In this document: positions 1 through 64,000 of the stretch, in pieces
Layout of the letters: every line of letters begins with the position of its first letter
How positions within the stretch are numbered: the first letter of the stretch is position 1
Assembly (NCBI RefSeq): GCF_046105845.1
Contig: NZ_CP151004.1
Source of the DNA: Escherichia coli
Lineage (GTDB): Bacteria > Pseudomonadota > Gammaproteobacteria > Enterobacterales > Enterobacteriaceae
DNA length: 64,000 nucleotides
Reading direction: 5' to 3' (one strand)
Notes under the pieces: model-generated
Databases searched by the model: none
What the model was told of the DNA's origin: nothing
What the model saw: the letters and a program-made list of their open reading frames with translations, nothing else
Translations under genes and position numbers: made by a program

Positions 1-3000
1 GTGGTGTATTCCACATTGTTAATCGTAACGGTAAGCGGCGTGCCTTCAGCCAGCCCCGAGCTACTGCCGCTGACCACCAGCGCCTGCCCGTGCTCGATGA
101 TATTGACCACATCATCGCCTGCCACCGTATCGACCCGCAGACCGGGCAGATTGGCGTCGATGGTGATATCCCGCGTGCCGCTGCCGGTGTTGCCGTTTTG
201 ATTGGTGACCGAGGCGCTCACCGTTAAATCGCCATTACCCAGCGCCTGAATAGCGTCCGCCGGAATGCTCACGCTCCAGCTTAATCCCGGCTGTACGGTG
301 GTGGTGTAGGTATTGCCACCCAGCGTAACGGTTACCGCGTCGCCAACGGCGGCTCCAGTCACCTGCCCGCTGATGGTTTGCGCGACGCCCGCTTCGGCGG
401 CGTTAATAATATCGTCGGTTGCCACCGGGTTAATGGTCACGCCGGGCAGCGCGCTGTCAACCAGCACGTTATGGCTGGCGGTGGCGCTGTTGCCGATATT
501 ACTCGTCACCGCCGCCGTTACCGTGTAGTTGGCCTGGCCCAGTGCGGTTACCGCCGATGCCGGAACGGTGACGCTCCAGTTGCCGGAGGCGTCGGTCGTG
601 GTGGTGTAATTTTGCCCGTTCAGCGTCACGGTGATGGCGGTATTGGCTGGCTGATCGCTGGTACCGGTAATCTGGACATCAGCCCCTTTTTCGCTGGCGT
701 TTATCACATCATCGCCAGCAATGGTGTTAATACCAATTACTGGCGCGGCGGTATTGACCGTGACAGTCAGTGACTGGCTGCCCGTGTTTCCGGCGCGGTC
801 AGTCACTGACACGTTGATCGGATAACTGCCATCCACCAGTCCGCTGACAACGGAAGCCGGAACGCCCAGGCTCCAGTTGCCGGAACCATCCACCACCGTG
901 GTGTAATCCACATTATTCAGCGTCACGGTGACGATATCGCCCGCCTGAGCGCCAGTAACCGTGCCGCTGATGATTTGCGCCTGGGTGTGTTCCGGCGTGT
1001 TGATGACGTTATCGGTCGCCACCGGATTAATGGTTACCACCGGCGGCGTGGCATCGACCAGCGCCACGCGTGAGACGCTGGTCGGGTTACCGGCGATATC
1101 GTTCACGCTGGCGGTGACGGTGGCGTTGCCGTCAGCCAGTGCGCCAACGTTGGCGGCGGGAACGGTCACGCTCCAGGTGCCGTCTGGCTGCACGACGCCC
1201 TGGTACGTCTGCCCGTTCAGCGTCACCGTTACCGTCTGCCCCGGCTGGGCGTCGGTGGTGCCGGTGATTTGCAGATCCTGACCACTTTCGGCGGCGTTAA
1301 TGATGTTATCAGCGGTCAGTGGATCGATACTTAAGGCCGGGGCCTGGCTGTCGACGGTAATGGTGCGAGAGGTGTTGCCGGTATTGCCGCTGAGATCCGT
1401 CACAGAAGCGGTAATCGCCACCGCGCCGTCAGGCAGATTTCCCATCGCGGCGGCAGGTACCGTCAGACTCCAGGAGCCATCAGCCTGCACGGTAGTAGTA
1501 AAACTCTGTCCAGCCAGGGTTACTGTGACGGTTTGTCCTGTCTCGGCCTGTTGAGTGCTACCGGTAAGGGTCAGTGGCGCACCTTTTTCTGCGCCACTGA
1601 TAATGTCATCGCCGGAGACGGTGTTAATGGTGATTAACGGAGAGACACCGACCAGCGTGATTGCTCGAGACGCCGCGCCGGTATTTCCTGCAGTATCTGT
1701 CACGGTGACGAAAATCGTATTGGCTCCGCGATCCAGCGTGCGGGTTACCGCTGGGTCCAGCGCCACATTCCAGCTGCCATCTGCCAGCACAATGCCCGTC
1801 AGGACATGAGTGCCCAATTTCACCGTTACCGTATCGCCAGGAGAAGCACCGCTGACTTGTCCGGAGATGATCTGCGCGACGGCCTGCTCAGCATTATTAA
1901 GAATATCGTCGCCCGCTACGGTATTAACACTGACCACGGGTGCTGAGGTATCTACCGTGAAATTCGCGCTGTGGCTGGTGCTGTTCCCAGCCCGATCGCT
2001 GACACTGGCATTGACAGCGTAATTACCCTCCGCCAGCGCCTGGACTTCCGTGGCTGGCAGCGTCACTTGCCAGGTTCCGTCGCTACCGACGGTTGCTGTA
2101 TGGCTTTTCCCGTTGACGGTCAGTGTTACGGTTTGCCCCGCTTCTGCATTCGACGTGCCGCTCAGTACCAGCGCGACGTTATGTTCCGCAGCACTGATGA
2201 TGTTGTCCTGAGCGATGGTGTTGATGGCAAGCGTTGGCGGTTGGGTATCGACCGTTAAAAGCTGCGCGCCGGTGACCGTATTGCCTGTGGCGTCTTTCCC
2301 GCTGACCAGCACTGCCTGATTCCCTTCGCCTAACGCCTGTGCATCGGCGGTCGGCACCTGCACGCTCCAGGCACCGTTAGCGCCTACGCTGGTGGTGTAG
2401 GTTTTGCCGTTTAGCGTAACGGTGAGTTCTGTTCCCTGCGCCAGATGGCTACTGGTACCAGAAAGCGTAAACCCGGCGGCCTGTTCGCTGGCGTTAATAA
2501 TGTTATCGCCTGCGGTGGTGGCAACCTGCACGCTGGCCTGACTATTGTCGATGGTTAACGTTATCGAACCGGCGTCAGTGATGGTACTGCCGACAATTTG
2601 CACCACTGACCAGGTATGTTCACCTGCACTTTGCGTGGGTAACGAGACACTCCAGTGACCGTTGTTGTCTACCTGAGTACTGGCAATAGTATTGCCGTTA
2701 CTGTCTTTAATCTGAATAGTCGCCCCCGCCTGCCCGCTGCCGCTAAAGGTTGGCGTGGTATCATCGGTGATGTCATTGGTGGCGAGAATGCCGCGCTGAT
2801 CGCCCTGATTATCGATAACTAAAAATGATGGTGTGGCAACACCCGGTTCAGGCACAGGCTCAGCGGGTGGCGTAGGGTTATTAATCACTTCCGTTTTCGA
2901 GTCGCCATCACCACCGCTTGCCAGCAGTGCACCAAGCGCACCACCACCTACCGCCGCCCCCGCCAGCCAACCCCACGGGAAGGCGCTGGTCTGAGCAACG

Positions 3001-3368
3001 GTATCAAGAAATGGCGCAATGCTTTCAATCGCAGTGGTCTGGGCAGTCAGTTCTACGGGGGCTAATCCACCCGCAGCAGTATCGGCGAAGGTGACATGGG
3101 TTAGCTGTTGCCCATCGGCAAACACCAGTTCCGATTGTTCAGCTGTATTCGCCGCTTGCAGGAAATAACCGTTGCAGCGGATCACCGTGCCGTCCTGCAT
3201 ATAGATCAGCAGGTCATTTCCTTCACGGACGTAACGCGCAACGGCAGAGGCCTGAGCATGAACCTGCACCACGGAAGGCTCATAAATAACAACCGTGACG
3301 TCGCCAGGATTAATCAGCGTTTGTTTGACGGATGTTTTACGCGAAATAACATCAATAATCAGGCTCAT
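1..3368 (-). CDS. Giant tandem-repeat Ig-like adhesin, probable type I secretion substrate; 5' portion only, gene continues past window start
   Basis: Manual minus-strand translation from ATG at 3368-3366 (AGGAA 8 nt upstream) reads MSLIIDVISRKTSVKQTLINPGDVTVVIYEPSVVQVHAQA... with no stops over the stretch checked (3061-3368); downstream shows ~100-aa Thr/Val/Gly-rich repeats. Absent from ORF track because no stop lies in the window. Confidence 0.7.
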   Translation of the reverse strand, partial: MSLIIDVISRKTSVKQTLINPGDVTVVIYEPSVVQVHAQASAVARYVREGNDLLIYMQDGTVIRCNGYFLQAANTAEQSELVFADGQQLTHVTFADTAAGGLAPVELTAQTTAIESIAPFLDTVAQTSAFPWGWLAGAAVGGGALGALLASGGDGDSKTEVINNPTPPAEPVPEPGVATPSFLVIDNQGDQRGILATNDITDDTTPTFSGSGQAGATIQIKDSNGNTIASTQVDNNGHWSVSLPTQSAGEHTWSVVQIVGSTITDAGSITLTIDNSQASVQVATTAGDNIINASEQAAGFTLSGTSSHLAQGTELTVTLNGKTYTTSVGANGAWSVQVPTADAQALGEGNQAVLVSGKDATGNTVTGAQLLTVDTQPPTLAINTIAQDNIISAAEHNVALVLSGTSNAEAGQTVTLTVNGKSHTATVGSDGTWQVTLPATEVQALAEGNYAVNASVSDRAGNSTSHSANFTVDTSAPVVSVNTVAGDDILNNAEQAVAQIISGQVSGASPGDTVTVKLGTHVLTGIVLADGSWNVALDPAVTRTLDRGANTIFVTVTDTAGNTGAASRAITLVGVSPLITINTVSGDDIISGAEKGAPLTLTGSTQQAETGQTVTVTLAGQSFTTTVQADGSWSLTVPAAAMGNLPDGAVAITASVTDLSGNTGNTSRTITVDSQAPALSIDPLTADNIINAAESGQDLQITGTTDAQPGQTVTVTLNGQTYQGVVQPDGTWSVTVPAANVGALADGNATVTASVNDIAGNPTSVSRVALVDATPPVVTINPVATDNVINTPEHTQAQIISGTVTGAQAGDIVTVTLNNVDYTTVVDGSGNWSLGVPASVVSGLVDGSYPINVSVTDRAGNTGSQSLTVTVNTAAPVIGINTIAGDDVINASEKGADVQITGTSDQPANTAITVTLNGQNYTTTTDASGNWSVTVPASAVTALGQANYTVTAAVTSNIGNSATASHNVLVDSALPGVTINPVATDDIINAAEAGVAQTISGQVTGAAVGDAVTVTLGGNTYTTTVQPGLSWSVSIPADAIQALGNGDLTVSASVTNQNGNTGSGTRDITIDANLPGLRVDTVAGDDVVNIIEHGQALVVSGSSSGLAEGTPLTVTINNVEYT

Positions 3369-3470
3369 AATGGCATTCCTGATAAATGGCGCACATCCTT
3401 AGCGAGTCCATTTATCTAAATAAGACAAAGGTAATCACTTAACAACGGCCCACTATTAATAATGGCAGGA

Positions 3471-4826
3471 TTATTTCAAGTCGGGTAAGTCGTTGTATAA
3501 GCCCTGTTTAATTCCCGCTAATGGAATAAGGTTATTCACCGCAGCGGCATAATTTACGGCGGCGACCCAGCCATCATAATTGGCATTTATTTCAGCCGAT
3601 TGCGCCTGAAAGACATCTTGCTCGACGGTTAATAGATCATTCAGACTGCGTTTGCCCAATTTATATTCATTTTGGTACACTTCTCGCGTTTTGTGCGCAC
3701 TTTCGGATTGTGCTAAACCGGCTTCTTCGCGACCTCGTGCGCCGGTCCAGTTCGCATATGCCACAGACGCTCGTTGCAGCACATCCAGTTTTGCCTGTTC
3801 GACCTGCGAGGCAGAGATTTTTTGTTGCCCTTCAGCTTGTTGCACCTGGGCTGAAACTGCGCCGCCCTGATACAGCGGCGCGTTAACGTTCAGTTGTAAC
3901 TGATCATCCCAATACGAGCGGTCGCTGGTCTGGTAGCGCGTTTTGCCCCCCTGAATACTCAGCGTTGGCCAGTATTGCGCTTTCGTTTTTTCCACGCCGT
4001 ACTGTGCTGACTGGCGTAAGTTTTCTGCCGCCAGCACCAGCGGGATGGACTGGTAATCAATATTTTTCAGCGACACCGGCTGCTCGGCTAATTCAGCAGG
4101 TGGCGCGGCTATCGCCTCCGGCTGTACGCCAGTGAGCACCGCCAGTTGCGCTTTGGCGCTTGCCATCTGCGCCTGATATTGCTCCAGCGTTGAGCGCATT
4201 CCGGCAATGCGCGTCTGGGCTTGTAATTCATCCGACGATGAGTTCAGGCCAGCGTTAGCGCGCAATGCCGCCATGTTGTAGACGTTTTCCAGCGAGTGAA
4301 TATTGCGTTGAGCCGCATCGCACAAAGCCTGATAACGACTGACTTCCATATAGGCAGTCGCCGTTTTCTCTGCAACATCGGTTAAGGTTGCCATCAATTT
4401 AAAGCGGTAGCTGTCACGGGCGGCAGTTTGCAGATTGATATCGTTGTTTGTTTTACCAAAGTCATACACCAGCTGTGTCAGGGTTATGCCATACGAAACG
4501 TTGTTATCAAGCCTGCCGCTGGAATCCGTTTGTCGGGACGGCCCCGCGTTGCCGGTTAATCCAACGTGCGGATACCAGGCACTTTTGGCTTCATCAATTT
4601 GCGCTTCGCCAATGCCTATCTGCGCCGCCTGTTGAGTGACGTCGGGATTTCGCGCAAAGGCGCGTAATATACTTTCCTGTAAAGATAATCGGGCAACTGG
4701 CGTTACCGCTGGGGCGTTCGCCCATTGTGGCAGCGGTGCAGCAATTGTAGCTTCTCCCATCACCATAAAACTTATTAAAAAAATAAACCCATTATTTTTA
4801 CGGCTTTTAAACTGGAATCGCGCCAT
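3471..4826 (-). CDS. TolC-family outer membrane efflux protein, probable type I secretion outer-membrane component
   Basis: 451-aa ORF with N-terminal signal-like hydrophobic segment and TolC-like composition; sits directly upstream of the adhesin gene on the same strand. Confidence 0.75.
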   Translation of the reverse strand: MARFQFKSRKNNGFIFLISFMVMGEATIAAPLPQWANAPAVTPVARLSLQESILRAFARNPDVTQQAAQIGIGEAQIDEAKSAWYPHVGLTGNAGPSRQTDSSGRLDNNVSYGITLTQLVYDFGKTNNDINLQTAARDSYRFKLMATLTDVAEKTATAYMEVSRYQALCDAAQRNIHSLENVYNMAALRANAGLNSSSDELQAQTRIAGMRSTLEQYQAQMASAKAQLAVLTGVQPEAIAAPPAELAEQPVSLKNIDYQSIPLVLAAENLRQSAQYGVEKTKAQYWPTLSIQGGKTRYQTSDRSYWDDQLQLNVNAPLYQGGAVSAQVQQAEGQQKISASQVEQAKLDVLQRASVAYANWTGARGREEAGLAQSESAHKTREVYQNEYKLGKRSLNDLLTVEQDVFQAQSAEINANYDGWVAAVNYAAAVNNLIPLAGIKQGLYNDLPDLK

Positions 4827-5129
4827 AGATAAGTCACTTCCTTCCAGGTCATTATTTTAACTGGTTTTTATAACCAGTCTCATTTTATTAAGAAGGGTAA
4901 TAACTTGTGCATCTCTTTTGTCGATCATTGATATGGGCAAAGAAATGCAGCTAAAAAGCTTATACGTTATTTATTTAGAATACACTACGACTTTTAGATT
5001 ACCATCATACACATTAAGAATAATCCACGGTAATAAGTGATTAGCATCACAGATTTATCGCGTATATATCATTTTTTTGTGACTTATTTATTAAAGGAAT
5101 AAGAAAGGAAATTTGAATTAAAGACAAAG

Positions 5130-5152
5130 GCGCAGTACAGGCTGTACTGCGC
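5130..5152 (-). terminator. Hairpin downstream of ybaT
   Basis: Inverted repeat gcgcagtacag/ctgtactgcgc just 3' of the ybaT stop; weak U-tract. Confidence 0.4.
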
Positions 5153-5163
5153 ACAGAGAGGTG

Positions 5164-6456
5164 TTATACGGTTTTATTGCGCTTCATGACCATTGCCACA
5201 ATAAGGCTGAGTAAGATTGCACCAATAATCCATATCAACGCACGGCTGCCCTGGGACCACAGGCTGTAGATAAAGCCAACGATCACCAACAACATCACCA
5301 ACGTACCTACGATAAGAATCGGCAACGAGGCGTGAATATCATGACGCAGGCGGATCGCCACCACAAACACCGCCAGATAGCAAATCAAAAAGGTGGCGCT
5401 GGCAACGCTGGCGAGTGAGCCTAAATTTAGTGCCGCCGTCATCAGCATAATCAACACCACGACAATGATGTTGCCCCAGGTACTCTGCCGCCACAGGGAT
5501 TTATTCATTAGCTTCGGCAGTTCGCGTTCGCTGCCCATGTTGTCCATGATGTTAAACACGGCGAACAGGTTCGCGTTGATGGCTGAAGCCGTCGCCAGTA
5601 AAGCGCCGATGACGACGATCACATAACCCACATGCCCGAGCAGCGGAGAAGCAGCCTGCGCTACGGCGGTATCGGCATATTTTTCTAACTCTAATGCCGA
5701 TACATCGCTAAGCAAAACCAGCGCCAGCGAGATATAAAGCAATGTGGTAACGCCAATCGCCACCAGAAACGCCCGTGGCATAATGATCTGCGGATCTTTC
5801 ACTTTATCCGCCGCGTTCGCCATCATGCCAAAGCCCGCATAGGCAAGGAAGGTTATCCCGATACAGGAGAAGAACGCACCGGAGCTGGGGGGCGCAGAGA
5901 CGGAAATATGCGCCGGTTGCAGCGACCAGACACCGGCAATAATCAGCAATAACAGGATCATCATTTTAATGCCGACGAGGATCACTTCCAGCCGCCCTAC
6001 CGCATGGTTGCTTAAGGAGTTGAAAAGCGTCATCACCGCAATGATCCCCAACGCGTAGAGCAATATAAGGTGCTCCTCCTGACTGCCTTCATGCAAAAAC
6101 TGCACGGCATAAGCGCCAAAAGCACGGGCGACCATGGCGATGCTCACCGCCAGCGTCAACAGGTACAATAACGAGAGTGCCAGCGAAAAGACGCCGTTGC
6201 CTAATCCGCGACGAAAGAAGTCGATAATACCGCCATTGCTGGGATAGCTCGCCCCCAGGCGCGCATAGGCATAACCGGAAAACATCGCCACAATACCGCC
6301 AAAAGCAAAGGCGACCCAGGTCGAGGCTTCCATTAGCAACGCAGCCTGCCCCAGCAGCGCGAAGATCCCCGCCCCCACCATTGCCCCAATACCGATGGAA
6401 ACGACGTTCCATAGACCGAGGGGTTTGTTATCGTTATTACCTTCCGTGTTCATCAT
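5164..6456 (-). CDS. ybaT: APC-family amino acid transporter YbaT
   Basis: 430-aa polytopic membrane protein; matches recalled YbaT and is directly downstream of glsA. Confidence 0.9.
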   Translation of the reverse strand: MMNTEGNNDNKPLGLWNVVSIGIGAMVGAGIFALLGQAALLMEASTWVAFAFGGIVAMFSGYAYARLGASYPSNGGIIDFFRRGLGNGVFSLALSLLYLLTLAVSIAMVARAFGAYAVQFLHEGSQEEHLILLYALGIIAVMTLFNSLSNHAVGRLEVILVGIKMMILLLLIIAGVWSLQPAHISVSAPPSSGAFFSCIGITFLAYAGFGMMANAADKVKDPQIIMPRAFLVAIGVTTLLYISLALVLLSDVSALELEKYADTAVAQAASPLLGHVGYVIVVIGALLATASAINANLFAVFNIMDNMGSERELPKLMNKSLWRQSTWGNIIVVVLIMLMTAALNLGSLASVASATFLICYLAVFVVAIRLRHDIHASLPILIVGTLVMLLVIVGFIYSLWSQGSRALIWIIGAILLSLIVAMVMKRNKTV

Positions 6457-6458
6457 GA

Positions 6459-7391
6459 TCAGCCCTTAAACACGTTATAGCCGAGTTGCTTAGCGACCGA
6501 TGCCACCATTTTTTGACCGCGAACACTGTTGCCTTCTTCGTCCAGCGGTGGTGAGAACGCGGCAATTCCCATCACGCCAGGGACGACCGCCAGAATACCG
6601 CCACCTACACCGCTTTTGCCCGGTAAACCAACGCGATACGCCCAGTCACCGGAGCGACCATACAGCCCTTCCATCATCATTTCAGCCAGAATGTACGGCA
6701 CGTTGTCGGCCTGAAGAACGCGTTTATGCGTCAGCGGATTCACACCACCCGCCGCCAGCGTCGCGCCAAGCGTTGCCAGTTCAACAGTATTGATGAGCGT
6801 GGAGCACTGACGGGTGTACACGTCACAGGCTTCCATTGCATCACAATAGAGATATCCGGCGGAGTACAGCAGCCAGGCAATGGCCCGGTTATGGAAGTTG
6901 GTTGTTTGTTCCGACTGGTTTACTTCGTCAGAGAGCGCTACCTGCTCACCAGCCAGTTGTTGTTGGATATGTAAAATTCGCTGCCAGCGTTGTTCGGCAT
7001 TTTCAGCGTTAATCAGGCTGGTGGTGGCAATAGCGCCAGCATTTACCAGTGGCGACAGCGGTTTGCCGCCATGCAACTCTAAGGCGATAACTGAGTTAAA
7101 GGGCAATCCGGTCGGGTCAGCGCCAACTTTGTCCTGTACCGCCTGCGGGCCGACATCTTCTAACGCAAGGGCTAACGTACAGACTTTCGAGATGGATTCC
7201 AGCGCAAAGCGGTAATCACTATCACCCGCGCGATATATGTTGCCATCGCAGGTCACAATAGCCACTGCTGCCAGTTGACCAGGTACATTCGCCAGAAAGG
7301 GAATGTAGTCGGCATTTTGTCCGCCGTTAAGTGAGTGAAATTGGGTGTAAGCCTGATCCACTGCCTGCTGTAATTTGTTTGCATCTAACAT
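6459..7391 (-). CDS. glsA: Glutaminase 1
   Basis: 310-aa ORF matching recalled GlsA/YbaS (MLDANKLQQAVDQAYTQFHSL...). Confidence 0.92.
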   Translation of the reverse strand: MLDANKLQQAVDQAYTQFHSLNGGQNADYIPFLANVPGQLAAVAIVTCDGNIYRAGDSDYRFALESISKVCTLALALEDVGPQAVQDKVGADPTGLPFNSVIALELHGGKPLSPLVNAGAIATTSLINAENAEQRWQRILHIQQQLAGEQVALSDEVNQSEQTTNFHNRAIAWLLYSAGYLYCDAMEACDVYTRQCSTLINTVELATLGATLAAGGVNPLTHKRVLQADNVPYILAEMMMEGLYGRSGDWAYRVGLPGKSGVGGGILAVVPGVMGIAAFSPPLDEEGNSVRGQKMVASVAKQLGYNVFKG

Positions 7392-7582
7392 CTTTTGTTA
7401 ACTCCTTTTTATAGATGCGGGAGGTAATTCCTCACCCCGGTGCCGATTTTCAGGCATCCTGATTTAACTTAGCACCCGCAACTTAACTACAGGAAAACAA
7501 AGAGATAAATGTCTAATCCTGATGCAAATCGAGCCGATTTTTTAATCTTTACGGACTTTTACCCGCCTGGTTTATTAATTTC

Positions 7583-7613
7583 TTGACCTTCCCCTTGCTG
7601 GAAGGTTTAACCT
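7583..7613 (+). promoter_or_regulatory. copA promoter with CueR (MerR-type) operator
   Basis: -35 TTGACC at 7583-7588; dyad CCTTCC-N7-GGAAGG at 7587-7605; long MerR-style spacer before the -10 region. Confidence 0.75.
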
Positions 7614-7653
7614 TTATCACAGCCAGTCAAAACTGTCTTAAAAGGAGTGTTTT

Positions 7654-10158
7654 ATGTCACAAACTATCGACCTGACCCTGGACGGCCTGTCCTGCGGTCA
7701 CTGCGTTAAACGCGTGAAAGAAAGTCTCGAACAGCGCCCGGATGTTGAGCAGGCGGATGTGTCTGTCACTGAAGCGCACGTTACCGGGACTGCCAGTGCA
7801 GAACAGCTGATCGAAACCATCAAACAAGCGGGTTATGACGCATCTGTAAGCCACCCAAAGGCTAAACCGCTGGCGGAGTCATCAATCCCGTCGGAAGCAC
7901 TGACAGCGGTTTCTGAGGCGCTTCCGGCAGCGACCGCCGATGACGATGACAGCCAGCAGTTGCTGCTGAGCGGCATGAGCTGCGCCAGCTGTGTCACCCG
8001 CGTACAAAATGCGCTGCAAAGCGTACCGGGCGTCACTCAGGCACGGGTAAACCTGGCGGAGCGTACTGCGCTGGTGATGGGCAGTGCCTCCCCACAAGAT
8101 TTAGTGCAGGCGGTGGAAAAAGCGGGCTACGGCGCGGAAGCGATTGAAGATGACGCTAAACGCCGCGAGCGCCAGCAAGAAACCGCCGTCGCTACGATGA
8201 AGCGCTTCCGCTGGCAGGCGATTGTCGCACTGGCGGTGGGTATCCCGGTGATGGTCTGGGGGATGATCGGCGATAACATGATGGTCACCGCCGACAACCG
8301 CAGCCTGTGGTTGGTTATCGGCCTGATAACCCTGGCGGTAATGGTTTTCGCCGGCGGGCATTTTTACCGCAGCGCATGGAAAAGCCTGCTGAACGGTGCA
8401 GCGACGATGGATACGCTGGTGGCGCTAGGTACTGGCGTGGCGTGGCTCTATTCGATGAGCGTCAACCTGTGGCCGCAGTGGTTCCCGATGGAAGCGCGAC
8501 ATCTTTATTACGAAGCCAGTGCGATGATTATCGGTTTGATTAATCTCGGCCATATGCTGGAAGCACGCGCACGTCAGCGTTCTTCTAAGGCGCTGGAGAA
8601 ATTACTCGATTTAACCCCACCGACGGCGCGCCTGGTTACTGACGAAGGTGAAAAAAGCGTGCCTCTGGCAGAAGTGCAGCCAGGTATGTTGCTGCGCCTG
8701 ACGACCGGCGATCGCGTGCCGGTAGATGGCGAGATTACCCAGGGCGAAGCATGGCTGGATGAAGCGATGCTGACGGGCGAACCAATCCCGCAGCAAAAAG
8801 GCGAAGGCGATAGCGTCCATGCCGGGACAGTGGTACAGGACGGCAGTGTGCTGTTTCGTGCCAGTGCGGTCGGCAGCCATACTACGCTGTCACGAATCAT
8901 TCGCATGGTGCGCCAGGCCCAGAGCAGCAAGCCTGAAATCGGCCAACTGGCGGATAAAATCTCCGCTGTGTTTGTGCCGGTGGTGGTAGTCATTGCGCTG
9001 GTCAGTGCGGCAATCTGGTATTTCTTTGGCCCGGCACCGCAAATTGTTTATACCCTGGTGATTGCCACCACGGTGCTGATTATCGCCTGTCCGTGTGCGC
9101 TGGGACTGGCGACGCCGATGTCGATTATTTCGGGCGTCGGGCGGGCGGCTGAGTTTGGTGTGCTGGTGCGGGACGCCGACGCGCTGCAACGCGCCAGTAC
9201 GCTCGACACCGTGGTGTTCGATAAAACCGGGACGCTGACCGAAGGGAAGCCGCAGGTTGTCGCAGTAAAAACATTTGCTGATATTGATGAAGCGCAAGCA
9301 TTGCGTCTGGCGGCGGCGCTGGAGCAAGGTTCCAGCCACCCGCTGGCACGGGCGATCCTCGATAAAGCAGGTGATATGCAGCTACCGCAGGTCAACGGTT
9401 TCCGCACATTGCGCGGGCTGGGTGTGAGCGGTGAAGCTGAAGGTCATGCGGTATTGCTGGGCAATCAGGCGCTGTTAAATGACCAGCAAGTTGATACTAA
9501 AGCGATTGAGGCAGATATTTCAGCTCAGGCATCGCAAGGGGCAACGCCTGTGCTGCTGGCGGTTGACGGGAAAGCGGTGGCCTTGCTGGCAGTACGCGAT
9601 CCGTTGCGTAACGATAGCGTGGCGGCGCTGCAACGTCTGCATAAAGCGGGATATCGTCTGGTGATGTTGACCGGGGATAACCCAACCACCGCCAATGCGA
9701 TCGCCAAAGAAGCAGGGATTGATGAGGTGATCGCCGGGGTGCTGCCGGACGGTAAAGCCGAAGCGATCAAACGTCTGCAAAGTGAAGGACGTCAGGTGGC
9801 AATGGTGGGCGACGGCATTAACGACGCGCCAGCGCTGGCCCAGGCGGATGTCGGTATTGCGATGGGTGGCGGCAGTGATGTTGCCATTGAAACCGCGGCG
9901 ATTACCCTGATGCGCCATAGCCTGATGGGTGTTGCAGATGCGCTCGCGATTTCCCGCGCAACGCTGCGCAATATGAAGCAGAACCTGCTCGGTGCGTTTA
10001 TCTACAACAGCATTGGTATTCCGGTCGCCGCCGGTATTTTGTGGCCGTTCACTGGAACACTGCTTAACCCGGTGGTTGCCGGAGCGGCAATGGCGCTATC
10101 GTCGATTACCGTAGTGAGTAACGCCAACCGGTTACTGCGGTTTAAACCGAAAGAGTGA
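7654..10158 (+). CDS. copA: Cu(I)-translocating P-type ATPase
   Basis: 834-aa ORF with two N-terminal GMSCxxC metal-binding domains, CPC and DKTGT motifs. Confidence 0.96.
7854..7860 (+). other. copA: Programmed -1 ribosomal frameshift site in copA (slippery heptamer C CCA AAG) giving the CopA(Z) chaperone
   Basis: CCCAAAG lies in the 0 frame at codons 67-69; the -1 frame reads CCC AAA GGC TAA, terminating after ~70 aa. Confidence 0.7.
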
Positions 10159-10234
10159 TTGGTATTTACTTAATGCGTTTGTGAGATCCAGTTCTTGTTG
10201 CGCTCCTTTTATGAGTAATGCCATATAAAGTGAC

Positions 10235-10560
10235 TGGCGCAGGGAGCGCGCAGGGGGCGGCCAATCGCCGCCGCCCCCTGCCCCCCCGGGCTCTGGCGAA
10301 CAAAATCGCCGCTGCGCGGTACCCTCAGCTTATCCCTTGCGGCTACCGGGTCGGGCGCGAGGTAACATCCCTGTAAAACGCGCCCTCAGCCCACATCCAT
10401 GTGGGCTGCCCCGGCCTTCAGGGAACGCCTCGGCGATTTTGACGCCACCAACACCGGTGCAGTCTTTCGTTTCAAAGCAAAAACAATTTTTCGATCATAT
10501 TTAAGCTACCACTGAACAAGCCTCATAACTCCATTTGCGCCATCCCTCCCTGCGCGCTAG
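10235..10560. repeat. GC-rich intergenic element with nested inverted repeats, unknown function
   Basis: 10-bp inverted repeat gcgcagggag (10237-10246) / ctccctgcgc (10546-10555); inner inverted repeat aaaatcgccg (10302-10311) / cggcgatttt (10431-10440); perfect 11-bp GC stem 10251-10261 / 10270-10280; hairpin 10388-10407. No ORF of 60 aa or more. Confidence 0.4.
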
Positions 10561-10586
10561 CATGATATTTCACAAAGGGAGGTCGT

Positions 10587-11381
10587 ATGGATCTGTTGTA
10601 CCGGGTAAAAACGCTTTGGGCCGCGCTGCGCGGTAATCATTACACCTGGCCTGCTATCGATATCTCTCTTCCCGGCAATCGCCATTTTCATCTGCTCGGC
10701 AGTATTCATATGGGTAGCCACGATATGGCTCCCCTGCCCACCCGTTTGCTCAAAAAGCTCAAAAACGCCGATGCGCTGATCGTCGAGGCGGATGTTTCCA
10801 CCAGCGATACGCCTTTTGCTAATTTGCCTGCCTGCGAGGCGCTGGAAGAGCGCATTAGCGAGGAGCAACTCCAAAACCTGCAGCACATTAGCCAGGAGAT
10901 GGGCATTTCTACCTCACTCTTTTCTACCCAACCGCTGTGGCAAATCGCGATGGTTCTTCAGGCGACACAGGCGCAAAAACTGGGGCTGCGGGCAGAGTAT
11001 GGTATCGATTACCAGCTATTGCAGGCGGCGAAGCAACAACATAAATCCGTGATTGAACTGGAAGGGGCAGAAAACCAGATTGCCATGTTGCTCCAGCTCC
11101 CTGACAACGGACTGGCGCTGCTGGACGATACGCTGACCCACTGGCACACCAATGCACGGTTGCTGCAACAAATGATGAGCTGGTGGCTGAACACGCCGCC
11201 GCAAAATAATGAAATAACGCTGCCTAATACGTTCAGTCAGTCGCTGTACGATGTGTTGATGCATCAGCGAAATCTCGCCTGGCGGGATAAATTACGCGCC
11301 ATGCCGCCGGGGCGATATGTGGTCGCGGTCGGTGCACTACACCTGTATGGAGAAGGGAATTTACCGCAAATGTTGCGCTAA
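10587..11381 (+). CDS. ybaP: TraB-family protein YbaP
   Basis: 264-aa ORF matching recalled YbaP. Confidence 0.9.
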   Translation: MDLLYRVKTLWAALRGNHYTWPAIDISLPGNRHFHLLGSIHMGSHDMAPLPTRLLKKLKNADALIVEADVSTSDTPFANLPACEALEERISEEQLQNLQHISQEMGISTSLFSTQPLWQIAMVLQATQAQKLGLRAEYGIDYQLLQAAKQQHKSVIELEGAENQIAMLLQLPDNGLALLDDTLTHWHTNARLLQQMMSWWLNTPPQNNEITLPNTFSQSLYDVLMHQRNLAWRDKLRAMPPGRYVVAVGALHLYGEGNLPQMLR

Positions 11382-11463
11382 AAAAATGGCCAATATCGCT
11401 ATTGGCCCGTCAAAGAGGAATTTCATTTTTTTATTATTATGCCGTCACTTTAAGCGACGGTGT
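11381..11463 (-). ncRNA. chiX: ChiX (MicM/SroB) Hfq-dependent sRNA
   Basis: Minus strand reads ACACCGTCGCTTAAAGTGACGGCATAATAATAAAAAAATGAAATTCCTCTTTGACGGGCCAATAGCGATATTGGCCATTTTTTT, matching recalled ChiX including terminator hairpin and U-tract; in the ybaK-ybaP intergenic region as in K-12. Confidence 0.85.
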
Positions 11464-11569
11464 AACTCGATTGTCGCTCAATCTCACCATCCTGCCAATA
11501 CTCTTAGGCAAGATGACTCTTTTTTTTGGACCGCCATCAGGCGTATGCTTGCTTCGTTTTTTTGTTTAA

Positions 11570-12064
<495 letters not shown>

Positions 12065-12069
12065 GCATT

Positions 12070-12098
12070 GTGCCGGATGCGAACATCCGGCACTTTCG
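12070..12098. terminator. Hairpin between convergent ybaK and ushA
   Basis: Perfect palindrome gtgccggatg-cgaa-catccggcac. Confidence 0.5.
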
Positions 12099-12100
12099 GA

Positions 12101-13753
12101 TTACTGCCAGTTCACCTCACCTTTCGGTTCATAGACACTCACATCCAGCGGCGAGCTCTTCTGGATATACGCTTTCAGCACTTCGGCATCAATAAAGCCG
12201 GTATTCACATAGCCCGGTTTGTTATCAAGGCGCGGATAGCCATCACCGCCGGTGGCATTGAAGTTTAATGTCGCCATACGGTAAGTTTTCGCTGGATCGA
12301 CCGGTTCGCCTTTGATTTTAAGGTCGTTCAGTTTGCCGTCTTTCGCCACAAAGCTAACGTTGGCAAATTGCGGGTAGGCACCTGAATCTGGCTTCATTTG
12401 TGCGACGGCGGTCAGGTAATCAATCACCTCTTTACCGGTCATGTCGGCATACACCACCACATTGCCGAATGGCTGCACTTTCAGCACGTTTTTATAGCTG
12501 ATATCGCCTGCTTCGATAGAATCACGAATTCCGCCTCCACTCATCACCGCAAAGTCAGCACCAGTGCGATCCATTTGTGCTGCCAGAATTAACCGCCCCA
12601 TATTGGTCTGTACAAAACGCACTTTGTCACGATCGCCTTCCAGACGACCATTGGTTTCGCCTATTTTCACTTCCAGCTGCGCTTTGCCTTTGTTCTGGAA
12701 CGGCGATAACAGCGAGATCATTTGCTGGTTTTCAGCGATTTCAGGGGTGTACAGCACGCGCTCGCTTTTCCCGTCTTCCCAGGTCACTTTCTTCTTCAGG
12801 TTCACCGGAATCAGCTGGTAGTTAACCATTTTCATTTCGCCATTACGAAACTCAAAATCAGCCCGTCCCACGTATTTGCCCCACTCATGCGCCTGCACAA
12901 TCCAGATGCCGTTTTGTTGATCCGGTTTACATGGCGTACCCGGCACGTAATCGACCTGTTTTTTGTTTTCTGCCGCCATGCAGACCGGATCTTGCGAGTG
13001 ACCACCGACGATCATCGCCAGCGATCCGGCAGGCAGCGCGCGTGCCATCTCCACATCGCCCGGTGCGTTAGAGCCGTGCTCACCATTGTCGTAATGCCCC
13101 ATATGGGTCGCCGCGATAATAATGTCTGGCTTTTCTGTCTGTTGTAGCTCCTGAATCACCAGCTTCGCTTCATCGGCGGGCTTACGGAACTCAATATCGG
13201 TGAAGTTTTCTGGGTTGCCTAACTTCGCTGTGTCATCCGTCGTCAGGCCAATAACGGCAATTTTCAGATCCTGACGCTTAAACAGCGCCCACGGTTTAAA
13301 CAGGCGCTCGCCGGTACTTTTCTGGTAGATATTGGCAGAAAGCAACGGGAACTTTGCCCACTTTTCCTGCTGGCGTAATACGGTGAGCGGGTTATCAAAT
13401 TCATGATTACCGATTGCCATCGCGTCATAGCCCACCAGATTCATGCCGCGAAAATCAGGTTCGGCATCCTGTAAGTCGGACTCGGGCACGCCAGTATTAA
13501 TGTCGCCACCGGAAAGTAGCAGCACGCTACCGCCTTCAGCCGCAACCTCTTTGCGGATACCATCCACCAGCGTTTTTTGCGCCGCCAGACCATATTCGCC
13601 ATATTCATTGCGCCAAAAATGCCCATGATGATCATTGGTGTGCAGAACTGTAATTTTGTAGGTTTTATCCTGCTCATACGCCAGAGCAGTTTCACTCGCC
13701 AGTGTAAATGTGGTTAACAGTGCTAATGCCACGCCCCGCTGCAATAATTTCAT
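12101..13753 (-). CDS. ushA: UDP-sugar hydrolase / 5'-nucleotidase
   Basis: 550-aa ORF with signal peptide and metallophosphatase motifs (HTNDHHG). Confidence 0.95.
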   Translation of the reverse strand: MKLLQRGVALALLTTFTLASETALAYEQDKTYKITVLHTNDHHGHFWRNEYGEYGLAAQKTLVDGIRKEVAAEGGSVLLLSGGDINTGVPESDLQDAEPDFRGMNLVGYDAMAIGNHEFDNPLTVLRQQEKWAKFPLLSANIYQKSTGERLFKPWALFKRQDLKIAVIGLTTDDTAKLGNPENFTDIEFRKPADEAKLVIQELQQTEKPDIIIAATHMGHYDNGEHGSNAPGDVEMARALPAGSLAMIVGGHSQDPVCMAAENKKQVDYVPGTPCKPDQQNGIWIVQAHEWGKYVGRADFEFRNGEMKMVNYQLIPVNLKKKVTWEDGKSERVLYTPEIAENQQMISLLSPFQNKGKAQLEVKIGETNGRLEGDRDKVRFVQTNMGRLILAAQMDRTGADFAVMSGGGIRDSIEAGDISYKNVLKVQPFGNVVVYADMTGKEVIDYLTAVAQMKPDSGAYPQFANVSFVAKDGKLNDLKIKGEPVDPAKTYRMATLNFNATGGDGYPRLDNKPGYVNTGFIDAEVLKAYIQKSSPLDVSVYEPKGEVNWQ

Positions 13754-13970
13754 ACTTCTCTCCCTGACCTGATTTCAACGTGTTGAAAAATAGTATGACG
13801 CGACATCATAGACAAGTCTGCGTCCGGTGAAGATAAATCTGTATCCAGATTAGAAATTCTGTATTCAGCGTTGAGACTTCCTTCAGGGGGCGCATACAGG
13901 TATGTTAGTCGGGTAATAATCACAAATAAGATCATTCTTTACATCGCAACCCTGAAAAAGTGACTTTCCT

Positions 13971-15191
13971 ATGGCAATGAGTGAACAAACCCAGCCTGTG
14001 GCGGGCGCGGCTGCGTCAACGACCAAGGCCCGAACATCGTTTGGTATTTTAGGTGCTATCAGCCTCTCACATCTGCTGAACGACATGATCCAATCGCTGA
14101 TTCTGGCGATTTATCCTCTGCTTCAGTCAGAATTTTCTCTGACATTTATGCAGATTGGCATGATAACCCTCACCTTCCAGCTCGCCTCTTCGCTACTGCA
14201 ACCAGTGGTCGGCTACTGGACCGATAAATATCCGATGCCGTGGTCGTTGCCAATTGGCATGTGCTTTACCTTAAGTGGTCTGGTGCTGCTTGCGCTGGCG
14301 GGCAGTTTTGGCGCAGTTCTGCTGGCGGCGGCGCTGGTCGGTACCGGTTCATCGGTCTTTCATCCGGAATCTTCTCGCGTGGCCCGTATGGCTTCTGGCG
14401 GGCGTCATGGCCTGGCGCAATCTATCTTTCAGGTCGGCGGCAACTTTGGCAGTTCCCTGGGGCCCTTGCTGGCAGCGGTAATTATCGCGCCTTATGGCAA
14501 AGGCAACGTAGCCTGGTTTGTGCTTGCGGCACTGCTGGCGATCGTGGTGTTGGCGCAAATCAGCCGTTGGTACTCGGCACAGCATCGAATGAATAAAGGA
14601 AAACCAAAAGCGACGATTATCAATCCACTGCCGCGCAACAAAGTGGTACTGGCGGTCAGCATTCTGTTAATCCTCATTTTCTCGAAATATTTCTATATGG
14701 CGAGCATCAGCAGCTATTACACCTTTTATCTGATGCAAAAATTCGGATTATCTATCCAGAATGCCCAGCTTCATCTGTTTGCCTTCCTGTTTGCCGTTGC
14801 GGCAGGTACGGTGATCGGCGGGCCTGTAGGGGATAAAATTGGGCGAAAATATGTGATTTGGGGCTCTATCCTCGGCGTTGCGCCGTTTACGCTGATTTTA
14901 CCCTACGCCAGCCTGCACTGGACGGGGGTTTTAACGGTGATTATTGGATTTATCCTCGCTTCGGCATTCTCTGCCATTCTGGTCTACGCTCAGGAGCTGC
15001 TTCCGGGACGTATCGGTATGGTTTCTGGACTCTTTTTCGGTTTTGCTTTTGGCATGGGAGGTCTGGGAGCGGCAGTTCTGGGGCTTATCGCCGATCACAC
15101 CAGCATCGAGTTAGTCTATAAAATCTGTGCTTTCCTGCCACTATTGGGGATGTTGACCATATTCCTGCCTGATAACCGGCATAAAGAGTGA
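13971..15191 (+). CDS. fsr: Fosmidomycin resistance MFS transporter
   Basis: 406-aa MFS-type membrane protein in the conserved position. Confidence 0.9.
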   Translation: MAMSEQTQPVAGAAASTTKARTSFGILGAISLSHLLNDMIQSLILAIYPLLQSEFSLTFMQIGMITLTFQLASSLLQPVVGYWTDKYPMPWSLPIGMCFTLSGLVLLALAGSFGAVLLAAALVGTGSSVFHPESSRVARMASGGRHGLAQSIFQVGGNFGSSLGPLLAAVIIAPYGKGNVAWFVLAALLAIVVLAQISRWYSAQHRMNKGKPKATIINPLPRNKVVLAVSILLILIFSKYFYMASISSYYTFYLMQKFGLSIQNAQLHLFAFLFAVAAGTVIGGPVGDKIGRKYVIWGSILGVAPFTLILPYASLHWTGVLTVIIGFILASAFSAILVYAQELLPGRIGMVSGLFFGFAFGMGGLGAAVLGLIADHTSIELVYKICAFLPLLGMLTIFLPDNRHKE

Positions 15192-15198
15192 TTTCATT

Positions 15199-15223
15199 GC
15201 AGCCAAAGGCAAACTTTGGCTGC
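15199..15223 (+). terminator. Hairpin after fsr
   Basis: Inverted repeat gcagccaaagg/cctttggctgc. Confidence 0.45.
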
Positions 15224-15429
15224 ATCATTTTACAGTCGCCATAAGCCTTTCCTCTGTTAAACCGCCTTCAGTTTTCCGATCCGTGCTTTTTTTTGCAGCT
15301 AATTCCATTTTTCTGCAAAATTCAACAATTATTCATAAACATCATCAATGAAATTGTCATAAACTATTACCTGTAATTTTGGTTTTCCCGGCCAAAAATG
15401 GACAATAACCACCAGGAAAAGGAGACGGA

Positions 15430-17106
15430 ATGCATCACGCCACCCCGCTTATCACCACCATTGTTGGCGGCCTTGTGCTCGCCTTTATCCTCGGCATGCT
15501 GGCCAATAAACTACGTATTTCTCCTCTGGTGGGATATCTGTTAGCGGGTGTGCTGGCAGGACCATTCACTCCGGGCTTTGTTGCCGATACCAAGCTTGCG
15601 CCGGAACTGGCTGAACTGGGCGTCATTCTGTTGATGTTTGGCGTGGGTCTGCACTTTTCGCTGAAGGATTTGATGGCGGTAAAGGCCATCGCCATTCCCG
15701 GCGCGATCGCCCAGATAGCCGTGGCGACGCTGCTGGGTATGGCGCTCTCCGCCGTGCTGGGCTGGTCGTTAATGACCGGTATCGTGTTCGGCTTATGCCT
15801 TTCCACCGCCAGTACCGTGGTGTTACTGCGCGCACTTGAAGAACGGCAATTAATAGACAGTCAGCGTGGGCAAATCGCCATCGGTTGGTTGATTGTGGAA
15901 GACCTGGTAATGGTTCTGACGCTGGTGTTGCTGCCCGCAGTGGCAGGAATGATGGAACAAGGCGATGTGGGCTTTGCCACTCTTGCTGTCGATATGGGGA
16001 TCACCATCGGCAAGGTGATCGCATTTATCGCCATTATGATGCTGGTAGGTCGCCGTCTGGTGCCGTGGATTATGGCACGCAGCGCAGCAACCGGTTCCCG
16101 TGAGCTGTTTACCCTGTCGGTGCTGGCGCTGGCGTTAGGGATTGCCTTTGGTGCGGTGGAGCTGTTTGATGTCTCCTTTGCACTCGGTGCGTTCTTTGCC
16201 GGGATGGTACTGAACGAGTCTGAACTGAGTCACCGTGCCGCCCACGATACGCTGCCATTGCGCGATGCGTTTGCGGTGCTGTTTTTTGTCTCCGTCGGGA
16301 TGTTGTTTGATCCGTTAATTCTGATTCAGCAACCGCTGGCAGTGCTGGCGACGCTGGCAATTATTCTGTTTGGTAAATCGGTCGCGGCACTGTTCCTTGT
16401 GCGTCTGTTTGGTCACTCCCAGCGCACGGCGTTAACCATCGCCGCCAGCCTTGCGCAGATTGGTGAGTTCGCATTTATCCTGGCGGGACTGGGAATGGCA
16501 TTGAATTTACTGCCGCAGGCCGGACAAAACCTGGTACTGGCAGGGGCGATTTTGTCGATTATGCTCAACCCGGTCCTGTTTGCGCTGCTGGAGAAATATC
16601 TGGCGAAGACCGAAACGCTGGAAGAGCAGACGCTGGAAGAGGCTATCGAAGAAGAGAAGCAGATCCCAGTGGATATTTGCAACCATGCGCTACTGGTAGG
16701 TTACGGTCGTGTAGGCAGCCTGCTGGGGGAGAAATTGCTCGCCTCTGATATTCCGCTGGTGGTGATTGAGACGTCACGAACCCGTGTTGATGAACTGCGA
16801 GAGCGCGGGGTCCGCGCAGTATTGGGCAATGCGGCGAACGAAGAAATTATGCAACTGGCGCATCTGGAATGTGCAAAATGGCTGATCCTGACGATTCCCA
16901 ACGGTTATGAAGCGGGCGAGATTGTGGCGTCTGCCCGCGCGAAAAATCCGGATATTGAGATTATCGCCCGCGCCCATTATGACGATGAAGTGGCGTATAT
17001 CACCGAACGTGGCGCGAATCAGGTAGTGATGGGTGAGCGTGAAATTGCTCGTACTATGCTGGAACTGCTGGAAACACCACCGGCGGGTGAAGTGGTGACG
17101 GGGTAA
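15430..17106 (+). CDS. ybaL: CPA2-family cation/proton antiporter with C-terminal TrkA-N domain
   Basis: 558-aa ORF: membrane domain plus Rossmann-type GYGRVG motif. Confidence 0.92.
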   Translation: MHHATPLITTIVGGLVLAFILGMLANKLRISPLVGYLLAGVLAGPFTPGFVADTKLAPELAELGVILLMFGVGLHFSLKDLMAVKAIAIPGAIAQIAVATLLGMALSAVLGWSLMTGIVFGLCLSTASTVVLLRALEERQLIDSQRGQIAIGWLIVEDLVMVLTLVLLPAVAGMMEQGDVGFATLAVDMGITIGKVIAFIAIMMLVGRRLVPWIMARSAATGSRELFTLSVLALALGIAFGAVELFDVSFALGAFFAGMVLNESELSHRAAHDTLPLRDAFAVLFFVSVGMLFDPLILIQQPLAVLATLAIILFGKSVAALFLVRLFGHSQRTALTIAASLAQIGEFAFILAGLGMALNLLPQAGQNLVLAGAILSIMLNPVLFALLEKYLAKTETLEEQTLEEAIEEEKQIPVDICNHALLVGYGRVGSLLGEKLLASDIPLVVIETSRTRVDELRERGVRAVLGNAANEEIMQLAHLECAKWLILTIPNGYEAGEIVASARAKNPDIEIIARAHYDDEVAYITERGANQVVMGEREIARTMLELLETPPAGEVVTG

Positions 17107-17111
17107 ACGGT

Positions 17112-17914
<803 letters not shown>

Positions 17915-18018
17915 ATCAGCATACTTGTCCTTAGCCTTCTGCAGTGACAGCTGGTAGTACAGCGTGCTTCTGGCCAGCCCTGCAGCCTTTAACAGGTCAG
18001 ACTGGCAGTGTCCGCACC

Positions 18019-18549
18019 TCAGGCTCCGGATGACTTTCGTTTTTTCTCCAGCTCCTGGCGCTTTTTTTCCAGGAGATGCTCCTGCATGGCTTTCAGATAT
18101 GCATTTTCTGCGCGAAGATAACGCAGCTCATTCTTCATCTCTTCCGGCGTCATGTTTGCCTCGTTTTCATGGGTATCATCAGAACGGGTCATGCTTTTCT
18201 CCTTCCTGCGCCTGATAAAGGCCTCATTACCAGATTTGCGGTAGCCTTTTATCCAGTTTTTAACCGTGTTGTGGCTGGGAATGTTAAACCGGGCAGCTAC
18301 CCGGGGTAGAGACTCAGAATGCCCGAGAGCATAAAGAACCACGCAAAGTTTATCTTCAGGAGAATAGCTACGCTTGTGTCTGCAATCCAGTGCCCGAGGA
18401 CCGTGAAGAAGAAAAAGATTAATCCAGTGTGAGAGGCTGGTGTGAGAAAGTTGAAAGAGTTTTGCCGTAGAAATGATGCCTGCATGACCAGCCAGGTAAT
18501 GATTTACAGCGGCAAGTTTTACTTCAAATGAATGTTTCATAAACTGCAC
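18019..18549 (-). CDS. IS3-family transposase OrfA (HTH plus leucine zipper)
   Basis: 176-aa ORF; C-terminal heptad leucines (LRYLRAENAYLKAMQEHLLEKKRQELEKK). Confidence 0.85.
   Translation of the reverse strand: MQFMKHSFEVKLAAVNHYLAGHAGIISTAKLFQLSHTSLSHWINLFLLHGPRALDCRHKRSYSPEDKLCVVLYALGHSESLPRVAARFNIPSHNTVKNWIKGYRKSGNEAFIRRRKEKSMTRSDDTHENEANMTPEEMKNELRYLRAENAYLKAMQEHLLEKKRQELEKKRKSSGA
18061..18067 (-). other. A AAA AAG programmed -1 frameshift motif at the end of IS orfA
   Basis: Minus strand reads CTG GAA AAA AAG CGC in the orfA frame, the classical IS3-family slippery heptamer. Confidence 0.6.
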
Positions 18550-18591
18550 CTTCAGATGTCAGATTATGTCCAACATTTGGGGTGCAGTTCA

Positions 18592-18654
18592 GCCATCGCA
18601 TCAGGCATTGAGAGCAAAATGCCAGATGCGGCGTGAACGCCTTATCTGGCCTAC
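18592..18654. repeat. REP/BIME sequences: right half of the interrupted REP plus a second REP
   Basis: gccatcgcatcaggc completes the interrupted palindrome; gccagatgcggcgtgaacgccttatctggcctac (18621-18654) matches the REP consensus. Confidence 0.6.
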
Positions 18655-18668
18655 GAACCGACGATAAC

Positions 18669-19973
18669 TTAACGATCCCAGTAAGACTCTTCCAGGCTGT
18701 CTTCACGCTCCGGCAAGCCGCGCGTTAAACGAGGTGAATGCTGGTTCAGTACCTGATAGCTCACACGGTTAGCATATTTACACACCTGCGCTAACGATGA
18801 ATAAGTTAACCAGGTGAATTTATGTTTGCTGGAGTTTGGTACGTTGCTACGGTGGTAGCTGTTGGCGGTAATATCATGCAGCAACGCTGCCAATGCGCCA
18901 TCCCCTGCTCCGTTAGTGTTCATGATTTTTTCCGGCCCGCCCATGTACGGCGCAATGTGCGAATAGACACGCAGCGGATTCTGGCAATCCTTGTGGCGCA
19001 TGGCGCGGCTAAACTCATACTGGTTAAATTCCGCTATAGCGCCCGGCAGCAGTGGATGCTGGGTTTTACGTTTCGCTTCGTCTTCAGTAAAGCCCGCCAT
19101 ATACAAGCCGATTGGCCCGGCGGTGCACAGCACCAGATCAACCCAGTCCAGCGCCTTGTCAGATGCCAACAACGGATCGCTTTCTCCGGTCAACGCTTCG
19201 GCCTCATCTTCGTTCATCGCAAGGATAGAGACGTGATCTTTGAGGAATTGCTGCCACCACTGCGGATTCTCGGCAATGACAAACTTGGTGCCCAGCGTCA
19301 GCACCACCGGTACGTTATATTTCTTCGCGTACTCAATGGCTTTCATGGTTGCTTCCGGCATGGGTTCACCCGGCTTGCAACGCACCAGATAAGAAGTGAG
19401 AACCAGTGCCGAGGCTCCGGCAATCACATCTTCCGGAATACTTTCAGCCCGCAGCTGGTTCATGTGGCCAGGGCTGATAGCAAAGGTACGTTCCCCGGAC
19501 TCGCCAATCAGCGTAAAGCAACGACCAATCGGGCCATCCACGCCTTGTAGATAGTTAAGATCGGTACGGCTGGAGGTGTTACACAGGTAACGATAGGCAT
19601 AGCTGCCAATTTCAATATTGCTGCACATGACGCCCAGCAGCACCGAACGGTCGTCCGCGAGCACCGAGTAGTTGTGCATAGTGTTACCAATGGTGCCACC
19701 CGCAAATTGATGGGTAATCAGGTTTTTCTGTTTTAGTTCCTGATAAAGCGCTTCGGCTACGTCATCCTCAATCACCAGTGAATGCCCGGCGCTTAATCCA
19801 TAACGCTCAATGAATTCGTCATCCACTTTCGCTTCAATATCGACCAGCGTTTGATCGATACCCACTACCCAGGCGGCGCTGGTTTCGTTTTCTGGCTGGA
19901 ATTGCTGAAGCAGCGGATCGCGTGCATTTACAGGGAAGTAATGTTTGGATTTACGTTTGCCGGGAAATTTCAT
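18669..19973 (-). CDS. gsk: Inosine-guanosine kinase
   Basis: 434-aa ORF matching recalled Gsk. Confidence 0.95.
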   Translation of the reverse strand: MKFPGKRKSKHYFPVNARDPLLQQFQPENETSAAWVVGIDQTLVDIEAKVDDEFIERYGLSAGHSLVIEDDVAEALYQELKQKNLITHQFAGGTIGNTMHNYSVLADDRSVLLGVMCSNIEIGSYAYRYLCNTSSRTDLNYLQGVDGPIGRCFTLIGESGERTFAISPGHMNQLRAESIPEDVIAGASALVLTSYLVRCKPGEPMPEATMKAIEYAKKYNVPVVLTLGTKFVIAENPQWWQQFLKDHVSILAMNEDEAEALTGESDPLLASDKALDWVDLVLCTAGPIGLYMAGFTEDEAKRKTQHPLLPGAIAEFNQYEFSRAMRHKDCQNPLRVYSHIAPYMGGPEKIMNTNGAGDGALAALLHDITANSYHRSNVPNSSKHKFTWLTYSSLAQVCKYANRVSYQVLNQHSPRLTRGLPEREDSLEESYWDR

Positions 19974-20124
19974 GGTTGTTTTTACGGGTGGTTAACTGAG
20001 CGGCGAATGTTAACACAATCTGACGGGAGCGCGCGAGACACAGCCAGTTTCAATATCAGCAGGCGGGATCGCATTTTCATGGCAGTGGTTCCTTACAATG
20101 ACGTAATTTGAAAGGAGTTTTTGC

Positions 20125-21084
20125 ATGAAGCCGGAAAACAAATTACCCGTTCTGGACCTTATTTCTGCTGAAATGAAGACCGTTGTGAATACTCTTCAGC
20201 CGGATTTACCGCCCTGGCCCGCAACGGGAACGATTGCTGAGCAACGACAGTATTACACACTTGAGCGCCGATTCTGGAATGCGGGCGCTCCAGAAATGGC
20301 AACCAGAGCTTACATGGTTCCAACAAAATATGGGCAGGTGGAAACACGTCTCTTTTGTCCGCAGCCAGATAGTCCGGCGACGCTATTTTATTTGCATGGC
20401 GGCGGTTTTATTCTCGGCAATCTCGATACCCACGATCGCATCATGCGCCTGCTGGCAAGCTACAGCCAATGTACGGTGATTGGCATTGATTACACCCTTT
20501 CACCTGAAGCGCGTTTTCCGCAAGCAATAGAGGAAATTGTGGCTGCCTGTTGTTATTTCCACCACCAGGCGGAAGATTATCAAATCAATATGTCCCGCAT
20601 TGGCTTTGCCGGTGATTCCGCAGGTGCCATGCTGGCGCTCGCCAGTGCGTTGTGGTTGCGTGATAAACAGATCGATTGCGGTAAAGTTGCGGGCGTTTTG
20701 CTGTGGTATGGGCTTTACGGATTACGGGATTCCGTGACTCGTCGTCTGTTGGGCGGTGTCTGGGATGGCTTAACGCAACAGGATTTACAGATGTATGAAG
20801 AGGCGTATTTAAGCAACGACGCGGACCGCGAGTCGCCGTATTACTGCCTGTTTAATAATGATCTCACTCGCGAAGTTCCGCCCTGTTTTATTGCCGGGGC
20901 GGAGTTCGATCCGCTGCTGGATGACAGCCGTCTGCTTTACCAGACGTTAGCGGCGCATCAGCAGCCCTGTGAGTTCAAACTCTACCCAGGCACGCTGCAC
21001 GCCTTTTTGCATTATTCACGGATGATGAAAACCGCCGACGAGGCTCTTCGCGACGGCGCTCAGTTCTTTACCGCTCAGCTTTAA
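20125..21084 (+). CDS. aes: Acetyl esterase
   Basis: 319-aa ORF with HGGG and GDSAG motifs. Confidence 0.93.
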
Positions 21085-22043
21085 CGATACGCGGCAACAA
21101 GATTAGCCATCATCTCGATATGTTCCGGCATGGCATTAAGCGCCGGAATATATTCATATTTTTTCCCGCCCGCACCGAGGAAGACCTCACGGTTTTGCTC
21201 GGCAATCTCTTCCAGCGTCTCCAGACAATCCGCAGCAAAGCCCGGGCACATCACCTGAATATGACCTACGCCTTTTTCTCCGAGCATTTTCAGCGTTTCG
21301 TCGGTATAAGGCATCAGCCAGGGTTCCCGACCAAAGCGCGACTGAAAGGTCATCATCACTTTTTCCGGTGCCATCCCCAGTGCGGAAGCCAGTTCACGAG
21401 TCGTTGTGCGGCAACGTTGCGGATAATCATCGCCTTCATCTGCATAACGCTGGGGAATGCCATGATAAGAGAGCAGCAGCAGATCCGGCTCGCCATGTTT
21501 AGCGAAAGAAGCACGTACGCTGTTCGCCAGTGCATTAATGTAATCGTGGTTATCGGCGTAATCACGAATAAACGATATCCCCGGAATGCTACGTTTGCGC
21601 GCCAGAATGCGTGCCAGTTCATCCCATACCGCACCGACCGTTGAACAGGAGTATTGCGGATAAAGCGGCAGCACCACAATATGATCTACATGCTCTGCCA
21701 GGAGTTCATCTACGGCGCTTTCCAGTGATGGCGAGCCGTAGCTCATTCCCAGCGCTACGGGCGTCTCCGGTAAACGTTGTGCCAGCGCCTGCTGTTGCTG
21801 GCGGCTGTAAACCATCAGCGGCGAGCCACCTTCCATCCAGACAGAAGCATACAGCTTCGCCACACGCGGCGAGCGCAGTGGCAAAATCACGCCGCGCAGC
21901 AACGGCCACCATAACAACCGTGAGGTATCAACCACGCGTCTGTCGCTTAAAAATTGTTTCAGATAGCGTTTTACCGCTTCAGGTGTGGGGGCATCGGGCG
22001 TACCCAGGTTTGCCAGCAGGATACCGGTTTTAGTCTGACGCAT
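21081..22043 (-). CDS. hemH: Ferrochelatase
   Basis: 320-aa ORF matching recalled HemH. Confidence 0.95.
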
Positions 22044-22174
22044 TACCGCCTCTTATCGATTCAACTTGTTGATAATTGTAGCGGAAAAGTGAAGAAGAAG
22101 AACTAATTGCTGTGAGAGGTATTGTCTGAGGAGGATGAGCAGACCTGCCCGAAAGCAGATCTGCTGCGGCTTGA

Positions 22175-22891
<717 letters not shown>

Positions 22892-22961
22892 TCAAGAAAG
22901 GCACCTGGGGCTGAAACGGTTAATGGCGAGATAATTTGCGGAAAGTACAGATGATGAAAAG

Positions 22962-22995
22962 AAAAATGCCGGATGACACGAAGGTCATCCGGCAT
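22962..22995 (-). terminator. Intrinsic terminator after htpG
   Basis: On the minus strand, hairpin GCCGGATGAC...GTCATCCGGC followed by a U-tract. Confidence 0.6.
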
Positions 22996-22999
22996 GACA

Positions 23000-24874
23000 T
23001 CAGGAAACCAGCAGCTGGTTCATACGACGAATAAACAGGTTCGGATCTTCCAGCGTGCCGCGTTCTGCCAGCAGCGCCTGATCCAGTAGCAGTTCTACCC
23101 ACTCGCTGAACTTCGCTTCATCTTCAGTATCTGCCGCACGTTTCACCAGTACGTGATCCGGGTTCAGTTCGAAGATGTATTTCACTTCTGGCACTTTCTG
23201 GCCCGCCGCAGCGAACAGTTTCGCCATCTGAGTGCTCATTTCGTCCGCGTCGGTCGAAACGATCGCTGGCGTATCGGTCAGACGGTGAGTCAGACGGACA
23301 TCTTTCACGCGCTCGCCGAGCAGGGCTTTCACACGGTCGATGAACGGAGTCAGTGCTTTCTCCGCTTCTTTCGCGCTCTCATCAACTTCGTCAGCCAGTT
23401 TTTCCAGCGACTCGTCAACTTTAGACACCGACTGGAACGGTTTACCGTCGAACTCAGTCAGATAGTTCATCATCCACTCATCGATGCGGTCGGAAAGTAG
23501 CAGAACTTCGATGCCTTTCTTACGCAGCAGTTCCAGGTGCGGGCTGCTCTTCGCTGCCGCATAGCTGTCTGCAGTGATGTAGTAGATTTTCTCCTGCCCT
23601 TCTTTCATGCGGGAAACGTAGTCTTCCAGAGACACGGTCTGCGCAGAAGAATCGGTATGGGTAGAAGCAAAACGCAGCAGTTTGGCGATCGCTTCCTGGT
23701 TAGCGAAATCTTCCGCCGGACCTTCTTTCAGTACCAGGCCAAACTGTTGCCAGAAGGTCTGGTATTTTTCCGCGTCGTCTTTCGCCAGTTTTTCCAGCAT
23801 TTGCAGCACACGCTTGGTCAGCGCATTGCGCAGGTTACGCGTTACCGTGCTGTCCTGGAGGATTTCACGGGAAACGTTCAGCGGCAGATCGCTGGAGTCA
23901 ATCAGACCACGCACGAAGCGCAGATAGTTCGGCATGAACTGTTCTGCGTCGTCCATGATGAACACACGCTGGACGTACAGTTTCAGGCCATGTTTATGAT
24001 CGCGGTTCCACATATCCCACGGTGCCTGAGACGGAATGTACAGCAGGCTGGTGTACTCCTGCTTACCTTCAACGCGGTTGTGGCTCCAGGTCAGCGGATC
24101 GTTAAAGTCGTGGGCGATGTGTTTGTAGAACTCTTTGTACTCTTCATCGGTGATTTCCGACTTGTTACGAGTCCACAGCGCCTGCGCTTTGTTGATTTTC
24201 TCCCAGGAGATAACGGTTTCGCCGTCTTTCTCTTCGCGTTTTTCGATCTCTACCGGCAGCGCGATATGGTCGGAATATTTGCTGATGATGGAACGCACAC
24301 GCCAGTCATCGAGGAACTCGTCTTCGCCTTCACGCAGATGCAGGGTGATTTCAGTACCACGATCTTCTTTAGTGATGTCGGCAACGGTGTATTCACCTTC
24401 GCCAGCCGATTCCCAGAAGACGCCGTTTTCTGGTTTTTCGCCTGCCGCGCGAGTACGCACGGTCACTTTGTCAGCCACGATAAACGCAGAGTAGAAACCA
24501 ACACCAAACTGACCGATCAGCTGGCTGTCTTTCGCCTGGTCAGAACCCAGGGATTCGAGGAATGATTTGGTGCCGGATTTAGCGATAGTCCCCAGATGGT
24601 CAATCACTTCGTCGCGGGTCATCCCCACGCCGTTATCGGAGATGGTCAGCGTGCGCTTGTCTTTATCGAAAGAGACACGAACGCGCAGTTCGCCATCACC
24701 TTCGTACAGATCCGGGTTAGAGAGCGCACGGAAACGCAGCTTGTCCGCCGCATCGGAGGCGTTAGAGATAAGCTCACGCAGGAAGATTTCTTTATTGGAA
24801 TAGAGAGAATGGATCATCAGGTGCAGAAGCTGTTTCACTTCTGACTGAAAACCACGAGTTTCTTGTCCTTTCAT
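23000..24874 (-). CDS. htpG: Hsp90-family chaperone
   Basis: 624-aa ORF matching recalled HtpG. Confidence 0.97.
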
Positions 24875-24925
24875 GTAGGTCTACCTCAATAATGCCATTT
24901 TAAGGTTAAAAACAGGATGTGGGAG

Positions 24926-24954
24926 AGATGGGGACAAGGGAGAATAATTTCAAG
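24926..24954 (-). promoter_or_regulatory. sigma32 heat-shock promoter of htpG
   Basis: Minus strand reads CTTGAAA (-35) ... CCCCATCT (-10), matching the sigma32 consensus. Confidence 0.7.
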
Positions 24955-24983
24955 CGAGAGCAGGTGATCCTGCTCTCGTTTGC

Positions 24984-25588
24984 TTAAAAACGAATCTTAT
25001 GACGCCCGGCAAGGGAGTGTGACAGCGTGGTGCCATCGACCATTTCCAGCTCGCCGCCAACCGGTACGCCATGAGCGATTCGGCTGGCTTCCACGTCATA
25101 TTGCGCGCAAAGCTCGGCAATGTAGTTAGCGGTAGCTTCACCTTCAACCGTGGGGTTGGTGGCGAGGATCACTTCAGTGATTTTTTCCTCTGCCAGACGC
25201 TGTTCCAGACGATCAAGCCCGATATCATCCGGACCGATGCCGTCCAGCGGTGACAGGTGTCCCATCAACACAAAATAACGGCCTGAAAACTGCCCCGTCT
25301 GCTCAATGGCGTAGATGTCCGCCGGACTCTCCACCACGCAGATTTGACCGTTTTCCTGACGACGCGGATTCGAACAGATGTTACAGACTTCCTGTTCGGT
25401 GAAGGTGCGGCAATCGGCGCAGTGGCCGATTTCCGACATCGCCCGGGTGAGCGCCTGCGCCAGACGCATCCCGCCGCTACGATCGCGCTGAAGCAGCGTG
25501 AACGCCATACGCTGCGCCGACTTCGGGCCAACGCCCGGCAGACAGCGCAGTGCTTCCATAAGCTGTGTTAACAGCGGGCTGGTTTGCA

Positions 25589-25589
<1 letters not shown>
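24984..25589 (-). CDS. recR: Recombination protein RecR
   Basis: 201-aa ORF with C4 zinc finger and Toprim region; start overlaps the ybaB stop (TGATG). Confidence 0.95.
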
Positions 25590-25933
<344 letters not shown>

Positions 25934-25970
25934 TCACGTTAAGGATGACGAACGTAAGCTGTGCTTACGA

Positions 25971-27902
25971 TCAAATGGGGCGGATACTTTCTTCATCCAG
26001 CTCCGCATCGAAGAACCGACGCAGGGTCTGAATATTATTATCCGCAATAATGGACTCGCGCGCCTGCGCAAGTTTTTCTTCGTATATCGCCTGACGCCAT
26101 TCCAGCGGCGTACGCACCGCGGGATTATCATCTTCAACGATAGTCAGTTCAACCGTTGAACCTTTTAACGTGCTCAACGCTTCAGCCAGTTTTTGCTGTG
26201 CACCGCGGTTGTTCAAATGCCGCTGAGAGGAGCGCAAATGCAGACATACTGCGTTGTCGCTCTCCTCTTTCCAGGCATTTAGCGCCACCTGTTCGACCAG
26301 TTTTGGTAGCGAAAGTTGGCTCACCTGTGCCGCCCACGGGTCGCGCTCAATGGCTTCTGCCGCCAGCTTCGCCGCCAGTTCCGGCGTTTTTTCATGTTCC
26401 AGCGCTTTTTTTAGCGCCTTCGGCGTGGCGACCACTTCTTTTTGCTGCATCACTGGAGTGGTGGCCTTCCAGCGATACGCTTCTTTTTTGGCTGGCGCTT
26501 TTTCCAGCGCCGATGGCACCGGGCGCGCCTGAACGCGATCGGTGACCGAAGCCAGTCTTTCCAGCGCAGCGTTATTCACCGGCCGCGCGCGGGTAGCGGC
26601 TGCCGGTTCACTCTTTTTTGCTTTGGTTGCTCCCTGCACGCGCTGCAACTGCTGGCGCGCCGCCAGCACCTGGCTGGTGGTTTCCGGGAGCGGTACAGTC
26701 GGTGCCTGCTGCGGCGCTGATTGCGGTTGCGGCGGCACCTGTGTTGGCGTCATTACTGCCGTTGGCGCGACGGGCGCAAAGGACTGGCGTGGCACTTCTG
26801 GCTCAGGCAGCGGCATACGCGGATGGAACGCCAGCGCGCGAAGCAGCGTCATCTCAACGCCCATACGGCGGTCTGGCGCATACGGTAATTCTTTGCGACC
26901 AATCAACAGCGTCTGATAGTAAAGCTGAATATCCGTCGGCGGTATGGTGCGCGCCAGTTCACGCATCCGCAGCTCGATGGCAGCCATGTCGTTGCCAAGT
27001 GCAGCAGGCGAAAGTTGTACCATCGCAATACGATGCAACAGACCGAGCATTTCCACCAGCAACGCTTCCCACTCGATACCACGGGCAGCGGCTTCATTAA
27101 TCAGCGCCATTACGCGCTCGCCGTTGGCCTCGACCATCGCTTCAACCAGCGACAGCGCCTGATCGTCGTCAAGCGTACCCAGCATCGCACTGACCGCCTG
27201 AGTTGAAACCTGGCCGTCACCGCTGGCAATCGCCTGGTCGGTCAGACTTAAGGCATCTCGCAGGCTGCCTTCAGCGGCGCGTGCCAGCAATTGCAGCGCC
27301 CGCGGCTCGTGAGCGATATGTTCTTCGTTGAGGATGTGCTCAAGCTGATGGCGAATTTGCTCGACATCCAGCGCCTTGAGATGAAATTGCAGACAACGTG
27401 ACAAAATCGTCACCGGCAATTTCTGCGGATCGGTCGTCGCCAGCAGAAACTTAACGTGCTCCGGCGGCTCTTCAAGGGTTTTTAACAGTGCGTTAAAGCT
27501 GTGGCGCGACAGCATATGCACTTCGTCGATCAAATAAACTTTGAAACGACCACGCGCCGGAGCGTACTGGACGTTATCCAGCAGGTCGCGGGTATCTTCA
27601 ACTTTGGTGCGCGAGGCGGCGTCGATTTCAATCAGATCGACAAAGCGCCCCTGCTCGATTTCACGACAGTTATCGCACACGCCGCACGGCGTCGCGGTAA
27701 TGCCGGTTTCGCAGTTTAGCCCCTTCGCCAGCAGTCGGGCGATAGAGGTTTTTCCGACGCCACGGGTACCGGAAAAAAGATAAGCATGATGAATACGCCC
27801 TAACGACAAGCCGTTCGCCAGTGCGGTCAGCACATGTTCCTGGCCGACGACGTCAGCAAAGGTTTGTGGGCGCCATTTTCGGGCTAAGACCTGATAACTC
27901 AT
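25971..27902 (-). CDS. dnaX: DNA polymerase III subunits tau and gamma
   Basis: 643-aa ORF with AAA+ motifs (GTRGVGKT) and internal frameshift site. Confidence 0.97.
   Translation of the reverse strand: MSYQVLARKWRPQTFADVVGQEHVLTALANGLSLGRIHHAYLFSGTRGVGKTSIARLLAKGLNCETGITATPCGVCDNCREIEQGRFVDLIEIDAASRTKVEDTRDLLDNVQYAPARGRFKVYLIDEVHMLSRHSFNALLKTLEEPPEHVKFLLATTDPQKLPVTILSRCLQFHLKALDVEQIRHQLEHILNEEHIAHEPRALQLLARAAEGSLRDALSLTDQAIASGDGQVSTQAVSAMLGTLDDDQALSLVEAMVEANGERVMALINEAAARGIEWEALLVEMLGLLHRIAMVQLSPAALGNDMAAIELRMRELARTIPPTDIQLYYQTLLIGRKELPYAPDRRMGVEMTLLRALAFHPRMPLPEPEVPRQSFAPVAPTAVMTPTQVPPQPQSAPQQAPTVPLPETTSQVLAARQQLQRVQGATKAKKSEPAAATRARPVNNAALERLASVTDRVQARPVPSALEKAPAKKEAYRWKATTPVMQQKEVVATPKALKKALEHEKTPELAAKLAAEAIERDPWAAQVSQLSLPKLVEQVALNAWKEESDNAVCLHLRSSQRHLNNRGAQQKLAEALSTLKGSTVELTIVEDDNPAVRTPLEWRQAIYEEKLAQARESIIADNNIQTLRRFFDAELDEESIRPI
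26613..26619 (-). other. dnaX: dnaX programmed -1 frameshift site (A AAA AAG) producing gamma
   Basis: Minus strand reads GCAGGGAGCAACCAAAGCAAAAAAGAGTGAACCGGCAGCC...: SD-like AGGGAG upstream, heptamer, then a stem-loop; the -1 frame stops at GAG TGA. Confidence 0.85.
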
Positions 27903-28030
27903 TGGCAGGCTCTGAAACGCTGGAAGGTGGATTCACGAAGGGGTAATGCTAACACAGCCCCGTCAGAACGGCGAGGCTGAATGCACATCTTGTGCTGTCC
28001 GTAGCGTGGGCAGCACAAGACTGGCGATAA

Positions 28031-28582
28031 TTAATGGCCCGGGAACGGGACAAGGCTGTAGCTGGTAATGCCCTGTTTTTCGAGACGCTGTTCGCCGCCG
28101 AGATCGAACAGGTTGATAATGAACGCAGCGTCAGCCACTTCACCACCCAGACGACGGATCAGTTTAACGGTCGCTTCGATAGTGCCGCCGGTTGCCAGCA
28201 GATCGTCCACCACCAGTACTTTGTCGCCCGGTTTGATGGCATCAACGTGGATTTCCAGCTGATCGGTGCCGTATTCCAGATCGTAAGTTTCACTGATGGT
28301 TTCACGCGGCAGTTTGCCCGGTTTACGGACCGGTACAAAGCCAACGCCCAGACCCAGAGCTACCGGAGCGCCAAACAAGAAGCCACGCGCTTCGGTGCCG
28401 ACAACTTTGGTAATGCCCGCATTTTTGTAACGCTCAACCAGCAAGTCGATGCTGAGAGCGTAAGCTTTCGGGTCTTCCAGTAAGCTGGTGACATCACGGA
28501 AAAGAATGCCGGGTTTTGGGTAGTCCTGAATGCTTTTGATGCTATTTTTGAGATACTCAAGCTGCTGTGCAGTCGCGGTCAT
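28031..28582 (-). CDS. apt: Adenine phosphoribosyltransferase
   Basis: ORF trimmed to [25 protein letters not shown]... (183 aa). Confidence 0.95.
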
Positions 28583-28734
28583 AAGTGTATGCCTGCTTGT
28601 TACGGTGGTACTCACGGCGCGTTTTAAACGTATCAAAAGTAACAGTTGTTTAACCTTTGACCGCCTGCGCCTGTGCTCGAAAACGCCAGAATGTACTGGC
28701 TGTACGCAATAATTGCAACTGCGATTGTTGTGCT

Positions 28735-29112
28735 TCAGTGCTTTTCTTGCTTTTCATCAATCACCGGAATTCGCCACATATAAAAAAGCAAACAGGCGAG
28801 AATTACCAGCAACATGATGCGCACCCATGGCATCTGGACGAACCACAGAGAAATTGCAAACGTGAGCAAAATAAGCAAAATCGCCCGCGGTTTGACGCCG
28901 CGCGGCATCGCATGATGTTTCTGCCAGAAACGTAGATAGCTGCCAAACCATGAGCGGTACAGCAACCAGGCGTGAAAGCGCGGGGAAGAACGGGCAAAGC
29001 ACCAGGCCGCCAGCAGGATAAACGGCGTCGTCGGTAATACCGGTAATACCACGCCCAGCGTACCCAGCACTACCGCCAGCCAGCCAATGATGATTAAAAT
29101 GATTCGTTGCAT
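28735..29112 (-). CDS. ybaN: Inner membrane protein YbaN (DUF454)
   Basis: 125-aa hydrophobic ORF in the conserved position. Confidence 0.9.
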
Positions 29113-29181
29113 ATTGAGTGTTGTCAGCTTACAGAGTGGCTACTTTAGCATAACAATTATCATTTTCATTGAGGTCTTATC

Positions 29182-29709
29182 GTGAAAACCGCCCTGCTGC
29201 TGGAAAAACTGGAAGGACAGCTCGCTACGCTGCGTCAGCGTTGTGCCCCGGTAGCGCAATTTGCCACGCTAAGCGCCCGTTTTGACAGGCACCTTTTTCA
29301 GACTCGTGCGACAACACTGCAGGCTTGTCTCGATGAGGCGGGCGATAATCTGGCTGCGCTTCGTCATGCCGTTGAGCAACAGCAACTGCCGCAAGTCGCC
29401 TGGCTGGCAGAACATCTGGCGGCGCAACTGGAGGCTATAGCGCGTGAAGCCACAGCCTGGTCGCTACGCGAGTGGGACAGTGCGCCACCGAAAATTGCCC
29501 GCTGGCAGCGTAAACGTATTCAGCATCAGGATTTTGAGCGGCGGCTACGTGAGATGGTAGCCGAACGTCGAGCCCGCCTGGCGCGGGTGACCGATCTCGT
29601 GGAACAGCAAACGCTGCATCGTGAAGTGGAAGCCTATGAAGCGCGCCTGGCACGCTGCCGCCATGCGCTGGAAAAAATCGAAAACAGGTTAGCGCGTTTA
29701 ACCCGCTAG
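29182..29709 (+). CDS. priC: Primosomal replication protein N''
   Basis: 175-aa ORF matching recalled PriC. Confidence 0.92.
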
Positions 29710-29722
29710 CAATGGAGAAAGT

Positions 29723-29887
29723 ATGTCACTGGAAAATGCCCCTGACGATGTCAAACTGGCTGTCGATTTGATTGTGCTGCTGGAAGAAAATCAGATCCCA
29801 GCCCGCACCGTGCTGCGCGCGCTGGATATTGTGAAGCGTGATTATGAAAAGAAGTTACAGAGCGATGAGGCTTCGCAAAGCGAGTAA
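29723..29887 (+). CDS. ybaM: Small protein YbaM (DUF2496)
   Basis: 54-codon [57 protein letters not shown] read by hand; below the ORF-track cutoff; GGAGA 7 nt upstream. Confidence 0.8.
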
Positions 29888-29925
29888 AAAATAAAGGGCG
29901 GCATCACTGTCGCCCTTTATTGTCC

Positions 29926-32900
29926 TTACCCTACCGCTGGTGTCGGATCGTCGCCTTTGTAGTCGCGTTTGACTTCCGTCACCTCATCGCCCTTCTCGTT
30001 GTGCAGATGCACTTCAAGCTGGTTAAAGGCAATGTTGATATCGTTTTCACGGCACAGCTGATCGATAGTACGGTTCAGCTCATCGACAGTACGGCTACGG
30101 TCACGCAGTTCACGCACATACAGACGCAGCTCATGATCCAACGTGCTGGCACCAAACGCCGTAAAGAAGACTTCCGGCATTGGTTCGTGCATCACCCTTG
30201 GGTGCTCAGTCGCCGCCTTCAGTAACACTTTACGCACTTTTTCCAGATCGGAGCCATAGGCCACGCCGAGACGGATCACCAGACGCGTAGTAGTGTCAGT
30301 CAACGACCAGTTGATCAGACGCTCGGTAACAAACGCTTTATTCGGGATGATCACTTCTTTGCGATCGAAATCGGTAATCGTTGTCGCACGAATACGGATC
30401 TTACTTACTGTCCCCGAGAAGCTACCAATGGTTACCGTATCGCCAATACGCACCGGACGTTCGAACAGAATGATCAAACCGGAGACGAAGTTACCAAAAA
30501 TTTCTTGTAAACCAAAACCAAGACCTACGGATAATGCTGCGGCCAGCCACTGGAGTTTATCCCACGAGACGCCCAGCGATCCGAACACCGTCATCGCACC
30601 AACGGCAATAATGATGTAGTTAAGGATGGTAGTAATGGCATACGACGCGCCCTGGCGCATATTCAGTCGCGAGAGCACCAGCACTTCCAGCAAACCAGGC
30701 AGGTTGCGAATCAACGCCCAGGCCACCATTGAGGCGATAATCGCAAACAACAGACTGCCCATGGTGACGTTTTTCACCACCGCAGCACCAGCTTCAGTAC
30801 CGTTGTAATGCCAGAGCGTGATGCTGTCCAGATAGCTGAACACGGTGATCAAATCGGACCAAATTGCCCAGAACATGACACCGAACAGCGCAAACATCAG
30901 CAACATGGTAATACGCAGCGTCTGCTGGTTAACCTGCTCCAGTGCAATGGTGGGTTCTTCCGGCGGTTCGGCACCTTCTGCGCCCTCTTTCACCAGATTC
31001 TGCCGACGCGCCAGCGCACGACGCCAGGCGATACGCCGCGCCGCTACGCTTAAGCCGCGCAATACCGTCTGGTACAGCAGGTTCCAGATGATCACCAAAT
31101 AAACGGTTTCAATCCAACGCCCGGAGAGGCGCAGCGTGGTGTAGAAATAACCCGTGGCGGTCAGCACCATCAACGCAATCGGGATAATCGACAGTACGGT
31201 AATGGTGACCAGTCGCATGGTGTGCGACTCTTTATCACGCCAGCTTTCGCGGCACATCGGCCATACCAGGAAGGCAATCAGCAGCAGGTTGAAGAAAATC
31301 ATCGCCTGCCCCAGCACATCATCCATCAGATGCAGCGGGGAAAGTTCTGCCACCACAGACCAGAAATGGATAGGCAGCAATGCGAGACTGATGCGGACAA
31401 TTTGCCGACGCCAGTGGCTGGTCTGCTGTTCCGGCATACCAAAGTGACGCACGGCAACGCCGTTTTTCTCCAGTACCTTCCAGCACAGGCCAAACACCAG
31501 CCAGAAAATCGCCAGTTTTTTACTGAACGACCATAGCAGTTCGCTGATGTTGAGCTGCATGGTCAACAGAATCAGGCCAACCGCGAGAATAATCAGGCAC
31601 ACCGGCAGCGCACGGATCAGGTCGATAAGGATCGCTTTTGGTGTGTTGAGCTGGCTGTCGTTACGCAGGGAACCCACAGCGGAAGCCAGTTTTTGTTGAT
31701 ACGCTTTCAGCCAGCCCAGACGCCAGTGGATCAGCCCGGCAATCAACAGCAGCGGCAAACCGGCGAGGAAAGCGATAAAAACGGCAGGCCAGGCTTTTTC
31801 CCAGTTCACCGTGATTTTCATCGACTTAAATTCATCTTTCAGGCTTTGCGGGAACGCTTTGATCCAGTCCCAGTCCATTGGACGGTTACTGTTCACCCAA
31901 AAGATTTGCTGAGTCAGGATGGATTTCAGGTTTTTCGACACACTCATTAACTGCTGCTGGTTGATTTGCAGGTTAATGGCCATCATCAGCTGATTACCCA
32001 ACTGTTTGTTGAGTTGATCCAGCAATTCGCGACGCATATCAACCACTTGCAATAACGCATCGTGAACTTCGCTGTTGACTTCGTTGGCGTGACCTTCTTC
32101 CAGTTTGTTGACGAACGCATCGCTCTGGAAGAGTGCATCACGCTGCTGGTTGACTTCAAACTGTTCGAGACGCAAATCCGCGATGCGGTTGGTCATGTTT
32201 TCCAGTTCATCCGCCGAGGGCAGCGTTTGTTGTTGCTGGTAAAGGATACGAGACAACAGCAGGCTGCCCTTCAGGACGGCAATCTGCTCTTTAATATTGC
32301 GTTCCGATTGCAGCGCCCGCTCCAGCCAGTTTTTGACTTTAATGTTTTGCTGCATCAACTGATTACCGTTTTCAGTCGCGGTAATCAGACGCTGACTTAA
32401 CTGCTGGTTAATTTCCAGTTCCTGCTTCACCAGCGGATTAGCCTGAATACGCGCGGCTTCATCCGGGGAGACGGCTTCCTGCGCCGTTTTTTCGGTTAAA
32501 GTCAGGCGCTTGCTGTTTACTGCTTCTTGCAACAGCTGCAACTGGTGCTCCAGACGGGCGCTGTTCGCCGTCACGTAATCCCGTTGCTTTTGCAAGGTAT
32601 CCTGTAAGACTGTGTTCCCTTCCAGGCTTTTACGCTGTTGATCAATCTCGGCATTCAGCAAAGCCTGCTGAGCCTGCATTAACACTTTCTGGCTGGGACG
32701 TAAGGCAGTCTCGCCGACATCAGTCCCATCCAGACGACTGCGAATTTGTTGCAGCTGCTGCGAAGCGTTATACATCGCATTTTGCACGCGTTCGGGCTGC
32801 GTCTGTAACGAAACCAGCTGGCTGTTATAAGACGCCAGATCGTTTTGTGCGTTTTGCAAATCGTCCAGCGCCTGGGCAACGCGAGTTTCCAGCTGGCGCA

Positions 32901-33288
32901 ACGAAAGCGTGCTCAGAATTTTGCGCGTTTCTTCGTCGTTATCGACATCGCTAAGTGCTGTTAACGCTGCGGTCGCCTGGCGCATTTTTTCCGGCGCTTC
33001 AGCGACTTTTTGCCGTAGCTGAACTGTCTCTTCTTTTACGCGATCGATTTTATCGAGGGTGGCTAATGTATCTGTCAGATCCTGCTGCACCAGTTTGTCC
33101 TGAGCAGAAAGATCTTTTTGTTTATTTAGTGAGTCAAGTTGCGCCTGCAGGTCCGCTTTTGTCGGCAGATCACCATTCGATGACGCCCGCGCAAACGCCG
33201 TGTTCTGGCATAACAAGACAAAAACAAAAGCAATAAATGCTGAAAAAACAAAATGCCGTGATCGTTTGTAATACTGGAACATAGTCAT
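29926..33288 (-). CDS. mscK: Potassium-dependent mechanosensitive channel MscK
   Basis: 1120-aa ORF: signal peptide, long coiled-coil periplasmic region, C-terminal MscS-like domain. Confidence 0.95.
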   Translation of the reverse strand: MTMFQYYKRSRHFVFSAFIAFVFVLLCQNTAFARASSNGDLPTKADLQAQLDSLNKQKDLSAQDKLVQQDLTDTLATLDKIDRVKEETVQLRQKVAEAPEKMRQATAALTALSDVDNDEETRKILSTLSLRQLETRVAQALDDLQNAQNDLASYNSQLVSLQTQPERVQNAMYNASQQLQQIRSRLDGTDVGETALRPSQKVLMQAQQALLNAEIDQQRKSLEGNTVLQDTLQKQRDYVTANSARLEHQLQLLQEAVNSKRLTLTEKTAQEAVSPDEAARIQANPLVKQELEINQQLSQRLITATENGNQLMQQNIKVKNWLERALQSERNIKEQIAVLKGSLLLSRILYQQQQTLPSADELENMTNRIADLRLEQFEVNQQRDALFQSDAFVNKLEEGHANEVNSEVHDALLQVVDMRRELLDQLNKQLGNQLMMAINLQINQQQLMSVSKNLKSILTQQIFWVNSNRPMDWDWIKAFPQSLKDEFKSMKITVNWEKAWPAVFIAFLAGLPLLLIAGLIHWRLGWLKAYQQKLASAVGSLRNDSQLNTPKAILIDLIRALPVCLIILAVGLILLTMQLNISELLWSFSKKLAIFWLVFGLCWKVLEKNGVAVRHFGMPEQQTSHWRRQIVRISLALLPIHFWSVVAELSPLHLMDDVLGQAMIFFNLLLIAFLVWPMCRESWRDKESHTMRLVTITVLSIIPIALMVLTATGYFYTTLRLSGRWIETVYLVIIWNLLYQTVLRGLSVAARRIAWRRALARRQNLVKEGAEGAEPPEEPTIALEQVNQQTLRITMLLMFALFGVMFWAIWSDLITVFSYLDSITLWHYNGTEAGAAVVKNVTMGSLLFAIIASMVAWALIRNLPGLLEVLVLSRLNMRQGASYAITTILNYIIIAVGAMTVFGSLGVSWDKLQWLAAALSVGLGFGLQEIFGNFVSGLIILFERPVRIGDTVTIGSFSGTVSKIRIRATTITDFDRKEVIIPNKAFVTERLINWSLTDTTTRLVIRLGVAYGSDLEKVRKVLLKAATEHPRVMHEPMPEVFFTAFGASTLDHELRLYVRELRDRSRTVDELNRTIDQLCRENDINIAFNQLEVHLHNEKGDEVTEVKRDYKGDDPTPAVG

Positions 33289-33415
33289 GATGAATGAAGG
33301 TTTCTGAACCTGAAGAACGACCTGAAAAAGTCAAACCGCAAGAATATCACGACGCAGTGAACCAGAATAGCAACGACGAAAATGTCCAGGAAAAATCCTG
33401 GAGTCAGATTCAGGG

Positions 33416-34063
33416 TTATTCGGTAATGGCAGGGTTACGAAGCGTGGGACACAGGAGATACATCTCCAGTAAGATGGCGACGTAATCGCGGGCTTCTTTT
33501 TTAAGATCAAAAGATTGCGGGGCAAAGAGCCAGTTTTCCATCAGGCCGGAAATATAGCCGCGCATAATAATTGCTGCCCGACGCGTCATTAAATCCGCAG
33601 GCAACATTTTCGCTTCAATACAATGTTTTAACGTTTGTTCTATACGGTCATAACTTTCCAGACAGAGATTACGTTGTGCCTGTTGCACAACAGCCATTTC
33701 TCCGACAAATTCGCATTTGTGGAATATAATCTCCATCAATAATCGACGCCGTTCTTCTGTCACCGTGGATTCAAGAACATGAATTAATATCTCTCTTAAT
33801 ACTGAGAGTGGATCGCCAGGGAATTTTGCCTGATACTCAAGCTCTAGTTCACCAATATTGGATTCTGACAGTTCCCAGATCTCACTGAACAAATCCGACT
33901 TGTCTTTAAAATGCCAGTAGATTGCACCGCGCGTAACGCCAGCTGCTTTTGCAATCTCGCCCAGCGAGGTGGATGATACCCCCTGCTGTGAGAAAAGACG
34001 TAGAGCCACATCGAGGATGTGTTGGCGCGTTTCTTGCGCTTCTTGTTTGGTTTTTCGTGCCAT
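33416..34063 (-). CDS. acrR: TetR-family repressor of acrAB
   Basis: 215-aa ORF, divergent from acrA. Confidence 0.96.
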
Positions 34064-34091
34064 ATGTTCGTGAATTTACAGGCGTTAGATT

Positions 34092-34115
34092 TACATACAT
34101 TTGTGAATGTATGTA
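34092..34115. promoter_or_regulatory. AcrR operator palindrome in the acrR-acrA divergent promoter region
   Basis: 24-bp palindrome TACATACATTTGTGAATGTATGTA. Confidence 0.8.
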
Positions 34116-34204
34116 CCATAGCACGACGATAATATAAACGCAGCAATGGGTTTATTAACTTTTGACCATTGACCAATTTGAAATCGGACACTCGAGGTTT
34201 ACAT

Positions 34205-35398
34205 ATGAACAAAAACAGAGGGTTTACGCCTCTGGCGGTCGTTCTGATGCTCTCAGGCAGCTTAGCCCTAACAGGATGTGACGACAAACAGGCCCAACAA
34301 GGTGGCCAGCAGATGCCCGCCGTTGGCGTAGTAACAGTCAAAACTGAACCTCTGCAGATCACAACCGAGCTTCCGGGTCGCACCAGTGCCTACCGGATCG
34401 CAGAAGTTCGTCCTCAAGTTAGCGGGATTATCCTGAAGCGTAATTTCAAAGAAGGTAGCGACATCGAAGCAGGTGTCTCTCTCTATCAGATTGATCCTGC
34501 GACCTATCAGGCGACATACGACAGCGCGAAAGGCGATCTGGCGAAAGCCCAGGCTGCAGCCAATATCGCGCAATTGACGGTGAATCGTTATCAGAAATTG
34601 CTCGGTACTCAGTACATCAGTAAGCAAGAGTACGATCAGGCTCTGGCTGATGCGCAACAGGCGAATGCTGCGGTCACTGCGGCGAAAGCTGCCGTTGAAA
34701 CTGCGCGGATCAATCTGGCTTACACCAAAGTCACCTCTCCGATTAGCGGTCGCATTGGTAAGTCGAACGTGACAGAAGGCGCATTGGTACAGAACGGTCA
34801 GGCGACTGCGCTGGCAACCGTGCAGCAACTTGATCCGATCTACGTTGATGTGACCCAGTCCAGCAACGACTTCCTGCGCCTGAAACAGGAGCTGGCAAAT
34901 GGCACGCTGAAACAAGAGAACGGCAAAGCCAAAGTGTCGCTGATCACCAGTGACGGCATTAAGTTCCCGCAGGACGGTACGCTGGAATTCTCTGACGTTA
35001 CCGTTGATCAGACCACCGGGTCTATCACCCTACGCGCTATCTTCCCGAACCCGGATCACACTCTGCTGCCGGGTATGTTCGTGCGCGCACGTCTGGAAGA
35101 AGGGCTTAATCCAAACGCTATTTTAGTCCCGCAACAGGGCGTAACCCGTACGCCGCGTGGCGATGCCACCGTACTGGTAGTTGGCGCGGATGACAAAGTG
35201 GAAACCCGTCCGATCGTTGCAAGCCAGGCTATTGGCGATAAGTGGCTGGTGACAGAAGGTCTGAAAGCAGGCGATCGCGTAGTAATAAGTGGGCTGCAGA
35301 AAGTGCGTCCTGGTGTCCAGGTAAAAGCACAAGAAGTTACCGCTGATAATAACCAGCAAGCCGCAAGCGGTGCTCAGCCTGAACAGTCCAAGTCTTAA
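34205..35398 (+). CDS. acrA: Multidrug efflux membrane fusion lipoprotein AcrA
   Basis: ORF trimmed to MNKNRGFTPLAVVLMLSGSLALTGC... (397 aa) with lipobox. Confidence 0.97.
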   Translation: MNKNRGFTPLAVVLMLSGSLALTGCDDKQAQQGGQQMPAVGVVTVKTEPLQITTELPGRTSAYRIAEVRPQVSGIILKRNFKEGSDIEAGVSLYQIDPATYQATYDSAKGDLAKAQAAANIAQLTVNRYQKLLGTQYISKQEYDQALADAQQANAAVTAAKAAVETARINLAYTKVTSPISGRIGKSNVTEGALVQNGQATALATVQQLDPIYVDVTQSSNDFLRLKQELANGTLKQENGKAKVSLITSDGIKFPQDGTLEFSDVTVDQTTGSITLRAIFPNPDHTLLPGMFVRARLEEGLNPNAILVPQQGVTRTPRGDATVLVVGADDKVETRPIVASQAIGDKWLVTEGLKAGDRVVISGLQKVRPGVQVKAQEVTADNNQQAASGAQPEQSKS

Positions 35399-35417
35399 CT
35401 TAAACAGGAGCCGTTAA

Positions 35418-38570
<3,153 letters not shown>

Positions 38571-38587
38571 TACAACGTGTAATCACT

Positions 38588-38612
38588 AAGGCCGCGCAAG
38601 CGGCCTTTTTTA
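38588..38612 (+). terminator. Intrinsic terminator after acrB
   Basis: Hairpin aaggccgcgcaagcggcctt followed by TTTTTTAT. Confidence 0.7.
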
Positions 38613-39115
38613 TGCATAACCGACGAACATTAAGGAGTCATTGAACCACCAACTCAGGATCTCATACGAAAACCAGTATTAACCTCGCATAAAATTCATA
38701 AAAAATACTGATTGTTAGTTAATTTATATTAAGTAGCGCTAATAGATTTAATAATCCATAATCATTTAGAGGCTATTCTTAATTATTTGCGGTAATTCTT
38801 TATTCATTCCTCGGTTATTACGTCATATTCAGAGCAATCCTGGTATTAGTGCCACCAATTTCATCTGGCGATAATCCTGAAATGTTATGAATAGTTCGAG
38901 CAGACTGCTTTTACCTGCTGCGGGTTAGTGCTAGTATGAAAAAATGAGTCCTGTCCCGATTCCTTCCTAATTGTAATTTTTCGTAATAATGCGATGAAAA
39001 CCTGCAAAGAGTGGCTTATAGTTAAGCTAACAAACGAGAGGGCAAGTCCAGGTCAGTAAGTTTTTTCCATCCCGAAAGGTGTCCGTTAGTTCAACCACTA
39101 AGAAGGGGACGCGTT

Positions 39116-39490
39116 ATGGATGAATACTCACCCAAAAGACATGATATCGCACAGCTTAAGTTTCTCTGTGAAACCCTGTATCATGACTGTCTTGCAAACC
39201 TTGAAGAAAGCAATCATGGCTGGGTTAACGACCCAACCTCGGCGATCAACCTCCAGTTGAATGAACTGATTGAGCATATTGCGACCTTCGCACTTAATTA
39301 CAAAATTAAGTATAATGAAGACAATAAGCTCATTGAGCAGATCGACGAATATCTGGATGACACCTTTATGTTGTTCAGCAGTTATGGTATTAATATGCAG
39401 GATCTTCAGAAATGGCGGAAGTCAGGTAATCGACTATTCCGTTGTTTTGTCAATGCGACGAAAGAGAATCCTGCGAGTTTATCTTGTTAG
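39116..39490 (+). CDS. tomB: Hha toxicity modulator TomB
   Basis: 124-aa ORF matching recalled TomB/YbaJ. Confidence 0.93.
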
Positions 39491-39515
39491 AATTATTACA
39501 ACCATGGGTAGAAGT

Positions 39516-39734
39516 ATGTCCGAAAAACCTTTAACAAAAACCGATTATTTAATGCGTTTACGTCGTTGCCAGACAATTGACACGCTGGAGCGTGTTATCG
39601 AGAAAAATAAATACGAATTATCAGATAATGAACTGGCGGTATTTTACTCAGCCGCAGATCACCGCCTCGCCGAATTGACCATGAATAAACTGTACGACAA
39701 GATCCCTTCCTCAGTATGGAAATTTATTCGCTAA
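39516..39734 (+). CDS. hha: Haemolysin expression-modulating protein Hha
   Basis: ORF trimmed to [72 protein letters not shown] (72 aa). Confidence 0.95.
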
Positions 39735-39905
39735 TAAATAATTCGCTTTCGGAGCTATAACCGGCTGTTTATTAAGAATTTTATACTTTTTCGCCATGAA
39801 GACATACCCTATGTGATCTTTATCACACAGATGTAATGGGAACGTTCTCTTCACTGACTTTTCGTCTTACTGTGTTGCCGCATTTTCAGCAACCGGAGGT
39901 CAGTA

Positions 39906-40457
39906 ATGAGCACAGAAAAAGAAAAGATGATTGCTGGTGAGTTGTATCGCTCGGCAGATGAGACGTTATCTCGCGATCGCCTGCGCGCTCGTCAGCTTAT
40001 TCACCGATACAATCATTCCCTGGCGGAAGAGCACACATTACGCCAGCAAATTCTCGCTGATTTATTCGGTCAGGTGACAGAGGCTTATATTGAGCCAACG
40101 TTTCGCTGTGATTATGGCTATAACATTTTTCTCGGCAATAATTTTTTCGCCAACTTCGATTGCGTGATGCTTGATGTCTGCCCTATTCGCATCGGTGATA
40201 ACTGTATGTTGGCACCAGGCGTTCATATCTACACGGCAACACATCCCATCGACCCTGTAGCACGTAATAGCGGTGCTGAACTGGGGAAACCCGTCACCAT
40301 CGGTAATAACGTCTGGATTGGCGGACGCGCGGTCATTAACCCTGGTGTGACCATTGGTGATAACGTCGTGGTAGCCTCAGGTGCAGTTGTCACAAAAGAT
40401 GTCCCGGACAACGTTGTCGTGGGCGGTAATCCAGCCAGAATCATTAAAAAATTGTAA
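39906..40457 (+). CDS. maa: Maltose O-acetyltransferase
   Basis: 183-aa ORF with hexapeptide-repeat C-terminus. Confidence 0.93.
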
Positions 40458-40572
40458 CCAGTTTTTCGCAACTGTTATGCAAAATCGTGGCAAATCTGTT
40501 ACTTTCCCTCTACTATTCCCACGTTAAAATAGGGTGTTCCCTGGAAAGTTGCAGATACCACGAAGGCAAACG

Positions 40573-41043
40573 ATGACCGAAATACAACGCCTGCTGACCG
40601 AAACAATTGAGTCTCTAAATACCCGCGAAAAACGCGACAACAAACCCCGCTTTAGTATCAGTTTTATCCGTAAACATCCGGGGCTGTTTATCGGTATGTA
40701 TGTTGCTTTTTTTGCCACCCTGGCGGTGATGTTGCAGTCCGAAACGCTTTCAGGCTCTGTCTGGCTACTGGTTGTATTATTTATCCTGCTTAATGGTTTC
40801 TTCTTTTTCGATGTCTACCCACGCTACCGCTATGAAGATATCGACGTGCTGGATTTCCGCGTTTGCTATAACGGCGAATGGTACAACACGCGCTTTGTAC
40901 CTGCCGCGCTGGTTGAAGCCATCTTGAACTCTCCGCGTGTCGCGGATGTTCAAAAAGAACAACTGCAAAAAATGATCGTCCGTAAAGGTGAATTGTCTTT
41001 TTACGATATTTTTACTCTTGCTCGCGCCGAATCAACATCTTAA
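40573..41043 (+). CDS. ylaC: Inner membrane protein YlaC
   Basis: ORF trimmed to [15 protein letters not shown]... (156 aa). Confidence 0.85.
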
Positions 41044-41200
41044 GTTAGAGTTACATACCAGGCGTAAAGCTCTGCGCCTGGTCAAATGACAACGTTCGTT
41101 TCCACCCATCACTTGATGAAATACCGGCTCTACCTCCTTATCTCCTGCCAGCCTTTTTCCACAATCGGATATACTTTCTCTACACTGTGTTAATAAGGAT

Positions 41201-42757
41201 ATGCTGGTGAGAACACGACATCTGGTCGGCCTTATTTCGGGAGTACTGATTCTTTCAGTATTGCTGCCTGTCGGCTTAAGCATCTGGCTGGCCCATCAGC
41301 AGGTAGAAACATCATTTATTGAAGAGCTGAATACCTATTCCTCCCGCGTCGCTATTCGGGCCAATAAGGTGGCGATACAAGGGAAAGATGCACTGCAAGA
41401 GCTGGAAAGATGGCAAGGCGCTGCCTGTAGCGAAGCCCATCTCATGGAAATGCGTCGGGTATCTTACAGTTATCGCTATATTCAGGAAGTGGTTTATATC
41501 GATAACAACGTTCCCCAGTGTTCGTCTCTGGAGCATGAAAGCCCGCCCGATACCTTCCCCGAGCCAGGTAAAATTTCGAAAGATGGTTATCGTGTCTGGT
41601 TAACATCGCATAACGATTTAGGCATTATCCGTTACATGGTTGCCATGGGAACGGCACATTATGTCGTCATGATCGACCCCGCTTCCTTTATTGATGTCAT
41701 TCCCTATAGCTCATGGCAAATTGATGCCGCCATTATTGGCAATGCCCATAACGTTGTGATAACCAGCAGCGATGAAATTGCTCAGGGAATTATTACCAGA
41801 CTACAAAAAACACCCGGTGAGCATATCGAAAATAATGGAATCATTTACGATATCCTGCCCTTCCCGGAAATGAATATTTCGATCATCACCTGGGCTTCAA
41901 CGAAAATGTTGCAGAAAGGCTGGCATCGGCAAGTCTTTATTTGGTTACCGCTCGGGTTGGTGATTGGCCTGCTGGCAGCGATGTTTGTGCTGCGTATTTT
42001 GCGCCGTATCCAGTCACCGCATCATCGGCTGCAGGATGCTATCGAAAATCGTGATATTTGCGTGCACTATCAGCCGATTGTCTCCTTAGCCAATGGCAAA
42101 ATTGTCGGTGCTGAGGCACTGGCGCGCTGGCCGCAGACAGACGGTAGTTGGTTGTCACCAGATAGTTTTATTCCGCTGGCACAGCAAACGGGCCTTTCTG
42201 AGCCGTTGACGCTACTGATTATAAGAAGCGTCTTCGAAGATATGGGCGACTGGCTGCGTCAGCATCCGCAGCAGCATATTTCGATCAATCTTGAATCCAC
42301 CGTGCTCACCTCGGAAAAAATCCCGCAATTGCTGCGTGAAATGATCAATCACTATCAGGTTAATCCCAGACAGATCGCGCTTGAACTCACTGAACGCGAG
42401 TTTGCCGATCCGAAAACCAGCGCCCCGATAATTTCTCGCTACCGGGAGGCGGGCCATGAAATTTATCTTGATGATTTTGGTACGGGGTATTCAAGTTTAA
42501 GTTATTTACAGGATCTGGATGTCGACATTCTGAAGATCGATAAATCTTTCGTTGATGCGCTGGAATATAAAAATGTCACGCCGCATATCATCGAAATGGC
42601 AAAAACACTGAAACTGAAAATGGTAGCGGAGGGAATCGAAACCAGTAAACAAGAAGAGTGGTTACGCCAGCATGGCGTGCACTACGGTCAGGGCTGGCTC
42701 TACAGCAAGGCATTACCGAAAGAAGATTTCTTACGCTGGGCCGAGCAACATTTGTGA
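41201..42757 (+). CDS. pdeB: c-di-GMP phosphodiesterase PdeB (CSS-motif sensor plus EAL domain)
   Basis: 518 aa from the ATG; the annotated K-12 start may instead be the GTG at 41207 (516 aa). Confidence 0.9.
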   Translation: MLVRTRHLVGLISGVLILSVLLPVGLSIWLAHQQVETSFIEELNTYSSRVAIRANKVAIQGKDALQELERWQGAACSEAHLMEMRRVSYSYRYIQEVVYIDNNVPQCSSLEHESPPDTFPEPGKISKDGYRVWLTSHNDLGIIRYMVAMGTAHYVVMIDPASFIDVIPYSSWQIDAAIIGNAHNVVITSSDEIAQGIITRLQKTPGEHIENNGIIYDILPFPEMNISIITWASTKMLQKGWHRQVFIWLPLGLVIGLLAAMFVLRILRRIQSPHHRLQDAIENRDICVHYQPIVSLANGKIVGAEALARWPQTDGSWLSPDSFIPLAQQTGLSEPLTLLIIRSVFEDMGDWLRQHPQQHISINLESTVLTSEKIPQLLREMINHYQVNPRQIALELTEREFADPKTSAPIISRYREAGHEIYLDDFGTGYSSLSYLQDLDVDILKIDKSFVDALEYKNVTPHIIEMAKTLKLKMVAEGIETSKQEEWLRQHGVHYGQGWLYSKALPKEDFLRWAEQHL

Positions 42758-42798
42758 ATTGTAGGGCTGACGGCACGCCGCACAGCCCGTCACGCTAC

Positions 42799-43152
42799 CT
42801 ATTCGTCGATGATTGACTCGAATCCGCCATAGATCATTCGCTTACCATCAAACGGCATGGACTCGCCGAACTCTTTCATCCGTGGGTCCGACATCATCTT
42901 TTGATTAGCAGCGTCGCGGACCTCTTTTGAAGGGTATTCAATCCAGCTAAAGACAACCTCTTCATTCTCTTCAGCTTTTACCGCCATACGAAAATCGGTC
43001 ACTTTGCCATCCGGTACATCGCTGGCCCAGCATTCGACAATACGAAGCGCGCCAAACTCTTTAAACAATGGCGCAGCCTTAGCAGCCATTTCCCGATAGG
43101 CATCCTTTTTATCGGCAGGAACGGCAACCACAAAACCATCAACATACTTCAT
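42799..43152 (-). CDS. ybaA: DUF1428 protein YbaA
   Basis: 117-aa ORF in the conserved position. Confidence 0.9.
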   Translation of the reverse strand: MKYVDGFVVAVPADKKDAYREMAAKAAPLFKEFGALRIVECWASDVPDGKVTDFRMAVKAEENEEVVFSWIEYPSKEVRDAANQKMMSDPRMKEFGESMPFDGKRMIYGGFESIIDE

Positions 43153-43262
43153 CAGACATACCTCCGAAGCGTACTGCGCAGCCAGACAATTCTTGCGACG
43201 TCAGTTGTGGTTAAAGTTTAGCCATATTGGGATTTTTTGACGAAACGGGGGGAGGCAGAAAT

Positions 43263-43376
43263 GGGTGGGGGCCCTGCCAGCTACATCCCGGCACACGCGT
43301 CATCTGCCTTGGCTGCTTCCTTCCGGACCTGACCTGGTAAACAGAGTAGCGTTGCGGGAGAACCAACAGAGCCCCC
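43263..43376 (-). ncRNA. ffs: 4.5S RNA (signal recognition particle RNA)
   Basis: Minus strand reads GGGGGCTCTGTTGGTTCTCCCGCAACGCTACTCTGTTTACCAGGTCAGGTCCGGAAGGAAGCAGCCAAGGCAGATGACGCGTGTGCCGGGATGTAGCTGGCAGGGCCCCCACCC, matching recalled 114-nt ffs. Confidence 0.95.
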
Positions 43377-43452
43377 ATTGAGAGCGTTGAGAACCAACGC
43401 GCAGGCGCATTATCACTGCAGCCCCGGCTAATTGCAACCCATTGCGTACCGG

Positions 43453-43842
43453 ATGCTGGTTTCTTGCGCAATGCGACTTCACTCGGGCGTTTTTCCAGAT
43501 TATGCTGAAAAATTACCTCAGGAAGAAAAGATGGAAAAAGAAGATTCATTTCCCCAACGCGTCTGGCAAATCGTCGCCGCTATTCCCGAAGGCTATGTCA
43601 CCACTTACGGTGATGTGGCGAAACTGGCAGGATCGCCCCGCGCCGCGCGCCAGGTGGGCGGTGTGTTAAAGCGTCTCCCTGAAGGCAGCACCTTGCCCTG
43701 GCATCGGGTGGTTAATCGCCACGGCACAATTTCGCTAACCGGACCGGATTTACAGCGTCAACGACAGGCATTACTGGCAGAAGGTGTGATGGTATCGGGA
43801 AGCGGGCAAATCGACTTGCAGCGTTATCGCTGGAACTACTAA
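43453..43842 (+). CDS. atl: Alkyltransferase-like DNA base-flipping protein Atl (YbaZ)
   Basis: ORF trimmed to MLVSCAMRLHSGVF... (129 aa). Confidence 0.88.
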   Translation: MLVSCAMRLHSGVFPDYAEKLPQEEKMEKEDSFPQRVWQIVAAIPEGYVTTYGDVAKLAGSPRAARQVGGVLKRLPEGSTLPWHRVVNRHGTISLTGPDLQRQRQALLAEGVMVSGSGQIDLQRYRWNY

Positions 43843-43872
43843 CCCTCTCCGGGCGGAGAGGGTTAACTGCGC

Positions 43873-44445
43873 TTAATATTGCGTAGGAGCTGGAACTGCC
43901 GAAGACGGATTCACCTGAGTTGGTGAAGTCGAAGGTACGGTAGTCGTTGCGCCACCGCTGGCCTGAACCGGCACGGCGGTTTGCTGCACCGGCACCAATG
44001 TCAGGTCGGCTTTAGTTCCGCCCTTGTTGATAACCGGCTGAACGGTATCGGTAATAAATACCAGTTTGTCATTCACGGTAATCGCCGCACTCAACAGAAT
44101 ACGCGCGTTCGGCTGAACATCTGCCGGGTTAAATGGCAGAACAAAGCTAAATGGTGACTGTTTACCTTCGGTACGCACCGCTTTCTGCGCCAGCACTTTT
44201 GACGGTGCATCGGCTAACGACGCGTCAGAAAGTGTCACGGTCAGCACAGCATCAGGCGGCAGTGCGACTTTCTGACGGATCCAGACGGTACCGGAGACAT
44301 TCGGTTGCTGGATAGCAGGTTGTTGTGTTGCTGAAATAGACGTATTTGCAGCCGGTGCTGGCGTCTGAATATCCGCGCTTTTATCTGCGCAAGCCGCCAA
44401 CGCAATCGCAACCGCTAAACCACTGGCCATGTGCACGAGTTTCAT
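43873..44445 (-). CDS. ybaY: Lipoprotein YbaY
   Basis: 190-aa ORF with lipoprotein signal (LAACADK). Confidence 0.9.
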   Translation of the reverse strand: MKLVHMASGLAVAIALAACADKSADIQTPAPAANTSISATQQPAIQQPNVSGTVWIRQKVALPPDAVLTVTLSDASLADAPSKVLAQKAVRTEGKQSPFSFVLPFNPADVQPNARILLSAAITVNDKLVFITDTVQPVINKGGTKADLTLVPVQQTAVPVQASGGATTTVPSTSPTQVNPSSAVPAPTQY

Positions 44446-44662
44446 TCACTTCTCCTTATTATCAATGCACCAGCGGGCTAACTTTCCTCGCCGGAAGAGT
44501 GGTTAACAAAATAGTAACGTCAACAAGTGTGGCACACATCACGCATTTCTGCCTTTAATTAGCCCGTAATTCAGACCATTGCACCCATCGGACCAGTGGC
44601 AAATTTGCGTTATACTCAACTCACTTTGGCTTGCTGCGGCAGCTTTGTTACTGGAGAGTTAT

Positions 44663-45523
44663 ATGAGTCAGGCGCTAAAAAATTTACTGACATTGTTAAA
44701 TCTGGAAAAAATTGAGGAAGGACTCTTTCGCGGCCAGAGTGAAGATTTAGGTTTACGCCAGGTGTTTGGCGGCCAGGTCGTGGGTCAGGCCTTGTATGCT
44801 GCAAAAGAGACCGTCCCTGAAGAGCGGCTGGTACATTCGTTTCACAGCTACTTTCTTCGCCCTGGCGATAGTAAGAAGCCGATTATTTATGATGTCGAAA
44901 CGCTGCGTGACGGTAACAGCTTCAGCGCCCGCCGGGTTGCTGCTATTCAAAACGGCAAACCGATTTTTTATATGACTGCCTCTTTCCAGGCACCAGAAGC
45001 GGGTTTCGAACATCAAAAAACAATGCCGTCCGCGCCAGCGCCTGATGGCCTGCCTTCGGAAACGCAAATCGCCCAATCGCTGGCGCACCTGCTGCCGCCA
45101 GTGCTGAAAGATAAATTCATCTGCGATCGTCCGCTTGAAGTCCGTCCGGTGGAGTTTCATAACCCACTGAAAGGGCACGTCGCAGAACCGCATCGTCAGG
45201 TGTGGATCCGCGCAAATGGTAGCGTGCCGGATGATCTGCGCGTTCATCAGTATCTGCTCGGTTACGCTTCTGATCTTAACTTCCTGCCGGTAGCTCTACA
45301 GCCGCACGGCATCGGTTTTCTCGAACCAGGAATTCAGATTGCCACCATTGACCATTCCATGTGGTTCCATCGCCCGTTTAATTTGAATGAATGGCTGCTG
45401 TATAGCGTGGAGAGCACCTCGGCGTCCAGCGCTCGCGGCTTTGTGCGCGGTGAGTTTTATACCCAGGACGGCGTGCTGGTTGCCTCGACCGTTCAGGAAG
45501 GGGTAATGCGTAATCACAATTAA
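44663..45523 (+). CDS. tesB: Acyl-CoA thioesterase II
   Basis: ORF trimmed to [30 protein letters not shown]... (286 aa). Confidence 0.95.
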
Positions 45524-45561
45524 AAAAATAGCCGGAGGTGAAAACCGTCCGGCTGTTTTTT
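45523..45561. terminator. Bidirectional intrinsic terminator between tesB and amtB
   Basis: Hairpin gccggaggtgaaaaccgtccggc flanked by an A-tract on one side and a T-tract on the other. Confidence 0.65.
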
Positions 45562-45571
45562 GCAGTGCTTA

Positions 45572-46858
45572 TTACGCGTTATAGGCATTTTCGCCGTGGC
45601 TGTTGACGTCCAACCCTTCTCGCTCCTGTTCTTCCGGCACACGCAGGCCAACCGTCAGATCCGCCAGTTTGTAGCCAATAAATGCCACCACACCGGACCA
45701 GACGATCGTAATGGCGATGCTTTCCAGCTGTACCAGCAACTGATGGCCCATCGTCACACCTTCAGCTAAGCCCACGCCACCCAGCGAACTGGCGGCAAAA
45801 ATCCCGGTCATGATACAGCCGACAATGCCACAAACGCCGTGCACACCGAAGACATCGCAGGGATCATCCACCCGCAGCAAGCGTTTGAGCATGGTAACGC
45901 CCCACAAGCCCGCCAGACCAGCTACCACGCCGATAATCAACGCGCCGCCAACCCCAATGTAGCCACAGGCTGGCGTCACGCCGACCAGACCGGCAATCGC
46001 GCCTGAACACGCTCCCAGCAGTGAAGGCTTACCACGCAGCGCCCATTCACCGAAGATCCAGCCAAGAATTGCCGCCGCCGTTGCGACCACAGTATTCACA
46101 AATGCCAGTGCTGCGATTTCATTCGCCGTGCCCGCTGACCCGGCGTTAAAGCCAAACCAACCGATATAGAGAATGGCAGTCCCGGTGAAGACCATCGGCA
46201 GGTTGTGCGGTTTAAACGCCTCTTTGCCGAAGCCCACGCGTTTGCCTATCAGATATGCGCCCACCAGACCGGCGATTGCGGCGTTAATGTGCACCACCGT
46301 GCCACCCGCGAAATCCAGCGCACCGTGAGAAGCCAGCAAACCACCGCCCCACACCATATGCGCAATCGGAATGTAGGAGAGCGTCAGCCATACCACCACG
46401 AAAATCAACACAGCTGAGAAGCGGATTCGTTCCGCCAGCGCCCCAACTATCAAGCCTACGGTAATGCAGGCAAACGATCCCTGAAACGCTACGTGAATAT
46501 ACTGATAAATGCTGCCCATCACCGCCGTCAGTTCGATGTTTTTCAGCATCAACCAGTTAATATTGCCGAAGAAGTTGTTTCCCTCACCAAACGCCAGCGA
46601 GTAACCGTAAACCACCCAGAGAATACAGACCAGTGCAAACGTCACCGTCACCTGCGTCAGCATCGACAGCACGTTTTTGCCGCGAATCAACCCACCGTAA
46701 AACAGGGCAATCCCCGGAATAGTCATAAACAGCACCAGCGCAGTACAGATCATCATAAACGCATTGTCGGCTTTATCGGCCACCGCAGGTGCAGCCATTA
46801 CCAGTCCCGGCAGCATCGCCAGTGAAGCAAGCCCAGTTTTTATCGTCGCTATCTTCAT
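45572..46858 (-). CDS. amtB: Ammonium transporter AmtB
   Basis: 428-aa ORF with signal peptide and 11 TM segments. Confidence 0.97.
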   Translation of the reverse strand: MKIATIKTGLASLAMLPGLVMAAPAVADKADNAFMMICTALVLFMTIPGIALFYGGLIRGKNVLSMLTQVTVTFALVCILWVVYGYSLAFGEGNNFFGNINWLMLKNIELTAVMGSIYQYIHVAFQGSFACITVGLIVGALAERIRFSAVLIFVVVWLTLSYIPIAHMVWGGGLLASHGALDFAGGTVVHINAAIAGLVGAYLIGKRVGFGKEAFKPHNLPMVFTGTAILYIGWFGFNAGSAGTANEIAALAFVNTVVATAAAILGWIFGEWALRGKPSLLGACSGAIAGLVGVTPACGYIGVGGALIIGVVAGLAGLWGVTMLKRLLRVDDPCDVFGVHGVCGIVGCIMTGIFAASSLGGVGLAEGVTMGHQLLVQLESIAITIVWSGVVAFIGYKLADLTVGLRVPEEQEREGLDVNSHGENAYNA

Positions 46859-46887
46859 TTTTCGTTCCTGTTGCTGTGTGCCAGAGA

Positions 46888-47226
46888 TTACAGCGCCGCT
46901 TCGTCGGCTTCGCCGGTACGAATACGAATGACGCGTTGCAATTCAGCGACAAAGATTTTGCCGTCGCCAATTTTTCCGGTGTAAGCCGCCTTACTGACGA
47001 TATCGATCACTTCATCGAGTTGGTCATCAGCAATCGCCACATCAATTTTTACTTTTGGCAGAAAGTTGACGCTGTATTCCGCTCCCCGGTACAGCTCGGC
47101 ATGCCCTTTCTGACGCCCGAAACCTTTCACTTCGGTGACGGTCAGGCCCTGAATACCAATGGAAGATAACGCTTCACGAACGTCTTCCAGCTTGAATGGT
47201 TTGATTATCACGGTCACCAGCTTCAT
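46888..47226 (-). CDS. glnK: PII nitrogen regulatory protein GlnK
   Basis: ORF trimmed to MKLVTVIIKPFKLEDVREAL... (112 aa); GGAGGGG RBS. Confidence 0.97.
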   Translation of the reverse strand: MKLVTVIIKPFKLEDVREALSSIGIQGLTVTEVKGFGRQKGHAELYRGAEYSVNFLPKVKIDVAIADDQLDEVIDIVSKAAYTGKIGDGKIFVAELQRVIRIRTGEADEAAL

Positions 47227-47278
47227 AGATCCCCTCCGGTCAGAATTCGGTAATGGTTCTGCTACACGAAGAAGGTAT

Positions 47279-47294
47279 TGCAAGCGGTGTGCCA
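47279..47294 (-). promoter_or_regulatory. sigma54 (-24/-12) promoter of glnK-amtB
   Basis: Minus strand reads TGGCAC-ACCGC-TTGCA, the sigma54 consensus, ~55 nt upstream of the glnK ATG; NtrC-like palindromes at ~47345-47395. Confidence 0.7.
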
Positions 47295-47406
47295 GAAATG
47301 AAAAACGAGAAGGAGAGCAGGAAGTTAAGAAGATTGAAAACAAAAACGCACTATGACAGTGCACAGTGCGTTACATTTTTGCACCAACGATGAAATATTG
47401 CGCTAT

Positions 47407-50953
<3,547 letters not shown>

Positions 50954-50982
50954 GCGTTGTGTCCTGACCTGATTCTGGATAT

Positions 50983-51441
50983 TTATTCGATGGGTAAAGA
51001 AGTGGTGTATTTAATCTGTTCCATCGCGAAGCTGGAAGTGACGTCCGACAGCCCCGGCACGCTGTTTACCAGACGCTTATAAAACTCGTCGTAGCGTTTC
51101 ATGTCGGCAACCTGGACGCGCATCAGATAATCGTATTCACCAGCCATGCGCCAGAACCCCAGCACTTCTGGCATTTCGGTAACCACCGTGACAAAGCGGC
51201 AATACCATTCGCTGCTGTGATGTTGCGTTTTTATCAGCACAAAGGCGGTCAGGCCGAGGCCTATTTTTTCCGGATCCAGCAGGGCGACTTTGCCGATAAG
51301 AATACCGTCGTCCTCCAGCCGTTTCAGACGCTTCCAGCAGGGGGTAGTTGTCAGATTAACGGCTTCAGCCAGTGCCTGCAAAGAGAGGGTGCAATCCTGC
51401 TGTAGTAAGGCCAGCAGCTTACGGTCAATTTTATCTAACAT
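50983..51441 (-). CDS. ybaO: Lrp/AsnC-family transcriptional regulator YbaO (DecR)
   Basis: ORF trimmed to [16 protein letters not shown]... (152 aa). Confidence 0.88.
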
Positions 51442-51593
51442 AGCCCTTCCACGGAGAATTTTTTTCTCTTTTAATTCTATTTTAAAGGTGAAATCGCGAC
51501 AATTTATTCTGTGCGGTTTAAACACCACGGCACAAAATGACAAATTCAACGCAAAAAAAACCGGGCAATTGCCCGGTGCTGGAAGGGATCTCG

Positions 51594-52412
51594 TTATTCG
51601 GGGGAATAAGGTAGATGTGGATAGTCCAGCCAGTGCGTCAAATAGTGAGAGACAGCCTGATTTCGGCAATGTCCAATCACCGGTAAATGCGGGAGCTCCG
51701 CGCGCAATTGCGGCATCGCATTGCCCATAATAAATCCGCTACCGACGCTGCCTAACATTTCGCGATCGTTCATCGCATCACCAAAGGCCATGCAATCGCG
51801 CAACGATAAACCTAAATGTTGGGTCAGCACCGTCAATGCAGCGCCTTTATTGCAGCCCACCGGCAGCACTTCGAGGCAATCCGTGGCGGAAAAACACAAA
51901 TGTGCACGCTCGCCTAATGCTTCGTATAGCTGGATCTGCAAGCGTGTAAGATCGTCGTGATCGCCACAGAAGCAGATCTTGGTGACGCTGCCGAGTGGCA
52001 TTTTTTTGACATCGATTATCTGATAACGAAAACCGCTATAGACAAATGCCTGCAACAACGCAGGGATCTCTTTCCCGGTAAACCAACCGTCGTCATTGAA
52101 GATATGCATGCTGGCTCGGGTATCCCATTGCTGATACAGCACCAGCTCCGCGACATCCGCAGGTAAATCATCACGATGTAAAAGTTCACCTTCCAGAGAA
52201 TGCACGCGCGTTCCGTTGCCGGTAATCAAATATGCATCCAGCGATAGCGCCCCGAGAATATGCTGCATCTCCAGCGCATGACGCCCCGTGGCAAAAGTGA
52301 GGGTAATGTCGCGTTCACGCAGTCGCGCCAAAGTAGAGAGGGTTTTATCACCTAAATGATGGTCAGGCATCAATAAAGTGCCATCCATATCAAATGCTGC
52401 CAGACGAGCCAT
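51594..52412 (-). CDS. cof: HAD-family HMP-PP phosphatase Cof
   Basis: ORF trimmed to [14 protein letters not shown]... (272 aa). Confidence 0.9.
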
Positions 52413-52511
52413 TTCTTTCTCCACTCTGTGACACGGTTAATGGTGATTGAGTATCACCTGATATATACGGAAGTAATAGTGAATAGTTAAATAATATTGT
52501 TCCGGGTTTAT

Positions 52512-54212
52512 ATGCGACTGCTCAACCGTCTTAACCAGTATCAACGTCTGTGGCAACCTTCCGCCGGAAAGCCGCAAACCGTCACCGTCAGCGAACTGGC
52601 CGAACGCTGTTTTTGCAGCGAACGCCATGTTCGTACGCTGTTGCGTCAGGCACAGGAGGCGGGATGGCTGGAGTGGCAGGCGCAGTCAGGACGCGGAAAG
52701 CGCGGACAATTACGCTTTCTGGTCACGCCAGAATCGCTACGCAATGCGATGATGGAACAGGTACTGGAAACCGGAAAGCAGCAAGATGTGCTGGAGCTGG
52801 CGCAACTGGCCCCAGGTGAGCTGCGCACTCTGTTACAGCCGTTTATGGGCGGACAATGGCAAAACGATACACCCACGTTGCGTATTCCCTACTATCGCCC
52901 GCTCGAACCGCTACAACCGGGCTTTTTGCCCGGCCGTGCCGAGCAGCATCTCGCCGGGCAGATATTTTCCGGCCTGACCCGCTTCGATAATAATACCCAG
53001 CGCGCGATTGGCGATTTAGCGCATCACTGGGAAACCTCTGCTGACGGGTTACGCTGGGACTTTTATCTTCGTTCAACCCTACACTGGCATAACGGCGATG
53101 CAGTAAAAGCCTCACACTTACACCAGCGATTATTGATGCTGTTACAACTGCCAGCACTGGATCAATTATTTATTAGCGTGAAGCGTATTGAAGTCACCCA
53201 TCCGCAGTGTCTGACCTTCTTTTTACATCGCCCTGATTACTGGCTTGCGCACCGGCTGGCGAGCTATTGCAGCCATCTGGCGCATCCGCAATTCCCACTG
53301 ATCGGCACGGGTCCTTTTCGCTTAACACAATTCACAGCGGAGCTGGTGCGCCTGGAGAGTCATGATTATTACCATTTACGTCATCCGCTGCTTAAAGCGG
53401 TTGAGTACTGGATAACTCCGCCGCTTTTCGAAAAAGATTTGGGAACCAGTTGTCGGCATCCCGTGCAAATCACCATCGGCAAACCGGAGGAGCTGCAACG
53501 GGTCAGCCAGGTCAGTAGTGGCATCAGTTTAGGTTTTTGCTATTTAACGTTGCGCAAAAGTCCCCGACTGTCCCTCTGGCAGGCGCGAAAAGTGATCTCC
53601 ATTATTCATCAATCCGGTTTATTACAAACGTTAGAAGTCGGAGAAAACCTGATCACCGCCAGTCATGCATTACTGCCAGGCTGGACTATTCCGCAATGGC
53701 AAGTACCGGATGAGGTCAAACTACCGAAAACCTTGACACTGGTTTATCACCTACCGATAGAACTTCATACCATGGCAGAACGTCTACAGGCGACACTGGC
53801 AGCGGAAGGCTGTGAACTCACAATTATTTTTCATAACGCAAAAAACTGGGACGACACGACCCTACTGGCACACGCAGACCTCATGATGGGCGACAGATTA
53901 ATTGGCGAAGCACCGGAATATACCCTGGAGCAATGGCTGCGTTGCGATCCACTATGGCCACATGTTTTCGACGCTCCAGCATATGCACATTTGCAATCGA
54001 CACTGGACGCGGTGCAAATAATGCCTGATGAGGAAAACCGATTTAATGCCCTAAAAGCGGTTTTTAGCCAGTTAATGGCAGACGCGACGCTGACGCCGCT
54101 ATTCAACTATCACTATCGCATTAGTGCCCCTCCCGGCGTGAACGGTGTGCGACTGACACCGCGCGGCTGGTTTGAATTTACCGAAGCCTGGCTTCCCGCG
54201 CCGTCGCAATGA
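52512..54212 (+). CDS. ybaE: Uncharacterised protein YbaE (N-terminal HTH plus solute-binding-like domain)
   Basis: ORF trimmed to MRLLNRLNQYQRLWQ... (566 aa). Confidence 0.88.
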   Translation: MRLLNRLNQYQRLWQPSAGKPQTVTVSELAERCFCSERHVRTLLRQAQEAGWLEWQAQSGRGKRGQLRFLVTPESLRNAMMEQVLETGKQQDVLELAQLAPGELRTLLQPFMGGQWQNDTPTLRIPYYRPLEPLQPGFLPGRAEQHLAGQIFSGLTRFDNNTQRAIGDLAHHWETSADGLRWDFYLRSTLHWHNGDAVKASHLHQRLLMLLQLPALDQLFISVKRIEVTHPQCLTFFLHRPDYWLAHRLASYCSHLAHPQFPLIGTGPFRLTQFTAELVRLESHDYYHLRHPLLKAVEYWITPPLFEKDLGTSCRHPVQITIGKPEELQRVSQVSSGISLGFCYLTLRKSPRLSLWQARKVISIIHQSGLLQTLEVGENLITASHALLPGWTIPQWQVPDEVKLPKTLTLVYHLPIELHTMAERLQATLAAEGCELTIIFHNAKNWDDTTLLAHADLMMGDRLIGEAPEYTLEQWLRCDPLWPHVFDAPAYAHLQSTLDAVQIMPDEENRFNALKAVFSQLMADATLTPLFNYHYRISAPPGVNGVRLTPRGWFEFTEAWLPAPSQ

Positions 54213-54276
54213 ATAGCTGGTCCGGGTTAATCGCAGGCGTTACCATAACGCTTTTATTGTTCAAGCAGGATTATCT

Positions 54277-54972
54277 ATGAAACGTGCTGTCGTTGTGTTC
54301 AGTGGAGGTCAGGATTCCACCACCTGTCTGGTGCAGGCATTACAACAATATGATGAAGTCCATTGCGTGACGTTCGATTACGGTCAGCGGCATCGCGCAG
54401 AAATCGACGTGGCACGCGAACTGGCGCTGAAACTGGGGGCACGCGCGCATAAGGTGCTGGATGTCACCCTGCTCAACGAGCTGGCGGTCAGTAGCCTGAC
54501 GCGTGACAGCATTCCGGTGCCTGATTATGAACCTGAAGCCGATGGTATCCCGAATACGTTTGTCCCAGGGCGTAATATTTTGTTCCTGACGCTGGCGGCA
54601 ATATATGCGTATCAGGTAAAAGCAGAAGCCGTAATTACTGGCGTCTGCGAAACGGATTTCTCCGGCTACCCGGATTGCCGCGATGAGTTTGTGAAAGCAC
54701 TAAACCATGCCGTCAGTTTGGGCATGGCGAAAGATATTCGTTTTGAAACGCCGCTGATGTGGATTGATAAAGCGGAAACCTGGGCGCTGGCAGATTATTA
54801 CGGCAAACTGGATTTAGTCCGTAACGAAACGTTGACCTGCTATAACGGCATTAAAGGCGACGGTTGCGGTCATTGTGCGGCATGTAATTTACGCGCCAAC
54901 GGTTTGAATCATTATCTGGCCGATAAACCGACGGTGATGGCAGCGATGAAGCAGAAAACCGGGTTGAGGTAA
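54277..54972 (+). CDS. queC: 7-cyano-7-deazaguanine synthase
   Basis: 231-aa ORF with SGGQDS PP-loop and C-terminal Cys cluster. Confidence 0.95.
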
Positions 54973-54984
54973 TTATTCCGGGTG

Positions 54985-55012
54985 TCGCCGGATGCGGCTT
55001 GAGCATCCGGCA
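54985..55012. terminator. REP-like hairpin between convergent queC and fadM
   Basis: Inverted repeat gccggatgc / gcatccggc. Confidence 0.4.
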
Positions 55013-55023
55013 CCACAAAACGT

Positions 55024-55422
55024 TTACTTAACCATCTGCTCCAGCTTTTCGCGCAATTCCCCTTCCAGAGCTAATGCTTTCTGCGTTTTAAGATCAATAC
55101 AAACAAACGTAATAAGCGCATCCGCTACCACCTGCCCTTCCGGCTCCAGTGTAATGACCTGGCTTAAGATGCCGCTTTTACCGTTTAATTGCTGCAACTG
55201 ACTGGTAATGGTTAACAGGTCGCTTAATACCGCCGGGCGACGATAGTTAATATTGATATTGACCACCACGAAAGCGATGTTATGGGCCGTCATCCACTGA
55301 AAACTGTCGCTATTTTCCAACCCATCCCAGCGGGCTTCTTCGAGAAACTCAAGGTAGCGAGCGTTGTTAACGTGCTGGTAAACATCGAGATGATATCCAC
55401 GAACTTTGATTTGTGTTTGCAT
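55024..55422 (-). CDS. fadM: Long-chain acyl-CoA thioesterase III
   Basis: 132-aa ORF matching recalled FadM/YbaW. Confidence 0.92.
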   Translation of the reverse strand: MQTQIKVRGYHLDVYQHVNNARYLEFLEEARWDGLENSDSFQWMTAHNIAFVVVNININYRRPAVLSDLLTITSQLQQLNGKSGILSQVITLEPEGQVVADALITFVCIDLKTQKALALEGELREKLEQMVK

Positions 55423-55485
55423 AGCGCAATAACCTTACGTTGTTGTTATAAGTACAGAGGCCATAACTGGTATGACCTCTTTAGC

Positions 55486-57909
<2,424 letters not shown>

Positions 57910-58100
57910 GGTGTAACAACACTCCGCTGTAGATGACTGTGTACCTCACGCAACGTATCGATGCGCGCAAAGGCCTATTGTGACAAGAAACGGGGGCAAT
58001 TGTCAGCCCACAAGACGCAGAAAGTCACCGAATACAAATAAAAAAGGCACATCAGTAGATGCGCCCTTGAACTTCGTCACATCCCCACTGGGGACAACGC

Positions 58101-58373
58101 TTAGTTTACCGCGTCTTTCAGTGCTTTACCTGCACGGAAGCTCGGTACTTTAGCGGCAGCGATGGTGATCTCTTTACCGGTCTGCGGGTTGCGGCCAGTA
58201 CGGGCAGCACGCTCTTTAACGGCAAAAGTACCAAAACCTACCAGTGCTACATCATCCCCTTCTTTCAGAGATTCAGTTACGGAAGCAATAATAGCATCTA
58301 ACGCACGGCCAGCCGCAGCTTTAGAGATATCAGCCCCTGCAGCAATCTTGTCGATCAATTGAGATTTATTCAC
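58101..58373 (-). CDS. hupB: DNA-binding protein HU-beta
   Basis: 90-aa [30 protein letters not shown]... Confidence 0.97.
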
Positions 58374-58512
58374 TCTTCTCTTCCTCTTTATAATTTATAT
58401 CGCACTTGAATCCTTCAAGGTACGAACGCGCAGCAGTTATATCAGGCCAGCCATCCCCTTACAACACCCCTTAATAAGGGCAAGCCCGATCCGCCATCTA
58501 ACTTAGCGAGAC

Positions 58513-58560
58513 AAAAAAAGGCTGGCAAGCCCGAATTAGCCTGCCAGCCCTGTTTTTATT
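58513..58560 (-). terminator. Intrinsic terminator after lon
   Basis: On the minus strand, hairpin GGCTGGCA...TGCCAGCC followed by UUUUUUU. Confidence 0.65.
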
Positions 58561-58581
58561 AGTGCATTTTGCGCGAGGTCA

Positions 58582-60936
58582 CTATTTTGCAGTCACAACC
58601 TGCATGCCAGACGGTTCATTTTGCAGCGCCAGAGTCAGAACTTCCTCAATGCGCTTCACAGGATGAATATCCAGATCGGCAATTACGTTGTCAGGAATCT
58701 CTTCCAGATCGCGTTTATTTTCGAACGGAATTAGCACTGTTTTAATCCCGCCGCGATGCGCTGCCAGTAGTTTTTCTTTCAAACCACCGATCGGCAGTAC
58801 CTGACCACGCAGAGTGATCTCACCGGTCATTGCCACATCAGCACGAACCGGGTTACCGGTCAGGCAAGAAACCAGCGCGGTGCACATAGCAATACCGGCA
58901 CTCGGACCATCTTTCGGCGTCGCACCTTCCGGTACGTGGACGTGGATGTCGCGTTTTTCGTAAAAATCAGGGTTGATCCCCAGTTTTTCCGCACGCGCAC
59001 GAACCACCGTTAACGCCGCCTGAATAGACTCCTGCATCACTTCGCCGAGCGAACCGGTATAGGTCAGTTTGCCTTTACCCGGAACACATGCGGTTTCAAT
59101 GGTCAGCAAGTCACCGCCCACTTCCGTCCACGCCAGACCGGTTACCTGACCGACACGGTTTTCGTTATCAGCGCGACCATAGTCGAAACGCTGAACACCG
59201 AGATAGTCATGCAGGTTATCGCCGTTAATTTCGATATGTTTTAATGACTTATCGAGCAGTAACTGCTTAACCGCTTTGCGACACAGTTTGGAGATTTCAC
59301 GCTCCAGACCACGCACGCCCGCCTCACGGGTGTAATAACGAATAATGCCGATAATGGCGCTATCGTCGACGGTCAGCTCACCTTTTTTCAGTGCATTACG
59401 TTCAATCTGCTTCGGCAGCAGGTGACGTTTGGCGATGTTCAGTTTTTCATCTTCGGTATAACCGGAGAGGCGAATCACTTCCATACGATCCAGCAGCGGT
59501 GCCGGAATGTTCATGGAGTTCGACGTAGCGACAAACATTACGTCGCTGAGATCGTAATCCACTTCCAGGTAGTGGTCGCTGAACGCTACGTTCTGCTCTG
59601 GATCCAGCACTTCAAGCAGTGCGGAGGCCGGATCGCCACGCATGTCAGAAGACATTTTGTCGATCTCATCGAGCAGGAACAGCGGGTTTTTCACGCCCAC
59701 TTTCGCCATTTTCTGGATCAGTTTACCCGGCATAGAACCGATGTAAGTACGGCGGTGACCACGGATTTCCGCTTCATCACGCACGCCGCCCAGCGCCATA
59801 CGGACATATTTACGCCCGGTGGCTTTGGCAATGGACTGACCAAGAGAGGTTTTACCTACCCCCGGCGGCCCTACCAGGCAGAGGATCGGTCCTTTGATTT
59901 TGTTGACACGGCTTTGAACCGCAAGATACTCAAGGATACGATCTTTCACGCGCTCCAGACCATAATGGTCGGTATCAAGGATTTCCTGCGCCTGACGCAG
60001 GTCTTTTTTGACCTTGCTACGCGCATTCCACGGCACCTGTACCATCCAGTCGATATAACCACGCACTACGGTCGCTTCTGCCGACATCGGAGACATCATT
60101 TTCAGCTTCTGCAACTCTGCTTCCGCTTTCTCTTTTGCCTCTTTCGGCATTTTCGCCGCGTCGATTTTGCGCTTCAGGGCTTCGTTTTCGTCCGGCGCGT
60201 CGTCCATTTCACCGAGTTCTTTCTGAATAGCTTTCATTTGCTCGTTCAGATAGTACTCACGCTGGGATTTCTCCATCTGCTTTTTAACGCGGTTGCGAAT
60301 GCGTTTCTCAACCTGCAGCAGATCGATTTCCGATTCCATCATTGCCATCAGATATTCCAGACGTTCGTTAACGTCGGACATCTCCAGAACGGACTGTTTG
60401 TCAGCCAGTTTCAGCGGCATATGTGCAGCAATGGTATCCGCCAGACGCGCCGGGTCGTCGATGCTATTCAGCGACGTCAGCACTTCTGGTGGGATTTTTT
60501 TGTTCAGCTTGATGTAGCCTTCGAACTGGCTGATTGCAGTACGCACCAGCACTTCCTGTTCCCGCTCATCAATGGTCGGCGACTCCAGATACTCCGCCTT
60601 CGCAGAAAAGTGTTCGCCATTGTCAGAGAGCGCAGAAATACGCGCGCGCTGTAACCCCTCGACCAGCACTTTGACGGTGCCGTCAGGCAGTTTCAGCATC
60701 TGCAATATAGAGGCCACGGTCCCGACGGTGAAAAGATCGTTTACACCCGGCTCATCCGTTGAAGCTTCTTTCTGCGCGACCAGCATAATTTTTTTATCAT
60801 GGTCCATCGCCGCTTCCAGACAACGGATGGATTTTTCCCGCCCGACAAATAAGGGGATGACCATGTGCGGATAAACCACCACATCGCGCAGCGGCAATAC
60901 GGGGATTTCAATGCGTTCAGAACGCTCAGGATTCAT
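58582..60936 (-). CDS. lon: ATP-dependent Lon protease
   Basis: ORF trimmed to [37 protein letters not shown]... (784 aa). Confidence 0.97.
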
Positions 60937-61018
60937 AGAGCTCTCTCTTAGTTTAATTTCCGCCAGGTAATCAGATGACACGACTGTGCTTCACGCCATC
61001 TATTAACATGTACGTCAG

Positions 61019-61046
61019 TATATGGGGATGTTTCCCCCACATTCAA
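61019..61046 (-). promoter_or_regulatory. Heat-shock (sigma32-type) promoter of lon
   Basis: Minus strand reads TTGAAT (-35), 13-nt spacer, CCCCATATA (-10). Confidence 0.55.
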
Positions 61047-61123
61047 CGCCGAGAATAGAGGAAAAATTAAAGGGGAGATAAAATCCCCCCTTTTTGGTTA
61101 ACTAATTGTATGGGAATGGTTAA

Positions 61124-62398
61124 TTATTCACCAGATGCCTGTTGCGCTTCCGGCTTGCCATAAATCAGCAACGGCTTGCTTTGACCATCAATTACCGATT
61201 CGTCGATAACCACTTTTTCGACGTCTTCCATGGACGGCAGATCGTACATGGTATCGAGCAGTGCGGCTTCTACGATGGAACGCAGGCCACGGGCACCGGT
61301 TTTACGCGCCATCGCTTTCTTAGCGATAGCATCCAGCGCCTCGTCACGGAATTCCAGATCCACGCCTTCCAGATTAAACAGCGCCTGATACTGCTTGGTC
61401 AGGGCGTTTTTCGGCTCTTTGAGGATCTGAATCAGAGCTTCTTCGCTCAGTTCATTCAACGTTGCTACAACCGGCAGACGACCAATGAACTCAGGGATCA
61501 GACCAAACTTGATCAGATCTTCCGGTTCAACCTGCGCCAGCAGCTCGCCTTCACTTGCTTTGTCAGATTTCGCTTTTACCGTCGCGCCAAAACCAATGCC
61601 GGAGCCGGTTTCTACACGATGGGAAATCACTTTATCCAGACCAGCGAACGCACCACCACAAATAAACAGGATCTTAGAGGTATCTACCTGCAAGAACTCT
61701 TGCTGCGGGTGTTTACGCCCGCCCTGCGGTGGAACGGCGGCAACCGTACCTTCAATCAGTTTCAACAGTGCCTGCTGTACGCCTTCACCGGAAACGTCTC
61801 GGGTAATGGACGGGTTGTCTGACTTACGAGAAATCTTGTCGATTTCATCGATGTAGACAATCCCGCGCTGCGCTTTCTGTACGTCGTAATCGCACTTTTG
61901 CAACAGCTTCTGAATGATGTTTTCAACGTCTTCGCCCACATAACCAGCTTCGGTCAGCGTGGTTGCGTCGGCCATGGTGAACGGGACGTCCAGCAGGCGC
62001 GCCAGCGTTTCAGCCAGCAGCGTTTTACCGGAACCGGTCGGACCGATCAGCAGAATGTTACTTTTACCCAACTCGACACCATTGCTGGTATCGCCGTTGC
62101 GCAGACGTTTGTAATGGTTGTATACCGCGACCGCCAGCACTTTTTTCGCCTGTTCCTGGCCGATAACGTAATCGTCCAGGTGGTTGCGAATTTCATGCGG
62201 CGTCGGTAGCGCACTGCGTTCACGATGCGGTGCAACTTCTTTAATCTCTTCGCGAATGATGTCGTTACATAAATCAACACATTCGTCGCAGATATACACG
62301 GATGGACCGGCAATCAGCTTGCGCACTTCATGCTGGCTTTTGCCGCAAAAAGAGCAATACAGCAATTTGCCTGAGCCATCTTTGCGTTTATCTGTCAT
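61124..62398 (-). CDS. clpX: ATP-dependent Clp protease ATP-binding subunit ClpX
   Basis: 424-aa ORF with N-terminal zinc-binding C4 motif and AAA+ domain. Confidence 0.97.
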
Positions 62399-62523
62399 GG
62401 GTCAAAACCTCTTCTTTGTTCTTTGTGCCGCACACGACGACGCAAATGCCATTCTCAGGCGCAAGCCGCTTACAGCGTTGTGCCGCCCTGGATAAGTATA
62501 GCGGCACAGTTGCGCCTCTGGCA

Positions 62524-63147
62524 TCAATTACGATGGGTCAGAATCGAATCGACCAGACCGTATTCCACCGCTTCAGGGGCGGAAAGGAAGCGATCGCGCT
62601 CGGTATCACGTTCAATCTGTTCTAATGATTGACCCGTATGAAGCGCCATAAGTTCATTCATGCGCCCTTTAACTTTCAGAATTTCACGGGCATGAATTTC
62701 GATATCGGTCGCCTGGCCCTGGTAGCCGCCCAACGGCTGGTGAATCATCACGCGCGAATTCGGCAGGCAGAAACGTTTACCTTTTGCCCCTGCAGTCAGC
62801 AAGAAAGCGCCCATCGAAGCCGCCTGGCCCATACAGATGGTGCTGACATCAGGCTTGATAAACTGCATGGTGTCATAGATAGACATCCCGGCAGTGATCA
62901 CCCCGCCTGGGGAGTTAATGTACAGATAGATATCTTTTTCTGGGTTTTCTGCTTCCAGGAACAGCATCTGCGCCACAATCAGGTTAGCCATGTGGTCTTC
63001 AACCTGGCCAGTCAGAAAAATGACGCGTTCCTTAAGTAGACGAGAATAGATATCAAAAGAGCGCTCACCTCGTGAGGTCTGTTCAATGACCATCGGCACC
63101 AGCGCCATATGGGGTGCAAAGTTATCTCGTTCGCCGCTGTATGACAT
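62524..63147 (-). CDS. clpP: ATP-dependent Clp protease proteolytic subunit ClpP
   Basis: 207-aa ORF matching recalled ClpP precursor. Confidence 0.97.
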
Positions 63148-63392
63148 TTCCGTCTCCTGGATAAAATTGAAAAAACCTGCTGTACCGATTGTAACCTTAT
63201 GGACGGATTATCAGCTAGTCCCTGTGTTATGGGTACGGCATCACCATATTTCAAGCATAACAATCTTTTGTTGTTACGCTAACACCGAAAGAGGCTTTTC
63301 GCACGGTTCCATGCAAAATTCATGACAAAAAAAAGCCCACCACCTGGCGGTGACGGGCCTTTGTGCGAATTTAGCGCGTTATGCTGCGTAAA

Positions 63393-64000
<608 letters not shown>

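What the first reader, a model, noticed from the sequence alone, without database searches (positions are those of the whole stretch)
1..3368. 5' end of a giant tandem-repeat Ig-like adhesin gene that runs off the window
The minus strand from ATG 3368 encodes a ~120-aa N-terminal module, then successive ~100-aa Thr/Val/Gly/Ala-rich units with recurring motifs (TVTLNGxxYT..., SGxxTVTV...) typical of bacterial Ig-like repeats in BapA/SiiE/LapA-type adhesins. The plus-strand ORF-track ORFs here are antisense frames of the same repeats. The gene is missing from the ORF track only because its stop is outside the window. K-12, as I recall it, has cueR directly after ybaT, so this is an accessory locus and the best candidate in the window for a system outside the core annotation.
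Basis: partly seen in the sequence, partly recalled or inferred. Interest (0 to 1): 0.75.

Follow-up and report, generated by a model that had tools for sequence, protein, structure and literature searches.

The report
Known E. coli giant adhesin gene (SiiEA)

Summary
The minus strand from ATG 3368 to base 3 is open for 1122 codons. It encodes a BapA-prefix N-terminal domain (aa 5-132), one Ig-like domain, then about nine 99-100-aa Ca2+-stabilised Ig-like repeats.

It passes NCBI's dedicated model for "BapA-related adhesin SiiEA" (501 bits, cutoff 425). It is 97.8% identical in DNA to annotated siiEA genes. The gene upstream (3471-4826, minus strand) is a TolC-family type I secretion outer-membrane protein.

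In the closest complete genome the gene is 6,925 aa. It ends in FG-GAP repeats, RTX repeats and a type I secretion target domain.

The cluster is O-island 28 of EHEC O157:H7, shown in 2025 to mediate Ca2+- and RstA-dependent adherence. The RstA box is in the window at 5107-5120. The cluster is present in 959 of 5426 complete E. coli genomes, and K-12 lacks it.

Two smaller points emerged. The K-12 ybaT-cueR spacer retains the 3' end of the island's hlyD-family gene, so K-12-type genomes carry a deletion scar and not an empty site. The LapG-like TAAG motif at aa 97-100 is not conserved in homologues.

Verdict: real, correctly read, already known, low interest.

The parts
1..3368 (-). 5' 16% (codons 1-1122) of siiEA, the giant T1SS-secreted Ig-repeat adhesin gene. 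The gene runs off the window at base 1.
   Evidence: Open frame. NCBIfam NF047714 adhesin_SiiEA scores 501.4 bits against a cutoff of 425. 97.8% nt identity to annotated siiEA. dN/dS is 0.09-0.13 against five alleles.
2973..3356 (-). BapA prefix-like N-terminal domain (aa 5-132), the proposed periplasmic retention or plug module.
   Evidence: Pfam PF22783, E=1.5e-18. NCBIfam biofilm_BapA_N scores 70 bits. Many invariant residues across Enterobacter, Pluralibacter and Apirhabdus homologues. The AF2 model is beta-rich with pLDDT 66-85 over aa 30-120.
3069..3080 (-). TAAG (aa 97-100), which matches the LapG di-alanine cleavage consensus and lies at a position analogous to LapA 107-TAAG-110.
   Evidence: Motif position. 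LapA site from PMC10690286. Not conserved in homologues, which have AASG, TGETAG or AGEASG, so it is probably fortuitous.
2910..2969 (-). Conserved Gly/Ala-rich hydrophobic segment W-L-AGAAVGGGALGALLASGG (aa 134-153), followed by a Pro-rich spacer.
   Evidence: Highest hydropathy in the first 200 aa. W134, A136, G142, G143, G146-L149, G152 and G153 are invariant in 9 homologues. Disordered in the AF2 model.
2547..2810 (-). First Ig-like domain (aa 187-274).
   Evidence: Pfam Big_13 E=5.6e-9 and Big_6 E=6.4e-10.
1..2540 (-). About nine tandem 99-100-aa Ca2+-stabilised Ig-like extender repeats (aa ~277-1122); the last is cut by the window edge.
   Evidence: NCBIfam Ca_tandemer scores 780.9 bits in 10 stretches, and Ig_like_ice 354.5 bits. 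PDB 4P99 MpAFP RII tetra-tandemer E=4.2e-42 and 5IRB RTX-adhesin E=9e-32. Period.
3369..3470 (-). 102-bp spacer between the tolC-family stop and the siiEA ATG, with AGGAA at 3376-3380.
   Evidence: Sequence. No terminator-like site was found here, which fits co-transcription.
3471..4826 (-). TolC-family type I secretion outer-membrane channel gene (451 aa; tolC28/z0608 orthologue).
   Evidence: Pfam OEP x2, E=7e-27 and 2e-20. TIGR01844 type_I_sec_TolC scores 415.6 bits against a cutoff of 225. Annotated as such in relatives.
4827..5135 (-). Regulatory region of the cluster, with sigma70-like hexamers at 4911-4882 and 4883-4854.
   Evidence: Consensus scan only. PMC12758282 reports promoter activity and RstA binding for the orthologous region.
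5107..5120 (-). RstA box TAATTCAAATTTCC, one mismatch to the published TAATTCAAATTACC, at -294 to -281 from the tolC-family ATG.
   Evidence: The position is nearly the same as the -294 to -280 in PMC12758282.
5130..5152 (-). ybaT terminator hairpin. Homology with K-12 ends inside its 3' arm at about 5135, which is the left edge of the island.
   Evidence: Terminator scan. Alignment with K-12.

Best explanation
Window 1-3368 (minus strand) is the 5' end of siiEA. This is the roughly 6,925-aa Ca2+-dependent repeat adhesin of the E. coli ybaT-cueR type I secretion cluster, known as O-island 28 in EHEC O157:H7 (rtxA28/rtxB28, z0609/z0615).

Shown here:
- The reading frame, the domain content, family membership, the upstream TolC-family gene and the RstA box.
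- Purifying selection on the part in the window.

Shown in the nearest complete relatives, not in the window:
- About 54 extender repeats.
- A C-terminal FG-GAP region, RTX nonapeptides and a T1SS target domain.
- An LssB-type ABC exporter and a HlyD adaptor.

Inferred mechanism, from established knowledge of RTX adhesins (LapA, MpIBP, SiiE):
- The protein is exported C-terminus first through the ABC/MFP/TolC-family channel.
- Extracellular Ca2+ folds the Ig-like repeats into a long rigid stalk that projects the C-terminal binding modules beyond the LPS.
- The N-terminal BapA-prefix domain, followed by the conserved Gly/Ala segment, stays behind and keeps the protein tethered in the outer-membrane channel.

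Published work on O157:H7 and O145:H28 reports that the cluster promotes epithelial adherence and early gut colonisation and is activated by RstA and Ca2+.
For: - Open 1122-codon frame.
- BapA_N plus Big_13/Big_6 hits.
- adhesin_SiiEA scores 501 bits against a cutoff of 425, and Ca_tandemer has 10 stretches.
- MpAFP RII 4P99 at E=4e-42.
- TolC-family T1SS gene upstream.
- 957 of 5426 complete E. coli genomes hold at least 80% of the 3.47-kb query, annotated siiEA; best identity is 97.8%.
- Full locus in strain 1190 is ybaT | TolC-family | siiEA 20,778 nt | T1SS permease/ATPase | HlyD | cueR.
- The ABC protein matches TIGR03375 LssB at 835 bits (cutoff 693), the adaptor matches TIGR01843 HlyD, and the adhesin C-terminus matches TIGR03661 T1SS target domain.
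- FG-GAP_3 x3 and HemolysinCabind in the C-terminal 1,200 aa; RTX-like nonapeptides at aa 6777-6823.
- 33+21 Ca_tandemer stretches across the full-length relative, from two pieces that overlap by about 100 aa.
- dN/dS 0.09-0.13.
- RstA box at the published position.
- Functional data in PMC12758282.
Against: - Only 16% of the gene is in the window, so its integrity in this genome is unknown. In O157:H7 EC4115 the gene is a pseudogene (frameshift, first in-frame stop at codon 1462).
- The tethering role of the N-terminal domain is inferred. The AF2 model was poor overall (pLDDT 56), and neither Foldseek nor a profile search of PDB sequences linked it to a solved retention domain.
- The adherence phenotype was measured in strains whose gene is split, not in an intact allele like the relatives of this window.
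Confidence: 0.93

Rival explanations
1. The gene in this genome is a decayed pseudogene, as in O157:H7, and the intact N-terminal 1122 codons are only the undamaged first part.
For: - PGAP flags siiEA of O157:H7 EC4115 as 'frameshifted; internal stop'. Its first stop is at codon 1462, beyond the stretch the window covers, and its length is not a multiple of 3.
- Split or truncated versions exist in ETEC1748 and GDSC2227PM.
Against: - The nearest alleles (strain 1190, EC974, WP7-S17, Ecol_545) are intact at 6,924-6,925 aa.
- dN/dS is about 0.1 in the window part.
Confidence: 0.15
2. It is a LapA-type adhesin whose release from the cell is controlled by a LapG-like periplasmic protease cutting at TAAG (aa 97-100) under LapD/c-di-GMP control.
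For: - TAAG sits at aa 97-100 inside the prefix domain, analogous to LapA 107-TAAG-110.
- The exporter is LssB-type and the C-terminus matches the T1SS_VCA0849 domain, named after V. cholerae VCA0849 (CraA). CraA is a substrate of V. cholerae LapG.
Against: - The di-alanine is not conserved in homologues at 49-58% identity, and it is shifted in an 86-88%-identical E. coli-type allele.
- No BTLCP or LapD gene lies in or next to the locus in strain 1190.
- From my own knowledge, unverified here, E. coli is not known to encode LapG/LapD.
Confidence: 0.07
3. It is an RTX cytotoxin, as in the old annotation 'RTX family exoprotein', and not an adhesin.
For: RTX nonapeptides and a T1SS in the relative.
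Against: - More than 80% of the protein is Ig-like extender repeats.
- No acyltransferase gene is in the locus.
- The published phenotype is adherence and colonisation.
Confidence: 0.02

Closest known systems
E. coli SiiEA / O-island 28 RTX adhesin (z0609+z0615, ECUMN_0527; NCBIfam NF047714)
   Same: Same gene: 95-98% nt identity, the same position after ybaT and the TolC-family gene, the same RstA box, and it passes the naming model.
   Different: The window allele is 2.2% diverged from the nearest of 5426 complete genomes, while the neighbouring core DNA is 99.5% identical. Unlike the O157:H7 copy it shows no disruption in the part seen.
Marinomonas primoryensis ice-binding adhesin MpIBP (region II extender domains, PDB 4P99) and Marinobacter MhLap (5IRB, 6XI3)
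   Same: The repeats are the same Ca2+-stabilised Ig-like 'tandemer' type (E=4e-42). The overall RTX-adhesin plan is shared: N-terminal anchor, extender, C-terminal ligand-binding region plus RTX and T1SS signal.
   Different: In MpIBP the roughly 120 repeats are near-identical (from memory). Here the repeats are 31-55% identical. The C-terminal cargo is an FG-GAP region, not an ice-binding domain.
Pseudomonas fluorescens LapA / V. cholerae FrhA and CraA (LapG/LapD-controlled adhesins)
   Same: LssB-type exporter, a dedicated TolC-family channel, an N-terminal module followed by a Gly-rich stretch, and a TAAG motif at a similar position.
   Different: The di-alanine is not conserved in the family, and there are no lapG/lapD genes at the locus.
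Salmonella enterica BapA (SPI-9) and SiiE (SPI-4)
   Same: Giant T1SS-secreted Ig-repeat adhesins of enterobacteria. The N-terminus matches the BapA-prefix models.
   Different: SiiE has a coiled-coil flanked by beta-sheet domains at its N-terminus, and its retention is regulated by the SiiA/SiiB proton channel (PMC6272769). Neither is present here. Despite the name, the protein is BapA-like and not SiiE-like. Salmonella BapA itself was not recovered by the word-based search with the N-terminus.

Membership tests
SiiEA (NCBIfam NF047714, 'BapA-related adhesin SiiEA') = O-island 28 adhesin | N-terminal 229-position signature scoring above the curated cutoff of 425 bits | tested here: met
   501.4 bits, aa 1-234 aligned to profile positions 1-229 of 229.
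SiiEA (NCBIfam NF047714, 'BapA-related adhesin SiiEA') = O-island 28 adhesin | Chromosomal position: downstream of ybaT and a TolC-family gene, upstream of T1SS ABC/MFP genes and cueR | tested here: inconclusive
   The ybaT and TolC-family side is in the window and matches. The ABC/MFP/cueR side lies outside the window and is seen only in relatives.
SiiEA (NCBIfam NF047714, 'BapA-related adhesin SiiEA') = O-island 28 adhesin | Near-identity to annotated siiEA genes | tested here: met
   93.5-97.8% nt identity over 3,470 nt in 957 genomes. 96.3-98.8% aa identity.
T1SS-secreted RTX repeat adhesins (LapA/MpIBP/BapA class) | Tandem Ca2+-binding Ig-like extender repeats | tested here: met
   Ca_tandemer 780.9 bits in 10 stretches. 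4P99 at E=4e-42.
T1SS-secreted RTX repeat adhesins (LapA/MpIBP/BapA class) | C-terminal RTX nonapeptides and an uncleaved T1SS secretion signal | not testable with these tools
   The C-terminus is outside the window. In the 97.8%-identical relative there are HemolysinCabind, TIGR03661 and nonapeptides at aa 6777-6823.
T1SS-secreted RTX repeat adhesins (LapA/MpIBP/BapA class) | Dedicated T1SS genes (OMP, ABC, MFP) adjacent | tested here: met
   The OMP gene is in the window. ABC (LssB subfamily, 835 bits) and HlyD-family MFP are in the relative.
T1SS-secreted RTX repeat adhesins (LapA/MpIBP/BapA class) | N-terminal retention module that plugs the outer-membrane channel | tested here: inconclusive
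   A BapA_N domain and a conserved Gly/Ala segment are present. The AF2 model was weak, and neither the fold search nor the sequence search linked it to a solved retention domain.
LapG/LapD-regulated adhesins | Conserved (T/P/A)AAG cleavage site after the retention domain | tested here: not met
   TAAG is present at aa 97-100 in this allele but not conserved in homologues.
LapG/LapD-regulated adhesins | BTLCP protease and LapD receptor encoded in the genome | not testable with these tools
   None at the locus in strain 1190.
Salmonella SiiE (SPI-4) | SiiA/SiiB MotAB-like accessory genes and an N-terminal coiled-coil (PMC6272769) | tested here: not met
   The locus has only OMP, adhesin, ABC and MFP. 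The N-terminus is a beta-rich BapA prefix.

The most novel reading that the evidence does not exclude
SiiEA-type adhesins of E. coli and Enterobacter may be tethered and released by a route that uses neither LapG/LapD nor SiiA/SiiB. The invariant W-x-AGAA-GGGA-GALL-GG segment after the BapA-prefix domain would act as the element lodged in the dedicated TolC-family channel, or in the membrane. A secondary point is that the K-12-type ybaT-cueR spacer, which must carry the cueR promoter, is built from the 3' end of the lost hlyD-family gene.
Probability: 0.15. Interest if true: 0.45.

Novelty: already known. Interest (0 to 1): 0.12.

Why it matters
For the scan, it shows that the most eye-catching feature of this window is a correctly recognised gene that is already catalogued. 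It has a dedicated NCBI naming model, occurs in about 18% of complete E. coli genomes, and has a 2025 functional study as O-island 28. No new system is hiding here.

Three modest points remain:
- The locus is a clean presence/deletion dimorphism. The K-12 state is a deletion scar, which argues against reading OI-28 as an acquisition by EHEC.
- The O157:H7 copy used for functional work is a disrupted version of a single 6,925-aa gene.
- How this adhesin is retained on E. coli, which has no LapG/LapD or SiiAB genes at the locus, is unresolved.

Tried and rejected
- **DNA tandem repeats.** Tandem Repeats Finder on 1-3500 found only two trivial 7-9-bp arrays. The 300-bp units are too diverged, at most 59% DNA identity.
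- **N-terminal fold.** The AF2 model of the first 240 aa from a 9-sequence alignment had pLDDT 56 and pTM 0.47, with only aa 30-120 moderately confident. Foldseek against PDB gave nothing at E<=0.001; the top hits were weak matches to RTX beta-roll proteins with TM about 0.2. I draw no conclusion from it.
- **PDB sequence search with the N-terminal profile.** It hit only the Ig-like repeats and nothing for the prefix domain.
- **LapG-site idea.** The TAAG at aa 97-100 looked like a LapA-type cleavage site but is not conserved. I demoted it to a low-probability rival.
- **Two LapA papers.** The Smith et al. 2018 papers on the LapA retention module (PMC5869472, PMC6112007) are not in the library. 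The Chem Rev T1SS review had nothing on retention modules in the part of its text that is held.
- **Chance open frame.** Rejected because of the family hits, the near-identical annotated genes and dN/dS of about 0.1.
- **Plus-strand ORFs as real genes.** Rejected. They are 66-131 aa and lie wholly inside a homology-supported CDS.
Full report
**1. Observation**

Translating window 1-3368 on the minus strand gives 1122 codons without a stop, beginning at ATG 3368 and leaving the window at base 1. AGGAA sits 7 nt upstream of the ATG (sequence printed).

The product has three parts.
- An N-terminal module: Pfam BapA_N (PF22783), aa 5-132, E=1.5e-18.
- One Ig-like domain at aa 187-274.
- From about aa 277, units whose anchor motif recurs at 287, 387, 486, 586, 686, 785, 885, 984 and 1084, a period of 99-100 aa.

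The repeat region is 15% T, 12.8% A, 12.2% V and 10.2% G, which explains its 58-60% GC against roughly 50% in the genes next to it.

The units are 31-55% identical as protein and at most 59% as DNA, so Tandem Repeats Finder sees nothing. Identity is higher at lags of 299 and 199 aa than at 100 aa, so neighbouring units are less alike than units two or three apart.

The plus-strand ORFs listed for 1-3419 are 66-131 aa and all lie inside this CDS.

**2. What it is**

NCBIfam gives four relevant hits.
- Ca_tandemer (Ca2+-stabilised repeat adhesin): 780.9 bits in 10 stretches.
- Ig_like_ice: 354.5 bits.
- biofilm_BapA_N: 70 bits.
- The dedicated naming model NF047714, 'BapA-related adhesin SiiEA': 501.4 bits against a cutoff of 425, covering the whole 229-position profile.

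The closest solved structures by sequence are the Ca2+-rigidified extender domains of the Marinomonas ice-binding adhesin (4P99, E=4.2e-42) and Marinobacter RTX adhesins (5IRB, 6XI3).

The ORF immediately upstream on the same strand (3471-4826, 451 aa) is a TolC-family type I secretion channel. It has Pfam OEP twice and TIGR01844 at 415.6 bits against a cutoff of 225. Beyond it lie ybaT, glsA and copA.

**3. Related loci**

A 3,470-nt query finds the gene in 959 of 5,426 complete E. coli genomes. It is always chromosomal and annotated siiEA. The best identity is 97.8%, and O157:H7 is at 95.2%. Core DNA from the same window reaches 99.5% to the best genomes, so this allele is somewhat more diverged than its surroundings.

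In strain 1190 the locus reads ybaT | TolC-family | siiEA (20,778 nt, 6,925 aa) | T1SS permease/ATPase | HlyD adaptor | cueR. The components were identified as follows.
- The exporter belongs to the LssB subfamily (TIGR03375, 835 bits, cutoff 693), and the adaptor to TIGR01843.
- The adhesin has 33+21 Ca_tandemer stretches, counted in two pieces that overlap by about 100 aa.
- Its C-terminal 1,200 aa carry three FG-GAP_3 repeats and a HemolysinCabind match.
- It has RTX-like nonapeptides at aa 6777-6823 and the TIGR03661 T1SS C-terminal target domain.

Three further alleles that differ from the window by dS 0.14-0.21 are 20,775-20,778 nt long. The repeat number is therefore stable, as expected when the units are too diverged to recombine.

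Between the window and five alleles dN/dS is 0.09-0.13, which indicates purifying selection on the part we can see.

In O157:H7 EC4115, PGAP marks the gene 'frameshifted; internal stop'. The first in-frame stop is at codon 1462, and the length is 20,150 nt, which is not a multiple of three.

**4. Literature**

The cluster is O-island 28 of EHEC O157:H7 EDL933 (z0608 tolC28, z0609 rtxA28, z0615 rtxB28, z0634 hlyB28, z0635 hlyD28). PMC12758282 (2025) reports the following.
- Deleting the island or any of its genes lowers Caco-2 adherence and mouse colonisation.
- RstA binds a box TAATTCAAATTACC at -294 to -280 upstream of tolC28.
- Ca2+ raises expression and adherence.

The window has TAATTCAAATTTCC at 5107-5120 on the minus strand, which is -294 to -281 from its tolC-family ATG.

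The 'two RTX proteins' of the 2025 paper correspond to the pieces of one disrupted gene when compared with intact alleles. This is my inference.

**5. Mechanism**

The following are shown, here or in relatives: the domain plan, a complete T1SS, purifying selection and the RstA box.

The export mechanism is inferred from established knowledge of RTX adhesins.
- The protein is exported C-terminus first.
- Extracellular Ca2+ folds the extender repeats into a rigid stalk that presents the FG-GAP/RTX end.
- The N-terminal prefix domain holds the protein in the TolC-family channel.

I tested the retention idea as far as I could.
- The prefix domain and a Gly/Ala-rich segment (aa 134-153) are strongly conserved in homologues from Enterobacter, Pluralibacter, Apirhabdus and a thrips symbiont at 49-58% identity.
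- The AF2 model was too weak (pLDDT 56) to assign a fold.
- No solved structure matches the prefix domain by sequence.

A TAAG motif at aa 97-100 mimics the LapG site of LapA (107-TAAG-110) but is not conserved. No lapG/lapD or siiA/siiB genes lie at the locus. How the protein is held and released in E. coli is therefore unresolved.

**6. Insertion or deletion?**

K-12 has cueR 124 bp after ybaT. Homology between K-12 and the window ends inside the 3' arm of the ybaT terminator, at about window 5135.

The last 95 bp or so of the K-12 spacer align with the 3' end of the island's HlyD-family gene, with a few substitutions and a 1-bp gap. That C-terminus aligns to the very end of the HlyD profile (positions 217-422 of 422), so it is genuine coding sequence. 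In island-bearing strains the HlyD stop overlaps the cueR start.

K-12-type genomes therefore carry a deletion scar of about 26 kb and not an unoccupied site. The same junction, at 98.5% identity or more in the sampled rows, is present in 4,458 of 5,426 genomes. Together with the 959 island-bearing genomes this accounts for nearly all of them, which points to one deletion allele. I did not find this stated in the papers I read. The 2025 paper speaks of 'acquisition'.

**7. Verdict**

The feature is a well-annotated, recently characterised adhesin/T1SS cluster: already known, low interest.

Noticed in passing
L002 (K-12) 8890-8993 vs L003 (strain 1190) 9997-10095; left edge at window ~5135: The K-12 ybaT-cueR spacer is homologous to the last ~95 bp of the island's HlyD-family gene, so K-12-type genomes carry a ~26-kb deletion scar. 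4,458 of 5,426 genomes share this junction. The cueR promoter of K-12 would then lie in former hlyD coding sequence.
   Followed up: partly
L004 (O157:H7 EC4115) 3207-23356: In O157:H7, siiEA is a pseudogene (frameshift, first stop at codon 1462). The 2025 functional paper treats the fragments z0609 and z0615 as two separate RTX adhesins.
   Followed up: partly
L001, L005, L006, L007 (siiEA CDS): Gene length is almost invariant (20,775-20,778 nt) across alleles that differ from the window's allele by dS 0.06-0.21, despite ~54 tandem repeats. The repeats are only 31-55% identical to one another.
   Followed up: partly
window 17107-18668: An IS3-family IS1397 copy is inserted between ybaL and gsk. 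It is 99.7% identical to annotated copies. Other strains have ~130 bp here, or IS621 in strain 1190.
   Followed up: yes
window 10159-10586: ybaQ (HigA-family antitoxin gene) is absent between copA and ybaP. It and the K-12 REP-like repeats next to it are replaced by about 370 bp of unrelated GC-rich sequence. Strains 1190 and Ecol_545 have the same spacing.
   Followed up: partly
literature: PMC12758282 reports OI-28 in 0/55 ExPEC and 0/10 EAEC. However, ECUMN_0527 of UMN026 and EAEC isolate C801-09 carry siiEA (PMC3256949), and UTI isolate EC974 has an intact copy.
   Followed up: no
window aa 277-1122 of the adhesin (nt 1-2540): Self-identity is higher at lags of 299 and 199 aa (38% and 35%) than at 100 aa (27.5%), so adjacent repeats are less alike than repeats two or three apart.
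   Followed up: no
window 11380-11463, 26574-26638, 43272-43368, 61008-61103: Ordinary Rfam hits: sroB (ChiX) sRNA, the dnaX frameshift element, SRP RNA and sraA.
   Followed up: no

Follow-up and report, generated by a model that had tools for sequence, protein, structure and literature searches.

For giant type I adhesins of the kind treated here, retention on the cell is understood only in the LapA class. LapA-type N-terminal modules, such as those of P. fluorescens LapA, V. cholerae FrhA/CraA and region I of MpIBP, consist of a calcium-independent folded domain, a Gly-rich stretch at residues ~105–155 and Ig-like extenders, and the systems possess a dedicated TolC-like channel (10.1101/198937; PMC5550230; PMC6890996). 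LapA is modeled with a retention domain and an extended chain, flanked by Gly, that runs through LapE (bioRxiv 10.1101/198937). For MpIBP, it was proposed that RIM, which has no transmembrane sequence, lies inside the TolC pore, with RIN as the plug (PMC5550230).

Salmonella SiiE (SPI-4), a giant Ig-repeat adhesin with type I export, is retained transiently. Its N-terminus is a coiled coil between β-sheet elements, and its retention involves the accessory proteins SiiA and SiiB (PMC12607715). Adhesins of the BapA/LapF type drive biofilm formation by Salmonella, Pseudomonas and Acinetobacter. From the work of Latasa in 2005, Salmonella BapA is said to be secreted and loosely associated with the cell surface. 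BapA-type adhesins are reported to drive cell-cell contacts, and LapF has been described as a ‘self’ adhesin (PMC7616799).

Locus and family of siiEA

The stretch of DNA analyzed here, a window of 64,000 nucleotides from Escherichia coli, carries at its left end the minus-strand gene siiEA, which is already catalogued and encodes a BapA-related type I secreted adhesin. The frame opens with an ATG at 3368 (product MSLIIDVISRK...) and passes the left end of the window, which holds only the N-terminal 1122 residues of SiiEA. The protein matches the NCBIfam SiiEA model NF047714 (484 bits, cut-off 425) and the model of the BapA prefix-like domain, NF033677 (71.6 bits, cut-off 35), and its residues 5–132 match Pfam BapA_N, PF22783 (1.4e-19). 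The gene is part of the island that adjoins ybaT (O-island 28), which was found to be needed for, or to contribute to, the adherence of EHEC (PMC12758282).

Directly upstream of siiEA lies the gene for a dedicated outer membrane channel of the TolC family (3471..4826, minus strand), which scores 415.6 bits against TIGR01844 type_I_sec_TolC (cut-off 225) and is annotated alike in other E. coli genomes. Because the window stops inside siiEA, the remaining export genes are known only from the locus of E. coli strain 1190, which is 98% identical and where the full-length siiEA of 20.8 kb is followed by genes for an LssB-type ABC transporter and an HlyD adaptor. The transporter is assigned by TIGR03375 (835 bits) to the LssB family, which includes the LapA exporter LapB. 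A T1SS target domain is found at the C-terminus of strain 1190 SiiEA (TIGR03661, 38.3 bits, cut-off 17.6), beyond the part covered by the window. Family matches, export genes and target domain bear out the initial annotation, made from the sequence alone, in taking the protein for a type I secreted adhesin. Cleavage of a double-glycine leader by the exporter, through a C39 peptidase domain, was considered and rejected: the N-terminal domain of the exporter lacks a cysteine, and Peptidase_C39 matches with E = 0.029 at best.

The island of strain 1190 comprises OMP, adhesin, ABC and MFP genes only, and OEP, ABC and MFP genes of their own accompany all three distant BapA_N adhesin loci inspected (Pseudomonas, Yersinia, Micavibrio). 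The initial annotation had suggested looking for a LapG-type protease and a LapD-type regulator nearby: neither a LapG (BTLCP) nor a LapD gene lies in the ~15 kb that follow the strain 1190 operon or the 20 kb that precede it, or within 10 kb on either side of the three related loci.

SiiEA belongs to the BapA/Bap/LapF prefix-domain adhesins (Salmonella BapA, P. putida LapF, Acinetobacter Bap-like proteins), from which it does not differ materially. They have in common the BapA_N domain, an apolar run rich in Gly and Ala with poly-Gly/Ser/Asp behind it, Ig-like repeats in tandem, and a dedicated TolC/ABC/MFP operon. With the LapA-type systems SiiEA shares the general layout and the dedicated channel, but the LapA-type retention model does not match SiiEA at E ≤ 0.01. 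The name siiEA alludes to SiiE, which is likewise giant, built of Ig-like repeats and exported by a type I system; however, AlphaFold2 predicts for SiiEA a β domain and an apolar run without a long helix, and its island holds no extra genes.

The apolar segment in SiiEA and its homologs

SiiEA has no N-terminal signal peptide. Residues 1–122 (3003..3368, minus strand, as are all following features) form the BapA prefix-like (BapA_N) domain, for which AlphaFold2, run with an alignment, predicts a confident all-β fold up to residue ~122 and no long helix. The domain is the presumed plug of a retention module. Neither the SiiEA protein nor the family profile matched a solved structure significantly when compared with PDB sequences, and a fold search with the BapA_N domain returned, among the matches listed, weak RTX β-roll matches only and no MpIBP RIN; the plug role is thus an analogy, because the fold is unmatched to a solved retention domain. 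Within the domain, TAAG at residues 97–100 (3069..3080) fits the LapG consensus [T/A/P]AA[G/V] and is predicted to lie in a loop between the strands 89–94 and 105–107.

The domain is followed by a short, poorly conserved spacer (residues 123–129; 2982..3002), along which pLDDT falls from 97 to 60, and by the conserved apolar Gly/Ala-rich segment FPWGWLAGAAVGGGALGALLASGG (residues 130–153; 2910..2981) with a Trp at its N-terminal edge. The segment ends in an acidic/Gly stretch, DGDSK (residues 154–158; 2895..2909), which is the counterpart of the poly-Gly/Ser/Asp/Asn stretch of the family. Next come a Pro-rich variable linker, TEVINNPTPPAEPVPEPGV (residues 159–177; 2838..2894), which differs in length by four residues, EPVP, from that of strain 1190, and a first Ig-like domain of the Big_13/Big_6 type (residues 178–275; 2544..2837), with Pfam matches to Big_13 at residues 187–274 (5.5e-10) and to Big_6 at 199–256 (1e-10). 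Tandem Ca2+-stabilized Ig-like repeats occupy residues 276–1122 (3..2543) and continue past the window; among 899 SiiEA residues tested, NF033510 Ca_tandemer scores 770 bits in 9 stretches. The hydrophobic Gly/Ala-rich segment initially placed at 2890–2990 is thus confirmed as the peptide FPWGWLAGAAVGGGALGALLASGGDGDSK, residues 130–158, at 2895–2981, and it does lie between the N-terminal module (BapA_N match 5–132, β domain to ~122) and the first Ig-like repeat (matches starting at 187–199).

Several measures single out this segment within the 1122 residues. It contains the top 19-residue Kyte-Doolittle window, LAGAAVGGGALGALLASGG (1.40, from residue 135), and the longest run without D, E, K, R, H, N or Q (27 residues, 127–153; runner-up 14). 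The longest run of G, A, V, L, I, F, W, M, P, C and Y only spans 22 residues (129–150; runner-up 8), a length that was reached in 4 of 5000 composition-preserving shuffles. However, the summed biological-scale insertion energy, calculated with the scale values of Hessa 2005, is +3.2 kcal/mol, and AlphaFold2 renders residues 128–153 as low-confidence coil (pLDDT < 50) without secondary structure. With a dG of about +3, acidic flanks and a low-confidence coil, the segment is therefore not a classical membrane helix, and its description as membrane-like is marginal. The Pfam glycine-zipper domain found no match in SiiEA even at E ≤ 10.

The segment is a conserved feature of the family. The homologs were collected by an exhaustive representative search, as a word-indexed search gave only E. 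coli-like fragments. About 90 of 101 BapA_N N-termini have an apolar Gly/Ala/Leu/Val/Ile run at residues ~115–160, followed by poly-Gly/Ser/Asp; in 89 of 94 homologs with a 19-residue Kyte-Doolittle value of at least 1.2, it falls at residues ~102–156 and G/S/D/N-rich sequence comes after it (median G/S/D/N fraction 0.63 in the 15 residues past the core, 94 homologs). In these 94, about half of the core residues are Gly or Ala, but Leu, Val, Ile and Trp are kept and charges excluded across Enterobacterales, Acinetobacter, Pseudomonas and Alphaproteobacteria. The uncharged run has a median length of 28 residues (span 22–32), and Trp stands at the boundary of the apolar run in 55 of 95 sequences. 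In homologs that are 40–61% identical, no block of the N-terminal 200 residues is conserved better than the segment: block identity among 12 close homologs is 0.69, as against 0.11 for residues 123–131 and 0.26 for the Pro-rich linker. Likewise, it is invariant across the E. coli-type N-terminal variants compared, which differ in the Pro-rich linker. The flanks are acidic on both sides (D+E 2.8 upstream and 2.4 downstream; K+R 0.13 and 0.82), and a positive-inside charge bias around the run is absent from the family. Summed dG has a family median of +2.5 and is positive in 97 of 101 members and at most 0 in the other 4; many members nevertheless reach Kyte-Doolittle values of 2.0–2.5, with 2.5 as the highest.

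The run of BapA-type proteins differs from its positional equivalent in LapA-type modules. The median best Kyte-Doolittle value is 0.92 for 60 LapA-type N-termini, which have a non-hydrophobic poly-Gly/Ala run behind the LapG site, but 1.68 for the BapA type, with its Leu, Val, Ile and Trp, and the median longest apolar-only run is 9 as compared to 20 residues. The [T/A/P]AA[G/V] site occurs in 58 of 60 LapA-type N-termini (residues 60–170), but in 5 of 101 BapA-type ones (residues 60–125). The expectation that comparable segments exist in other adhesins consequently stands for the BapA_N family; it does not extend to the poly-Gly of LapA-type proteins, the coiled coil of SiiE or MpIBP RIM. 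Gene and family are known, but no description or test of the apolar segment was found in the literature on SiiEA, BapA and LapF, although it may have been mentioned earlier.

Possible roles in adhesin retention

With moderate confidence, and by analogy to LapA, the segment can be read as the apolar core of the linker in an N-terminal retention module of the BapA class, which would act independently of LapG and hold SiiEA by a tether occupying the channel. SiiEA would exit C-terminus first through its own LssB-type ABC transporter, HlyD adaptor and dedicated TolC-like channel. The BapA_N β domain would fold without calcium and be too bulky to follow, and export would therefore stall. The ~55 residues between this domain and the first Ig-like domain, i.e., the spacer, the Trp-capped, uncharged Gly/Ala/Leu run, the acidic/Gly stretch and the Pro-rich stretch, would then remain threaded in the secretion conduit. 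The channel of TolC is ~140 Å long. When extended, the linker from residue ~123 to ~177 measures roughly 190 Å and is hence long enough to span it, which counts in favor of a tether. Judged from its conservation, the apolar run appears to be the part of the linker under selection; it is probably slim and free of charge, sitting in the channel beside the plug and perhaps gripping it, and any release of SiiEA would occur without a cut by a LapG-type protease. The placement as a retention linker, proposed at the outset, agrees with the LapA and MpIBP models, which put the same part into a TolC-like channel (10.1101/198937; PMC5550230), but it finds no counterpart in a LapA-type sequence match.

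Several observations weigh against such a tether, beginning with the unmatched fold of the BapA_N domain. N-terminal retention is putative for SiiEA and the BapA_N adhesins, where it is argued by analogy, and Salmonella BapA is reported to be secreted and loosely associated with the surface. The water-filled, electronegative lumen of TolC provides no obvious reason for Leu, Ile, Val and Trp, and pure poly-Gly/Ala suffices in LapA-type modules. Moreover, the most hydrophobic members (Kyte-Doolittle up to 2.5; dG ≤ 0 in 4 of 101) are competent for a bilayer, which fits a membrane better than a channel.

A location in the inner membrane is a possible but unlikely alternative. Here, the N-terminal domain would stay in the cytoplasm and the run would act as a stop-transfer sequence or anchor that lodges in, or slips sideways from, the membrane-spanning part of the ABC transporter, so that the inner membrane would hold the adhesin while the ~80 residues behind the run pass unfolded through the whole adaptor/TolC tunnel. 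The N-terminus would be made minutes ahead of the C-terminal signal, and thus the domain could fold in the cytoplasm. The distance of ~8 residues from domain to run, the median of 28 residues, which corresponds to the length of a bilayer, the edge Trp and the hydropathy of many members are in line with this possibility, and the hydrophobic homolog P0055 gives a hint of a helix at 132–145, predicted with low confidence in a poor single-sequence AlphaFold2 model (mean pLDDT 43). An uncharged run of 22–32 residues with an edge Trp does resemble a single-pass transmembrane helix or signal anchor, and a few members are hydrophobic enough to insert. However, the SiiEA segment departs from such a helix by its positive dG, its acidic flanks and the lack of a confident helix; neither the positive dG across most of the family, nor flanks without a positive-inside signal, nor the coil predicted with an alignment is what an anchor would lead one to expect. 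The first Ig-like domain would, in addition, have to be unfolded in the tunnel, and the equivalent region of LapA is accessible from the periplasm (10.1101/198937). Equally doubtful is a retention mode that is the BapA/LapF class's own, in which the Trp-capped run, as a specific latch or stop-transfer element, would engage the inner-membrane ABC transporter, the bilayer or the mouth of the TolC-like channel and thereby stall export without a LapG-type protease.

A passive role is less probable still. A low-complexity Gly/Ala linker whose sole function is its length would be expected to have a low pLDDT, no secondary structure and a core that is half Gly and Ala, as seen here, and a poly-Gly linker occupies this position in LapA-type modules (10.1101/198937). 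Yet it is this segment that is conserved best while the adjoining linkers drift, and its Leu, Val, Ile and Trp are retained and charges excluded across the groups named above. If it were a spacer only, the understanding of these adhesins would not change. At a similarly low level of credence, SiiEA might be released completely, and the run might insert afterwards into the outer membrane of the producer or a neighbor, or pack adhesins against each other in the biofilm matrix. As a general precedent, hydrophobic domains of RTX toxins are first exported through type I systems and then enter membranes. The loose surface association and the cell-cell contacts reported for BapA-type adhesins (LapF, PMC7616799) would fit, as would small-xxx-small Gly patterns in 57 of 94 cores, but such zipper patterns are expected by chance because Gly and Ala account for about 50%, and a dedicated TolC-like gene stands beside the adhesin in all loci examined, as in the retained LapA-type systems. 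Finally, LapG/LapD-regulated retention as in LapA, with a periplasmic LapG-type protease freeing SiiEA by cutting TAAG at 97–100, is largely refuted and hardly credible: TAAG fits the published consensus, its residue number is close to that in LapA, and the transporter falls into the LssB family, but the motif was rejected as a LapG site, because it lies in a loop within the folded domain instead of after it and is missing from homologs of other genera, and both a match to the LapA-type retention model and BTLCP/LapD genes in the island, its surroundings and the three related loci are lacking.

Implications for BapA/LapF-type adhesins

SiiEA and O-island 28 contribute to the adherence of EHEC and to colonization of the gut (PMC12758282). 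If the apolar segment holds the adhesin in the secretion machine, it would provide a well-delimited target some 20 residues long and a simple sequence signature by which the BapA/LapF class can be recognized. Mutation of the segment could then uncouple secretion from retention, and the segment could be a handle for surface-display engineering. Should the run instead act as a latch, the BapA/LapF adhesins would make up a second class of type I substrates that works by a different mechanism, its intermediate being embedded in the membrane or locked in the channel.

The siiEA locus and its genomic setting

The siiEA open reading frame lies on the minus strand, starts with an ATG at 3368 and leaves the window at its left end, with the first 1122 residues of the adhesin present. 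Its N-terminal 223 residues match the NCBI model 'BapA-related adhesin SiiEA' (484 bits; cut-off 425) as well as the BapA prefix-like domain. Pfam places BapA_N at residues 5–132 and the first Ig-like matches from residue 187, and the rest of the protein in the window consists of tandem Ca2+-stabilised Ig-like repeats. Directly upstream lies a gene for a TolC-family type I secretion channel (3471–4826, minus strand), followed by ybaT, glsA and copA. In strain 1190, an E. coli reference carrying the full locus at 98% identity, siiEA is complete at 20.8 kb, encodes a type I secretion target domain at the end of the protein, and is followed by genes for an ABC permease/ATPase of the LssB family (835 bits) and an HlyD adaptor, and by cueR.

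The island corresponds to O-island 28 of O157:H7, which was recently reported to be required for adherence and early colonisation (PMC12758282). Gene and family are already catalogued; the SiiEA N-terminus was left unanalysed in that paper (PMC12758282). Of 5426 complete E. coli genomes, megablast finds at least 80% of window 1–5200 covered in only 957, indicating that this chromosomal island is variably present or variably intact; since the best identity is 98.1%, the window allele has no exact copy among complete RefSeq genomes. Elsewhere, between ybaL and gsk, two consecutive reading frames of 176 and 240 aa (17192–18549, minus strand) resemble OrfA and OrfB of the IS3 family and are IS150-like by sequence; strain 1190 carries an IS621 transposase at this intergenic site instead.

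The apolar segment and its conservation

The initial annotation had pointed out a hydrophobic Gly/Ala-rich stretch behind the N-terminal module, and this observation is correct. The peptide FPWGWLAGAAVGGGALGALLASGGDGDSK (residues 130–158; window 2895–2981, minus strand) harbors the highest 19-residue Kyte-Doolittle window (1.40) of the 1122 residues and lies within a 27-residue run devoid of D, E, K, R, H, N and Q (next longest: 14). The purely apolar run spans 22 residues (next longest: 8), a length reached in only 4 of 5000 composition-preserving shuffles. Hydropathy, run lengths and shuffle statistics thus identify the segment as real and not as an effect of composition.

Residues 1–175 were searched exhaustively against 1.84 billion representative proteins, which yielded 159 relatives. 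All those that could be named belong to the Proteobacteria (Enterobacterales, Acinetobacter, Pseudomonas, Microvirga, Micavibrio), some labelled 'BapA/Bap/LapF family prefix-like domain-containing protein'. Almost every N-terminal match of sufficient length for a judgement has an apolar run at the equivalent place: the best 19-residue Kyte-Doolittle value is at least 1.2 in 89 of 94 relatives (median 1.75, maximum 2.5; start residues 102–156). The apolar core (A 26%, G 25%, L 17%, V 10%, I 8%, W 3.5%) is followed by a G/S/D/N-rich stretch, and Trp, which makes up just 0.8% of these N-termini, marks the N-terminal edge of the run in 55 of 95 sequences. Among the twelve closest homologs (roughly 40–60% identical), residues 132–150 form the most conserved block of the first 200 residues (identity 0.69, versus 0.64 for the domain core, 0.11 for the preceding spacer and 0.26 for the Pro-rich linker behind).

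Predicted structure and candidate roles

Based on a 44-sequence family alignment, AlphaFold2 models residues 1 to ~122 confidently as an all-beta domain (pLDDT mostly >90) and residues 128–153 as coil (pLDDT <50); up to residue 190, confidence is intermediate. The linker between the folded domain and the first Ig-like domain comprises about 55 residues and, at roughly 190 Å when extended, is longer than the TolC channel (~140 Å).

The segment had also been called membrane-like, but it is not a classical transmembrane helix: the simple sum on the biological hydrophobicity scale is +3.2 kcal/mol, both flanks are acidic and nearly free of Lys/Arg, and the alignment-based model contains no helix here. 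The scale values are those reported by Hessa et al. 2005. Across the family, the median sum is +2.5, and just 4 of the 101 members come out at or below zero. For one relative that is far more hydrophobic, a model built from its sequence alone has a helix over the segment, at very low confidence.

In published models, the chain that follows the retention domain lies in a TolC-like channel (bioRxiv 10.1101/198937; PMC5550230). LapA is drawn within LapE as an extended chain with Gly-rich motifs at its flanks (bioRxiv 10.1101/198937), while for region I of MpIBP the proposal is that RIM, which has no transmembrane sequence, fits into the TolC pore and that RIN forms the plug (PMC5550230). Judged by where it lies and what surrounds it, the segment of SiiEA is the core of this post-domain linker in the BapA class. 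It is therefore best read as the tether that occupies the channel in a LapG-independent retention module, a reading to which we give an even chance.

The tether model alone leaves the hydrophobicity and strong conservation of the segment unexplained, which makes room for rivals. That the segment acts as a stop-transfer element in the inner membrane or the ABC transporter seems unlikely. In the LssB-type exporter of the strain 1190 operon (L001 2006–2575, minus strand, beyond the window), a degenerate C39-like domain takes up the N-terminal ~150 residues; as it has no cysteine and matches Pfam Peptidase_C39 marginally (E = 0.029), double-glycine cleavage by the transporter is excluded, and the domain is a non-catalytic one for substrate handling, not a peptidase. 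A role as a hydrophobic anchor or self-association element after secretion is improbable. A purely passive spacer is similarly improbable in light of the conservation data: the segment is identical in the window, strain 1190 and the E. coli-type fragments recovered, whereas the Pro-rich linker just behind it (~2844–2870, minus strand; residues ~167–175) is length-polymorphic (PTPPAEPVPEPGVATPS in the window versus PTPPAEPGNATPS, 4 residues shorter, in strain 1190), which is not how a passive spacer behaves.

LapA-type modules and the LapG question

As LapA-type set, 60 real N-termini named 'retention module-containing protein' were retrieved with a LapA N-terminus as query, to which database proteins were up to 99% identical. 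The motif [T/A/P]AA[G/V] occurs in 58 of these 60 (residues 60–170 scanned) and in 5 of 101 BapA-type sequences (residues 60–125 scanned). In the LapA-type proteins it sits at residues ~100–120, ahead of a poly-Gly/Ala run that is not hydrophobic and of 'HSFV(M/L)L'. The median best 19-residue Kyte-Doolittle value is 0.92 for the LapA-type versus 1.68 for the BapA-type set, and the median longest apolar-only run 9 versus 20 residues.

SiiEA contains an exact match to the LapG consensus, TAAG (residues 97–100; window 3069–3080, minus strand), at about the residue number of the LapG site in LapA. However, in the predicted structure this TAAG falls within a loop of the folded BapA_N domain, and other genera do not conserve it; P0003, an E. 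coli-type fragment, has AAAG there. Moreover, the surroundings of the strain 1190 operon (about 15 kb on its downstream and 20 kb on its upstream side) contain no gene for a LapG-type protease or its regulator LapD, and neither do the 10 kb on either side of three distant loci for BapA_N adhesins, all of which have their own OEP, ABC and MFP genes. TAAG is thus rejected as a LapG site, and LapG control of SiiEA retention is essentially excluded.

The initial proposal, a retention region at the N-terminus of a type I secreted adhesin, holds in outline; the system is not of the LapG/LapD type, and LapA and SiiE do not serve as comparators, since they, like MpIBP, lack a comparable hydrophobic segment. 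The searchable literature, outside which two key subscription papers lie, yielded no description of the apolar run as a class feature. Seemingly undescribed in this role so far, the run is a conserved, selected hallmark that separates BapA-class from LapA-class N-termini.

Follow-up and report, generated by a model that had tools for sequence, protein, structure and literature searches.

A TolC paralogue beside the giant adhesin gene siiEA is very probably the outer-membrane channel of a dedicated type I secretion locus in Escherichia coli

The TolC-family gene at positions 3471-4826 of the window (the whole stretch of 64,000 nucleotides that was analysed) very probably specifies the outer-membrane channel dedicated to a type I secretion locus of four genes, namely tolC, siiEA, an ABC exporter gene and hlyD. 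Judged by its sequence, this locus is the O-island 28/SiiEA locus of E. coli. Family, fold, gene order, co-occurrence and conservation of a regulatory box were computed here for the window and its relatives; the need for the gene in adherence and the binding of RstA are published for the 98%-identical O157 orthologue (PMC12758282). The finding is thus already known, because public genomes carry annotation of the locus and experiments on it appeared in 2025; our result bears out a textbook arrangement of genes at a locus already named by NCBI's pipeline, which includes a SiiEA-specific model. For specialists, three points may be of interest: the exporter is of the LssB/LapB type, contrary to the HlyB-type implication of the 2025 gene names; K-12-like genomes retain ~98 bp of the adaptor gene, a sign of loss by deletion; and the adhesin is frequently annotated as broken, as it is in the genome inspected here of O157, the serotype used in the 2025 experiments.

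In that work the genes of O-island 28 of EHEC O157:H7 were named tolC28, rtxA28, rtxB28, hlyB28 and hlyD28, and the adhesin region of EDL933 was divided between rtxA28 and rtxB28 (Niu et al., Gut Microbes 2025; PMC12758282). Every single-gene deletion lowered adherence to Caco-2 cells and colonisation of mice, and tolC28, hlyB28 and hlyD28 were complemented (PMC12758282). RstA was shown by ChIP and EMSA to bind a TAATTCAAATTACC box at -294 to -280 of tolC28, with Ca2+-dependent activation of the island; the tolC28 leader region of O157 also carried a BPROM-predicted promoter and RstA-dependent lacZ activity (PMC12758282). Boisen et al. 2012 (PMC3256949) used the name siiEA, which comes from the genome annotation of UMN026.

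The genes of the window that concern this locus, and its chromosomal neighbours, are as follows.

5164-10158: glsA, ybaT and copA, identified on the far side of the TolC gene
3471-4826, minus strand: TolC-family gene, an open reading frame of 451 aa with its ATG at 4826 and its stop codon ending at 3471
3369-3470, minus strand: gap of 102 bp from the TolC gene to the adhesin gene; AGGA lies 7-10 nt ahead of the siiEA start codon
1-3368, minus strand: 5′ part of siiEA, codons 1-1122, with its ATG at 3368; the gene runs off the window start

The window represents E. coli chromosome, since ybaT, glsA and copA come next to the TolC gene. The original prediction, made from the sequence, had placed the TolC-like gene on the same strand as the adhesin gene and about 100 bp upstream of it; measured to the adhesin ATG at 3368 the distance is 102 bp. 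It had also proposed a profile search of the OEP/TolC family with the 451-aa protein, and this search bore out the assignment. Pfam OEP (PF02321) matched as two tandem repeats at residues 49-233 and 264-430 (E 7e-27 and 2e-20 respectively), and NCBIfam TIGR01844 (type_I_sec_TolC) scored 415.6 bits over profile positions 3-412 of 414 (E 2e-124) by comparison with a curated cut-off of 225.15 bits. The protein is a paralogue and not the housekeeping TolC, because it scored only 66.3 bits with the housekeeping TolC equivalog NF007002, below the cut-off of 495, and is ~20% identical to E. coli TolC (1EK9). Homologues are found across Enterobacterales at 56-80% identity, and the JGI name for some of the closer ones is 'adhesin transport system outer membrane protein'.

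The N-terminus of the protein, MARFQFKSRKNNGFIFLISFMVMGEATIAA, is basic and then hydrophobic, contains no cysteine and forms a helix in the structural model (residues 9-23). On direct reading of the sequence, which is how the signal peptide was judged, it reads as a Sec signal peptide and not as that of a lipoprotein, there being no lipobox Cys. An AlphaFold2 model of the protomer, built with an alignment of 19 homologues, had a mean pLDDT of 83 and comprised four beta strands (86-93, 109-120, 287-298 and 303-314) and four long helices (124-190, 196-231, 320-388 and 394-428). Foldseek searches with this model returned TolC of E. coli, Salmonella and Klebsiella as the top PDB matches, with E values of 1e-20 to 3e-22 and TM scores of ~0.65-0.71; the protein is therefore predicted by modelling to have the TolC protomer fold, as expected of the TolC-like protein originally proposed.

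The superfamily is also common to efflux outer-membrane factors such as OprM and CusC, and the protein might in principle serve RND, MFS or ABC drug pumps as a general efflux channel, with its adjacency to an adhesin gene being incidental. Against this reading, the NodT and other efflux models fell far under their cut-offs (NodT 94.6 versus 210) and the window TolC has no lipobox. The distribution of the gene points the same way. Among 5426 complete genomes the TolC gene was present in 958 (~18%), always as a single copy and always on the chromosome, while the ABC and HlyD genes were present in 959; and a giant adhesin gene adjoins the TolC homologue across genera, as detailed below. Further, deletion of tolC28 in O157 gave the same adherence defect as deletion of the other four island genes, the adhesin genes included (PMC12758282). 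We consider a general efflux role highly improbable and return to the dedicated channel.

A megablast search with window positions 1-7500 matched 957 complete E. coli genomes at a coverage of at least 80%, with a best identity of 98.5%; the matching genes carry the PGAP labels 'siiEA: BapA-related adhesin SiiEA' and 'TolC family outer membrane protein'. The window begins inside siiEA and the remaining genes were read in eight related complete E. coli genomes. All eight had the order ybaT, tolC, siiEA (~6925 aa), ABC permease/ATPase, HlyD-family adaptor and cueR. The expectation that ABC and membrane-fusion genes would lie beyond the window start was thus borne out in 8/8 relatives, and the claim of a dedicated T1SS-adhesin locus is upheld by this four-gene order, by the co-occurrence of 958 versus 959 genomes and by the published deletion and complementation of tolC28 in O157. 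Strain 1190 is colinear with window positions 1-17141 at 98.4%. In this strain the genes after siiEA are tightly packed: the 720-aa ABC permease/ATPase starts 3 bp after siiEA, the 391-aa HlyD-family adaptor overlaps the ABC gene by 4 bp, and the end of the adaptor gene, at its stop codon, shares 4 bp with the start of cueR.

The ABC protein passed TIGR03375 (LssB family; 835 bits versus 693) and failed TIGR01846 (HlyB; 389 versus 725), and by these family scores the exporter ABC is of the LssB/LapB type and not of the HlyB type. The adaptor passed TIGR01843 (328 versus 209). In island-positive strains, the small genes next to cueR (140, 67 and 120 aa, and a YadA-like gene) were examined as possible accessory factors and had no informative NCBIfam match. 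Outside E. coli, a TolC homologue of 69% identity lies directly upstream of, and on the same strand as, a gene for a 5819-aa BapA_N adhesin in Salmonella enterica, and a TolC homologue stands in the same relation to a gene for an 11106-aa giant adhesin in Pluralibacter gergoviae; the chromosomal surroundings of both pairs are unrelated to the E. coli site. Since the pairing recurs in these unrelated contexts, TolC and the giant adhesin form a conserved unit.

The siiEA frame is open through all 1122 codons in the window, to position 3. Its product scored 501.4 bits with NF047714 (adhesin_SiiEA; cut-off 425) and also matched BapA_N and ten Ca_tandemer repeats. The window holds only these N-terminal 1122 residues, with ~84% of the adhesin lying outside it (on the length in strain 1190, ~17.4 kb beyond position 1). 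The full-length siiEA of strain 1190 is intact and encodes 6925 aa, of which the last 103 residues match TIGR03661, a type I secretion C-terminal target domain, at 36.1 bits by comparison with a cut-off of 17.6. FDAARGOS_1289 is another strain whose siiEA is intact.

Expression of the locus would depend on the region between ybaT and the TolC gene, where the following features were located.

4827-5163, minus strand: AT-rich leader/regulatory region of 337 bp, from ybaT to the TolC gene
5130-5152, minus strand: intrinsic terminator of ybaT, with a 10-bp stem, 6 G-C pairs and a T-rich tail
5107-5120, minus strand: RstA box TAATTCAAATTTCC, matching 13/14 bases of the published TAATTCAAATTACC
4911-4882 and 4883-4854, minus strand: promoter-like hexamers within the leader

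The ybaT terminator sets the upstream boundary of the TolC transcription unit. Alignment of four leader alleles (window, strain 1190, PCN033 and O157:H7) gave a mean column identity of 99%. The RstA box match was the only one in the whole window, with 0.02 expected by chance, and it spans -281 to -294 from the TolC ATG by comparison with -294 to -280 for the published box. Its single mismatch is an A-to-T change that is also present in PCN033.

The 102-bp gap between the TolC and adhesin genes (3369-3470) was searched for a terminator-like site and none was found there; the gap occurs as a 108-bp variant in other strains. An RNA fold of the gap was considered in which the Shine-Dalgarno sequence of the adhesin gene pairs with bases after the TolC stop codon, an arrangement that could lead to translational coupling. 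The window allele gave -27.8 kcal/mol with z of -1.9 to -2.2; the 108-bp alleles and the gaps of Salmonella and Pluralibacter were unsupportive (z -0.1 to -1.4), and the candidate was dropped as not robust across alleles. RfaH ops elements occur in other long type I secretion operons. The ops element GGCGGTAGNNTG was absent from the leader and the gap, the sole nearby ops-like match having one mismatch and lying inside the adhesin coding region.

Taken as a dedicated channel, the TolC paralogue would act as follows. Transcription would begin in the 337-bp leader, after the ybaT terminator, and in O157 is activated by RstA through the box matching 5107-5120; it would probably cross the 102-bp gap, which has no terminator-like site, and continue into the adhesin gene, such that the two genes would be co-transcribed in the window strain. 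The TolC paralogue would be exported by the Sec pathway via its N-terminal signal peptide, form a trimeric TolC-type barrel and tunnel, as homology suggests, and dock with the HlyD-family adaptor together with the ABC exporter of the LssB family. The assembled system would pass the Ca2+-stabilised Ig-repeat adhesin SiiEA, of several thousand residues, to the cell surface with its C-terminus first, where it would promote adherence.

Whether such a system is operating in the window strain depends on genes that were read in its relatives, and these vary in their integrity. The adhesin gene carries a PGAP pseudogene flag in five of the eight genomes inspected, TolC is frameshifted in one (strain 222) and HlyD in another (PCN033), and all four genes are annotated as intact in only two. 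In the O157:H7 strain TX 265-1, three large ORFs (1461, 3979 and 1170 aa) cover the adhesin region; because the adhesin region is broken in O157:H7, the published O157 phenotypes are harder to interpret. PCN033 is 100% identical to the window over 3369-5163 and 99.2% identical over the wider region, with a different adhesin repeat content.

The locus of the window strain could therefore be a decaying remnant that exports nothing useful, with an intact TolC reading frame but an adhesin or partner gene broken beyond the window. The scarcity of genomes with four intact genes (2/8) is in keeping with this, as is PCN033, which shares an identical TolC gene and leader with the window and has a frameshifted adhesin and HlyD; in addition, the whole locus has been lost by deletion in ~4460 genomes. 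By contrast, the window shows open frames for TolC and for adhesin codons 1-1122, pseudogene flags on 20-kb repeat genes may be assembly errors, and O157 strains with a fragmented adhesin still give phenotypes. We regard a remnant in this particular strain as possible but somewhat doubtful. Decay of the locus in general is a real possibility, though some of the breaks may be assembly errors.

The loss itself has left traces. About 4460 island-free genomes, K-12-like strains included, retain 96-99 bp of the 3′ end of the adaptor gene, ~91% identical, directly upstream of cueR, and this remnant is annotated by PGAP as a pseudogene fragment. In the K-12-like strain examined the deletion junction lies inside the ybaT terminator hairpin. 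Given the remnant of the adaptor and the junction in the ybaT terminator, the island-free state is a deletion derivative, and this origin qualifies the account of the island as an acquisition by pathogens (PMC12758282).

A dedicated channel may also bear on how the adhesin is held at the surface. The features of the adhesin N-terminus that are relevant here are as follows.

3009-3368, minus strand: BapA_N prefix domain, siiEA residues 1-120, a predicted compact beta domain
3069-3080, minus strand: TAAG, siiEA residues 97-100, which fits the LapG consensus [T/A/P]AA[G/V]
2910-2981, minus strand: conserved hydrophobic Gly/Ala stretch FPWGWLAGAAVGGGALGALLASGG, siiEA residues 130-153

Of 116 family representatives, 108 have G142 of the Gly/Ala stretch; W132 and G141 are frequent as well. 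In the monomer model the stretch has a pLDDT below 50, by comparison with the confidently folded BapA_N beta domain. The Ala-Ala of TAAG is kept in six close sequences, with Salmonella having VAAT and Pluralibacter TAAL, and the full LapG-type motif is present in only 10 of the 116 representatives.

These features can be set against the two-step system of the LapA/LapE type, in which the adhesin would be threaded in TolC by an N-terminal retention module until a LapG-like protease cuts, here at TAAG 97-100. The motif does fit the published consensus and is roughly as far from the N-terminus as its LapA counterpart, the ABC exporter is of the LssB/LapB and not the HlyB type, a VCA0849-type C-terminal target domain is present, and a confidently folded N-terminal beta domain is followed by a conserved Gly-rich stretch. 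The closest orthologues, however, are without the motif (VAAT and TAAL), as are all but 10 of the 116 representatives, and the model places TAAG inside the folded domain, in a loop that joins strands, and not in a linker. The N-terminus is BapA_N, an NCBIfam scan up to E 10 found no retention-module family of the LapA type, and there was no fold match to any solved retention module. In addition, no neighbouring gene matched an NCBIfam family with protease or c-di-GMP receptor function, and neither LapG nor LapD is known from E. coli. We consider LapG cleavage at the siiEA TAAG improbable, as the motif is not conserved, its fit to the consensus probably being a coincidence, and use of LapG in any anchoring of SiiEA is unlikely. 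Overall, a full LapA-type two-step system appears improbable at this locus.

Anchoring of the adhesin by this TolC, by analogy with LapA/LapE, is nevertheless a reasonable inference, and it need not involve LapG. We tentatively suggest, as one possible arrangement, that for BapA_N-type adhesins, SiiEA included, the dedicated TolC paralogue may keep the adhesin at the surface in a manner distinct from LapA/LapG: the RTX-roll-like beta domain of residues 1-120 could serve as a periplasmic plug, with the Gly/Ala stretch of residues 130-153 in the channel or the outer membrane and no LapG/LapD for control. If this is true, TolC would be a structural anchor as well as a conduit, which would explain why a separate TolC gene is kept beside each such adhesin.

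Among known systems, the closest is O-island 28 of O157:H7 itself. The two loci share the same site after ybaT, a TolC protein identical at 444/451 residues (98%) and a leader with 99% identity, and the order of the downstream adhesin, ABC and HlyD genes is equal in related genomes. They differ in that the window RstA box has one substitution, and in that the TX 265-1 adhesin is in three ORFs whereas the 1122 codons of the window are colinear with an intact 6925-aa gene. There is also a difference in naming, since the ABC gene called hlyB28 in the paper belongs to the LssB family by NCBIfam.

The LapEBC-LapA system of Pseudomonas fluorescens likewise has a dedicated TolC-like pore (LapE), an LssB/LapB-type ABC, an HlyD-type adaptor and a giant repeat adhesin with a C-terminal signal. 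By comparison, the N-terminus of SiiEA is BapA_N and not a LapA retention module, neither LapD nor LapG was found near the siiEA locus, and in the siiEA locus the TolC gene comes immediately before the adhesin gene, in the same orientation. For LapA, anchoring in the pore is demonstrated (bioRxiv 10.1101/198937); for SiiEA it is something that we infer.

The BapA-BapBCD and SPI-4 SiiCDEF systems of Salmonella are also similar, being enterobacterial systems for giant Ig-repeat adhesins with TolC-like, ABC and adaptor genes of their own, and the BapA_N prefix domain is common to BapA and SiiEA. In Salmonella, bapA precedes bapBCD, and the order in SPI-4 is siiABCDEF, with an extra SiiAB proton channel; unlike SPI-4, the siiEA locus has no siiAB-like genes (strain 1190). 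Finally, the haemolysin system of E. coli, HlyBD-TolC, has in common with the siiEA locus a three-part type I secretion apparatus of ABC exporter, adaptor and TolC-fold channel. The Hly system borrows the housekeeping TolC; by contrast, the siiEA locus has an ABC protein that fails the HlyB cut-off (389 versus 725) and encodes its own, ~20% identical, TolC paralogue.

About 4460 of the 5426 complete E. coli genomes in the collection are free of the island and retain a remnant of the 3' end of its HlyD-family gene (~98 bp, ~91% identity), which sits immediately 5' of cueR. In the K-12-like strain HE_50, the one such genome that was read, this remnant abuts the ybaT terminator hairpin; the junction was compared with the corresponding sequence of L002, an island-positive comparison locus, and with that of the window.

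L005:1501-1628 (HE_50), junction of the HlyD remnant with the ybaT terminator; compared with L002:17997-18095 and window 5130-5163

The position of the remnant 5' of cueR, together with the junction at the ybaT hairpin, shows that a deletion removed the 25.6-kb type I secretion locus from these island-free lineages.

Where the island is present, the stop codon of the HlyD-family gene and the start of cueR, which encodes a copper-responsive regulator, overlap by 4 bp (L002:17997-18000), and the same junction is found in O157:H7 TX 265-1 (L004) and in the further island-positive genomes L003 and L010-L014. The AGGAGG preceding cueR comes from the 3' end of this adaptor gene, and given both this arrangement and the overlap, transcription of the secretion operon may read through into cueR in island-positive strains. 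Adjoining the island is a YadA-like trimeric autotransporter gene with three small genes (140, 67 and 120 aa), none of the latter having an NCBIfam match.

L002:14737-17589, segment of the cueR-ybbJ interval of island-positive strains with the YadA-like gene and the three small ones

The K-12-like strain is without these four genes and has cueR directly beside ybbJ; in O157, IS1203 has inserted into the YadA-like gene.

Elsewhere in the window, an IS3-family insertion sequence, which we take to resemble IS150, lies between ybaL and gsk, and the same intergenic site holds IS621 in strain 1190.

17192-18549, minus strand, IS3-family insertion sequence
18019-18549, minus strand, orfA of this element, 176 aa
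17192-17914, minus strand, orfB of this element, 240 aa

Four Rfam matches above the gathering score are all expected in a core E. coli region.

61008-61103, plus strand, sraA sRNA
26574-26638, minus strand, DnaX frameshift element
11380-11463, minus strand, sroB sRNA
43272-43368, minus strand, small SRP RNA

A short indel was also seen beside rsmS, on the mscK side, where the window has 39 bp (29869-29907) and strain 1190 ~209 bp (L009:2465-2673).

Within the adhesin, a hydrophobic stretch matches a pattern that BapA_N-type giant proteins conserve in their N-termini: PWGW..GAAxGGGAxGxLLA and then a run rich in Gly, Ser and Asp.

2910-2981, minus strand, Gly/Ala-rich hydrophobic stretch, adhesin residues 130-153

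Its G142 is found in 108 of 116 representatives, and residues 130-153 have low confidence in the monomer model. The adhesin gene is an annotated pseudogene in five of the eight island-positive genomes inspected.

L004:10793-30953, adhesin region of O157:H7 TX 265-1; also L003, L011, L012 and L014

The TolC gene of strain 222 and the HlyD gene of PCN033 each carry a frameshift. The adhesin region of O157:H7 TX 265-1 consists of three ORFs (1461, 3979 and 1170 aa); that of EDL933 has been handled as two genes, rtxA28 and rtxB28 (PMC12758282).

Follow-up and report, generated by a model that had tools for sequence, protein, structure and literature searches.

An AT-rich gap in Escherichia coli joining a predicted ybaT terminator to the control region of an O-island 28-type adhesin secretion locus, and its deletion derivative in K-12-type genomes

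The best described counterpart of the locus treated here is O-island 28 of E. coli O157:H7, which in strain EDL933 comprises z0608 (tolC28), z0609 and z0615 (rtxA28/rtxB28), z0634 (hlyB28) and z0635 (hlyD28) (PMC12758282), and which in the Sakai naming is S-loop 42-44, i.e. ECs0540-ECs0544 (PMC2323221). The adhesin system has been reported to be needed in early gut colonisation by EHEC O157:H7. With respect to its control, a lacZ fusion to the tolC28 upstream region showed RstA-dependent activity in EDL933, ChIP-qPCR gave a ~6-fold enrichment of RstA at that region, and in EMSA a tolC28 fragment was shifted by RstA, a shift that was gone once the box TAATTCAAATTACC had been removed; the promoter predicted by BPROM has ATGATG as its -35 element and its -10 element within GTGTATTCT (all PMC12758282). 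Yoshida 2010, as far as this study is cited in PMC3978041 and PMC12846084, reported that PhoB activates ecs0540-ecs0544 through a promoter that lies upstream of ecs0540. In addition, Z0608 is expressed at a 55-fold lower level in an rpoS mutant (PMC2907692), and entry into stationary phase raises both ECs0540 and ECs0541 (PMC2241611). The status of the locus as an island and its regulation by RstA, PhoB and RpoS are already published and our analysis adds little beyond them; what is new here is the base-level position of a breakpoint and the finding that the K-12 'backbone' at this site is a deletion scar present in about four fifths of E. coli, together with the hypothesis that loss of the locus opened cueR to read-through from glsA-ybaT.

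Within the 64-kb window, i.e. the whole stretch of 64,000 nucleotides that was analysed, a gap of 337 bp (4827-5163) separates ybaT from a TolC-family ORF, both on the minus strand. A preliminary description made from the letters of the sequence had called this gap gene-free and AT-rich, and rightly so: the only ORFs in it are of 21-40 aa, as expected by chance, an Rfam scan of 4600-5400 gave no match at E values up to 1, and its G+C fraction is 0.326, compared with 0.521 in the window as a whole. No more than 0.2% of all 337-bp windows in the 64 kb are equally AT-rich. The homopolymer runs that were also mentioned are unremarkable for the composition (3 runs of at least 5 bases versus 1.9 +/- 1.3 expected). 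Next to it in AT content within the window comes 38600-38900 (G+C about 0.335), which follows a terminator-like hairpin just downstream of a 1049-aa ORF (35421-38570), which we take to be acrB, and looks like an ordinary long intergenic region.

The TolC-family ORF is the first gene of a secretion locus and its product scores 415.6 bits against TIGR01844 (cutoff 225); the ORF that follows it scores 496 bits against NF047714, adhesin_SiiEA (cutoff 425), and also matches the BapA N-terminal prefix and Ca_tandemer repeats. When positions 4600-5400 were used as a megablast query against 5,426 complete E. coli genomes, 5,421 matched. The whole query, with ybaT beside the TolC-family gene, was covered in 958 of these 5,421, O157:H7 and O55:H7 included, and the remaining matches begin at query position 537, i.e. 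at window position 5136. The closest genome, that of strain AST215 (99.6% identity), carries the annotation ybaT for the permease gene and shows the order TolC-family gene, siiEA (20.8 kb), type I secretion permease/ATPase, HlyD-family adaptor and cueR, the last two overlapping by 4 bp. Profile matches above the curated cut-offs were obtained for the TolC-family protein, the LssB-type ABC transporter, the HlyD-type adaptor and SiiEA, and the intergenic region is 98.5% identical over 337 bp to that of O157:H7. On these two grounds we identify the locus with O-island 28 / S-loop 42 of E. coli O157:H7, with the genes tolC28, siiEA, hlyB28 and hlyD28. Its body is G+C-rich (0.55-0.67). To the right of ybaT lie glsA and then the divergent copA.

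Two other variable sites were seen in the same comparison. In the window ybaL and gsk, which adjoin each other in K-12, are separated by an IS3-family element (17192-18549, minus strand; two ORFs, 176 and 240 aa, that match NF033516), and at the same place AST215 has IS621 and an IS3-family element. AST215 further carries a second accessory segment of ~4 kb between cueR and ybbJ (L003 6147-10106), which abut in K-12, and this segment encodes two hypothetical proteins, a YadA-like family protein and another hypothetical protein.

Taken together with the evidence given below, we regard it as very likely that the gap consists of the ybaT terminator and the control region and leader of tolC28-siiEA-hlyB28-hlyD28, and that K-12-type genomes carry a deletion allele. 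The element itself is ordinary, namely a terminator plus promoter intergenic region of a described and functionally studied locus. The anatomy (Table 1), the breakpoint, the hlyD remnant, the two-allele distribution and the cross-species conservation derive from the present analysis; promoter activity and the dependence on RstA, PhoB and RpoS derive from the papers cited.

Table 1. Features in and around the gap between ybaT and tolC28 (window coordinates)
Feature	Position	Strand	Remarks
siiEA, 5' part	1..3362	-	BapA-related giant adhesin with Ca2+-stabilised repeats; 1120 codons without a stop up to the left edge of the window
tolC28 (z0608 / ECs0540)	3471..4826	-	451 aa, type I secretion TolC-family outer membrane protein
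Shine-Dalgarno-like GGAAGGAAG	4837..4845	-	Ends 10 nt before the tolC28 ATG (4826-4824); invariant in the alignment
Predicted tolC28 leader stem-loop ACUGGUU-AUAAA-AACCAGU	4860..4878	-	34-52 nt upstream of the ATG, just before the RBS
Proximal sigma-70-like match TGCACA-18-TAAAAT	4882..4911	-	Candidate; overlaps the invariant 4887-4906
Conserved block with BPROM-predicted promoter	4947..5008	-	PMC12758282 and cross-species alignment
Pho-box-like half-sites, 11-bp phasing	5035..5107	-	Candidate PhoB sites; block conserved across species
Palindrome TGTGATGCTAATCACT	5036..5051	-	9/10 to the CRP consensus; candidate only, both arms invariant in five sequences
RstA box	5107..5120	-	TAATTCAAATTTCC here, TAATTCAAATTACC in O157; about -294 to -280 from the tolC28 ATG
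Predicted ybaT intrinsic terminator	5116..5152	-	Stem-loop 5130-5152 (GCGCAGTAC-AGCCT-GTACTGCGC) and T-rich tail 5116-5129
K-12-type deletion breakpoint	5133/5134		Inside the 3' arm of the ybaT terminator
ybaT	5164..6456	-	430 aa, APC-family permease, core gene; stop codon 5164-5166

The ybaT side of the gap is occupied by a hairpin that starts 11 nt past the ybaT stop codon and consists of 10 pairs, 6 of which are G-C (-16.1 kcal/mol, z = -4.7; none of 200 shuffles was as stable). Such stability beyond chance, in combination with the T-rich tail, bears out the ybaT terminator hairpin that the preliminary description had placed at 5130-5152, and the structure is a strong predicted Rho-independent terminator of ybaT. 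On the ybaT-sense strand the tail reads CUUUGUCUUU; the U-rich tract after the stem is CTTTGTCTTT here and TTTTATTTTTTT in Escherichia sp. E1V33, and the tract here is interrupted, so that the efficiency is uncertain. The hairpin is kept in E1V33, E. whittamii and strain SCPM-O-B-8794, where the changes give G-U pairs on the ybaT-sense strand, and a shorter, six-pair remnant of the stem is present in E. albertii.

The T-tract of this terminator overlaps the RstA box, 13 of the 14 positions of which match the O157 sequence, with one base different (TTTCC here versus TTACC). The box was located by means of the published sequence, the RstA consensus of Ogasawara (TACATNTNGTTACA) giving no match above chance. 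The published BPROM elements map to 5003-5008 (-35) and 4977-4985 (-10). It had been supposed beforehand that the secretion locus has its promoter in this gap; judged by the 98.5%-identical O157 copy this is right, because the lacZ, RstA (ChIP, EMSA), PhoB and RpoS evidence on the O157 locus is in print, and a promoter role of the gap is in that sense already published. A consensus promoter scan of 4600-5400 yielded two minus-strand matches, which equals the chance expectation, and did not locate the promoter; the proximal sigma-70-like match is for that reason put forward as a candidate only. In the case of PhoB, the best Pho 18-mer (CTTTAATAAATAAGTCAC, 5079-5096) has 14 of 18 matches, a score reached by 3% of shuffles, and PhoB probably acts on the phased boxes, which on the basis of their sequence are candidate sites. 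The score of the palindrome TGTGATGCTAATCACT is met by 2.7% of shuffles and its left half also fits a Pho half-site. The exact promoter and the exact PhoB sites are thus to be read as inferred positions.

Closer to tolC28, the predicted leader stem-loop has a folding energy of -9.4 kcal/mol (z = -4.7). Its 3' arm differs in E1V33 and E. whittamii by changes that give G-U pairs, and do so on the tolC28-sense strand only; as only three variants are available, this evidence is weak. These sequences hint, weakly, at a role at the RNA level, in stability or in the control of translation.

On the other side of the comparison, K-12 has ybaT, a 124-bp spacer and then cueR, and the annotation thereby confirms the earlier statement that cueR is the gene after ybaT in that strain. 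Alignment to this K-12 junction, which the preliminary description had in mind as the way to define a boundary, does not extend over the full region and yields a breakpoint: homology with K-12-type genomes runs from 5134 rightwards, and it is absent from 5133 leftwards to around codon 362 of hlyD28. The other side of the breakpoint thus lies at about codon 362 of the 391-codon hlyD28, outside the window, and the segment that is missing from the K-12 type measures 25,765 bp (on AST215). The K-12 cueR-ybaT stretch aligns to AST215 with 94% identity over 500 bp, which include cueR and the last ~90 bp of hlyD28 and within which the spacer portion aligns less well; after a 5-bp unaligned gap the alignment resumes at window position 5136. 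PGAP annotates in the K-12 spacer, between cueR and ybaT, a frameshifted gene fragment without an N-terminus. The spacer in fact keeps the last ~29 codons of hlyD28, frameshifted, together with the truncated terminator. Since the retained codons (VAVDIRTGKK...LLKPFNKAQEALRER, followed by the stop) can be aligned to the conserved C-terminal part of HlyD from E. coli (8dck_C), the fragment is a real piece of the adaptor gene. A cleaner junction is found in Escherichia sp. MOD1-EC7003, where GCGCAGTAC-TTTCT-GTACT is joined to ATTGTGGCGACGGTCGAT (the right side is also given as GTACT joined to ATTGTGGCGACGG); the hlyD28 sequence at the point of this junction is ATGGTGGCGACGGTCGAT.

As both the 3' end of hlyD and part of the ybaT terminator are retained, K-12-type genomes are deletion derivatives and not empty insertion sites. 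The same scar is present in 4458 of 5424 complete E. coli genomes (about 82%; at least 80% of the junction query covered), and these 4458 scars and the 958 locus junctions account for all but a handful of complete genomes. An island boundary within the gap had been proposed beforehand, and K-12 homology does end there, at 5133/5134; the K-12 side of that boundary is nevertheless a deletion scar and not an unoccupied site.

The distribution in the genus was examined by a YbaT scan with one genome per species, among the matches of which E. fergusonii does not figure. A TolC gene and a giant adhesin directly follow ybaT in Escherichia sp. E1V33 (TolC 95.6% identical), E. whittamii and E. ruysiae, and in SCPM-O-B-8794 the copy after ybaT has been broken by internal deletions. 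In the latter (L007 11500-15020) tolC28 lacks the promoter-proximal region and ~the first 167 codons, the deletion beginning right after the conserved AAATAAATAACGTA, only fragments of the adhesin are left, hlyB is broken up and hlyD is almost intact; this decay is an independent route of loss. MOD1-EC7003 carries the K-12-type scar. Its ybaT is intact and its glsA is matched at residues 1-46 and 266-310 only (L004 9768-9995), so that glsA appears to have a large internal deletion. In E. albertii the hairpin remnant is followed by ~130 bp, about the last ten hlyD codons (..NKLQEALRER and the stop, about 33 bp) and cueR, and a distant-mode search of the ybaT-cueR spacer of this species against E. 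coli genomes gave no match. The E. albertii state may represent a further independent loss, a reading that is less certain because the hlyD remnant is short. A metagenome-assembled contig (L033 6001-13350) contains a paralogous TolC (74% identical) and a BapA-type giant adhesin cluster by dosC/dosP-like genes, which possibly represents a further sii-like locus elsewhere in the chromosome; the homologue P0038 belongs to a different locus, beside dosC and dosP, and is uninformative for the ybaT site.

In E. whittamii the TolC protein is ~70% identical to that of the window, whereas HlyB is 99% identical to that of AST215 (L006 11636-12904, 19655-21289). This disparity suggests that recombination between alleles across species has shaped the locus, and its presence in multiple species could in part stem from homologous recombination through the flanks. 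In Salmonella, copA and cueR form a simple divergon without ybaS and ybaT (PMC1526738), from which it follows that both glsA-ybaT and the secretion locus entered the copA-cueR gap earlier. From these comparisons we infer that in Escherichia the locus has long resided between copA and cueR.

The obvious alternative, proposed in the preliminary description, is that an island was acquired between ybaT and cueR, that K-12 represents the unoccupied site and that the AT-rich tract is the edge of the island. The locus is indeed missing from 82% of the complete E. coli genomes, the published study speaks of 'acquisition', and as Salmonella has copA beside cueR (PMC1526738), DNA must once have entered the gap. 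An empty site, however, could not contain ~29 codons of hlyD28 and a truncated terminator, as 4458 genomes do; hlyD28 overlaps cueR by 4 bp; and three further Escherichia species have the locus at this very site. Neither are there any marks of a classical integrative island boundary in the form of a tRNA, an integrase, repeats or an empty site: no tRNA was found in window positions 1-12000, no integrase or mobility gene is annotated in AST215 from the giant adhesin gene to cueR, and the flanks of the two junctions have no meaningful direct repeat in common, the longest shared sequence being 11 bp and AT-rich. We therefore hold a recent insertion of this kind to be very improbable, which corrects the usual 'acquired island' wording; a much older entry into an Escherichia ancestor is compatible with the deletion of the locus from K-12-type genomes.

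As regards the AT-rich tract itself, the gap was aligned with its counterparts in O157:H7, E1V33 and E. whittamii and with the decayed copy of SCPM-O-B-8794. Its overall identity to the other species is 81.5%, unevenly spread: two blocks, 4827-4915 and 4947-5006, are 85-100% invariant between species, the former being 94% identical across species with 4887-4906 fully invariant, and the latter having 17-19 of 20 columns invariant (four sequences, three species). If the gap were a functionless spacer that had become AT-rich through relaxed selection, one would expect promoter-like matches to be no commoner than chance, as is the case, and poorly conserved stretches such as the 30-bp patch 4916-4945. 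The blocks of 60-90 bp that are 94-100% identical across Escherichia species, close to the 95-96% amino-acid identity of the flanking YbaT and GlsA (a comparison of DNA with protein), argue against such a spacer, as do the reporter, ChIP and EMSA results on the O157 copy, and we consider it next to inconceivable. A more serious contender is that the tract is mainly a nucleation site for H-NS, with RstA, PhoB and RpoS acting largely as counter-silencers. Its G+C content of 32.6% is the lowest in the 64 kb, other RTX loci are silenced by H-NS, and expression is low save in stationary phase, under phosphate limitation or upon calcium/RstA activation. An 8/10 match to the high-affinity motif occurs at 5052-5061; this match is at chance level and provides no evidence, because 62% of shuffles score as well. 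The G+C-rich body of the locus is moreover unlike typical H-NS-coated islands, and the literature on OI-28, Z0608 and ECs0540 yielded no data on H-NS binding or on hns mutants. Judged by its composition, binding of H-NS to a promoter with 33% G+C is plausible, and silencing as the main role of the tract is a possibility to which we give somewhat less than an even chance.

With the gap read as a terminator next to a control region, events may be pictured as follows. The glsA-ybaT transcription unit would end at the Rho-independent terminator, directly next to the control region of an operon encoding a giant adhesin along with its type I secretion system. Transcription of this operon would start within the AT-rich region and would be switched on by RstA at 5107-5120 and probably by PhoB on the phased boxes at 5035-5107, with activation in stationary phase through RpoS. 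A deletion removed ~25.8 kb, with one end in the 3' arm of the ybaT terminator and the other at codon ~362 of hlyD28, and most E. coli, K-12 included, carry this single deletion allele, in which cueR stands directly behind a terminator-less ybaT.

The position of cueR deserves comment, as it had been suggested that the island displaces this copper regulator from its target copA. In AST215 cueR indeed lies ~26 kb from ybaT, after hlyD28 (and the gene falls outside the 64-kb window). CueR acts in trans, however, so that no functional consequence of the displacement is evident. Unlike in the Salmonella divergon, cueR and copA are already kept apart by glsA-ybaT in K-12, and the K-12 arrangement is a derived state.

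What the deletion did change is that the ybaT terminator ahead of cueR was destroyed. The K-12 spacer folds with -7.8 kcal/mol (z = +1.1), no stable hairpin being left, and it contains neither a consensus promoter nor, reading from ybaT towards cueR, a terminator-like site. In the spacer of K-12 AB1157 (L002 3901-4028), which corresponds to window position 5134 onwards, the 3' arm and the T-tract are lost. Given the lost terminator and the missing consensus promoter, cueR may be read through, and transcription of cueR in K-12-type strains might come partly from the acid- and copper-induced glsA-ybaT unit, an idea on cueR transcription that is testable and that we hold to be rather doubtful. 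The three genes glsA-ybaT-cueR have been treated as one predicted operon in K-12 (PMC1526738) and acid induction of cueR has been reported in MG1655 (PMC9628877). If read-through does occur, it would entail acid-copper cross-regulation and a CueR feedback loop in K-12-type strains and would explain the reported acid induction of cueR as a by-product of the loss of the island, while in the strains with the island cueR would be insulated by the terminator and follow hlyD28 with a 4-bp overlap.

Among known systems, Salmonella SPI-4 (siiABCDEF, with SiiE and the SiiC, SiiD and SiiF proteins) and the BapA/LapA-type systems resemble the locus in having a TolC-like protein, an ABC transporter and an HlyD-type adaptor, and in a giant, Ca2+-stabilised Ig-repeat adhesin with a BapA-type N-terminal prefix. 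SPI-4 differs in chromosomal site and in gene order (tolC, adhesin, ABC transporter, adaptor in OI-28), no genes like siiA and siiB of SPI-4 were seen at the AST215 locus, and the regulators reported for OI-28 (RstA, PhoB, RpoS) are not those of SPI-4. On the account of Yoshida 2010 given in PMC3978041, a homologous cluster is the siiCA-siiDA operon of E. fergusonii, from which SiiEA takes its name. The ybaT-cueR junction of K-12 shares the flanking genes, with 94-96% DNA identity in the aligned flanks, and differs in having lost ~25.8 kb, together with the terminator's 3' arm and T-tract, and in carrying the hlyD pseudogene fragment. Closest of all is O-island 28 / S-loop 42-44, with the same site, the same gene order and an RstA box equidistant from the ATG; there the adhesin is annotated as two genes, whereas the window comes from a non-O157 strain, and besides that in the RstA box a few other substitutions set the two apart.

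Follow-up and report, generated by a model that had tools for sequence, protein, structure and literature searches.

Sequence anatomy and conservation of a predicted CueR-controlled copA promoter in an Escherichia coli lineage

At positions 7583 to 7613 of the stretch of Escherichia coli DNA analysed here (64,000 nucleotides, hereafter called the window), a perfect inverted repeat lies inside a long promoter spacer. The question this raises is whether the repeat is the operator through which CueR controls copA, the gene of a Cu(I)-exporting ATPase, or whether it serves other genes, answers to another sensor or is a palindrome without a regulator. Judging from the sequence, we consider it about 97% probable that 7583-7613 corresponds to PcopA, from which sigma-70 holoenzyme transcribes the Cu(I) efflux ATPase gene copA, and that a CueR operator occupies its 19-bp spacer. 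As such, the element is already known, being a canonical and extensively characterised E. coli promoter.

The original prediction had read TTGACC as a −35 element followed by the dyad CCTTCC-N7-GGAAGG at 7587-7605, and both were found at exactly these coordinates on direct reading (Table 1). The long spacer in which it placed the dyad was counted at 19 bp, a length within the supra-optimal range of MerR-family promoters (19 to 20 bp; PMC9909328), and the span that it had delimited, 7583-7613, runs exactly from the −35 through the −10 hexamer. Dyad symmetry reaches one base beyond CCTTCC and GGAAGG on each side, giving arms of 7 bp. The resulting repeat sits in the spacer and overlaps it as MerR-family operators do, shares 3 bp (7586-7588) with the −35 hexamer and leaves a gap of 2 bp (7606-7607) between the core box and the −10 hexamer, with 7 bases (7589-7595) separating the end of the −35 hexamer at 7588 from the dyad centre at 7596. 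An exact copy of the dyad is expected approximately 0.004 times per window; the 64 kb contain one, and 100 dinucleotide-preserving shuffles contained none. Degenerate CueR boxes with up to two mismatches numbered 5 in the rest of the window, compared with 2.0 ± 1.3 expected; this count is at chance level, and they were rejected as sites.

Table 1. Positions of the promoter elements and neighbouring genes in the window
Feature	Position	Strand	Basis or remark
−35 hexamer of PcopA, TTGACC	7583..7588	+	Direct read; same in K-12
Predicted CueR operator, 21-bp inverted repeat ACCTTCC-N7-GGAAGGT	7586..7606, centre 7596	.	Matches the published CueR core box (PMC8169799) and the CueR-binding oligonucleotide (PMC9004249)
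Core dyad CCTTCC-N7-GGAAGG	7587-7605 (CCTTCC 7587-7592; N7, CCTTGCT, 7593-7599; GGAAGG 7600-7605)		Direct read
PcopA spacer, 19 bp	7589..7607	+	Length counted; sigma-70 optimum plus 2 bp
−10 hexamer of PcopA, TAACCT	7608..7613	+	Direct read; 2 bp past the core box, as in wild-type PcopA (PMC8169799)
copA transcription start (inferred), +1 at ~7620	7619..7621	+	Dyad centre 7596 taken as −24 (PMC9909328)
Shine-Dalgarno sequence of copA, AAGGAG	7642..7647	+	Direct read; 6 nt ahead of the ATG
copA, Cu(I)-exporting P1B-type ATPase, 834 aa	7654..10158	+	NCBIfam equivalog NF007952
glsA, glutaminase A	6459-7391	minus	Divergent from copA across a 262-bp intergenic region
ybaT, APC-family permease	5164-6456	minus	Divergent side of copA
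TolC-family outer-membrane gene, intact, 451 aa	3471-4826	minus	Divergent side of copA, after ybaT

A sigma-70 consensus scan restricted to spacers of 16 to 18 bp returned no promoter over 7392-7700. Such an empty result is expected for a promoter with a 19-bp spacer, because the scan was limited to shorter ones, and it is no evidence against a promoter at PcopA. A literature search for primer-extension mapping of copA yielded nothing usable, and the start site was therefore placed by means of the numbering in the literature, in which the dyad centre is −24; a start at ~7620 would put the −10 hexamer at −12 to −7.

The open reading frame that begins 41 bp past the −10 hexamer matched NF007952 over its full length with 1747 bits (cutoff, 1316), and the gene at 7654-10158 is annotated as copA in matching E. 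coli genomes. The copper-homeostasis gene that marks a member of the CueR regulon (copA or cueO) is thus found downstream of the promoter, in the form of the CopA equivalog. Within copA, the programmed −1 ribosomal frameshift site C CCA AAG is intact at 7854-7860; after the slip, the −1 frame encodes G and then reaches a stop ending at 7865, giving the 70-aa copper chaperone CopA(Z), in agreement with the two-piece CDS annotated in K-12 as a soluble Cu(+) chaperone. Beyond copA, the alignment with K-12 is broken at 10154-10515 (361 bp in the window versus 728 bp in K-12), and both 10159-10586 of the window and strain 7/2 lack ybaQ, whose K-12 position is between copA and ybaP.

The original prediction had proposed a comparison with the published copA promoter. 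Positions 7583-7609 are, letter for letter, the 27-bp copA promoter DNA TTGACCTTCCCCTTGCTGGAAGGTTTA that was used in electrophoretic mobility shift and electron paramagnetic resonance work with CueR (PMC9004249). The whole glsA-copA intergenic region of 262 bp matches that of K-12 MG1655 at every base apart from a single additional A in the copA 5′-untranslated region, where a run of AAAA at 7640-7643, just upstream of the Shine-Dalgarno sequence, replaces the AAA of MG1655; the AAAA run is common to many other E. coli genomes. In the cryo-electron microscopy study of CueR with RNA polymerase, PcopA is described as having the core box CCTTCC-N7-GGAAGG, a 19-bp spacer, a repeat that overlaps the −35 hexamer by 3 bp and, in the wild type, 2 bp between core box and −10 (PMC8169799), and all four features are present in the window promoter. 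Cu(I)- and CueR-dependent transcription has been demonstrated on the identical sequence by in vitro transcription, mobility shift assays and a lacZ reporter with CuSO4 (PMC8169799). The register agrees as well: 21-bp sites of the CueR subfamily need a spacer of 19 to 20 bp and a centre 7 bp from the 3′ end of the −35 hexamer (PMC5045206), and this is the arrangement found here if the 7 bp are assumed to count the bases in between. The MerR-family architecture of CueR and copA that was originally proposed is accordingly borne out by the CopA gene downstream, the identity with K-12, the published CueR-binding 27-mer and the geometry seen by cryo-electron microscopy.

Three characterised promoters were compared with the window promoter. 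K-12 PcopA has the same sequence from upstream of the −35 hexamer to the copA ATG, apart from the single A in the 5′-untranslated region, and the same genes on either side, copA downstream and glsA in divergent orientation. K-12 PcueO is alike in its TTGACC −35 hexamer, CCTTCC-N7-GGAAGG core, 19-bp spacer and overlap between box and −35, but differs in N7 (CGTAAGG, versus CCTTGCT in PcopA), in the −10 hexamer (TATGCT versus TAACCT), in the seventh arm base, which is asymmetric (GGAAGGA), and in the product of its gene, a periplasmic multicopper oxidase rather than an ATPase. The founding member of the promoter class is the mer operator-promoter of Tn21 and Tn501. There too, the regulator, MerR, occupies a dyad in a 19-bp spacer and switches from repressor to activator by distorting the DNA (PMC9909328), whereas the dyad sequence is another one, and the site is 22 bp long and centred at a distance of 8 bp from the −35 hexamer, instead of 7 bp as for CueR (PMC5045206). 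The mer system differs further in its effector, Hg(II), and in gene order: merR diverges from the same region, while in E. coli there is no linkage between cueR and the operator.

The comparison with mer bears on the alternative that survives best, namely, that the palindromic operator has a second target in the divergent glsA-ybaT operon, in the way that the mer operator serves merR and merT oppositely. Such an action on this acid-resistance operon might occur, given that glsA lies on the minus strand, divergent from copA, and starts from the same 262-bp intergenic region. In addition, cueR is the divergent neighbour abutting the operator in Enterobacter, Superficieibacter and a metagenome-assembled Pantoea genome, its start codon lying on the opposite strand, ~10 to 14 bp away from the dyad of the copA operator, in a mer-like arrangement (L050:3312-3345, L061:1355-1388, L079:2073-2107 and L116:5089-5122), so that a bidirectional ancestral state is plausible. 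The alternative is nonetheless improbable: the start codon of glsA is ~190 bp away from the dyad, the minus-strand hexamers beside the dyad, TTAAAC and TCAAGA, match the sigma-70 consensus poorly, and only copA and cueO are named as CueR targets (PMC9909328). A minus-strand glsA promoter on the same operator was rejected as the main reading on account of these poor hexamers.

The position of cueR relative to the promoter is not that of K-12. In K-12, cueR is found ~2.6 kb from PcopA, just beyond ybaT; in the window, this place is taken by the TolC-family gene and the end of the adhesin gene siiEA. Neither cueR nor any other MerR-family gene was detected by tblastn in the 64-kb window (best E value, 0.43), and cueR lies outside it because the siiEA/type I secretion island displaces the gene. 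The window begins inside this island, with the end of the BapA-related giant adhesin gene siiEA in 1-4826. In genomes sharing the TolC-family gene of the window, strain 7/2 being one, an insertion, the siiEA giant-adhesin/type I secretion island, separates ybaT from cueR; in strain 7/2, cueR is about 28 kb from the copA promoter. The TolC-family gene of that strain is frameshifted, type I secretion genes of the ABC and HlyD families follow in its island, and the start of cueR overlaps the end of the HlyD-family gene. In Escherichia, glsA and ybaT separate cueR from the operator, and in the lineage of the window, the siiEA island does so too. Since 5424 of the 5426 complete E. coli genomes have cueR, an intact cueR is very likely to be carried by the source genome, as inferred from this species-level frequency, and the shift in its location relative to PcopA should have no effect on a regulator that acts in trans.

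With cueR at a distance, a second alternative was weighed, in which the operator is used mainly by another MerR-family sensor of monovalent metals, such as a horizontally acquired GolS- or HmrR-like paralogue, instead of CueR. Heavy-metal relatives in the MerR family place their sites alike, between the −35 and −10 hexamers of promoters with long spacers (PMC5045206), and positions 1-20000 of the window have a best match of just 98.2% identity among complete genomes (E. coli 042), from which it follows that this lineage is not closely represented in the genome collection, although its copA promoter core is unchanged. We regard a second sensor as very unlikely, however, as the sequence is that of the K-12 CueR site, cueR is near-universal in the species, and neither the search of the window for MerR-family genes nor anything else in the data points to an extra paralogue. 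Among the 5426 E. coli genomes, the copA promoter and cueR each had two matching places on plasmid records, presumably plasmids that carry the chromosomal segment.

Within E. coli, the 262-bp intergenic region was present in 5422 of 5426 complete genomes and was 100% identical in many chromosomes, by which the window is identified as E. coli chromosome. Its 61-bp core (7570-7630) was 100% identical in 5332 of the 5422 genomes, whereas the full 262 bp reached at least 99% identity in only 3101 of them. Sequence variation avoids the promoter core, by a comparison that is rough and in which the genomes are not independent of each other.

Across species, ACCTTCC-N7-GGAAGGT was searched for in one genome per species, and at least 120 loci were obtained. 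Among the matches listed, 34 of 49 dyads with TTG in front (TTGACCTTCC, either strand) had a copA-like or cueR/MerR-like gene no more than 150 bp away, compared with 3 of 73 dyads lacking TTG that had a copA- or cueR-like gene as close (Fisher P = 4e-15). The dyads without TTG were, among the matches listed, mostly terminator-like hairpins or parts of coding sequence, and only the TTGAC-extended subset is informative. Again among the matches listed, the layout of TTGACC and dyad recurs upstream of copA or cueR genes in several phyla. The scan also returned an extended palindrome, CACCTTCCCC-N-GGGGAAGGT, on eight contigs of the Ruminococcaceae metagenome-assembled genome RUG14283 (L068-L075; also L031 and L032), with no copA or cueR in the vicinity, and it resembles a dispersed palindromic repeat element that has no connection with CueR.

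The copA promoters of nine Enterobacterales were aligned (Escherichia coli, E. albertii, two Citrobacter, two Enterobacter, Superficieibacter and two Pantoea). The loci had been chosen by an exact match of the arms, and arm conservation in this alignment is therefore a matter of ascertainment; only the positions outside the search pattern count. At fixed spacing, these unselected positions were invariant in nine of nine promoters for C-TTG of the −35 region, the first CC of the dyad centre, and TTTA and CT(T) of the −10 region, the TA..CT of the −10 hexamer being the same in all nine. The AGGAG of the Shine-Dalgarno sequence was conserved, and both flanks diverged; mean column identity was 59%. 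That the dyad is a chance palindrome, with copA transcribed from an ordinary, unregulated sigma-70 promoter, is hardly credible: short palindromes are common, and among the matches listed, 70 of the 73 dyads without TTGAC lie away from copA and cueR, but against this stand the low expected frequency of the dyad in the window and its absence from the shuffles, its exact published position in a 19-bp spacer, the lack of a promoter with a 16- to 18-bp spacer in the intergenic region, the identity with DNA that CueR binds in experiments (PMC9004249) and the sharp phylogenetic footprint in the nine Enterobacterales.

For PcopA under the control of CueR, the anatomy, the identity with the characterised promoter, the conservation and the identity of the gene come from the present sequence analysis, and binding, bending and the response to copper come from the literature on the identical sequence. 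Published work refines the activation by Cu(I) that was originally predicted in two respects: CueR is bound to the DNA in both of its states, the apo form being the repressor and the metal-loaded form the activator, and it responds to Ag(I) and Au(I) besides Cu(I) (PMC9909328). At the window promoter, a CueR dimer would occupy ACCTTCC-N7-GGAAGGT on the face of the DNA opposite RNA polymerase. As long as no metal is bound, the −35 and −10 hexamers would be too distant from each other and out of phase, and the promoter would be off. Upon binding of Cu(I), Ag(I) or Au(I), CueR would kink and under-twist the spacer at the dyad centre; the main kink has been placed at this centre, numbered −24, and the distance between −35 and −10 has been found to be shortened to that of a ~17-bp spacer (PMC9909328; PMC8169799). 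The distorted spacer would then give the two hexamers a 17-bp-like geometry, allowing the sigma-70 holoenzyme to engage both, and this engagement would be helped by contact of CueR with sigma's non-conserved region, a contact reported to assist activation by CueR (PMC8169799; PMC9909328). Transcription from near 7620 would lead to expression of copA.

Whether copper regulation has been rewired quantitatively in this lineage, relative to K-12, was considered in view of the move of cueR by ~25 to 28 kb, the extra A in the 5′-untranslated region and a possible action of the operator on glsA-ybaT; we think this very doubtful. The extra A could have an effect on how CopA or CopA(Z) is translated. 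If cueR were cotranscribed with the adhesin secretion genes, as the layout in strain 7/2 would permit, the amount of CueR would vary together with adhesin expression.

Elsewhere in the window, an IS3-family, IS1397-like element occupies 17160-18591 between ybaL and gsk, with its transposase open reading frames on the minus strand. Strain 7/2 has the element at this site too, in the opposite orientation, which suggests either an independent insertion at a shared target or an inversion. Rfam matches at gathering level were sroB (ChiX sRNA) at 11380-11463(−), the DnaX frameshifting element at 26574-26638(−), the small SRP RNA (ffs) at 43272-43368(−) and sraA at 61008-61103(+), and these four are expected content for such a region of E. 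coli.

The PcopA/CueR pair is the model system for allosteric transcription activation based on DNA distortion, and whole-cell biosensors for copper, silver and gold are built on it. The value of the present assignment is that of a correct annotation, and it opens no new question. For the organism, the intact and invariant PcopA would mean that the canonical cytoplasmic response to copper has been retained in this E. coli lineage.

Follow-up and report, generated by a model that had tools for sequence, protein, structure and literature searches.

The stretch of Escherichia coli DNA analysed here, 64 kb in length and referred to as the window, carries on its plus strand a gene annotated in RefSeq as copA, whose features are collected in Table 1. 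The Pfam architecture of its zero-frame product comprises E1-E2_ATPase, Hydrolase (HAD) and two HMA stretches, and a 1-kb piece spanning the site discussed below is 100% identical to several complete E. coli genomes, where it lies inside annotated copA. The spacer of the upstream promoter contains a dyad, ACCTTCC/GGAAGGT at 7586-7592 and 7600-7606, which was recovered by an inverted-repeat search and which we take to be the CueR operator of PcopA. The promoter region, dyad included, is identical to that of K-12. It was not detected by a generic sigma-70 scan with a spacer range of 16-18, because its spacer of 19 bp falls outside that range. Identity to annotated chromosomes, the Pfam assignment and the K-12-like promoter dyad all point to the CueR-regulated Cu(I) P1B-ATPase gene copA of E. 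coli as the host gene.

Table 1. Positions of the copA features, and of the in-phase X_XXA_AAG sites, in the window.
Feature	Position	Strand	Description
copA promoter, MerR/CueR type	7583..7613	+	-35 TTGACC 7583-7588; 19-bp spacer; -10 TAACCT 7608-7613
copA Shine-Dalgarno AAGGAG	7642..7647	+	6 nt 5' of ATG at 7654; sequence reading
copA zero-frame ORF	7654..10158	+	834 aa, Cu(I)-exporting P1B-type ATPase, two N-terminal HMA domains; copA in RefSeq
CopA(Z) coding region	7654..7865	+	212 nt: zero frame 7654-7860, then -1 frame from 7860 (GGC, TAA)
First HMA domain (MBD1), body of CopA(Z)	7675..7839	+	residues 8-62, GLSCGHC copper site; Pfam PF00403 (E = 8.4e-14 for the 70 aa of CopA(Z))
Suppressed synonymous change, codons 67-92	7852..7929	+	covers heptamer, spacer, both stems and loops
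Slippery heptamer C_CCA_AAG	7854..7860	+	third base of codon 67, then codons 68 and 69
Spacer GCUAAA, heptamer to first conserved pair	7861..7866	+	6 nt
-1 frame stop TAA	7863..7865	+	one codon past the slip; -1 frame = CCC AAA GGC TAA
Pseudoknot stem S1 (predicted)	7867..7909	+	CCGCUG 7867-7872 / CAGCGG 7904-7909; -9.2 kcal/mol as isolated hairpin
Pseudoknot stem S2 (predicted)	7891..7927	+	UCGGAAGC 7891-7898 / GCUUCCGG 7920-7927; -10.3 kcal/mol as isolated hairpin
copA X_XXA_AAG site	7854	+	annotated -1 frameshift site in the K-12 record
dnaX X_XXA_AAG site	26619->26613, ORF 25971..27902	-	'DnaX frameshifting element' feature in collinear strain 7/2
IS1397 (IS3-family) transposase X_XXA_AAG site	ORF 18019..18549	-	'programmed frameshift' in strain 7/2 annotation

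Codons 67 to 69 of copA read CAC (His, 7852-7854), CCA (Pro, 7855-7857) and AAG (Lys, 7858-7860), with GCT following as codon 70. The heptamer formed by the last base of codon 67 and the whole of codons 68 and 69 is therefore in the X_XXY_YYZ phase for a tandem -1 slip. A sequence-only reading of this DNA had placed CCCAAAG at 7854-7860 inside copA, and it does lie there, the accompanying description as codons 67-69 being loosely right in that codon 67 supplies its last base only. The same reading had derived CCC AAA GGC TAA for the slipped frame and a product that ends just past the first metal-binding domain; both hold, with the stop at 7863-7865 and the HMA domain assigned by Pfam to residues 8-62 of 70. 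The predicted product, CopA(Z), consists of 69 CopA residues followed by Gly and thus amounts to 70 aa. Among PDB sequences it matches the CopZ chaperones 6ff2 and 1cpz as well as metal-binding domains of ATPases.

The bare CCCAAAG is not above chance, with two copies in the window against 8.05 expected. In combination with phase it is rare. Across the 834 codons of copA only one in-phase X_XXY_YYZ heptamer is present, namely CCCAAAG at 7854, and in the 49 long ORFs of the window (18,001 codons) there are 29 in-phase heptamers, the counts for the two remaining phases being 65 and 63. Restriction of the same ORFs to in-phase X_XXA_AAG leaves three sites, in copA, dnaX and IS1397, each of them annotated as a site of -1 frameshifting, so that this filter returned no false positives in the 64-kb window. 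This result suggests that such a simple filter could allow CopA(Z) to be annotated routinely.

Alignment of the window with K-12 MG1655 reveals zero differences in a segment that runs from roughly codon 39 to a point over 130 nt 3' of the heptamer and so takes in the slippery site, the -1 stop and the two stems; upstream of it are two synonymous changes, I38V, and a 1-nt indel in the 5' leader. In the K-12 RefSeq record copA has two CDS, one for the ATPase and one for YP_009518752.1, 'soluble Cu(+) chaperone', the latter a joined two-piece CDS of 212 nt, a length one base short of 70 codons and a stop. The K-12 allele of the slip-derived 70-mer matches exactly both YP_009518752.1 and the UniProt entry 'Isoform Soluble copper chaperone CopA(Z)'. 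The window allele differs from it at a single residue, Val38 here and Ile38 in K-12, and residues 39-69 of CopA are identical; the Val38 70-mer found no exact match in a collection of 15 billion sequences. The equation of this site with the described E. coli CopA(Z) recoding, made from the sequence at the outset, is thereby supported, the cassette being identical to that of K-12 and the K-12-allele 70-mer being the curated entry. It had further been claimed that ORF tracks cannot display the product. That proved correct, and automatic annotation fares no better, since PGAP lists full-length copA alone, with no CopA(Z) entry, in the collinear strain 7/2.

The copA/CopA(Z) frameshift in the window is already known, having been published in 2017 and curated in K-12 RefSeq and UniProt, and therefore nothing new is added here about E. 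coli. The primary paper on the E. coli K-12 copA -1 frameshift that makes CopA(Z) is that of Meydan et al. (2017, Mol Cell 65:207), and Drees et al. (2017, Mol Microbiol 106:635) reportedly treated the copA frameshift and CopA(Z) of the same strain. Ribosome profiling has been described as supporting the event well, footprint density falling past the site, and the Drees study of 2017 as an independent confirmation (PMC9548414). The two products have been given as 70 aa by frameshift versus 834 aa in the zero frame (PMC5009743), and copA has been placed among the well-characterised cases of frameshifting (PMC10861913); it is also covered in PMC6771820 and PMC6182138. A chaperone function of CopA(Z) and a contribution of the nascent peptide to frameshift efficiency have both been reported (PMC7558416).

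To place the site in a wider context, the copA 5' region of the window was compared with 15 others, giving a set of 16, of which three came from a genome-contig scan and 12 from look-ups with N-terminal protein fragments and exact proteins. For these 12 the underlying copA gene calls were fragmented, and L085, which is among them, resembles E. coli in sequence and does not count as an independent lineage. The genera named in the comparison are Citrobacter, Enterobacter, Klebsiella, Atlantibacter, Cronobacter, Erwinia, Pantoea, Photorhabdus and Proteus. All 16 Enterobacterales sequences carry an in-phase C_CCA_AAG or C_CCA_AAA. Codon 70 is likewise NCT and codon 71 begins with AA or GA in 16 of 16, even where the N-terminal architecture differs, and a -1 TAA or TGA therefore lies exactly one codon past the slip in every member of the set. 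The -1 stop is retained while the encoded residues vary, from A to P, S or T at codon 70 and among K, N, D and E at codon 71. The genome-contig scan itself comprised 80 loci, three of them from Enterobacterales, and its matches were dominated by the universal P-type ATPase motif MVGDGIND. The combination of heptamer and -1 stop was found in none of the 77 distant CopA loci of that scan (0/77). The few in-phase heptamers that do occur close to HMA domains in these distant homologues are unrelated codon runs, mostly Lys-Lys (VKKAG) or similar, and share no common cassette.

Synonymous variation is strongly depressed over codons 67-92. It was measured on pairs of codons encoding the same amino acid, as the proportion in which the two are not identical. 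Among seven collinear enterobacterial genera, 18 of 443 such pairs (0.04) differ over codons 67-92, compared with 499 of 1098 (0.45) over codons 2-66 and 698 of 1857 (0.38) over codons 93-205, corresponding to an approximately 10-fold lower variation than in the flanks. Of 5422 E. coli genomes, 5343 carry an identical 86-nt cassette, and the surrounding 1 kb is present at an identity of at least 99% in 2796. One cassette variant that was inspected carries a synonymous GCG>GCT change confined to loop 1. In the E. coli-like genera this long loop 1 is under a synonymous constraint equal to that of the stems.

Downstream of the heptamer, two helices (S1 and S2) are predicted to interleave as an H-type pseudoknot that begins 6 nt 3' of the slippery site, and thus within the distance of about 5-9 nt at which a canonical -1 programmed ribosomal frameshifting (PRF) cassette requires its stimulatory structure. 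The earlier suggestion to look for a pseudoknot in this place was rewarded as to the structure, and fell short as to its extent, which is about 62 nt (7866-7928) rather than about 40 nt. In E. coli, S1 could extend outward to 7864 by A-U pairs that are not conserved in relatives, and S2 could extend to 7890/7928. Across 15 sequences, 95.6% of cells are paired in S1, with two compensatory pairs, and 82.5% in S2, with three, the latter contributed by Photorhabdus, L093 and Proteus. For both stems together, 88% of cells are paired, compared with 21-49% after displacement of the partners by 1-3 columns, and a count of five compensatory pairs was attained in 8 of 500 shuffles. The compensatory changes include C:G>A:U and C:G>U:A in S1 (Erwinia and Pantoea) and G:C>C:G, G:C>U:A and C:G>U:A in S2 (Photorhabdus, L093 and Proteus).

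RNAalifold, which draws no pseudoknots, recovered S1 independently; inside S1 it placed a small hairpin (7891-7894/7900-7903) that competes with S2 and fits the alignment about as well. Another candidate for the first stem, CUGGCGG/CCGUCGG (7870-76/7888-94), was rejected on account of an A-C mismatch, seen by eye, in Enterobacter Bisph1, Klebsiella, Atlantibacter and Cronobacter. An Rfam search at the copA element assigned no family, all matches lying far below gathering scores. Nested folds of the single E. coli sequence gave modest z-scores of -1.4 to -2.1, and a simple spaced-pseudoknot scorer applied to that sequence gave equally high scores to 6.2% of its synonymous recodings and, elsewhere in copA, to 1.4% of positions. 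Because this single-sequence evidence is modest, the case for the pseudoknot rests on the comparison and on the literature. The S1 and S2 helices presumably correspond to the published copA pseudoknot.

Taken together, the site in the window is almost certainly the programmed -1 ribosomal frameshift of E. coli copA, by which one mRNA yields both the pump and the chaperone CopA(Z). The heptamer in the correct phase, purifying selection at synonymous sites and a conserved trans-frame product consisting of a complete HMA domain, as found in a canonical -1 PRF cassette, are all present. Briefly, when a ribosome arrives at C_CCA_AAG, its P site would hold tRNA-Pro paired with CCA and its A site tRNA-Lys paired with AAG, while the mRNA pseudoknot formed by S1 and S2, some 6 nt downstream at the mRNA entrance, would resist unwinding and impose a pause. 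In a fraction of ribosomes both tRNAs would slip back by one base and pair anew with CCC and AAA, a detail that follows established knowledge of such sites. These shifted ribosomes would then read GGC (Gly), terminate at the TAA and release the 70-aa CopA(Z), a single HMA domain expected to act as a soluble Cu(I) chaperone, and the unshifted ones would go on to produce the 834-aa ATPase. That CopA(Z) is actually made, that this occurs with high efficiency and that the protein works as a chaperone is taken from the literature.

The simplest objection to programmed frameshifting is that the heptamer reflects a coincidence of Pro and Lys codons, the full-length ATPase being the sole product and the conserved features serving the protein alone. 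Such a view could appeal to the bare heptamer, which is no commoner than chance would have it, and to the modest statistics of single-sequence folding. It is nevertheless extremely improbable: the -1 stop (NCT, RAN) is preserved in all 16 sequences despite varying amino acids, constraint on synonymous sites exceeds that of the flanks about 10-fold, both stems contain compensatory changes, and the product has a place in curated databases and in experimental reports in the literature (PMC9548414). A 70-aa product dependent on the heptamer has already been reported for K-12, whose cassette is identical. Very unlikely as well, if by a slightly narrower degree, is the idea that a short copA transcript of its own, or proteolysis of CopA, is the main source of the small MBD1 protein, with frameshifting in a minor role. 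In the form cited in PMC7558416, the title of the 2017 paper by Drees et al. does name 'differential transcript formation' alongside frameshifting, and a product of the 5' segment whose origin was not understood had been proposed earlier (PMC5009743). Against a short transcript, no intrinsic-terminator-like site was found 3' of the heptamer on the plus strand (7400-8300 searched), and the -1 stop, conserved in 16 of 16, would still be needed to end the protein at 70 aa. Neither route, as the only source of the protein, accounts for the conserved -1 stop or for the Gly with which the curated product ends, as it is encoded by the -1 frame only. Ribosome footprint density, moreover, drops past the site (PMC9548414).

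A further possibility is that the conserved RNA structure serves mainly another use, such as a pause for MBD1 folding, membrane targeting or mRNA stability, with the frameshift as a tolerated by-product. In its favour, the synonymous constraint spans the loops as well as the stems, most conspicuously the loop 1 of about 18 nt, which a minimal stimulator model does not call for, and an alternative inner hairpin can be drawn. The heptamer and the immediate -1 stop, however, change position together with the structure: where HMA domains were added upstream, as in Photorhabdus, L093 and Proteus, the whole cassette is found as a unit after the last extra domain. Because heptamer, stop and structure sit together there, this explanation is unlikely, and with the chaperone function of CopA(Z) reported in the literature (PMC7558416) we regard it as hardly credible. 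Transcriptional slippage was also considered and rejected; the three-base runs of the site are, by established knowledge, too short for slippage of RNA polymerase.

Comparison with known systems helps to place the programmed frameshift of copA. The closest of these is copA of E. coli K-12 itself, which shares the gene, the heptamer, the codons, the -1 GGC TAA and the layout of the 212-nt joined CDS with the window, and which differs in having Ile38 instead of Val38, in the two upstream synonymous changes and in the 1-nt leader difference. The small product, listed for K-12, is absent from the PGAP annotation of the strain considered here. The tau/gamma site of E. coli dnaX (A_AAA_AAG) is similarly a chromosomal, non-mobile -1 PRF on X_XXA_AAG, in which the stop follows after one extra codon and the truncated N-terminal product is functional. 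The stimulators of dnaX are a hairpin and an upstream internal SD-like element, with no pseudoknot, unlike copA. A 'DnaX frameshifting element' exists in Rfam and PGAP for dnaX, whereas the copA element is without an Rfam family. With the stand-alone CopZ/Atx1-type chaperones, as encoded by copZ of Enterococcus hirae and Bacillus subtilis, CopA(Z) has in common the HMA fold, a size of about 70 aa, the CxxC motif and a proposed hand-over of Cu(I) to CopA. In Enterococcus hirae and Bacillus subtilis, however, CopZ is the product of a separate gene, while CopA(Z) is the first domain of the pump, released by recoding, and E. coli is described as lacking copZ (PMC6747150).

In lineages with extra N-terminal HMA domains, the C_CCA_AAA cassette is located after the second or third of these domains. 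The corresponding frameshift products, of roughly 140 aa or 206 aa, are predicted to be chaperones with two HMA domains in tandem in Photorhabdus (L006) and in L093, and one with three such domains in Proteus vulgaris (L092). It is possible, though on balance we lean against it, that relatives produce such tandem-HMA chaperones and that loop 1 and the inner hairpin hint at a fold that switches and could thereby adjust the ratio of pump to chaperone.

For E. coli, a real recoding site that is missed by ORF tracks and by NCBI automatic annotation was recognisable from the sequence alone. Since one CueR-controlled mRNA encodes both proteins, pump and chaperone would rise together with copper. The biology behind the site is known: a single mRNA yields the copper pump and its chaperone.

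Automatic annotation appears to omit CopA(Z), the 70-aa product of the -1 frameshift in copA (7654-7865). The PGAP annotation of strain 7/2 (NZ_CP023820.1) holds full-length copA only, and in 20 sampled hits the listed features name the ATPase alone, with no small product; the Val38 allele of CopA(Z) was not found in a collection of ~15 billion proteins. Public collections contain numerous N-terminal fragments of CopA (P0001-P0120; loci L084-L095), 120-370 aa long and derived from genomes that are otherwise complete; one cluster comprises 567 members. These are copA genes broken by frameshifts further downstream. Upstream of the gene, the copA promoter was missed by a generic sigma-70 scan; with its spacer and dyad (see the table), it is presumably of the MerR/CueR type.

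Across seven genera, the synonymous sites of pseudoknot loop 1 are frozen to the same degree as those of the stems. A small inner hairpin (7891-7894/7900-7903), proposed from modelled pairing, could act as a competitor of stem S2. A minimal stimulator model explains neither the constraint on loop 1 nor this hairpin.

Features of the copA region and other -1 frameshift sites (window coordinates)
Feature	Position	Strand	Remarks
copA promoter	7583-7613	+	over-long 19-bp spacer; perfect dyad ACCTTCC/GGAAGGT
Pseudoknot loop 1	7873-7890	+	~18 nt
Pseudoknot loop 3	7910-7919	+	
IS1397 transposase (IS3 family)	17192-18549	-	heptamer 18061-18067
dnaX -1 frameshift site A_AAA_AAG	26613-26619	-	within ORF 25971..27902 (-)

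With slippery heptamers in copA, dnaX and IS1397, the window therefore holds three separate programmed -1 frameshift sites. The dnaX site reads GCA AAA AAG AGT GAA in the zero frame and GAG TGA in the -1 frame, and the annotation of strain 7/2 places a 'DnaX frameshifting element' feature there; this classic frameshift yields the gamma subunit. The IS1397 heptamer, also A_AAA_AAG, lies in phase close to the end of orfA, and the same annotation labels the transposase 'programmed frameshift'. Among 49 long ORFs of the whole window, X_XXY_YYZ heptamers are about half as common in phase as in either other codon phase (29 versus 65 and 63), a deficit that fits with selection acting against slippery sites that arise by chance.

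Gene content upstream of ybaT (~1-4830) was assigned by collinearity with NZ_CP023820.1, in which two features are annotated adjoining ybaT: a TolC-family outer-membrane gene carrying a frameshift, and the beginning of siiEA, which encodes a giant BapA-related adhesin. Neither was seen in the K-12 stretch viewed.

Three relatives carry one or two additional N-terminal HMA domains in CopA, namely Photorhabdus caribbeanensis (L006:1011), Proteus vulgaris (L092:1809) and the bearer of locus L093:1608. In all three, the same frameshift cassette as in the window's copA is located past the last extra domain and consists of C_CCA_AAA, a -1 TGA one codon on, and stems S1 and S2 with compensatory changes. 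The -1 products predicted from these sequences would be proteins of 140 aa in P. caribbeanensis and 139 aa at L093, each with two HMA domains, and of 206 aa with three in P. vulgaris.

Follow-up and report, generated by a model that had tools for sequence, protein, structure and literature searches.

The spacer between copA and ybaP in the 64,000-nt stretch of Escherichia coli DNA analyzed here (the window) almost certainly carries, at positions 10172-10498, one copy of a repeat family dispersed through the Enterobacteriaceae. The core of this element is probably a diverged relative of TwoAYGGAY (RF01731), an orphan RNA motif, and we lean towards the view that its structure has been selected on the minus strand, at the level of RNA or of single strands. 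Based on the sequence of its two main hairpins, we tentatively propose that the element may bind CsrA. The complete account, which joins a dispersed repeat, a minus-strand structure, kinship with TwoAYGGAY and CsrA binding, appears to us evenly balanced between right and wrong. If it holds, the best-studied bacterium has an unannotated, covarying structured RNA of ~300 nt, present three times in K-12 and as many as 10 times elsewhere.

The open reading frames of copA (7654-10158) and ybaP (10587-11381), both on the plus strand, are separated by 428 bp as measured from their ends, whereas the corresponding gap in K-12 MG1655 spans 794 bp (the original prediction had given about 800 bp) and contains ybaQ, together with three REP units. 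As had been claimed, a ybaQ-like ORF is missing: a tblastn search with K-12 YbaQ against the entire 64-kb window returned no match at E ≤ 10. The GC-rich character of the spacer is equally apparent, with a GC content of 0.62-0.73 over 10200-10450, compared to 0.43 immediately upstream and 0.42-0.52 immediately downstream. Alignment to K-12 shows that clear homology stops at the copA stop codon and restarts at ~10510, and that the divergent segment, from 10159 to ~10510, is almost wholly filled by the repeat element. The segment hence stands where K-12 has ybaQ and the REP units, in agreement with the replacement that had been put forward as one possible origin. Only 346 (6%) of 5426 complete E. 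coli genomes present a copy of the element at copA-ybaP, and in this minority lineage the element occupies the site of the REP units and ybaQ of most strains. Its presence there would account for the loss of ybaQ, a HigA-family gene, in ~6% of E. coli genomes. A ybaQ remnant or another coding sequence was discarded as an explanation for the segment on the grounds of the empty tblastn search, of 1-nt indels within the core that separate genera, and of compensating substitutions in the stems. Retention of the 5' leader of the element ahead of K-12 ybaQ was likewise rejected, as local alignments scored no better than shuffles.

The distribution and copy number of the segment, for which BLASTN had been suggested, are those of a dispersed family that differs from the K-12 sequence at copA-ybaP. 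A 256-bp core matches 5425 of the 5426 complete E. coli genomes, at 1-8 places in each, and a search in distant mode yields 1-10 places per E. coli genome, with three in K-12-type genomes. Among the carriers, CFSAN018748 (NZ_CP028192.1) matches this core with 100% identity. With three copies elsewhere in K-12, the segment is not a locus-specific oddity; for the same reason, one of the findings that the original prediction had named as counting against it, membership in a multi-copy repeat family, is in part what was observed. Other loci with a copy are aqpZ-lysO (915,015-915,285 on the plus strand in K-12), alx-sstT and yohP-dusC, and a further K-12 copy lies at 2,229,118-2,229,386 on the minus strand. 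The family is also present in E. albertii, E. whittamii, Pseudocitrobacter and Klebsiella, including K. aerogenes, and K. pneumoniae presents 13 places in a single 5.37-Mb record labelled as a plasmid. Matches to records labelled in this way correspond mostly to chromosomes mislabelled as plasmids. The phage search did not return the family, a divergent Pseudocitrobacter subfamily is absent from E. coli, RefSeq holds no annotation at any copy, and the sequence strings of the element were encountered in no paper.

Identity among copies ranges from 87 to 94% within Escherichia and from 91 to 98% within Klebsiella, falling to 76-81% between the two. All copies are intergenic and sit in both orientations relative to neighboring genes, which argues against a gene-specific role in cis. 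The same intergenic site can hold the element in opposite orientations in different strains; at alx-sstT, strain S51 carries the element and K-12 lacks it, having a BoxC repeat there; and two copies lie in tandem in Klebsiella. No transposase gene was seen adjacent to a copy or at any locus inspected, and copy ends show no consistent target-site duplication. Filled, empty and inverted alleles have the entire spacer exchanged, so that neither a clean junction nor a duplication can be read from them. The element may be a mobile or recombining unit whose copies spread, or were homogenized, within each genus.

A conserved structure was derived from 27 copies with RNAalifold, which yielded 76 base pairs with 99.0% of cells paired. 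In this comparative folding, which had been proposed as a check, 17 of these pairs show compensatory changes on both sides, in 110 cells, a level reached by none of 500 shuffles. Much of the covariation separates two clades, Escherichia and Klebsiella, so that the number of independent events is lower than the cell counts would imply. In a control in which pairing partners were slid by 1-3 columns, 41-45% of cells were paired. The minus strand of a 281-nt stretch folds with -145.1 kcal/mol (z -5.8) and the plus strand with -130.4 kcal/mol (z -4.0), and none of 200 shuffles folded as well on either strand. Wobble pairs follow the same trend: the minus strand has 66 cells with G-U, versus 14 with C-A that would read as G-U if the plus strand were the folded one. 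Both the G-U pairs and the folding energy thus favor the minus strand. Loop and junction nucleotides are invariant in the alignment of copies. The structured RNA envisaged in the original prediction is hence upheld as far as a conserved, covarying structure is concerned, with the minus strand, which had not been considered, as the folded one. The unit would be selected for a structure formed by this strand, in which a closing stem of ~26 bp is predicted to enclose a multi-helix junction with two apical A-N-G-G-A-Y-loop hairpins, followed on the 3' side by a 12-bp GC hairpin and then by a Shine-Dalgarno-like GGAG paired with an upstream anti-SD.

Copies at different loci can be aligned from ~35 nt 5' of GCACCGG to ~25 nt 3' of GGAGCGCAAC, and this alignable extent sets the approximate ends of the window copy at 10172 and 10498 on the minus strand (~327 bp, for a family of ~300 bp). 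Read on this strand, the element begins with a 5' leader (10466-10498, UUGUUUUUGCUUUGAAACGAAAGACU) that is weakly conserved in an upstream-flank alignment of copies and presents no predicted sigma-70 promoter. The closing stem (helix 1) is formed by a 5' arm at 10434-10459 (outer stem plus P1, CACCGGUGUUGGUGGCGUCAAAAUCG) and a 3' arm at 10284-10308 (CGAUUUUGUUCGCCAGAGCCCGGGG), with 20 pairs, 98.9% of cells paired and compensatory changes in 3 pairs. As DNA, the two arms resemble imperfect terminal inverted repeats.

Within the closing stem, hairpin 1 (CAGCCCACAUGGAUGUGGGCUG, 10387-10408, helix 6) has 8 pairs, all of its cells paired (100%) and 3 pairs with compensatory changes, as exemplified by the S51 copy (CGACGCGC/GCGCGGCG), and its AUGGAU loop at 10395-10400 is invariant in the 27 copies. 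Hairpin 2 (GGGCGCG-UUUUACAGGGAUGUUACCU-CGCGCCC, 10353-10385, helices 7 and 8) ends in an apical ACAGGGAUGU at 10365-10374, with a loop-closing pair that covaries from A-U to G-C. Its loop reads AGGGAU in the window and in most E. coli copies, and AGGGAC, AAGGAC, AUGGAC or ACGGAC elsewhere in the family, so that loop position 2 is N rather than Y. A AAGGGAUAAG-type block at 10329-10338 corresponds to invariant columns in the alignment of copies; the predicted partner of its GGGA is UCCC at 10421-10424 (helix 3), a pairing that the alignment neither supports nor contradicts because helix 3 never varies. A small hairpin, CCGCGCAGCGG (10309-10319, helix 9), contributes 4 pairs, one of which has changed in a compensatory manner in 6 sequences.

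Downstream of the closing stem, the GC-rich hairpin GCAGGGGGCGGC-GGCGAUUG-GCCGCCCCCUGC (10250-10281, helix 10) is a perfect inverted repeat with 12 pairs, 4 of which show compensatory changes, such as GGGGGAGGA/UCCUCCCCC in the ST131 copy; no U-tract follows it and no terminator is predicted there. In the terminal hairpin (10200-10249, helices 11 and 12, 95-96% paired), GCGCUCCC at 10242-10249 pairs with the Shine-Dalgarno-like AGGAGCGC at 10200-10207, enclosing a loop of ~35 nt that is wholly different in Escherichia and Klebsiella, whereas the stem is kept. The element closes with a 3' tail (AACAAGAACUGGAUCUCACAAACGCAU, 10173-10199) that is weakly conserved in a downstream-flank comparison and contains no start codon in the window copy.

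Every inverted repeat listed in the original prediction is present in the window. The 'inner' repeat (10301-10316 with 10426-10441, 16 nt, 88% complementary) is contained in part in the 3' arm of the closing stem, the repeat at 10387-10396 and 10399-10408 (10 nt) is perfect, and so is the GC stem (10250-10261 with 10270-10281), which measures 12 nt instead of the 11 reported. The 'outer' repeat (10237-10246 with 10546-10555) is also perfect over 10 nt, but had to be rejected as a boundary of the element. Its right arm, 10546-10555, belongs to DNA upstream of ybaP that is common to K-12 (with two mismatches) and essentially all E. coli, and is missing beside other copies of the element, making the repeat coincidental; the stretch with which GGGAGCGC (10242-10249) shows conserved pairing is instead 10200-10207. 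The limits of 10235-10560 were consequently misplaced on both sides. The alternative suggestion of a miniature inverted-repeat element is retained in the sense that the segment behaves like a dispersed, formerly mobile repeat, of which the 'outer' repeat is not a part. The claim that the segment is not a REP sequence is borne out, as the K-12 REP units of copA-ybaP align to nothing in the window segment; as far as could be told, it is not an ERIC sequence either.

TwoAYGGAY was described by Weinberg et al. in 2010, including its large P1 stem (PMC2864571). The Rfam scan called for in the original prediction aligns 10303-10442 (minus strand) across the full RF01731 model with 31.5 bits (E 0.011), that is, 11.5 bits under the Rfam gathering score of 43 bits, and other copies score similarly (30.6 bits for K-12, 36.6 for S51 and 30.9 for the K-12 dusC copy). 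A covariance model built on the family only (R1) matches, end to end over its positions 1-156, a divergent neighboring element at positions 2181-2335 of a Pseudocitrobacter sequence, L017, with 64.2 bits (E 2.5e-12), and positions 2218-2281 of L017 reach 49.2 bits for RF01731, over the gathering score. The window family is therefore linked by profile to RF01731 through L017. Matches to other Rfam families (C0719, ar7 and sR39) were at chance level and were discarded.

In its architecture, the element resembles TwoAYGGAY in having a long P1, corresponding to helix 1, around two adjacent hairpins, which in TwoAYGGAY carry terminal A-Y-GGA-Y loops and the first of which has here the AUGGAU loop of hairpin 1 on its covarying stem, and in occurring as several copies per genome that are not bound to particular genes. 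In the available portion of the original TwoAYGGAY alignment, Psychromonas members have the same ACAUGGAUGU loops, and none of the E. coli or Klebsiella accessions searched for appears. The element differs in the second loop of the window copy, AGGGAU, with a purine at position 2, and in a larger junction between P1 and the hairpins, which incorporates extra helices, the invariant GGGAUAAG block and the small hairpin CCGCGCAGCGG. Furthermore, the enterobacterial unit adds a conserved 3' domain, composed of the GC hairpin and the SD/anti-SD hairpin, that lies outside the Rfam model. If the relationship holds, it links the family to an orphan RNA class that has been without a function since 2010.

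Rfam places TwoAYGGAY in clan CL00106, its clan for Csr-Rsm protein binding (PMC5753348), and its loops have been matched to the CsrA motif (PMC4333381). The consensus obtained for CsrA by SELEX, RUACARGGAUGU, typically lies within a hexaloop closed by AC/GU, most of the SELEX ligands had no more than 4 contiguous pairs, and two sites at a distance of 10-63 nt can be bridged by one CsrA dimer (PMC7652899). In hairpin 2, UUACAGGGAUGU agrees with this consensus at 11 of 12 positions, and both ACAUGGAUGU and UUACAGGGAUGU lie in loops, with their GGA motifs 28 nt apart, a spacing compatible with bridging by a single dimer. It is this fit of both hairpins that leads us to propose CsrA binding as a mechanism; the 9-bp stem of hairpin 1 counts against it. 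The element would be transcribed on the minus strand, either by read-through from a neighboring gene or from a weak local promoter, one CsrA dimer would hold both hairpins, and the resulting RNA would titrate CsrA or be stabilized or silenced by it.

Like the Csr/Rsm small RNAs (CsrB, CsrC, RsmX/Y/Z and McaS), the element exposes consensus-like GGA motifs in hairpin loops. Its loop sites are just two, with two further GGA motifs, in contrast to the 9-22 sites of CsrB and CsrC, and it is a repeated sequence of variable location and orientation rather than one regulated gene. It also differs from these independent genes in lacking a predicted promoter or Rho-independent terminator of its own: no sigma-70-like promoter or intrinsic terminator was predicted on either strand in window positions 10100-10650 or at the K-12 copy. 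A TATGAT hexamer at 10494-10499 (minus strand), similar to the -10 box in the promoter predicted for K-12 ybaQ, was considered as a -10 box and rejected, as it does not have the right spacing to any -35 box and was not called in the scan. In the available part of the supplementary lists of PMC3175480, no small RNA is reported at the coordinates of the K-12 copy. Likewise, the accessible part of an E. coli CsrA CLIP-seq dataset (PMC5694010) shows no peak at 915,07x-915,12x and neighboring genes are negative, a result that weighs little because reads from repeats are often discarded.

It is conceivable, though in our view unlikely, that E. coli and its relatives carry a small family of mobile, or at least recombining, RNA modules (three of them in K-12), each a two-site clamp for CsrA, that form an unrecognized, strain-variable layer of the Csr system. 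Such modules would be dispersed decoys, or portable CsrA-responsive cassettes acting on neighboring transcripts according to insertion orientation, and would provide the first functional assignment for the orphan TwoAYGGAY class. Given that copies vary among strains in presence and orientation (copA-ybaP, alx-sstT, aqpZ-lysO, yohP-dusC), they could add strain-specific post-transcriptional wiring.

Other readings of the same structure have to be weighed against this account. The 3' domain evokes a decayed cis-regulatory leader or type-I-toxin-like locus, in which the anti-SD/SD hairpin once controlled a small minus-strand ORF downstream; we consider this highly improbable. Helices 11 and 12 do conserve the pairing of GGAG with an anti-SD upstream of it, and an AUG lies 5-10 nt past GGAG in roughly 60% of copies, but the ensuing ORFs have 2-25 codons, unrelated sequences and starts at different alignment columns, several copies besides that in the window have no start codon there, and no hydrophobic peptide is conserved. 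A conserved small ORF following the SD-like sequence was hence rejected from the downstream-flank comparison of copies, and the element shares with type I toxin-antitoxin loci (hok/sok, ldr/rdl, ibs/sib) the SD/anti-SD helix without the conserved hydrophobic ORF. There is also little likelihood that the element is a REP-like 3'-UTR module, which, when co-transcribed with the upstream gene, would use its very stable helices to stop 3'-to-5' exonucleases, or to hinder transcription or ribosomes, and would require no particular protein. Of the 8 contexts inspected, 6 do have a co-oriented gene (yohP, dusC, alx, aqpZ, an mscS-like gene or ybhB) whose 3' end adjoins the folded strand on its 5' side; in addition, the stability of the fold is extreme (-145 kcal/mol) and the element swaps places with REP and BoxC elements. 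However, the folded strand is antisense to both neighbors in the window and at K-12 aqpZ-lysO, and so is not part of their mRNAs, and simple stabilizers need neither invariant A-N-GGA-Y loops nor a conserved multi-helix junction.

A stronger competitor, which we nonetheless judge somewhat unlikely, is a repeat acting purely as DNA, MITE-like or palindromic and possibly the old RSA family, in which the stems would serve as terminal inverted repeats and as hairpins recognized by proteins during transposition or recombination, with no RNA function. It would fit a multi-copy, exclusively intergenic element whose long closing stem can be read as a pair of imperfect ~26-30-bp inverted repeats, which occupies one site in both orientations, alternates with BoxC (in S51 versus K-12) and with the K-12 REP units at the copA site, clusters by genus, forms tandem copies in Klebsiella and has no predicted promoter or terminator. 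Against it stand the asymmetries in wobble pairs (66 versus 14) and folding energy, even if single-stranded DNA intermediates could give rise to both, and the invariance of loop and junction nucleotides. In addition, ~110-120 nt on the 3' side and ~35 nt on the 5' side of the part bounded by inverted repeats are co-conserved, indicating that these repeats do not bound the unit: unlike the terminal inverted repeats of a MITE, the ~26-bp imperfect repeats delimit only the inner ~176 bp. The ends present no consistent target-site duplication, and no transposase-bearing relative occurs at any locus seen. For RSA, a summary of GenBank annotations gives six K-12 copies of 150/151 bp (PMC5172473); compared by size and copy number, the closing-stem domain of ~155 bp is compatible in length, whereas K-12 has three places instead of six.

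The minus-strand RNA relative of TwoAYGGAY that we favor nevertheless shares a number of traits with enterobacterial intergenic palindromic repeats, a group that, as reportedly laid out by Bachellier et al. in 1999, comprises REP/BIME, BoxC, ERIC/IRU and RSA. It is restricted to intergenic regions, palindromic, multi-copy and strain-polymorphic, yet it is much longer (~300 bp), has few copies and adopts a complex, covarying multi-helix fold. REP/BIME elements are imperfect palindromes of ~35-40 bp with a GCCGGATGCGGCG-type consensus and hundreds of copies, whereas the element has 1-10 copies per genome and does not align to the K-12 REP units of the locus. Although unrelated in sequence to these REP units and to the BoxC repeat at alx-sstT, the element settles in the same hot spots, and, even if it were only a DNA repeat, it would still mark intergenic sites at which REP, BoxC and this family replace one another.

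In the window, a spacer of 428 bp separates copA (7654-10158, + strand) from ybaP (10587-11381, + strand); both genes were placed by means of the ORF table and the RefSeq genomes that match best. The K-12 MG1655 spacer measures 794 bp and contains three REP units and ybaQ, the latter running antiparallel to copA and ybaP. The original prediction that the window spacer lacks ybaQ was borne out, as tblastn with K-12 YbaQ returned no match in the whole 64-kb window. The GC-rich stretch with inverted repeats is likewise present: GC content reaches 0.62-0.73 across 10200-10450, compared to 0.42-0.52 in the flanks on both sides, and every proposed repeat was recovered to within 1 nt. The observation holds, and the segment is a real and non-random feature, whose folding far outdoes dinucleotide shuffles on both the minus (z = -5.8) and the plus (z = -4.0) strand. 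Homology to K-12 stops at the copA stop codon and is clearly back near 10510. Among the complete E. coli genomes searched, the full 428-bp spacer occurs in only 346, and the ybaQ allele in at least 3564. The haplotype upstream of ybaP in the window tracks the element allele and is found at 99% identity or more in 350 genomes, indicating that the element allele at copA-ybaP marks one lineage.

The segment is not peculiar to this locus and has relatives in almost every E. coli genome. Of 5426 complete E. coli genomes, 5425 gave megablast matches to the 256-bp core, at 1-8 places (median 3), and blastn with the 155-nt inner domain identified 1-10 places per E. coli genome, with three in K-12-type genomes. 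Further E. coli copies lie at aqpZ-lysO (in K-12 and many other strains), yohP-dusC and alx-sstT, none of them annotated in RefSeq. The family is also present in E. albertii, E. whittamii and further Escherichia species, Pseudocitrobacter, K. aerogenes and K. pneumoniae (13 places in a single 5.37-Mb record filed as a plasmid); none was found in the phage genomes searched. On these sequence matches, the family is almost certainly a dispersed repeat. Several PLSDB "plasmid" records are of chromosome size (CP125156.1, 5.37 Mb; NZ_CP134663.1, 4.90 Mb; NZ_CP141089.1, 4.94 Mb; NZ_OL790696.1, 4.80 Mb), and their plasmid matches to the element are therefore really chromosomal. Contigs labelled Pseudobutyrivibrio, Bacillus sp., Ensifer sp. 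and Sporobacter MAG (L015, L032, L033 and L026) also carry element copies or fragments, whose aligned parts share 82-89% identity with the window copy. Three of these contigs measure only 432-583 bp and have read coverage below 1, and L026 (2.9 kb, ~51x) carries a Klebsiella-type copy; assembly contamination or mis-binning is the most likely explanation.

Copies from different loci align in register, on the minus strand, from ~35 nt 5' of GCACCGG to ~25 nt 3' of GGAGCGCAAC, and in the window the element occupies ~10172-10498, almost exactly the part unlike K-12. The "outer" inverted repeat was therefore misread as a pair within the element: its left arm (10237-10246) lies in the element and its right arm (10546-10555) in ybaP upstream DNA. 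Because this right-arm DNA exists in all E. coli, with or without the element, the pairing is a coincidence. The right arm has two mismatches in K-12, and these two differences happen to give the window perfect complementarity to 10237-10246. The conserved partner of GGGAGCGC (10242-10249) is AGGAGCGC at 10200-10207.

In the copy alignment, read 5' to 3' on the minus strand, a weakly conserved leader (10498-10466) precedes a closing stem of ~26 bp (10459-10434 with 10308-10284), of which the previously noted "inner" repeat CAAAAUCGCC/GGCGAUUUUG proved to be a part. Several short junction helices come next, then hairpin 1 (10408-10387), whose AUGGAU loop is invariant. Hairpin 2 (10385-10353), with apex ACAGGGAUGU, is followed by an invariant GGGAUAAG block, a small hairpin CCGCGCAGCGG (10319-10309), and a perfect 12-bp GC hairpin (10281-10250) that lacks a trailing U-tract. 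The terminal hairpin then pairs GCGCUCCC (10249-10242) with the Shine-Dalgarno-like AGGAGCGC (10207-10200) around a loop of ~35 nt that is completely different in Klebsiella, and a weakly conserved tail (10199-10173) ends the element. An AUG lies 5-10 nt past the Shine-Dalgarno-like GGAG in roughly 60% of copies, the window copy not among them, and the ensuing ORFs are unrelated and span 2-25 codons (e.g. MMNQHITTS in the K-12 aqpZ copy).

For an alignment of 27 distinct copies in the orientation of the window minus strand, RNAalifold predicted 76 pairs in 12 helices, with standard pairs in 99.0% of cells (aligned base-pair instances). Both sides have changed in 17 pairs (110 cells), a level reached in 0 of 500 shuffles; many of these double changes divide Escherichia from the Klebsiella clade, so that cell counts overstate the number of independent events. 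Independent compensation is seen, for instance, in the GC hairpin of the ST131 yohP-dusC copy (GGGGGAGGA/UCCUCCCCC) and in hairpin 1 of the alx-sstT copy, where three pairs are rewritten. As a control, sliding partners by 1-3 columns reduced pairing to 41-45% and left almost no double changes. G-U cells on the minus strand number 66, versus 14 C-A cells (equivalent to G-U on the plus strand), and the minus strand folds 15 kcal/mol better than the plus strand. This asymmetry and the better predicted folding tip the balance toward a structure selected at the RNA or single-strand level on the minus strand. Taken as a whole, a widespread family with a minus-strand structure is well supported. Single-nucleotide indels between genera inside the core leave no conserved reading frame and exclude the element as a coding sequence.

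An Rfam scan of the window element returned the orphan RNA motif TwoAYGGAY (RF01731) as the sole non-trivial match, spanning the full model length over 10303-10442 (- strand) with 31.5 bits (E 0.011), which is below the gathering score of 43 bits that defines Rfam membership; other family copies scored 30.6-36.6 bits. R1, a covariance model built solely from the closing-stem domain of the family, located exactly one copy in the window (10293-10447, - strand, 187 bits). It also matched end to end (64 bits, E 2.5e-12) a divergent element beside the Pseudocitrobacter copies (L017 2181-2335), whose two-hairpin core exceeds the RF01731 threshold with 49.2 bits. In the part of the original TwoAYGGAY alignment that was searched, multi-copy Psychromonas elements share the ACAUGGAUGU loops, and none of the E. 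coli and Klebsiella accessions looked for appears; its authors describe P1 as "often very large" (PMC2864571). In contrast to TwoAYGGAY, the enterobacterial family carries an extra 3' domain. The two are probably related, and because R1 finds a relative that passes the RF01731 threshold and the Psychromonas loops are shared, we regard the enterobacterial family as a putative diverged TwoAYGGAY branch with an additional 3' domain. The description that suits the element best is that of a new enterobacterial variant of this orphan class. In Pseudocitrobacter, a family copy and a much more divergent relative occur together (L017 1868-2139 [-] and 2181-2335 [+]; L034 5417-5571 [-] and 5633-5787 [+]), with their 5' ends facing each other ~40-60 nt apart. 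Among everything inspected, only the L017 relative, to which the Rfam scan was applied, exceeded the TwoAYGGAY threshold, and a search for this divergent subfamily in E. coli found it absent.

To our knowledge, TwoAYGGAY has no known function. Rfam groups it in clan CL00106, that of Csr-Rsm protein-binding RNAs (PMC5753348), and its loops were matched to the CsrA site by Gardner and Eldai (PMC4333381). The CsrA SELEX consensus is RUACARGGAUGU, with invariant ACA and GGA, usually in a hexaloop closed by AC/GU, and a single CsrA dimer is able to bridge two sites 10-63 nt apart (PMC7652899). In the element, hairpin 1 reads ACAUGGAUGU, hairpin 2 (UUACAGGGAUGU) matches this consensus at 11 of 12 positions, and their GGA triplets are 28 nt apart. 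Since the loop sequences and GGA spacing fit the SELEX consensus well, CsrA binding would be the most likely molecular activity, a specific guess that we advance tentatively. Several points weigh against this reading. The stem of hairpin 1 is much longer than in typical CsrA ligands. Promoter and terminator prediction on the window element and the K-12 copy returned none, and the supplements searched show neither a transcript (PMC3175480) nor an E. coli CsrA CLIP-seq signal (PMC5694010) at the K-12 copy. A transcript and CsrA binding, if shown, would sharply raise the interest of the element.

Identity between copies is 87-94% from one Escherichia locus to another, 91-98% within Klebsiella and 76-81% across the two genera; this clustering by genus implies amplification or homogenisation of the family after the Escherichia/Klebsiella split. 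At aqpZ-lysO (L005 3016-3286 versus L008 1971-2238 and L018 3887-4155) and yohP-dusC (L043 3119-3387 versus L009 1961-2231), the element points one way in some E. coli strains and the other way in others, within unrelated spacer, which suggests repeated replacement, or inversion then divergence, at hot spots. At alx-sstT, strain S51 harbors the element (L006 1718-2332) at exactly the place where K-12 has a BoxC-type repeat, CCCTCTCCC...GGGAGAGGG...GGGGTGAGGG (L042 3547-3944). Because the element alternates with this BoxC repeat, with REPs and ybaQ at copA-ybaP, and with flipped alleles, its sites appear to be intergenic hot spots where different repeat families may take each other's place; no clean target-site duplication was discernible at the filled or inverted sites. 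In 6 of 8 contexts, a gene of the same orientation precedes the 5' end of the element. Its orientation relative to neighbors is not fixed, which argues against a gene-specific cis-regulatory role; a self-contained module fits. The K. pneumoniae pcaC-mscS spacer holds tandem copies (L010 999-1318 and 1436-1755) that are 98.5% identical, and Klebsiella copies have a REP-like palindrome before each and, compared with those of E. coli, ~80 nt of additional conservation on the 3' side.

In the main rival explanation, the element is a palindromic or MITE-like repeat that acts purely at the DNA level and possibly belongs to the historical "RSA" family; the closing stem does resemble imperfect terminal inverted repeats. 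However, conserved sequence reaches well past this stem on both sides, and the wobble-pair asymmetry and invariant loops favor a form that is single-stranded and most likely RNA, making a DNA-level repeat possible but unlikely. RSA is listed with six units of 150/151 bp in K-12 (PMC5172473), whereas this family occupies three places there, a comparison by recorded size and number. Were the element an already-catalogued RSA repeat without an RNA product, it would be routine. A REP-like stabiliser of 3' UTRs is a weaker and improbable alternative, as the element is antisense to both neighbors in the window and at K-12 aqpZ-lysO. Also weaker than a DNA-level repeat, a decayed leader or small-ORF locus is very improbable, given that copies are without any conserved ORF.

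On the folded strand, a TATGAT hexamer (10494-10499, - strand) directly adjoins the 5' side of the element, at approximately the position of the -10 box in the sole predicted promoter-like site of K-12 ybaQ; the promoter scan did not call it, and its -35 spacing differs from the K-12 ybaQ site. Other Rfam matches above threshold in the window were sroB (ChiX; 11380-11463, - strand), just downstream of ybaP, the dnaX frameshift element (26574-26638, - strand), 4.5S/SRP RNA (43272-43368, - strand) and sraA (61008-61103, + strand), all expected for this region in E. coli.
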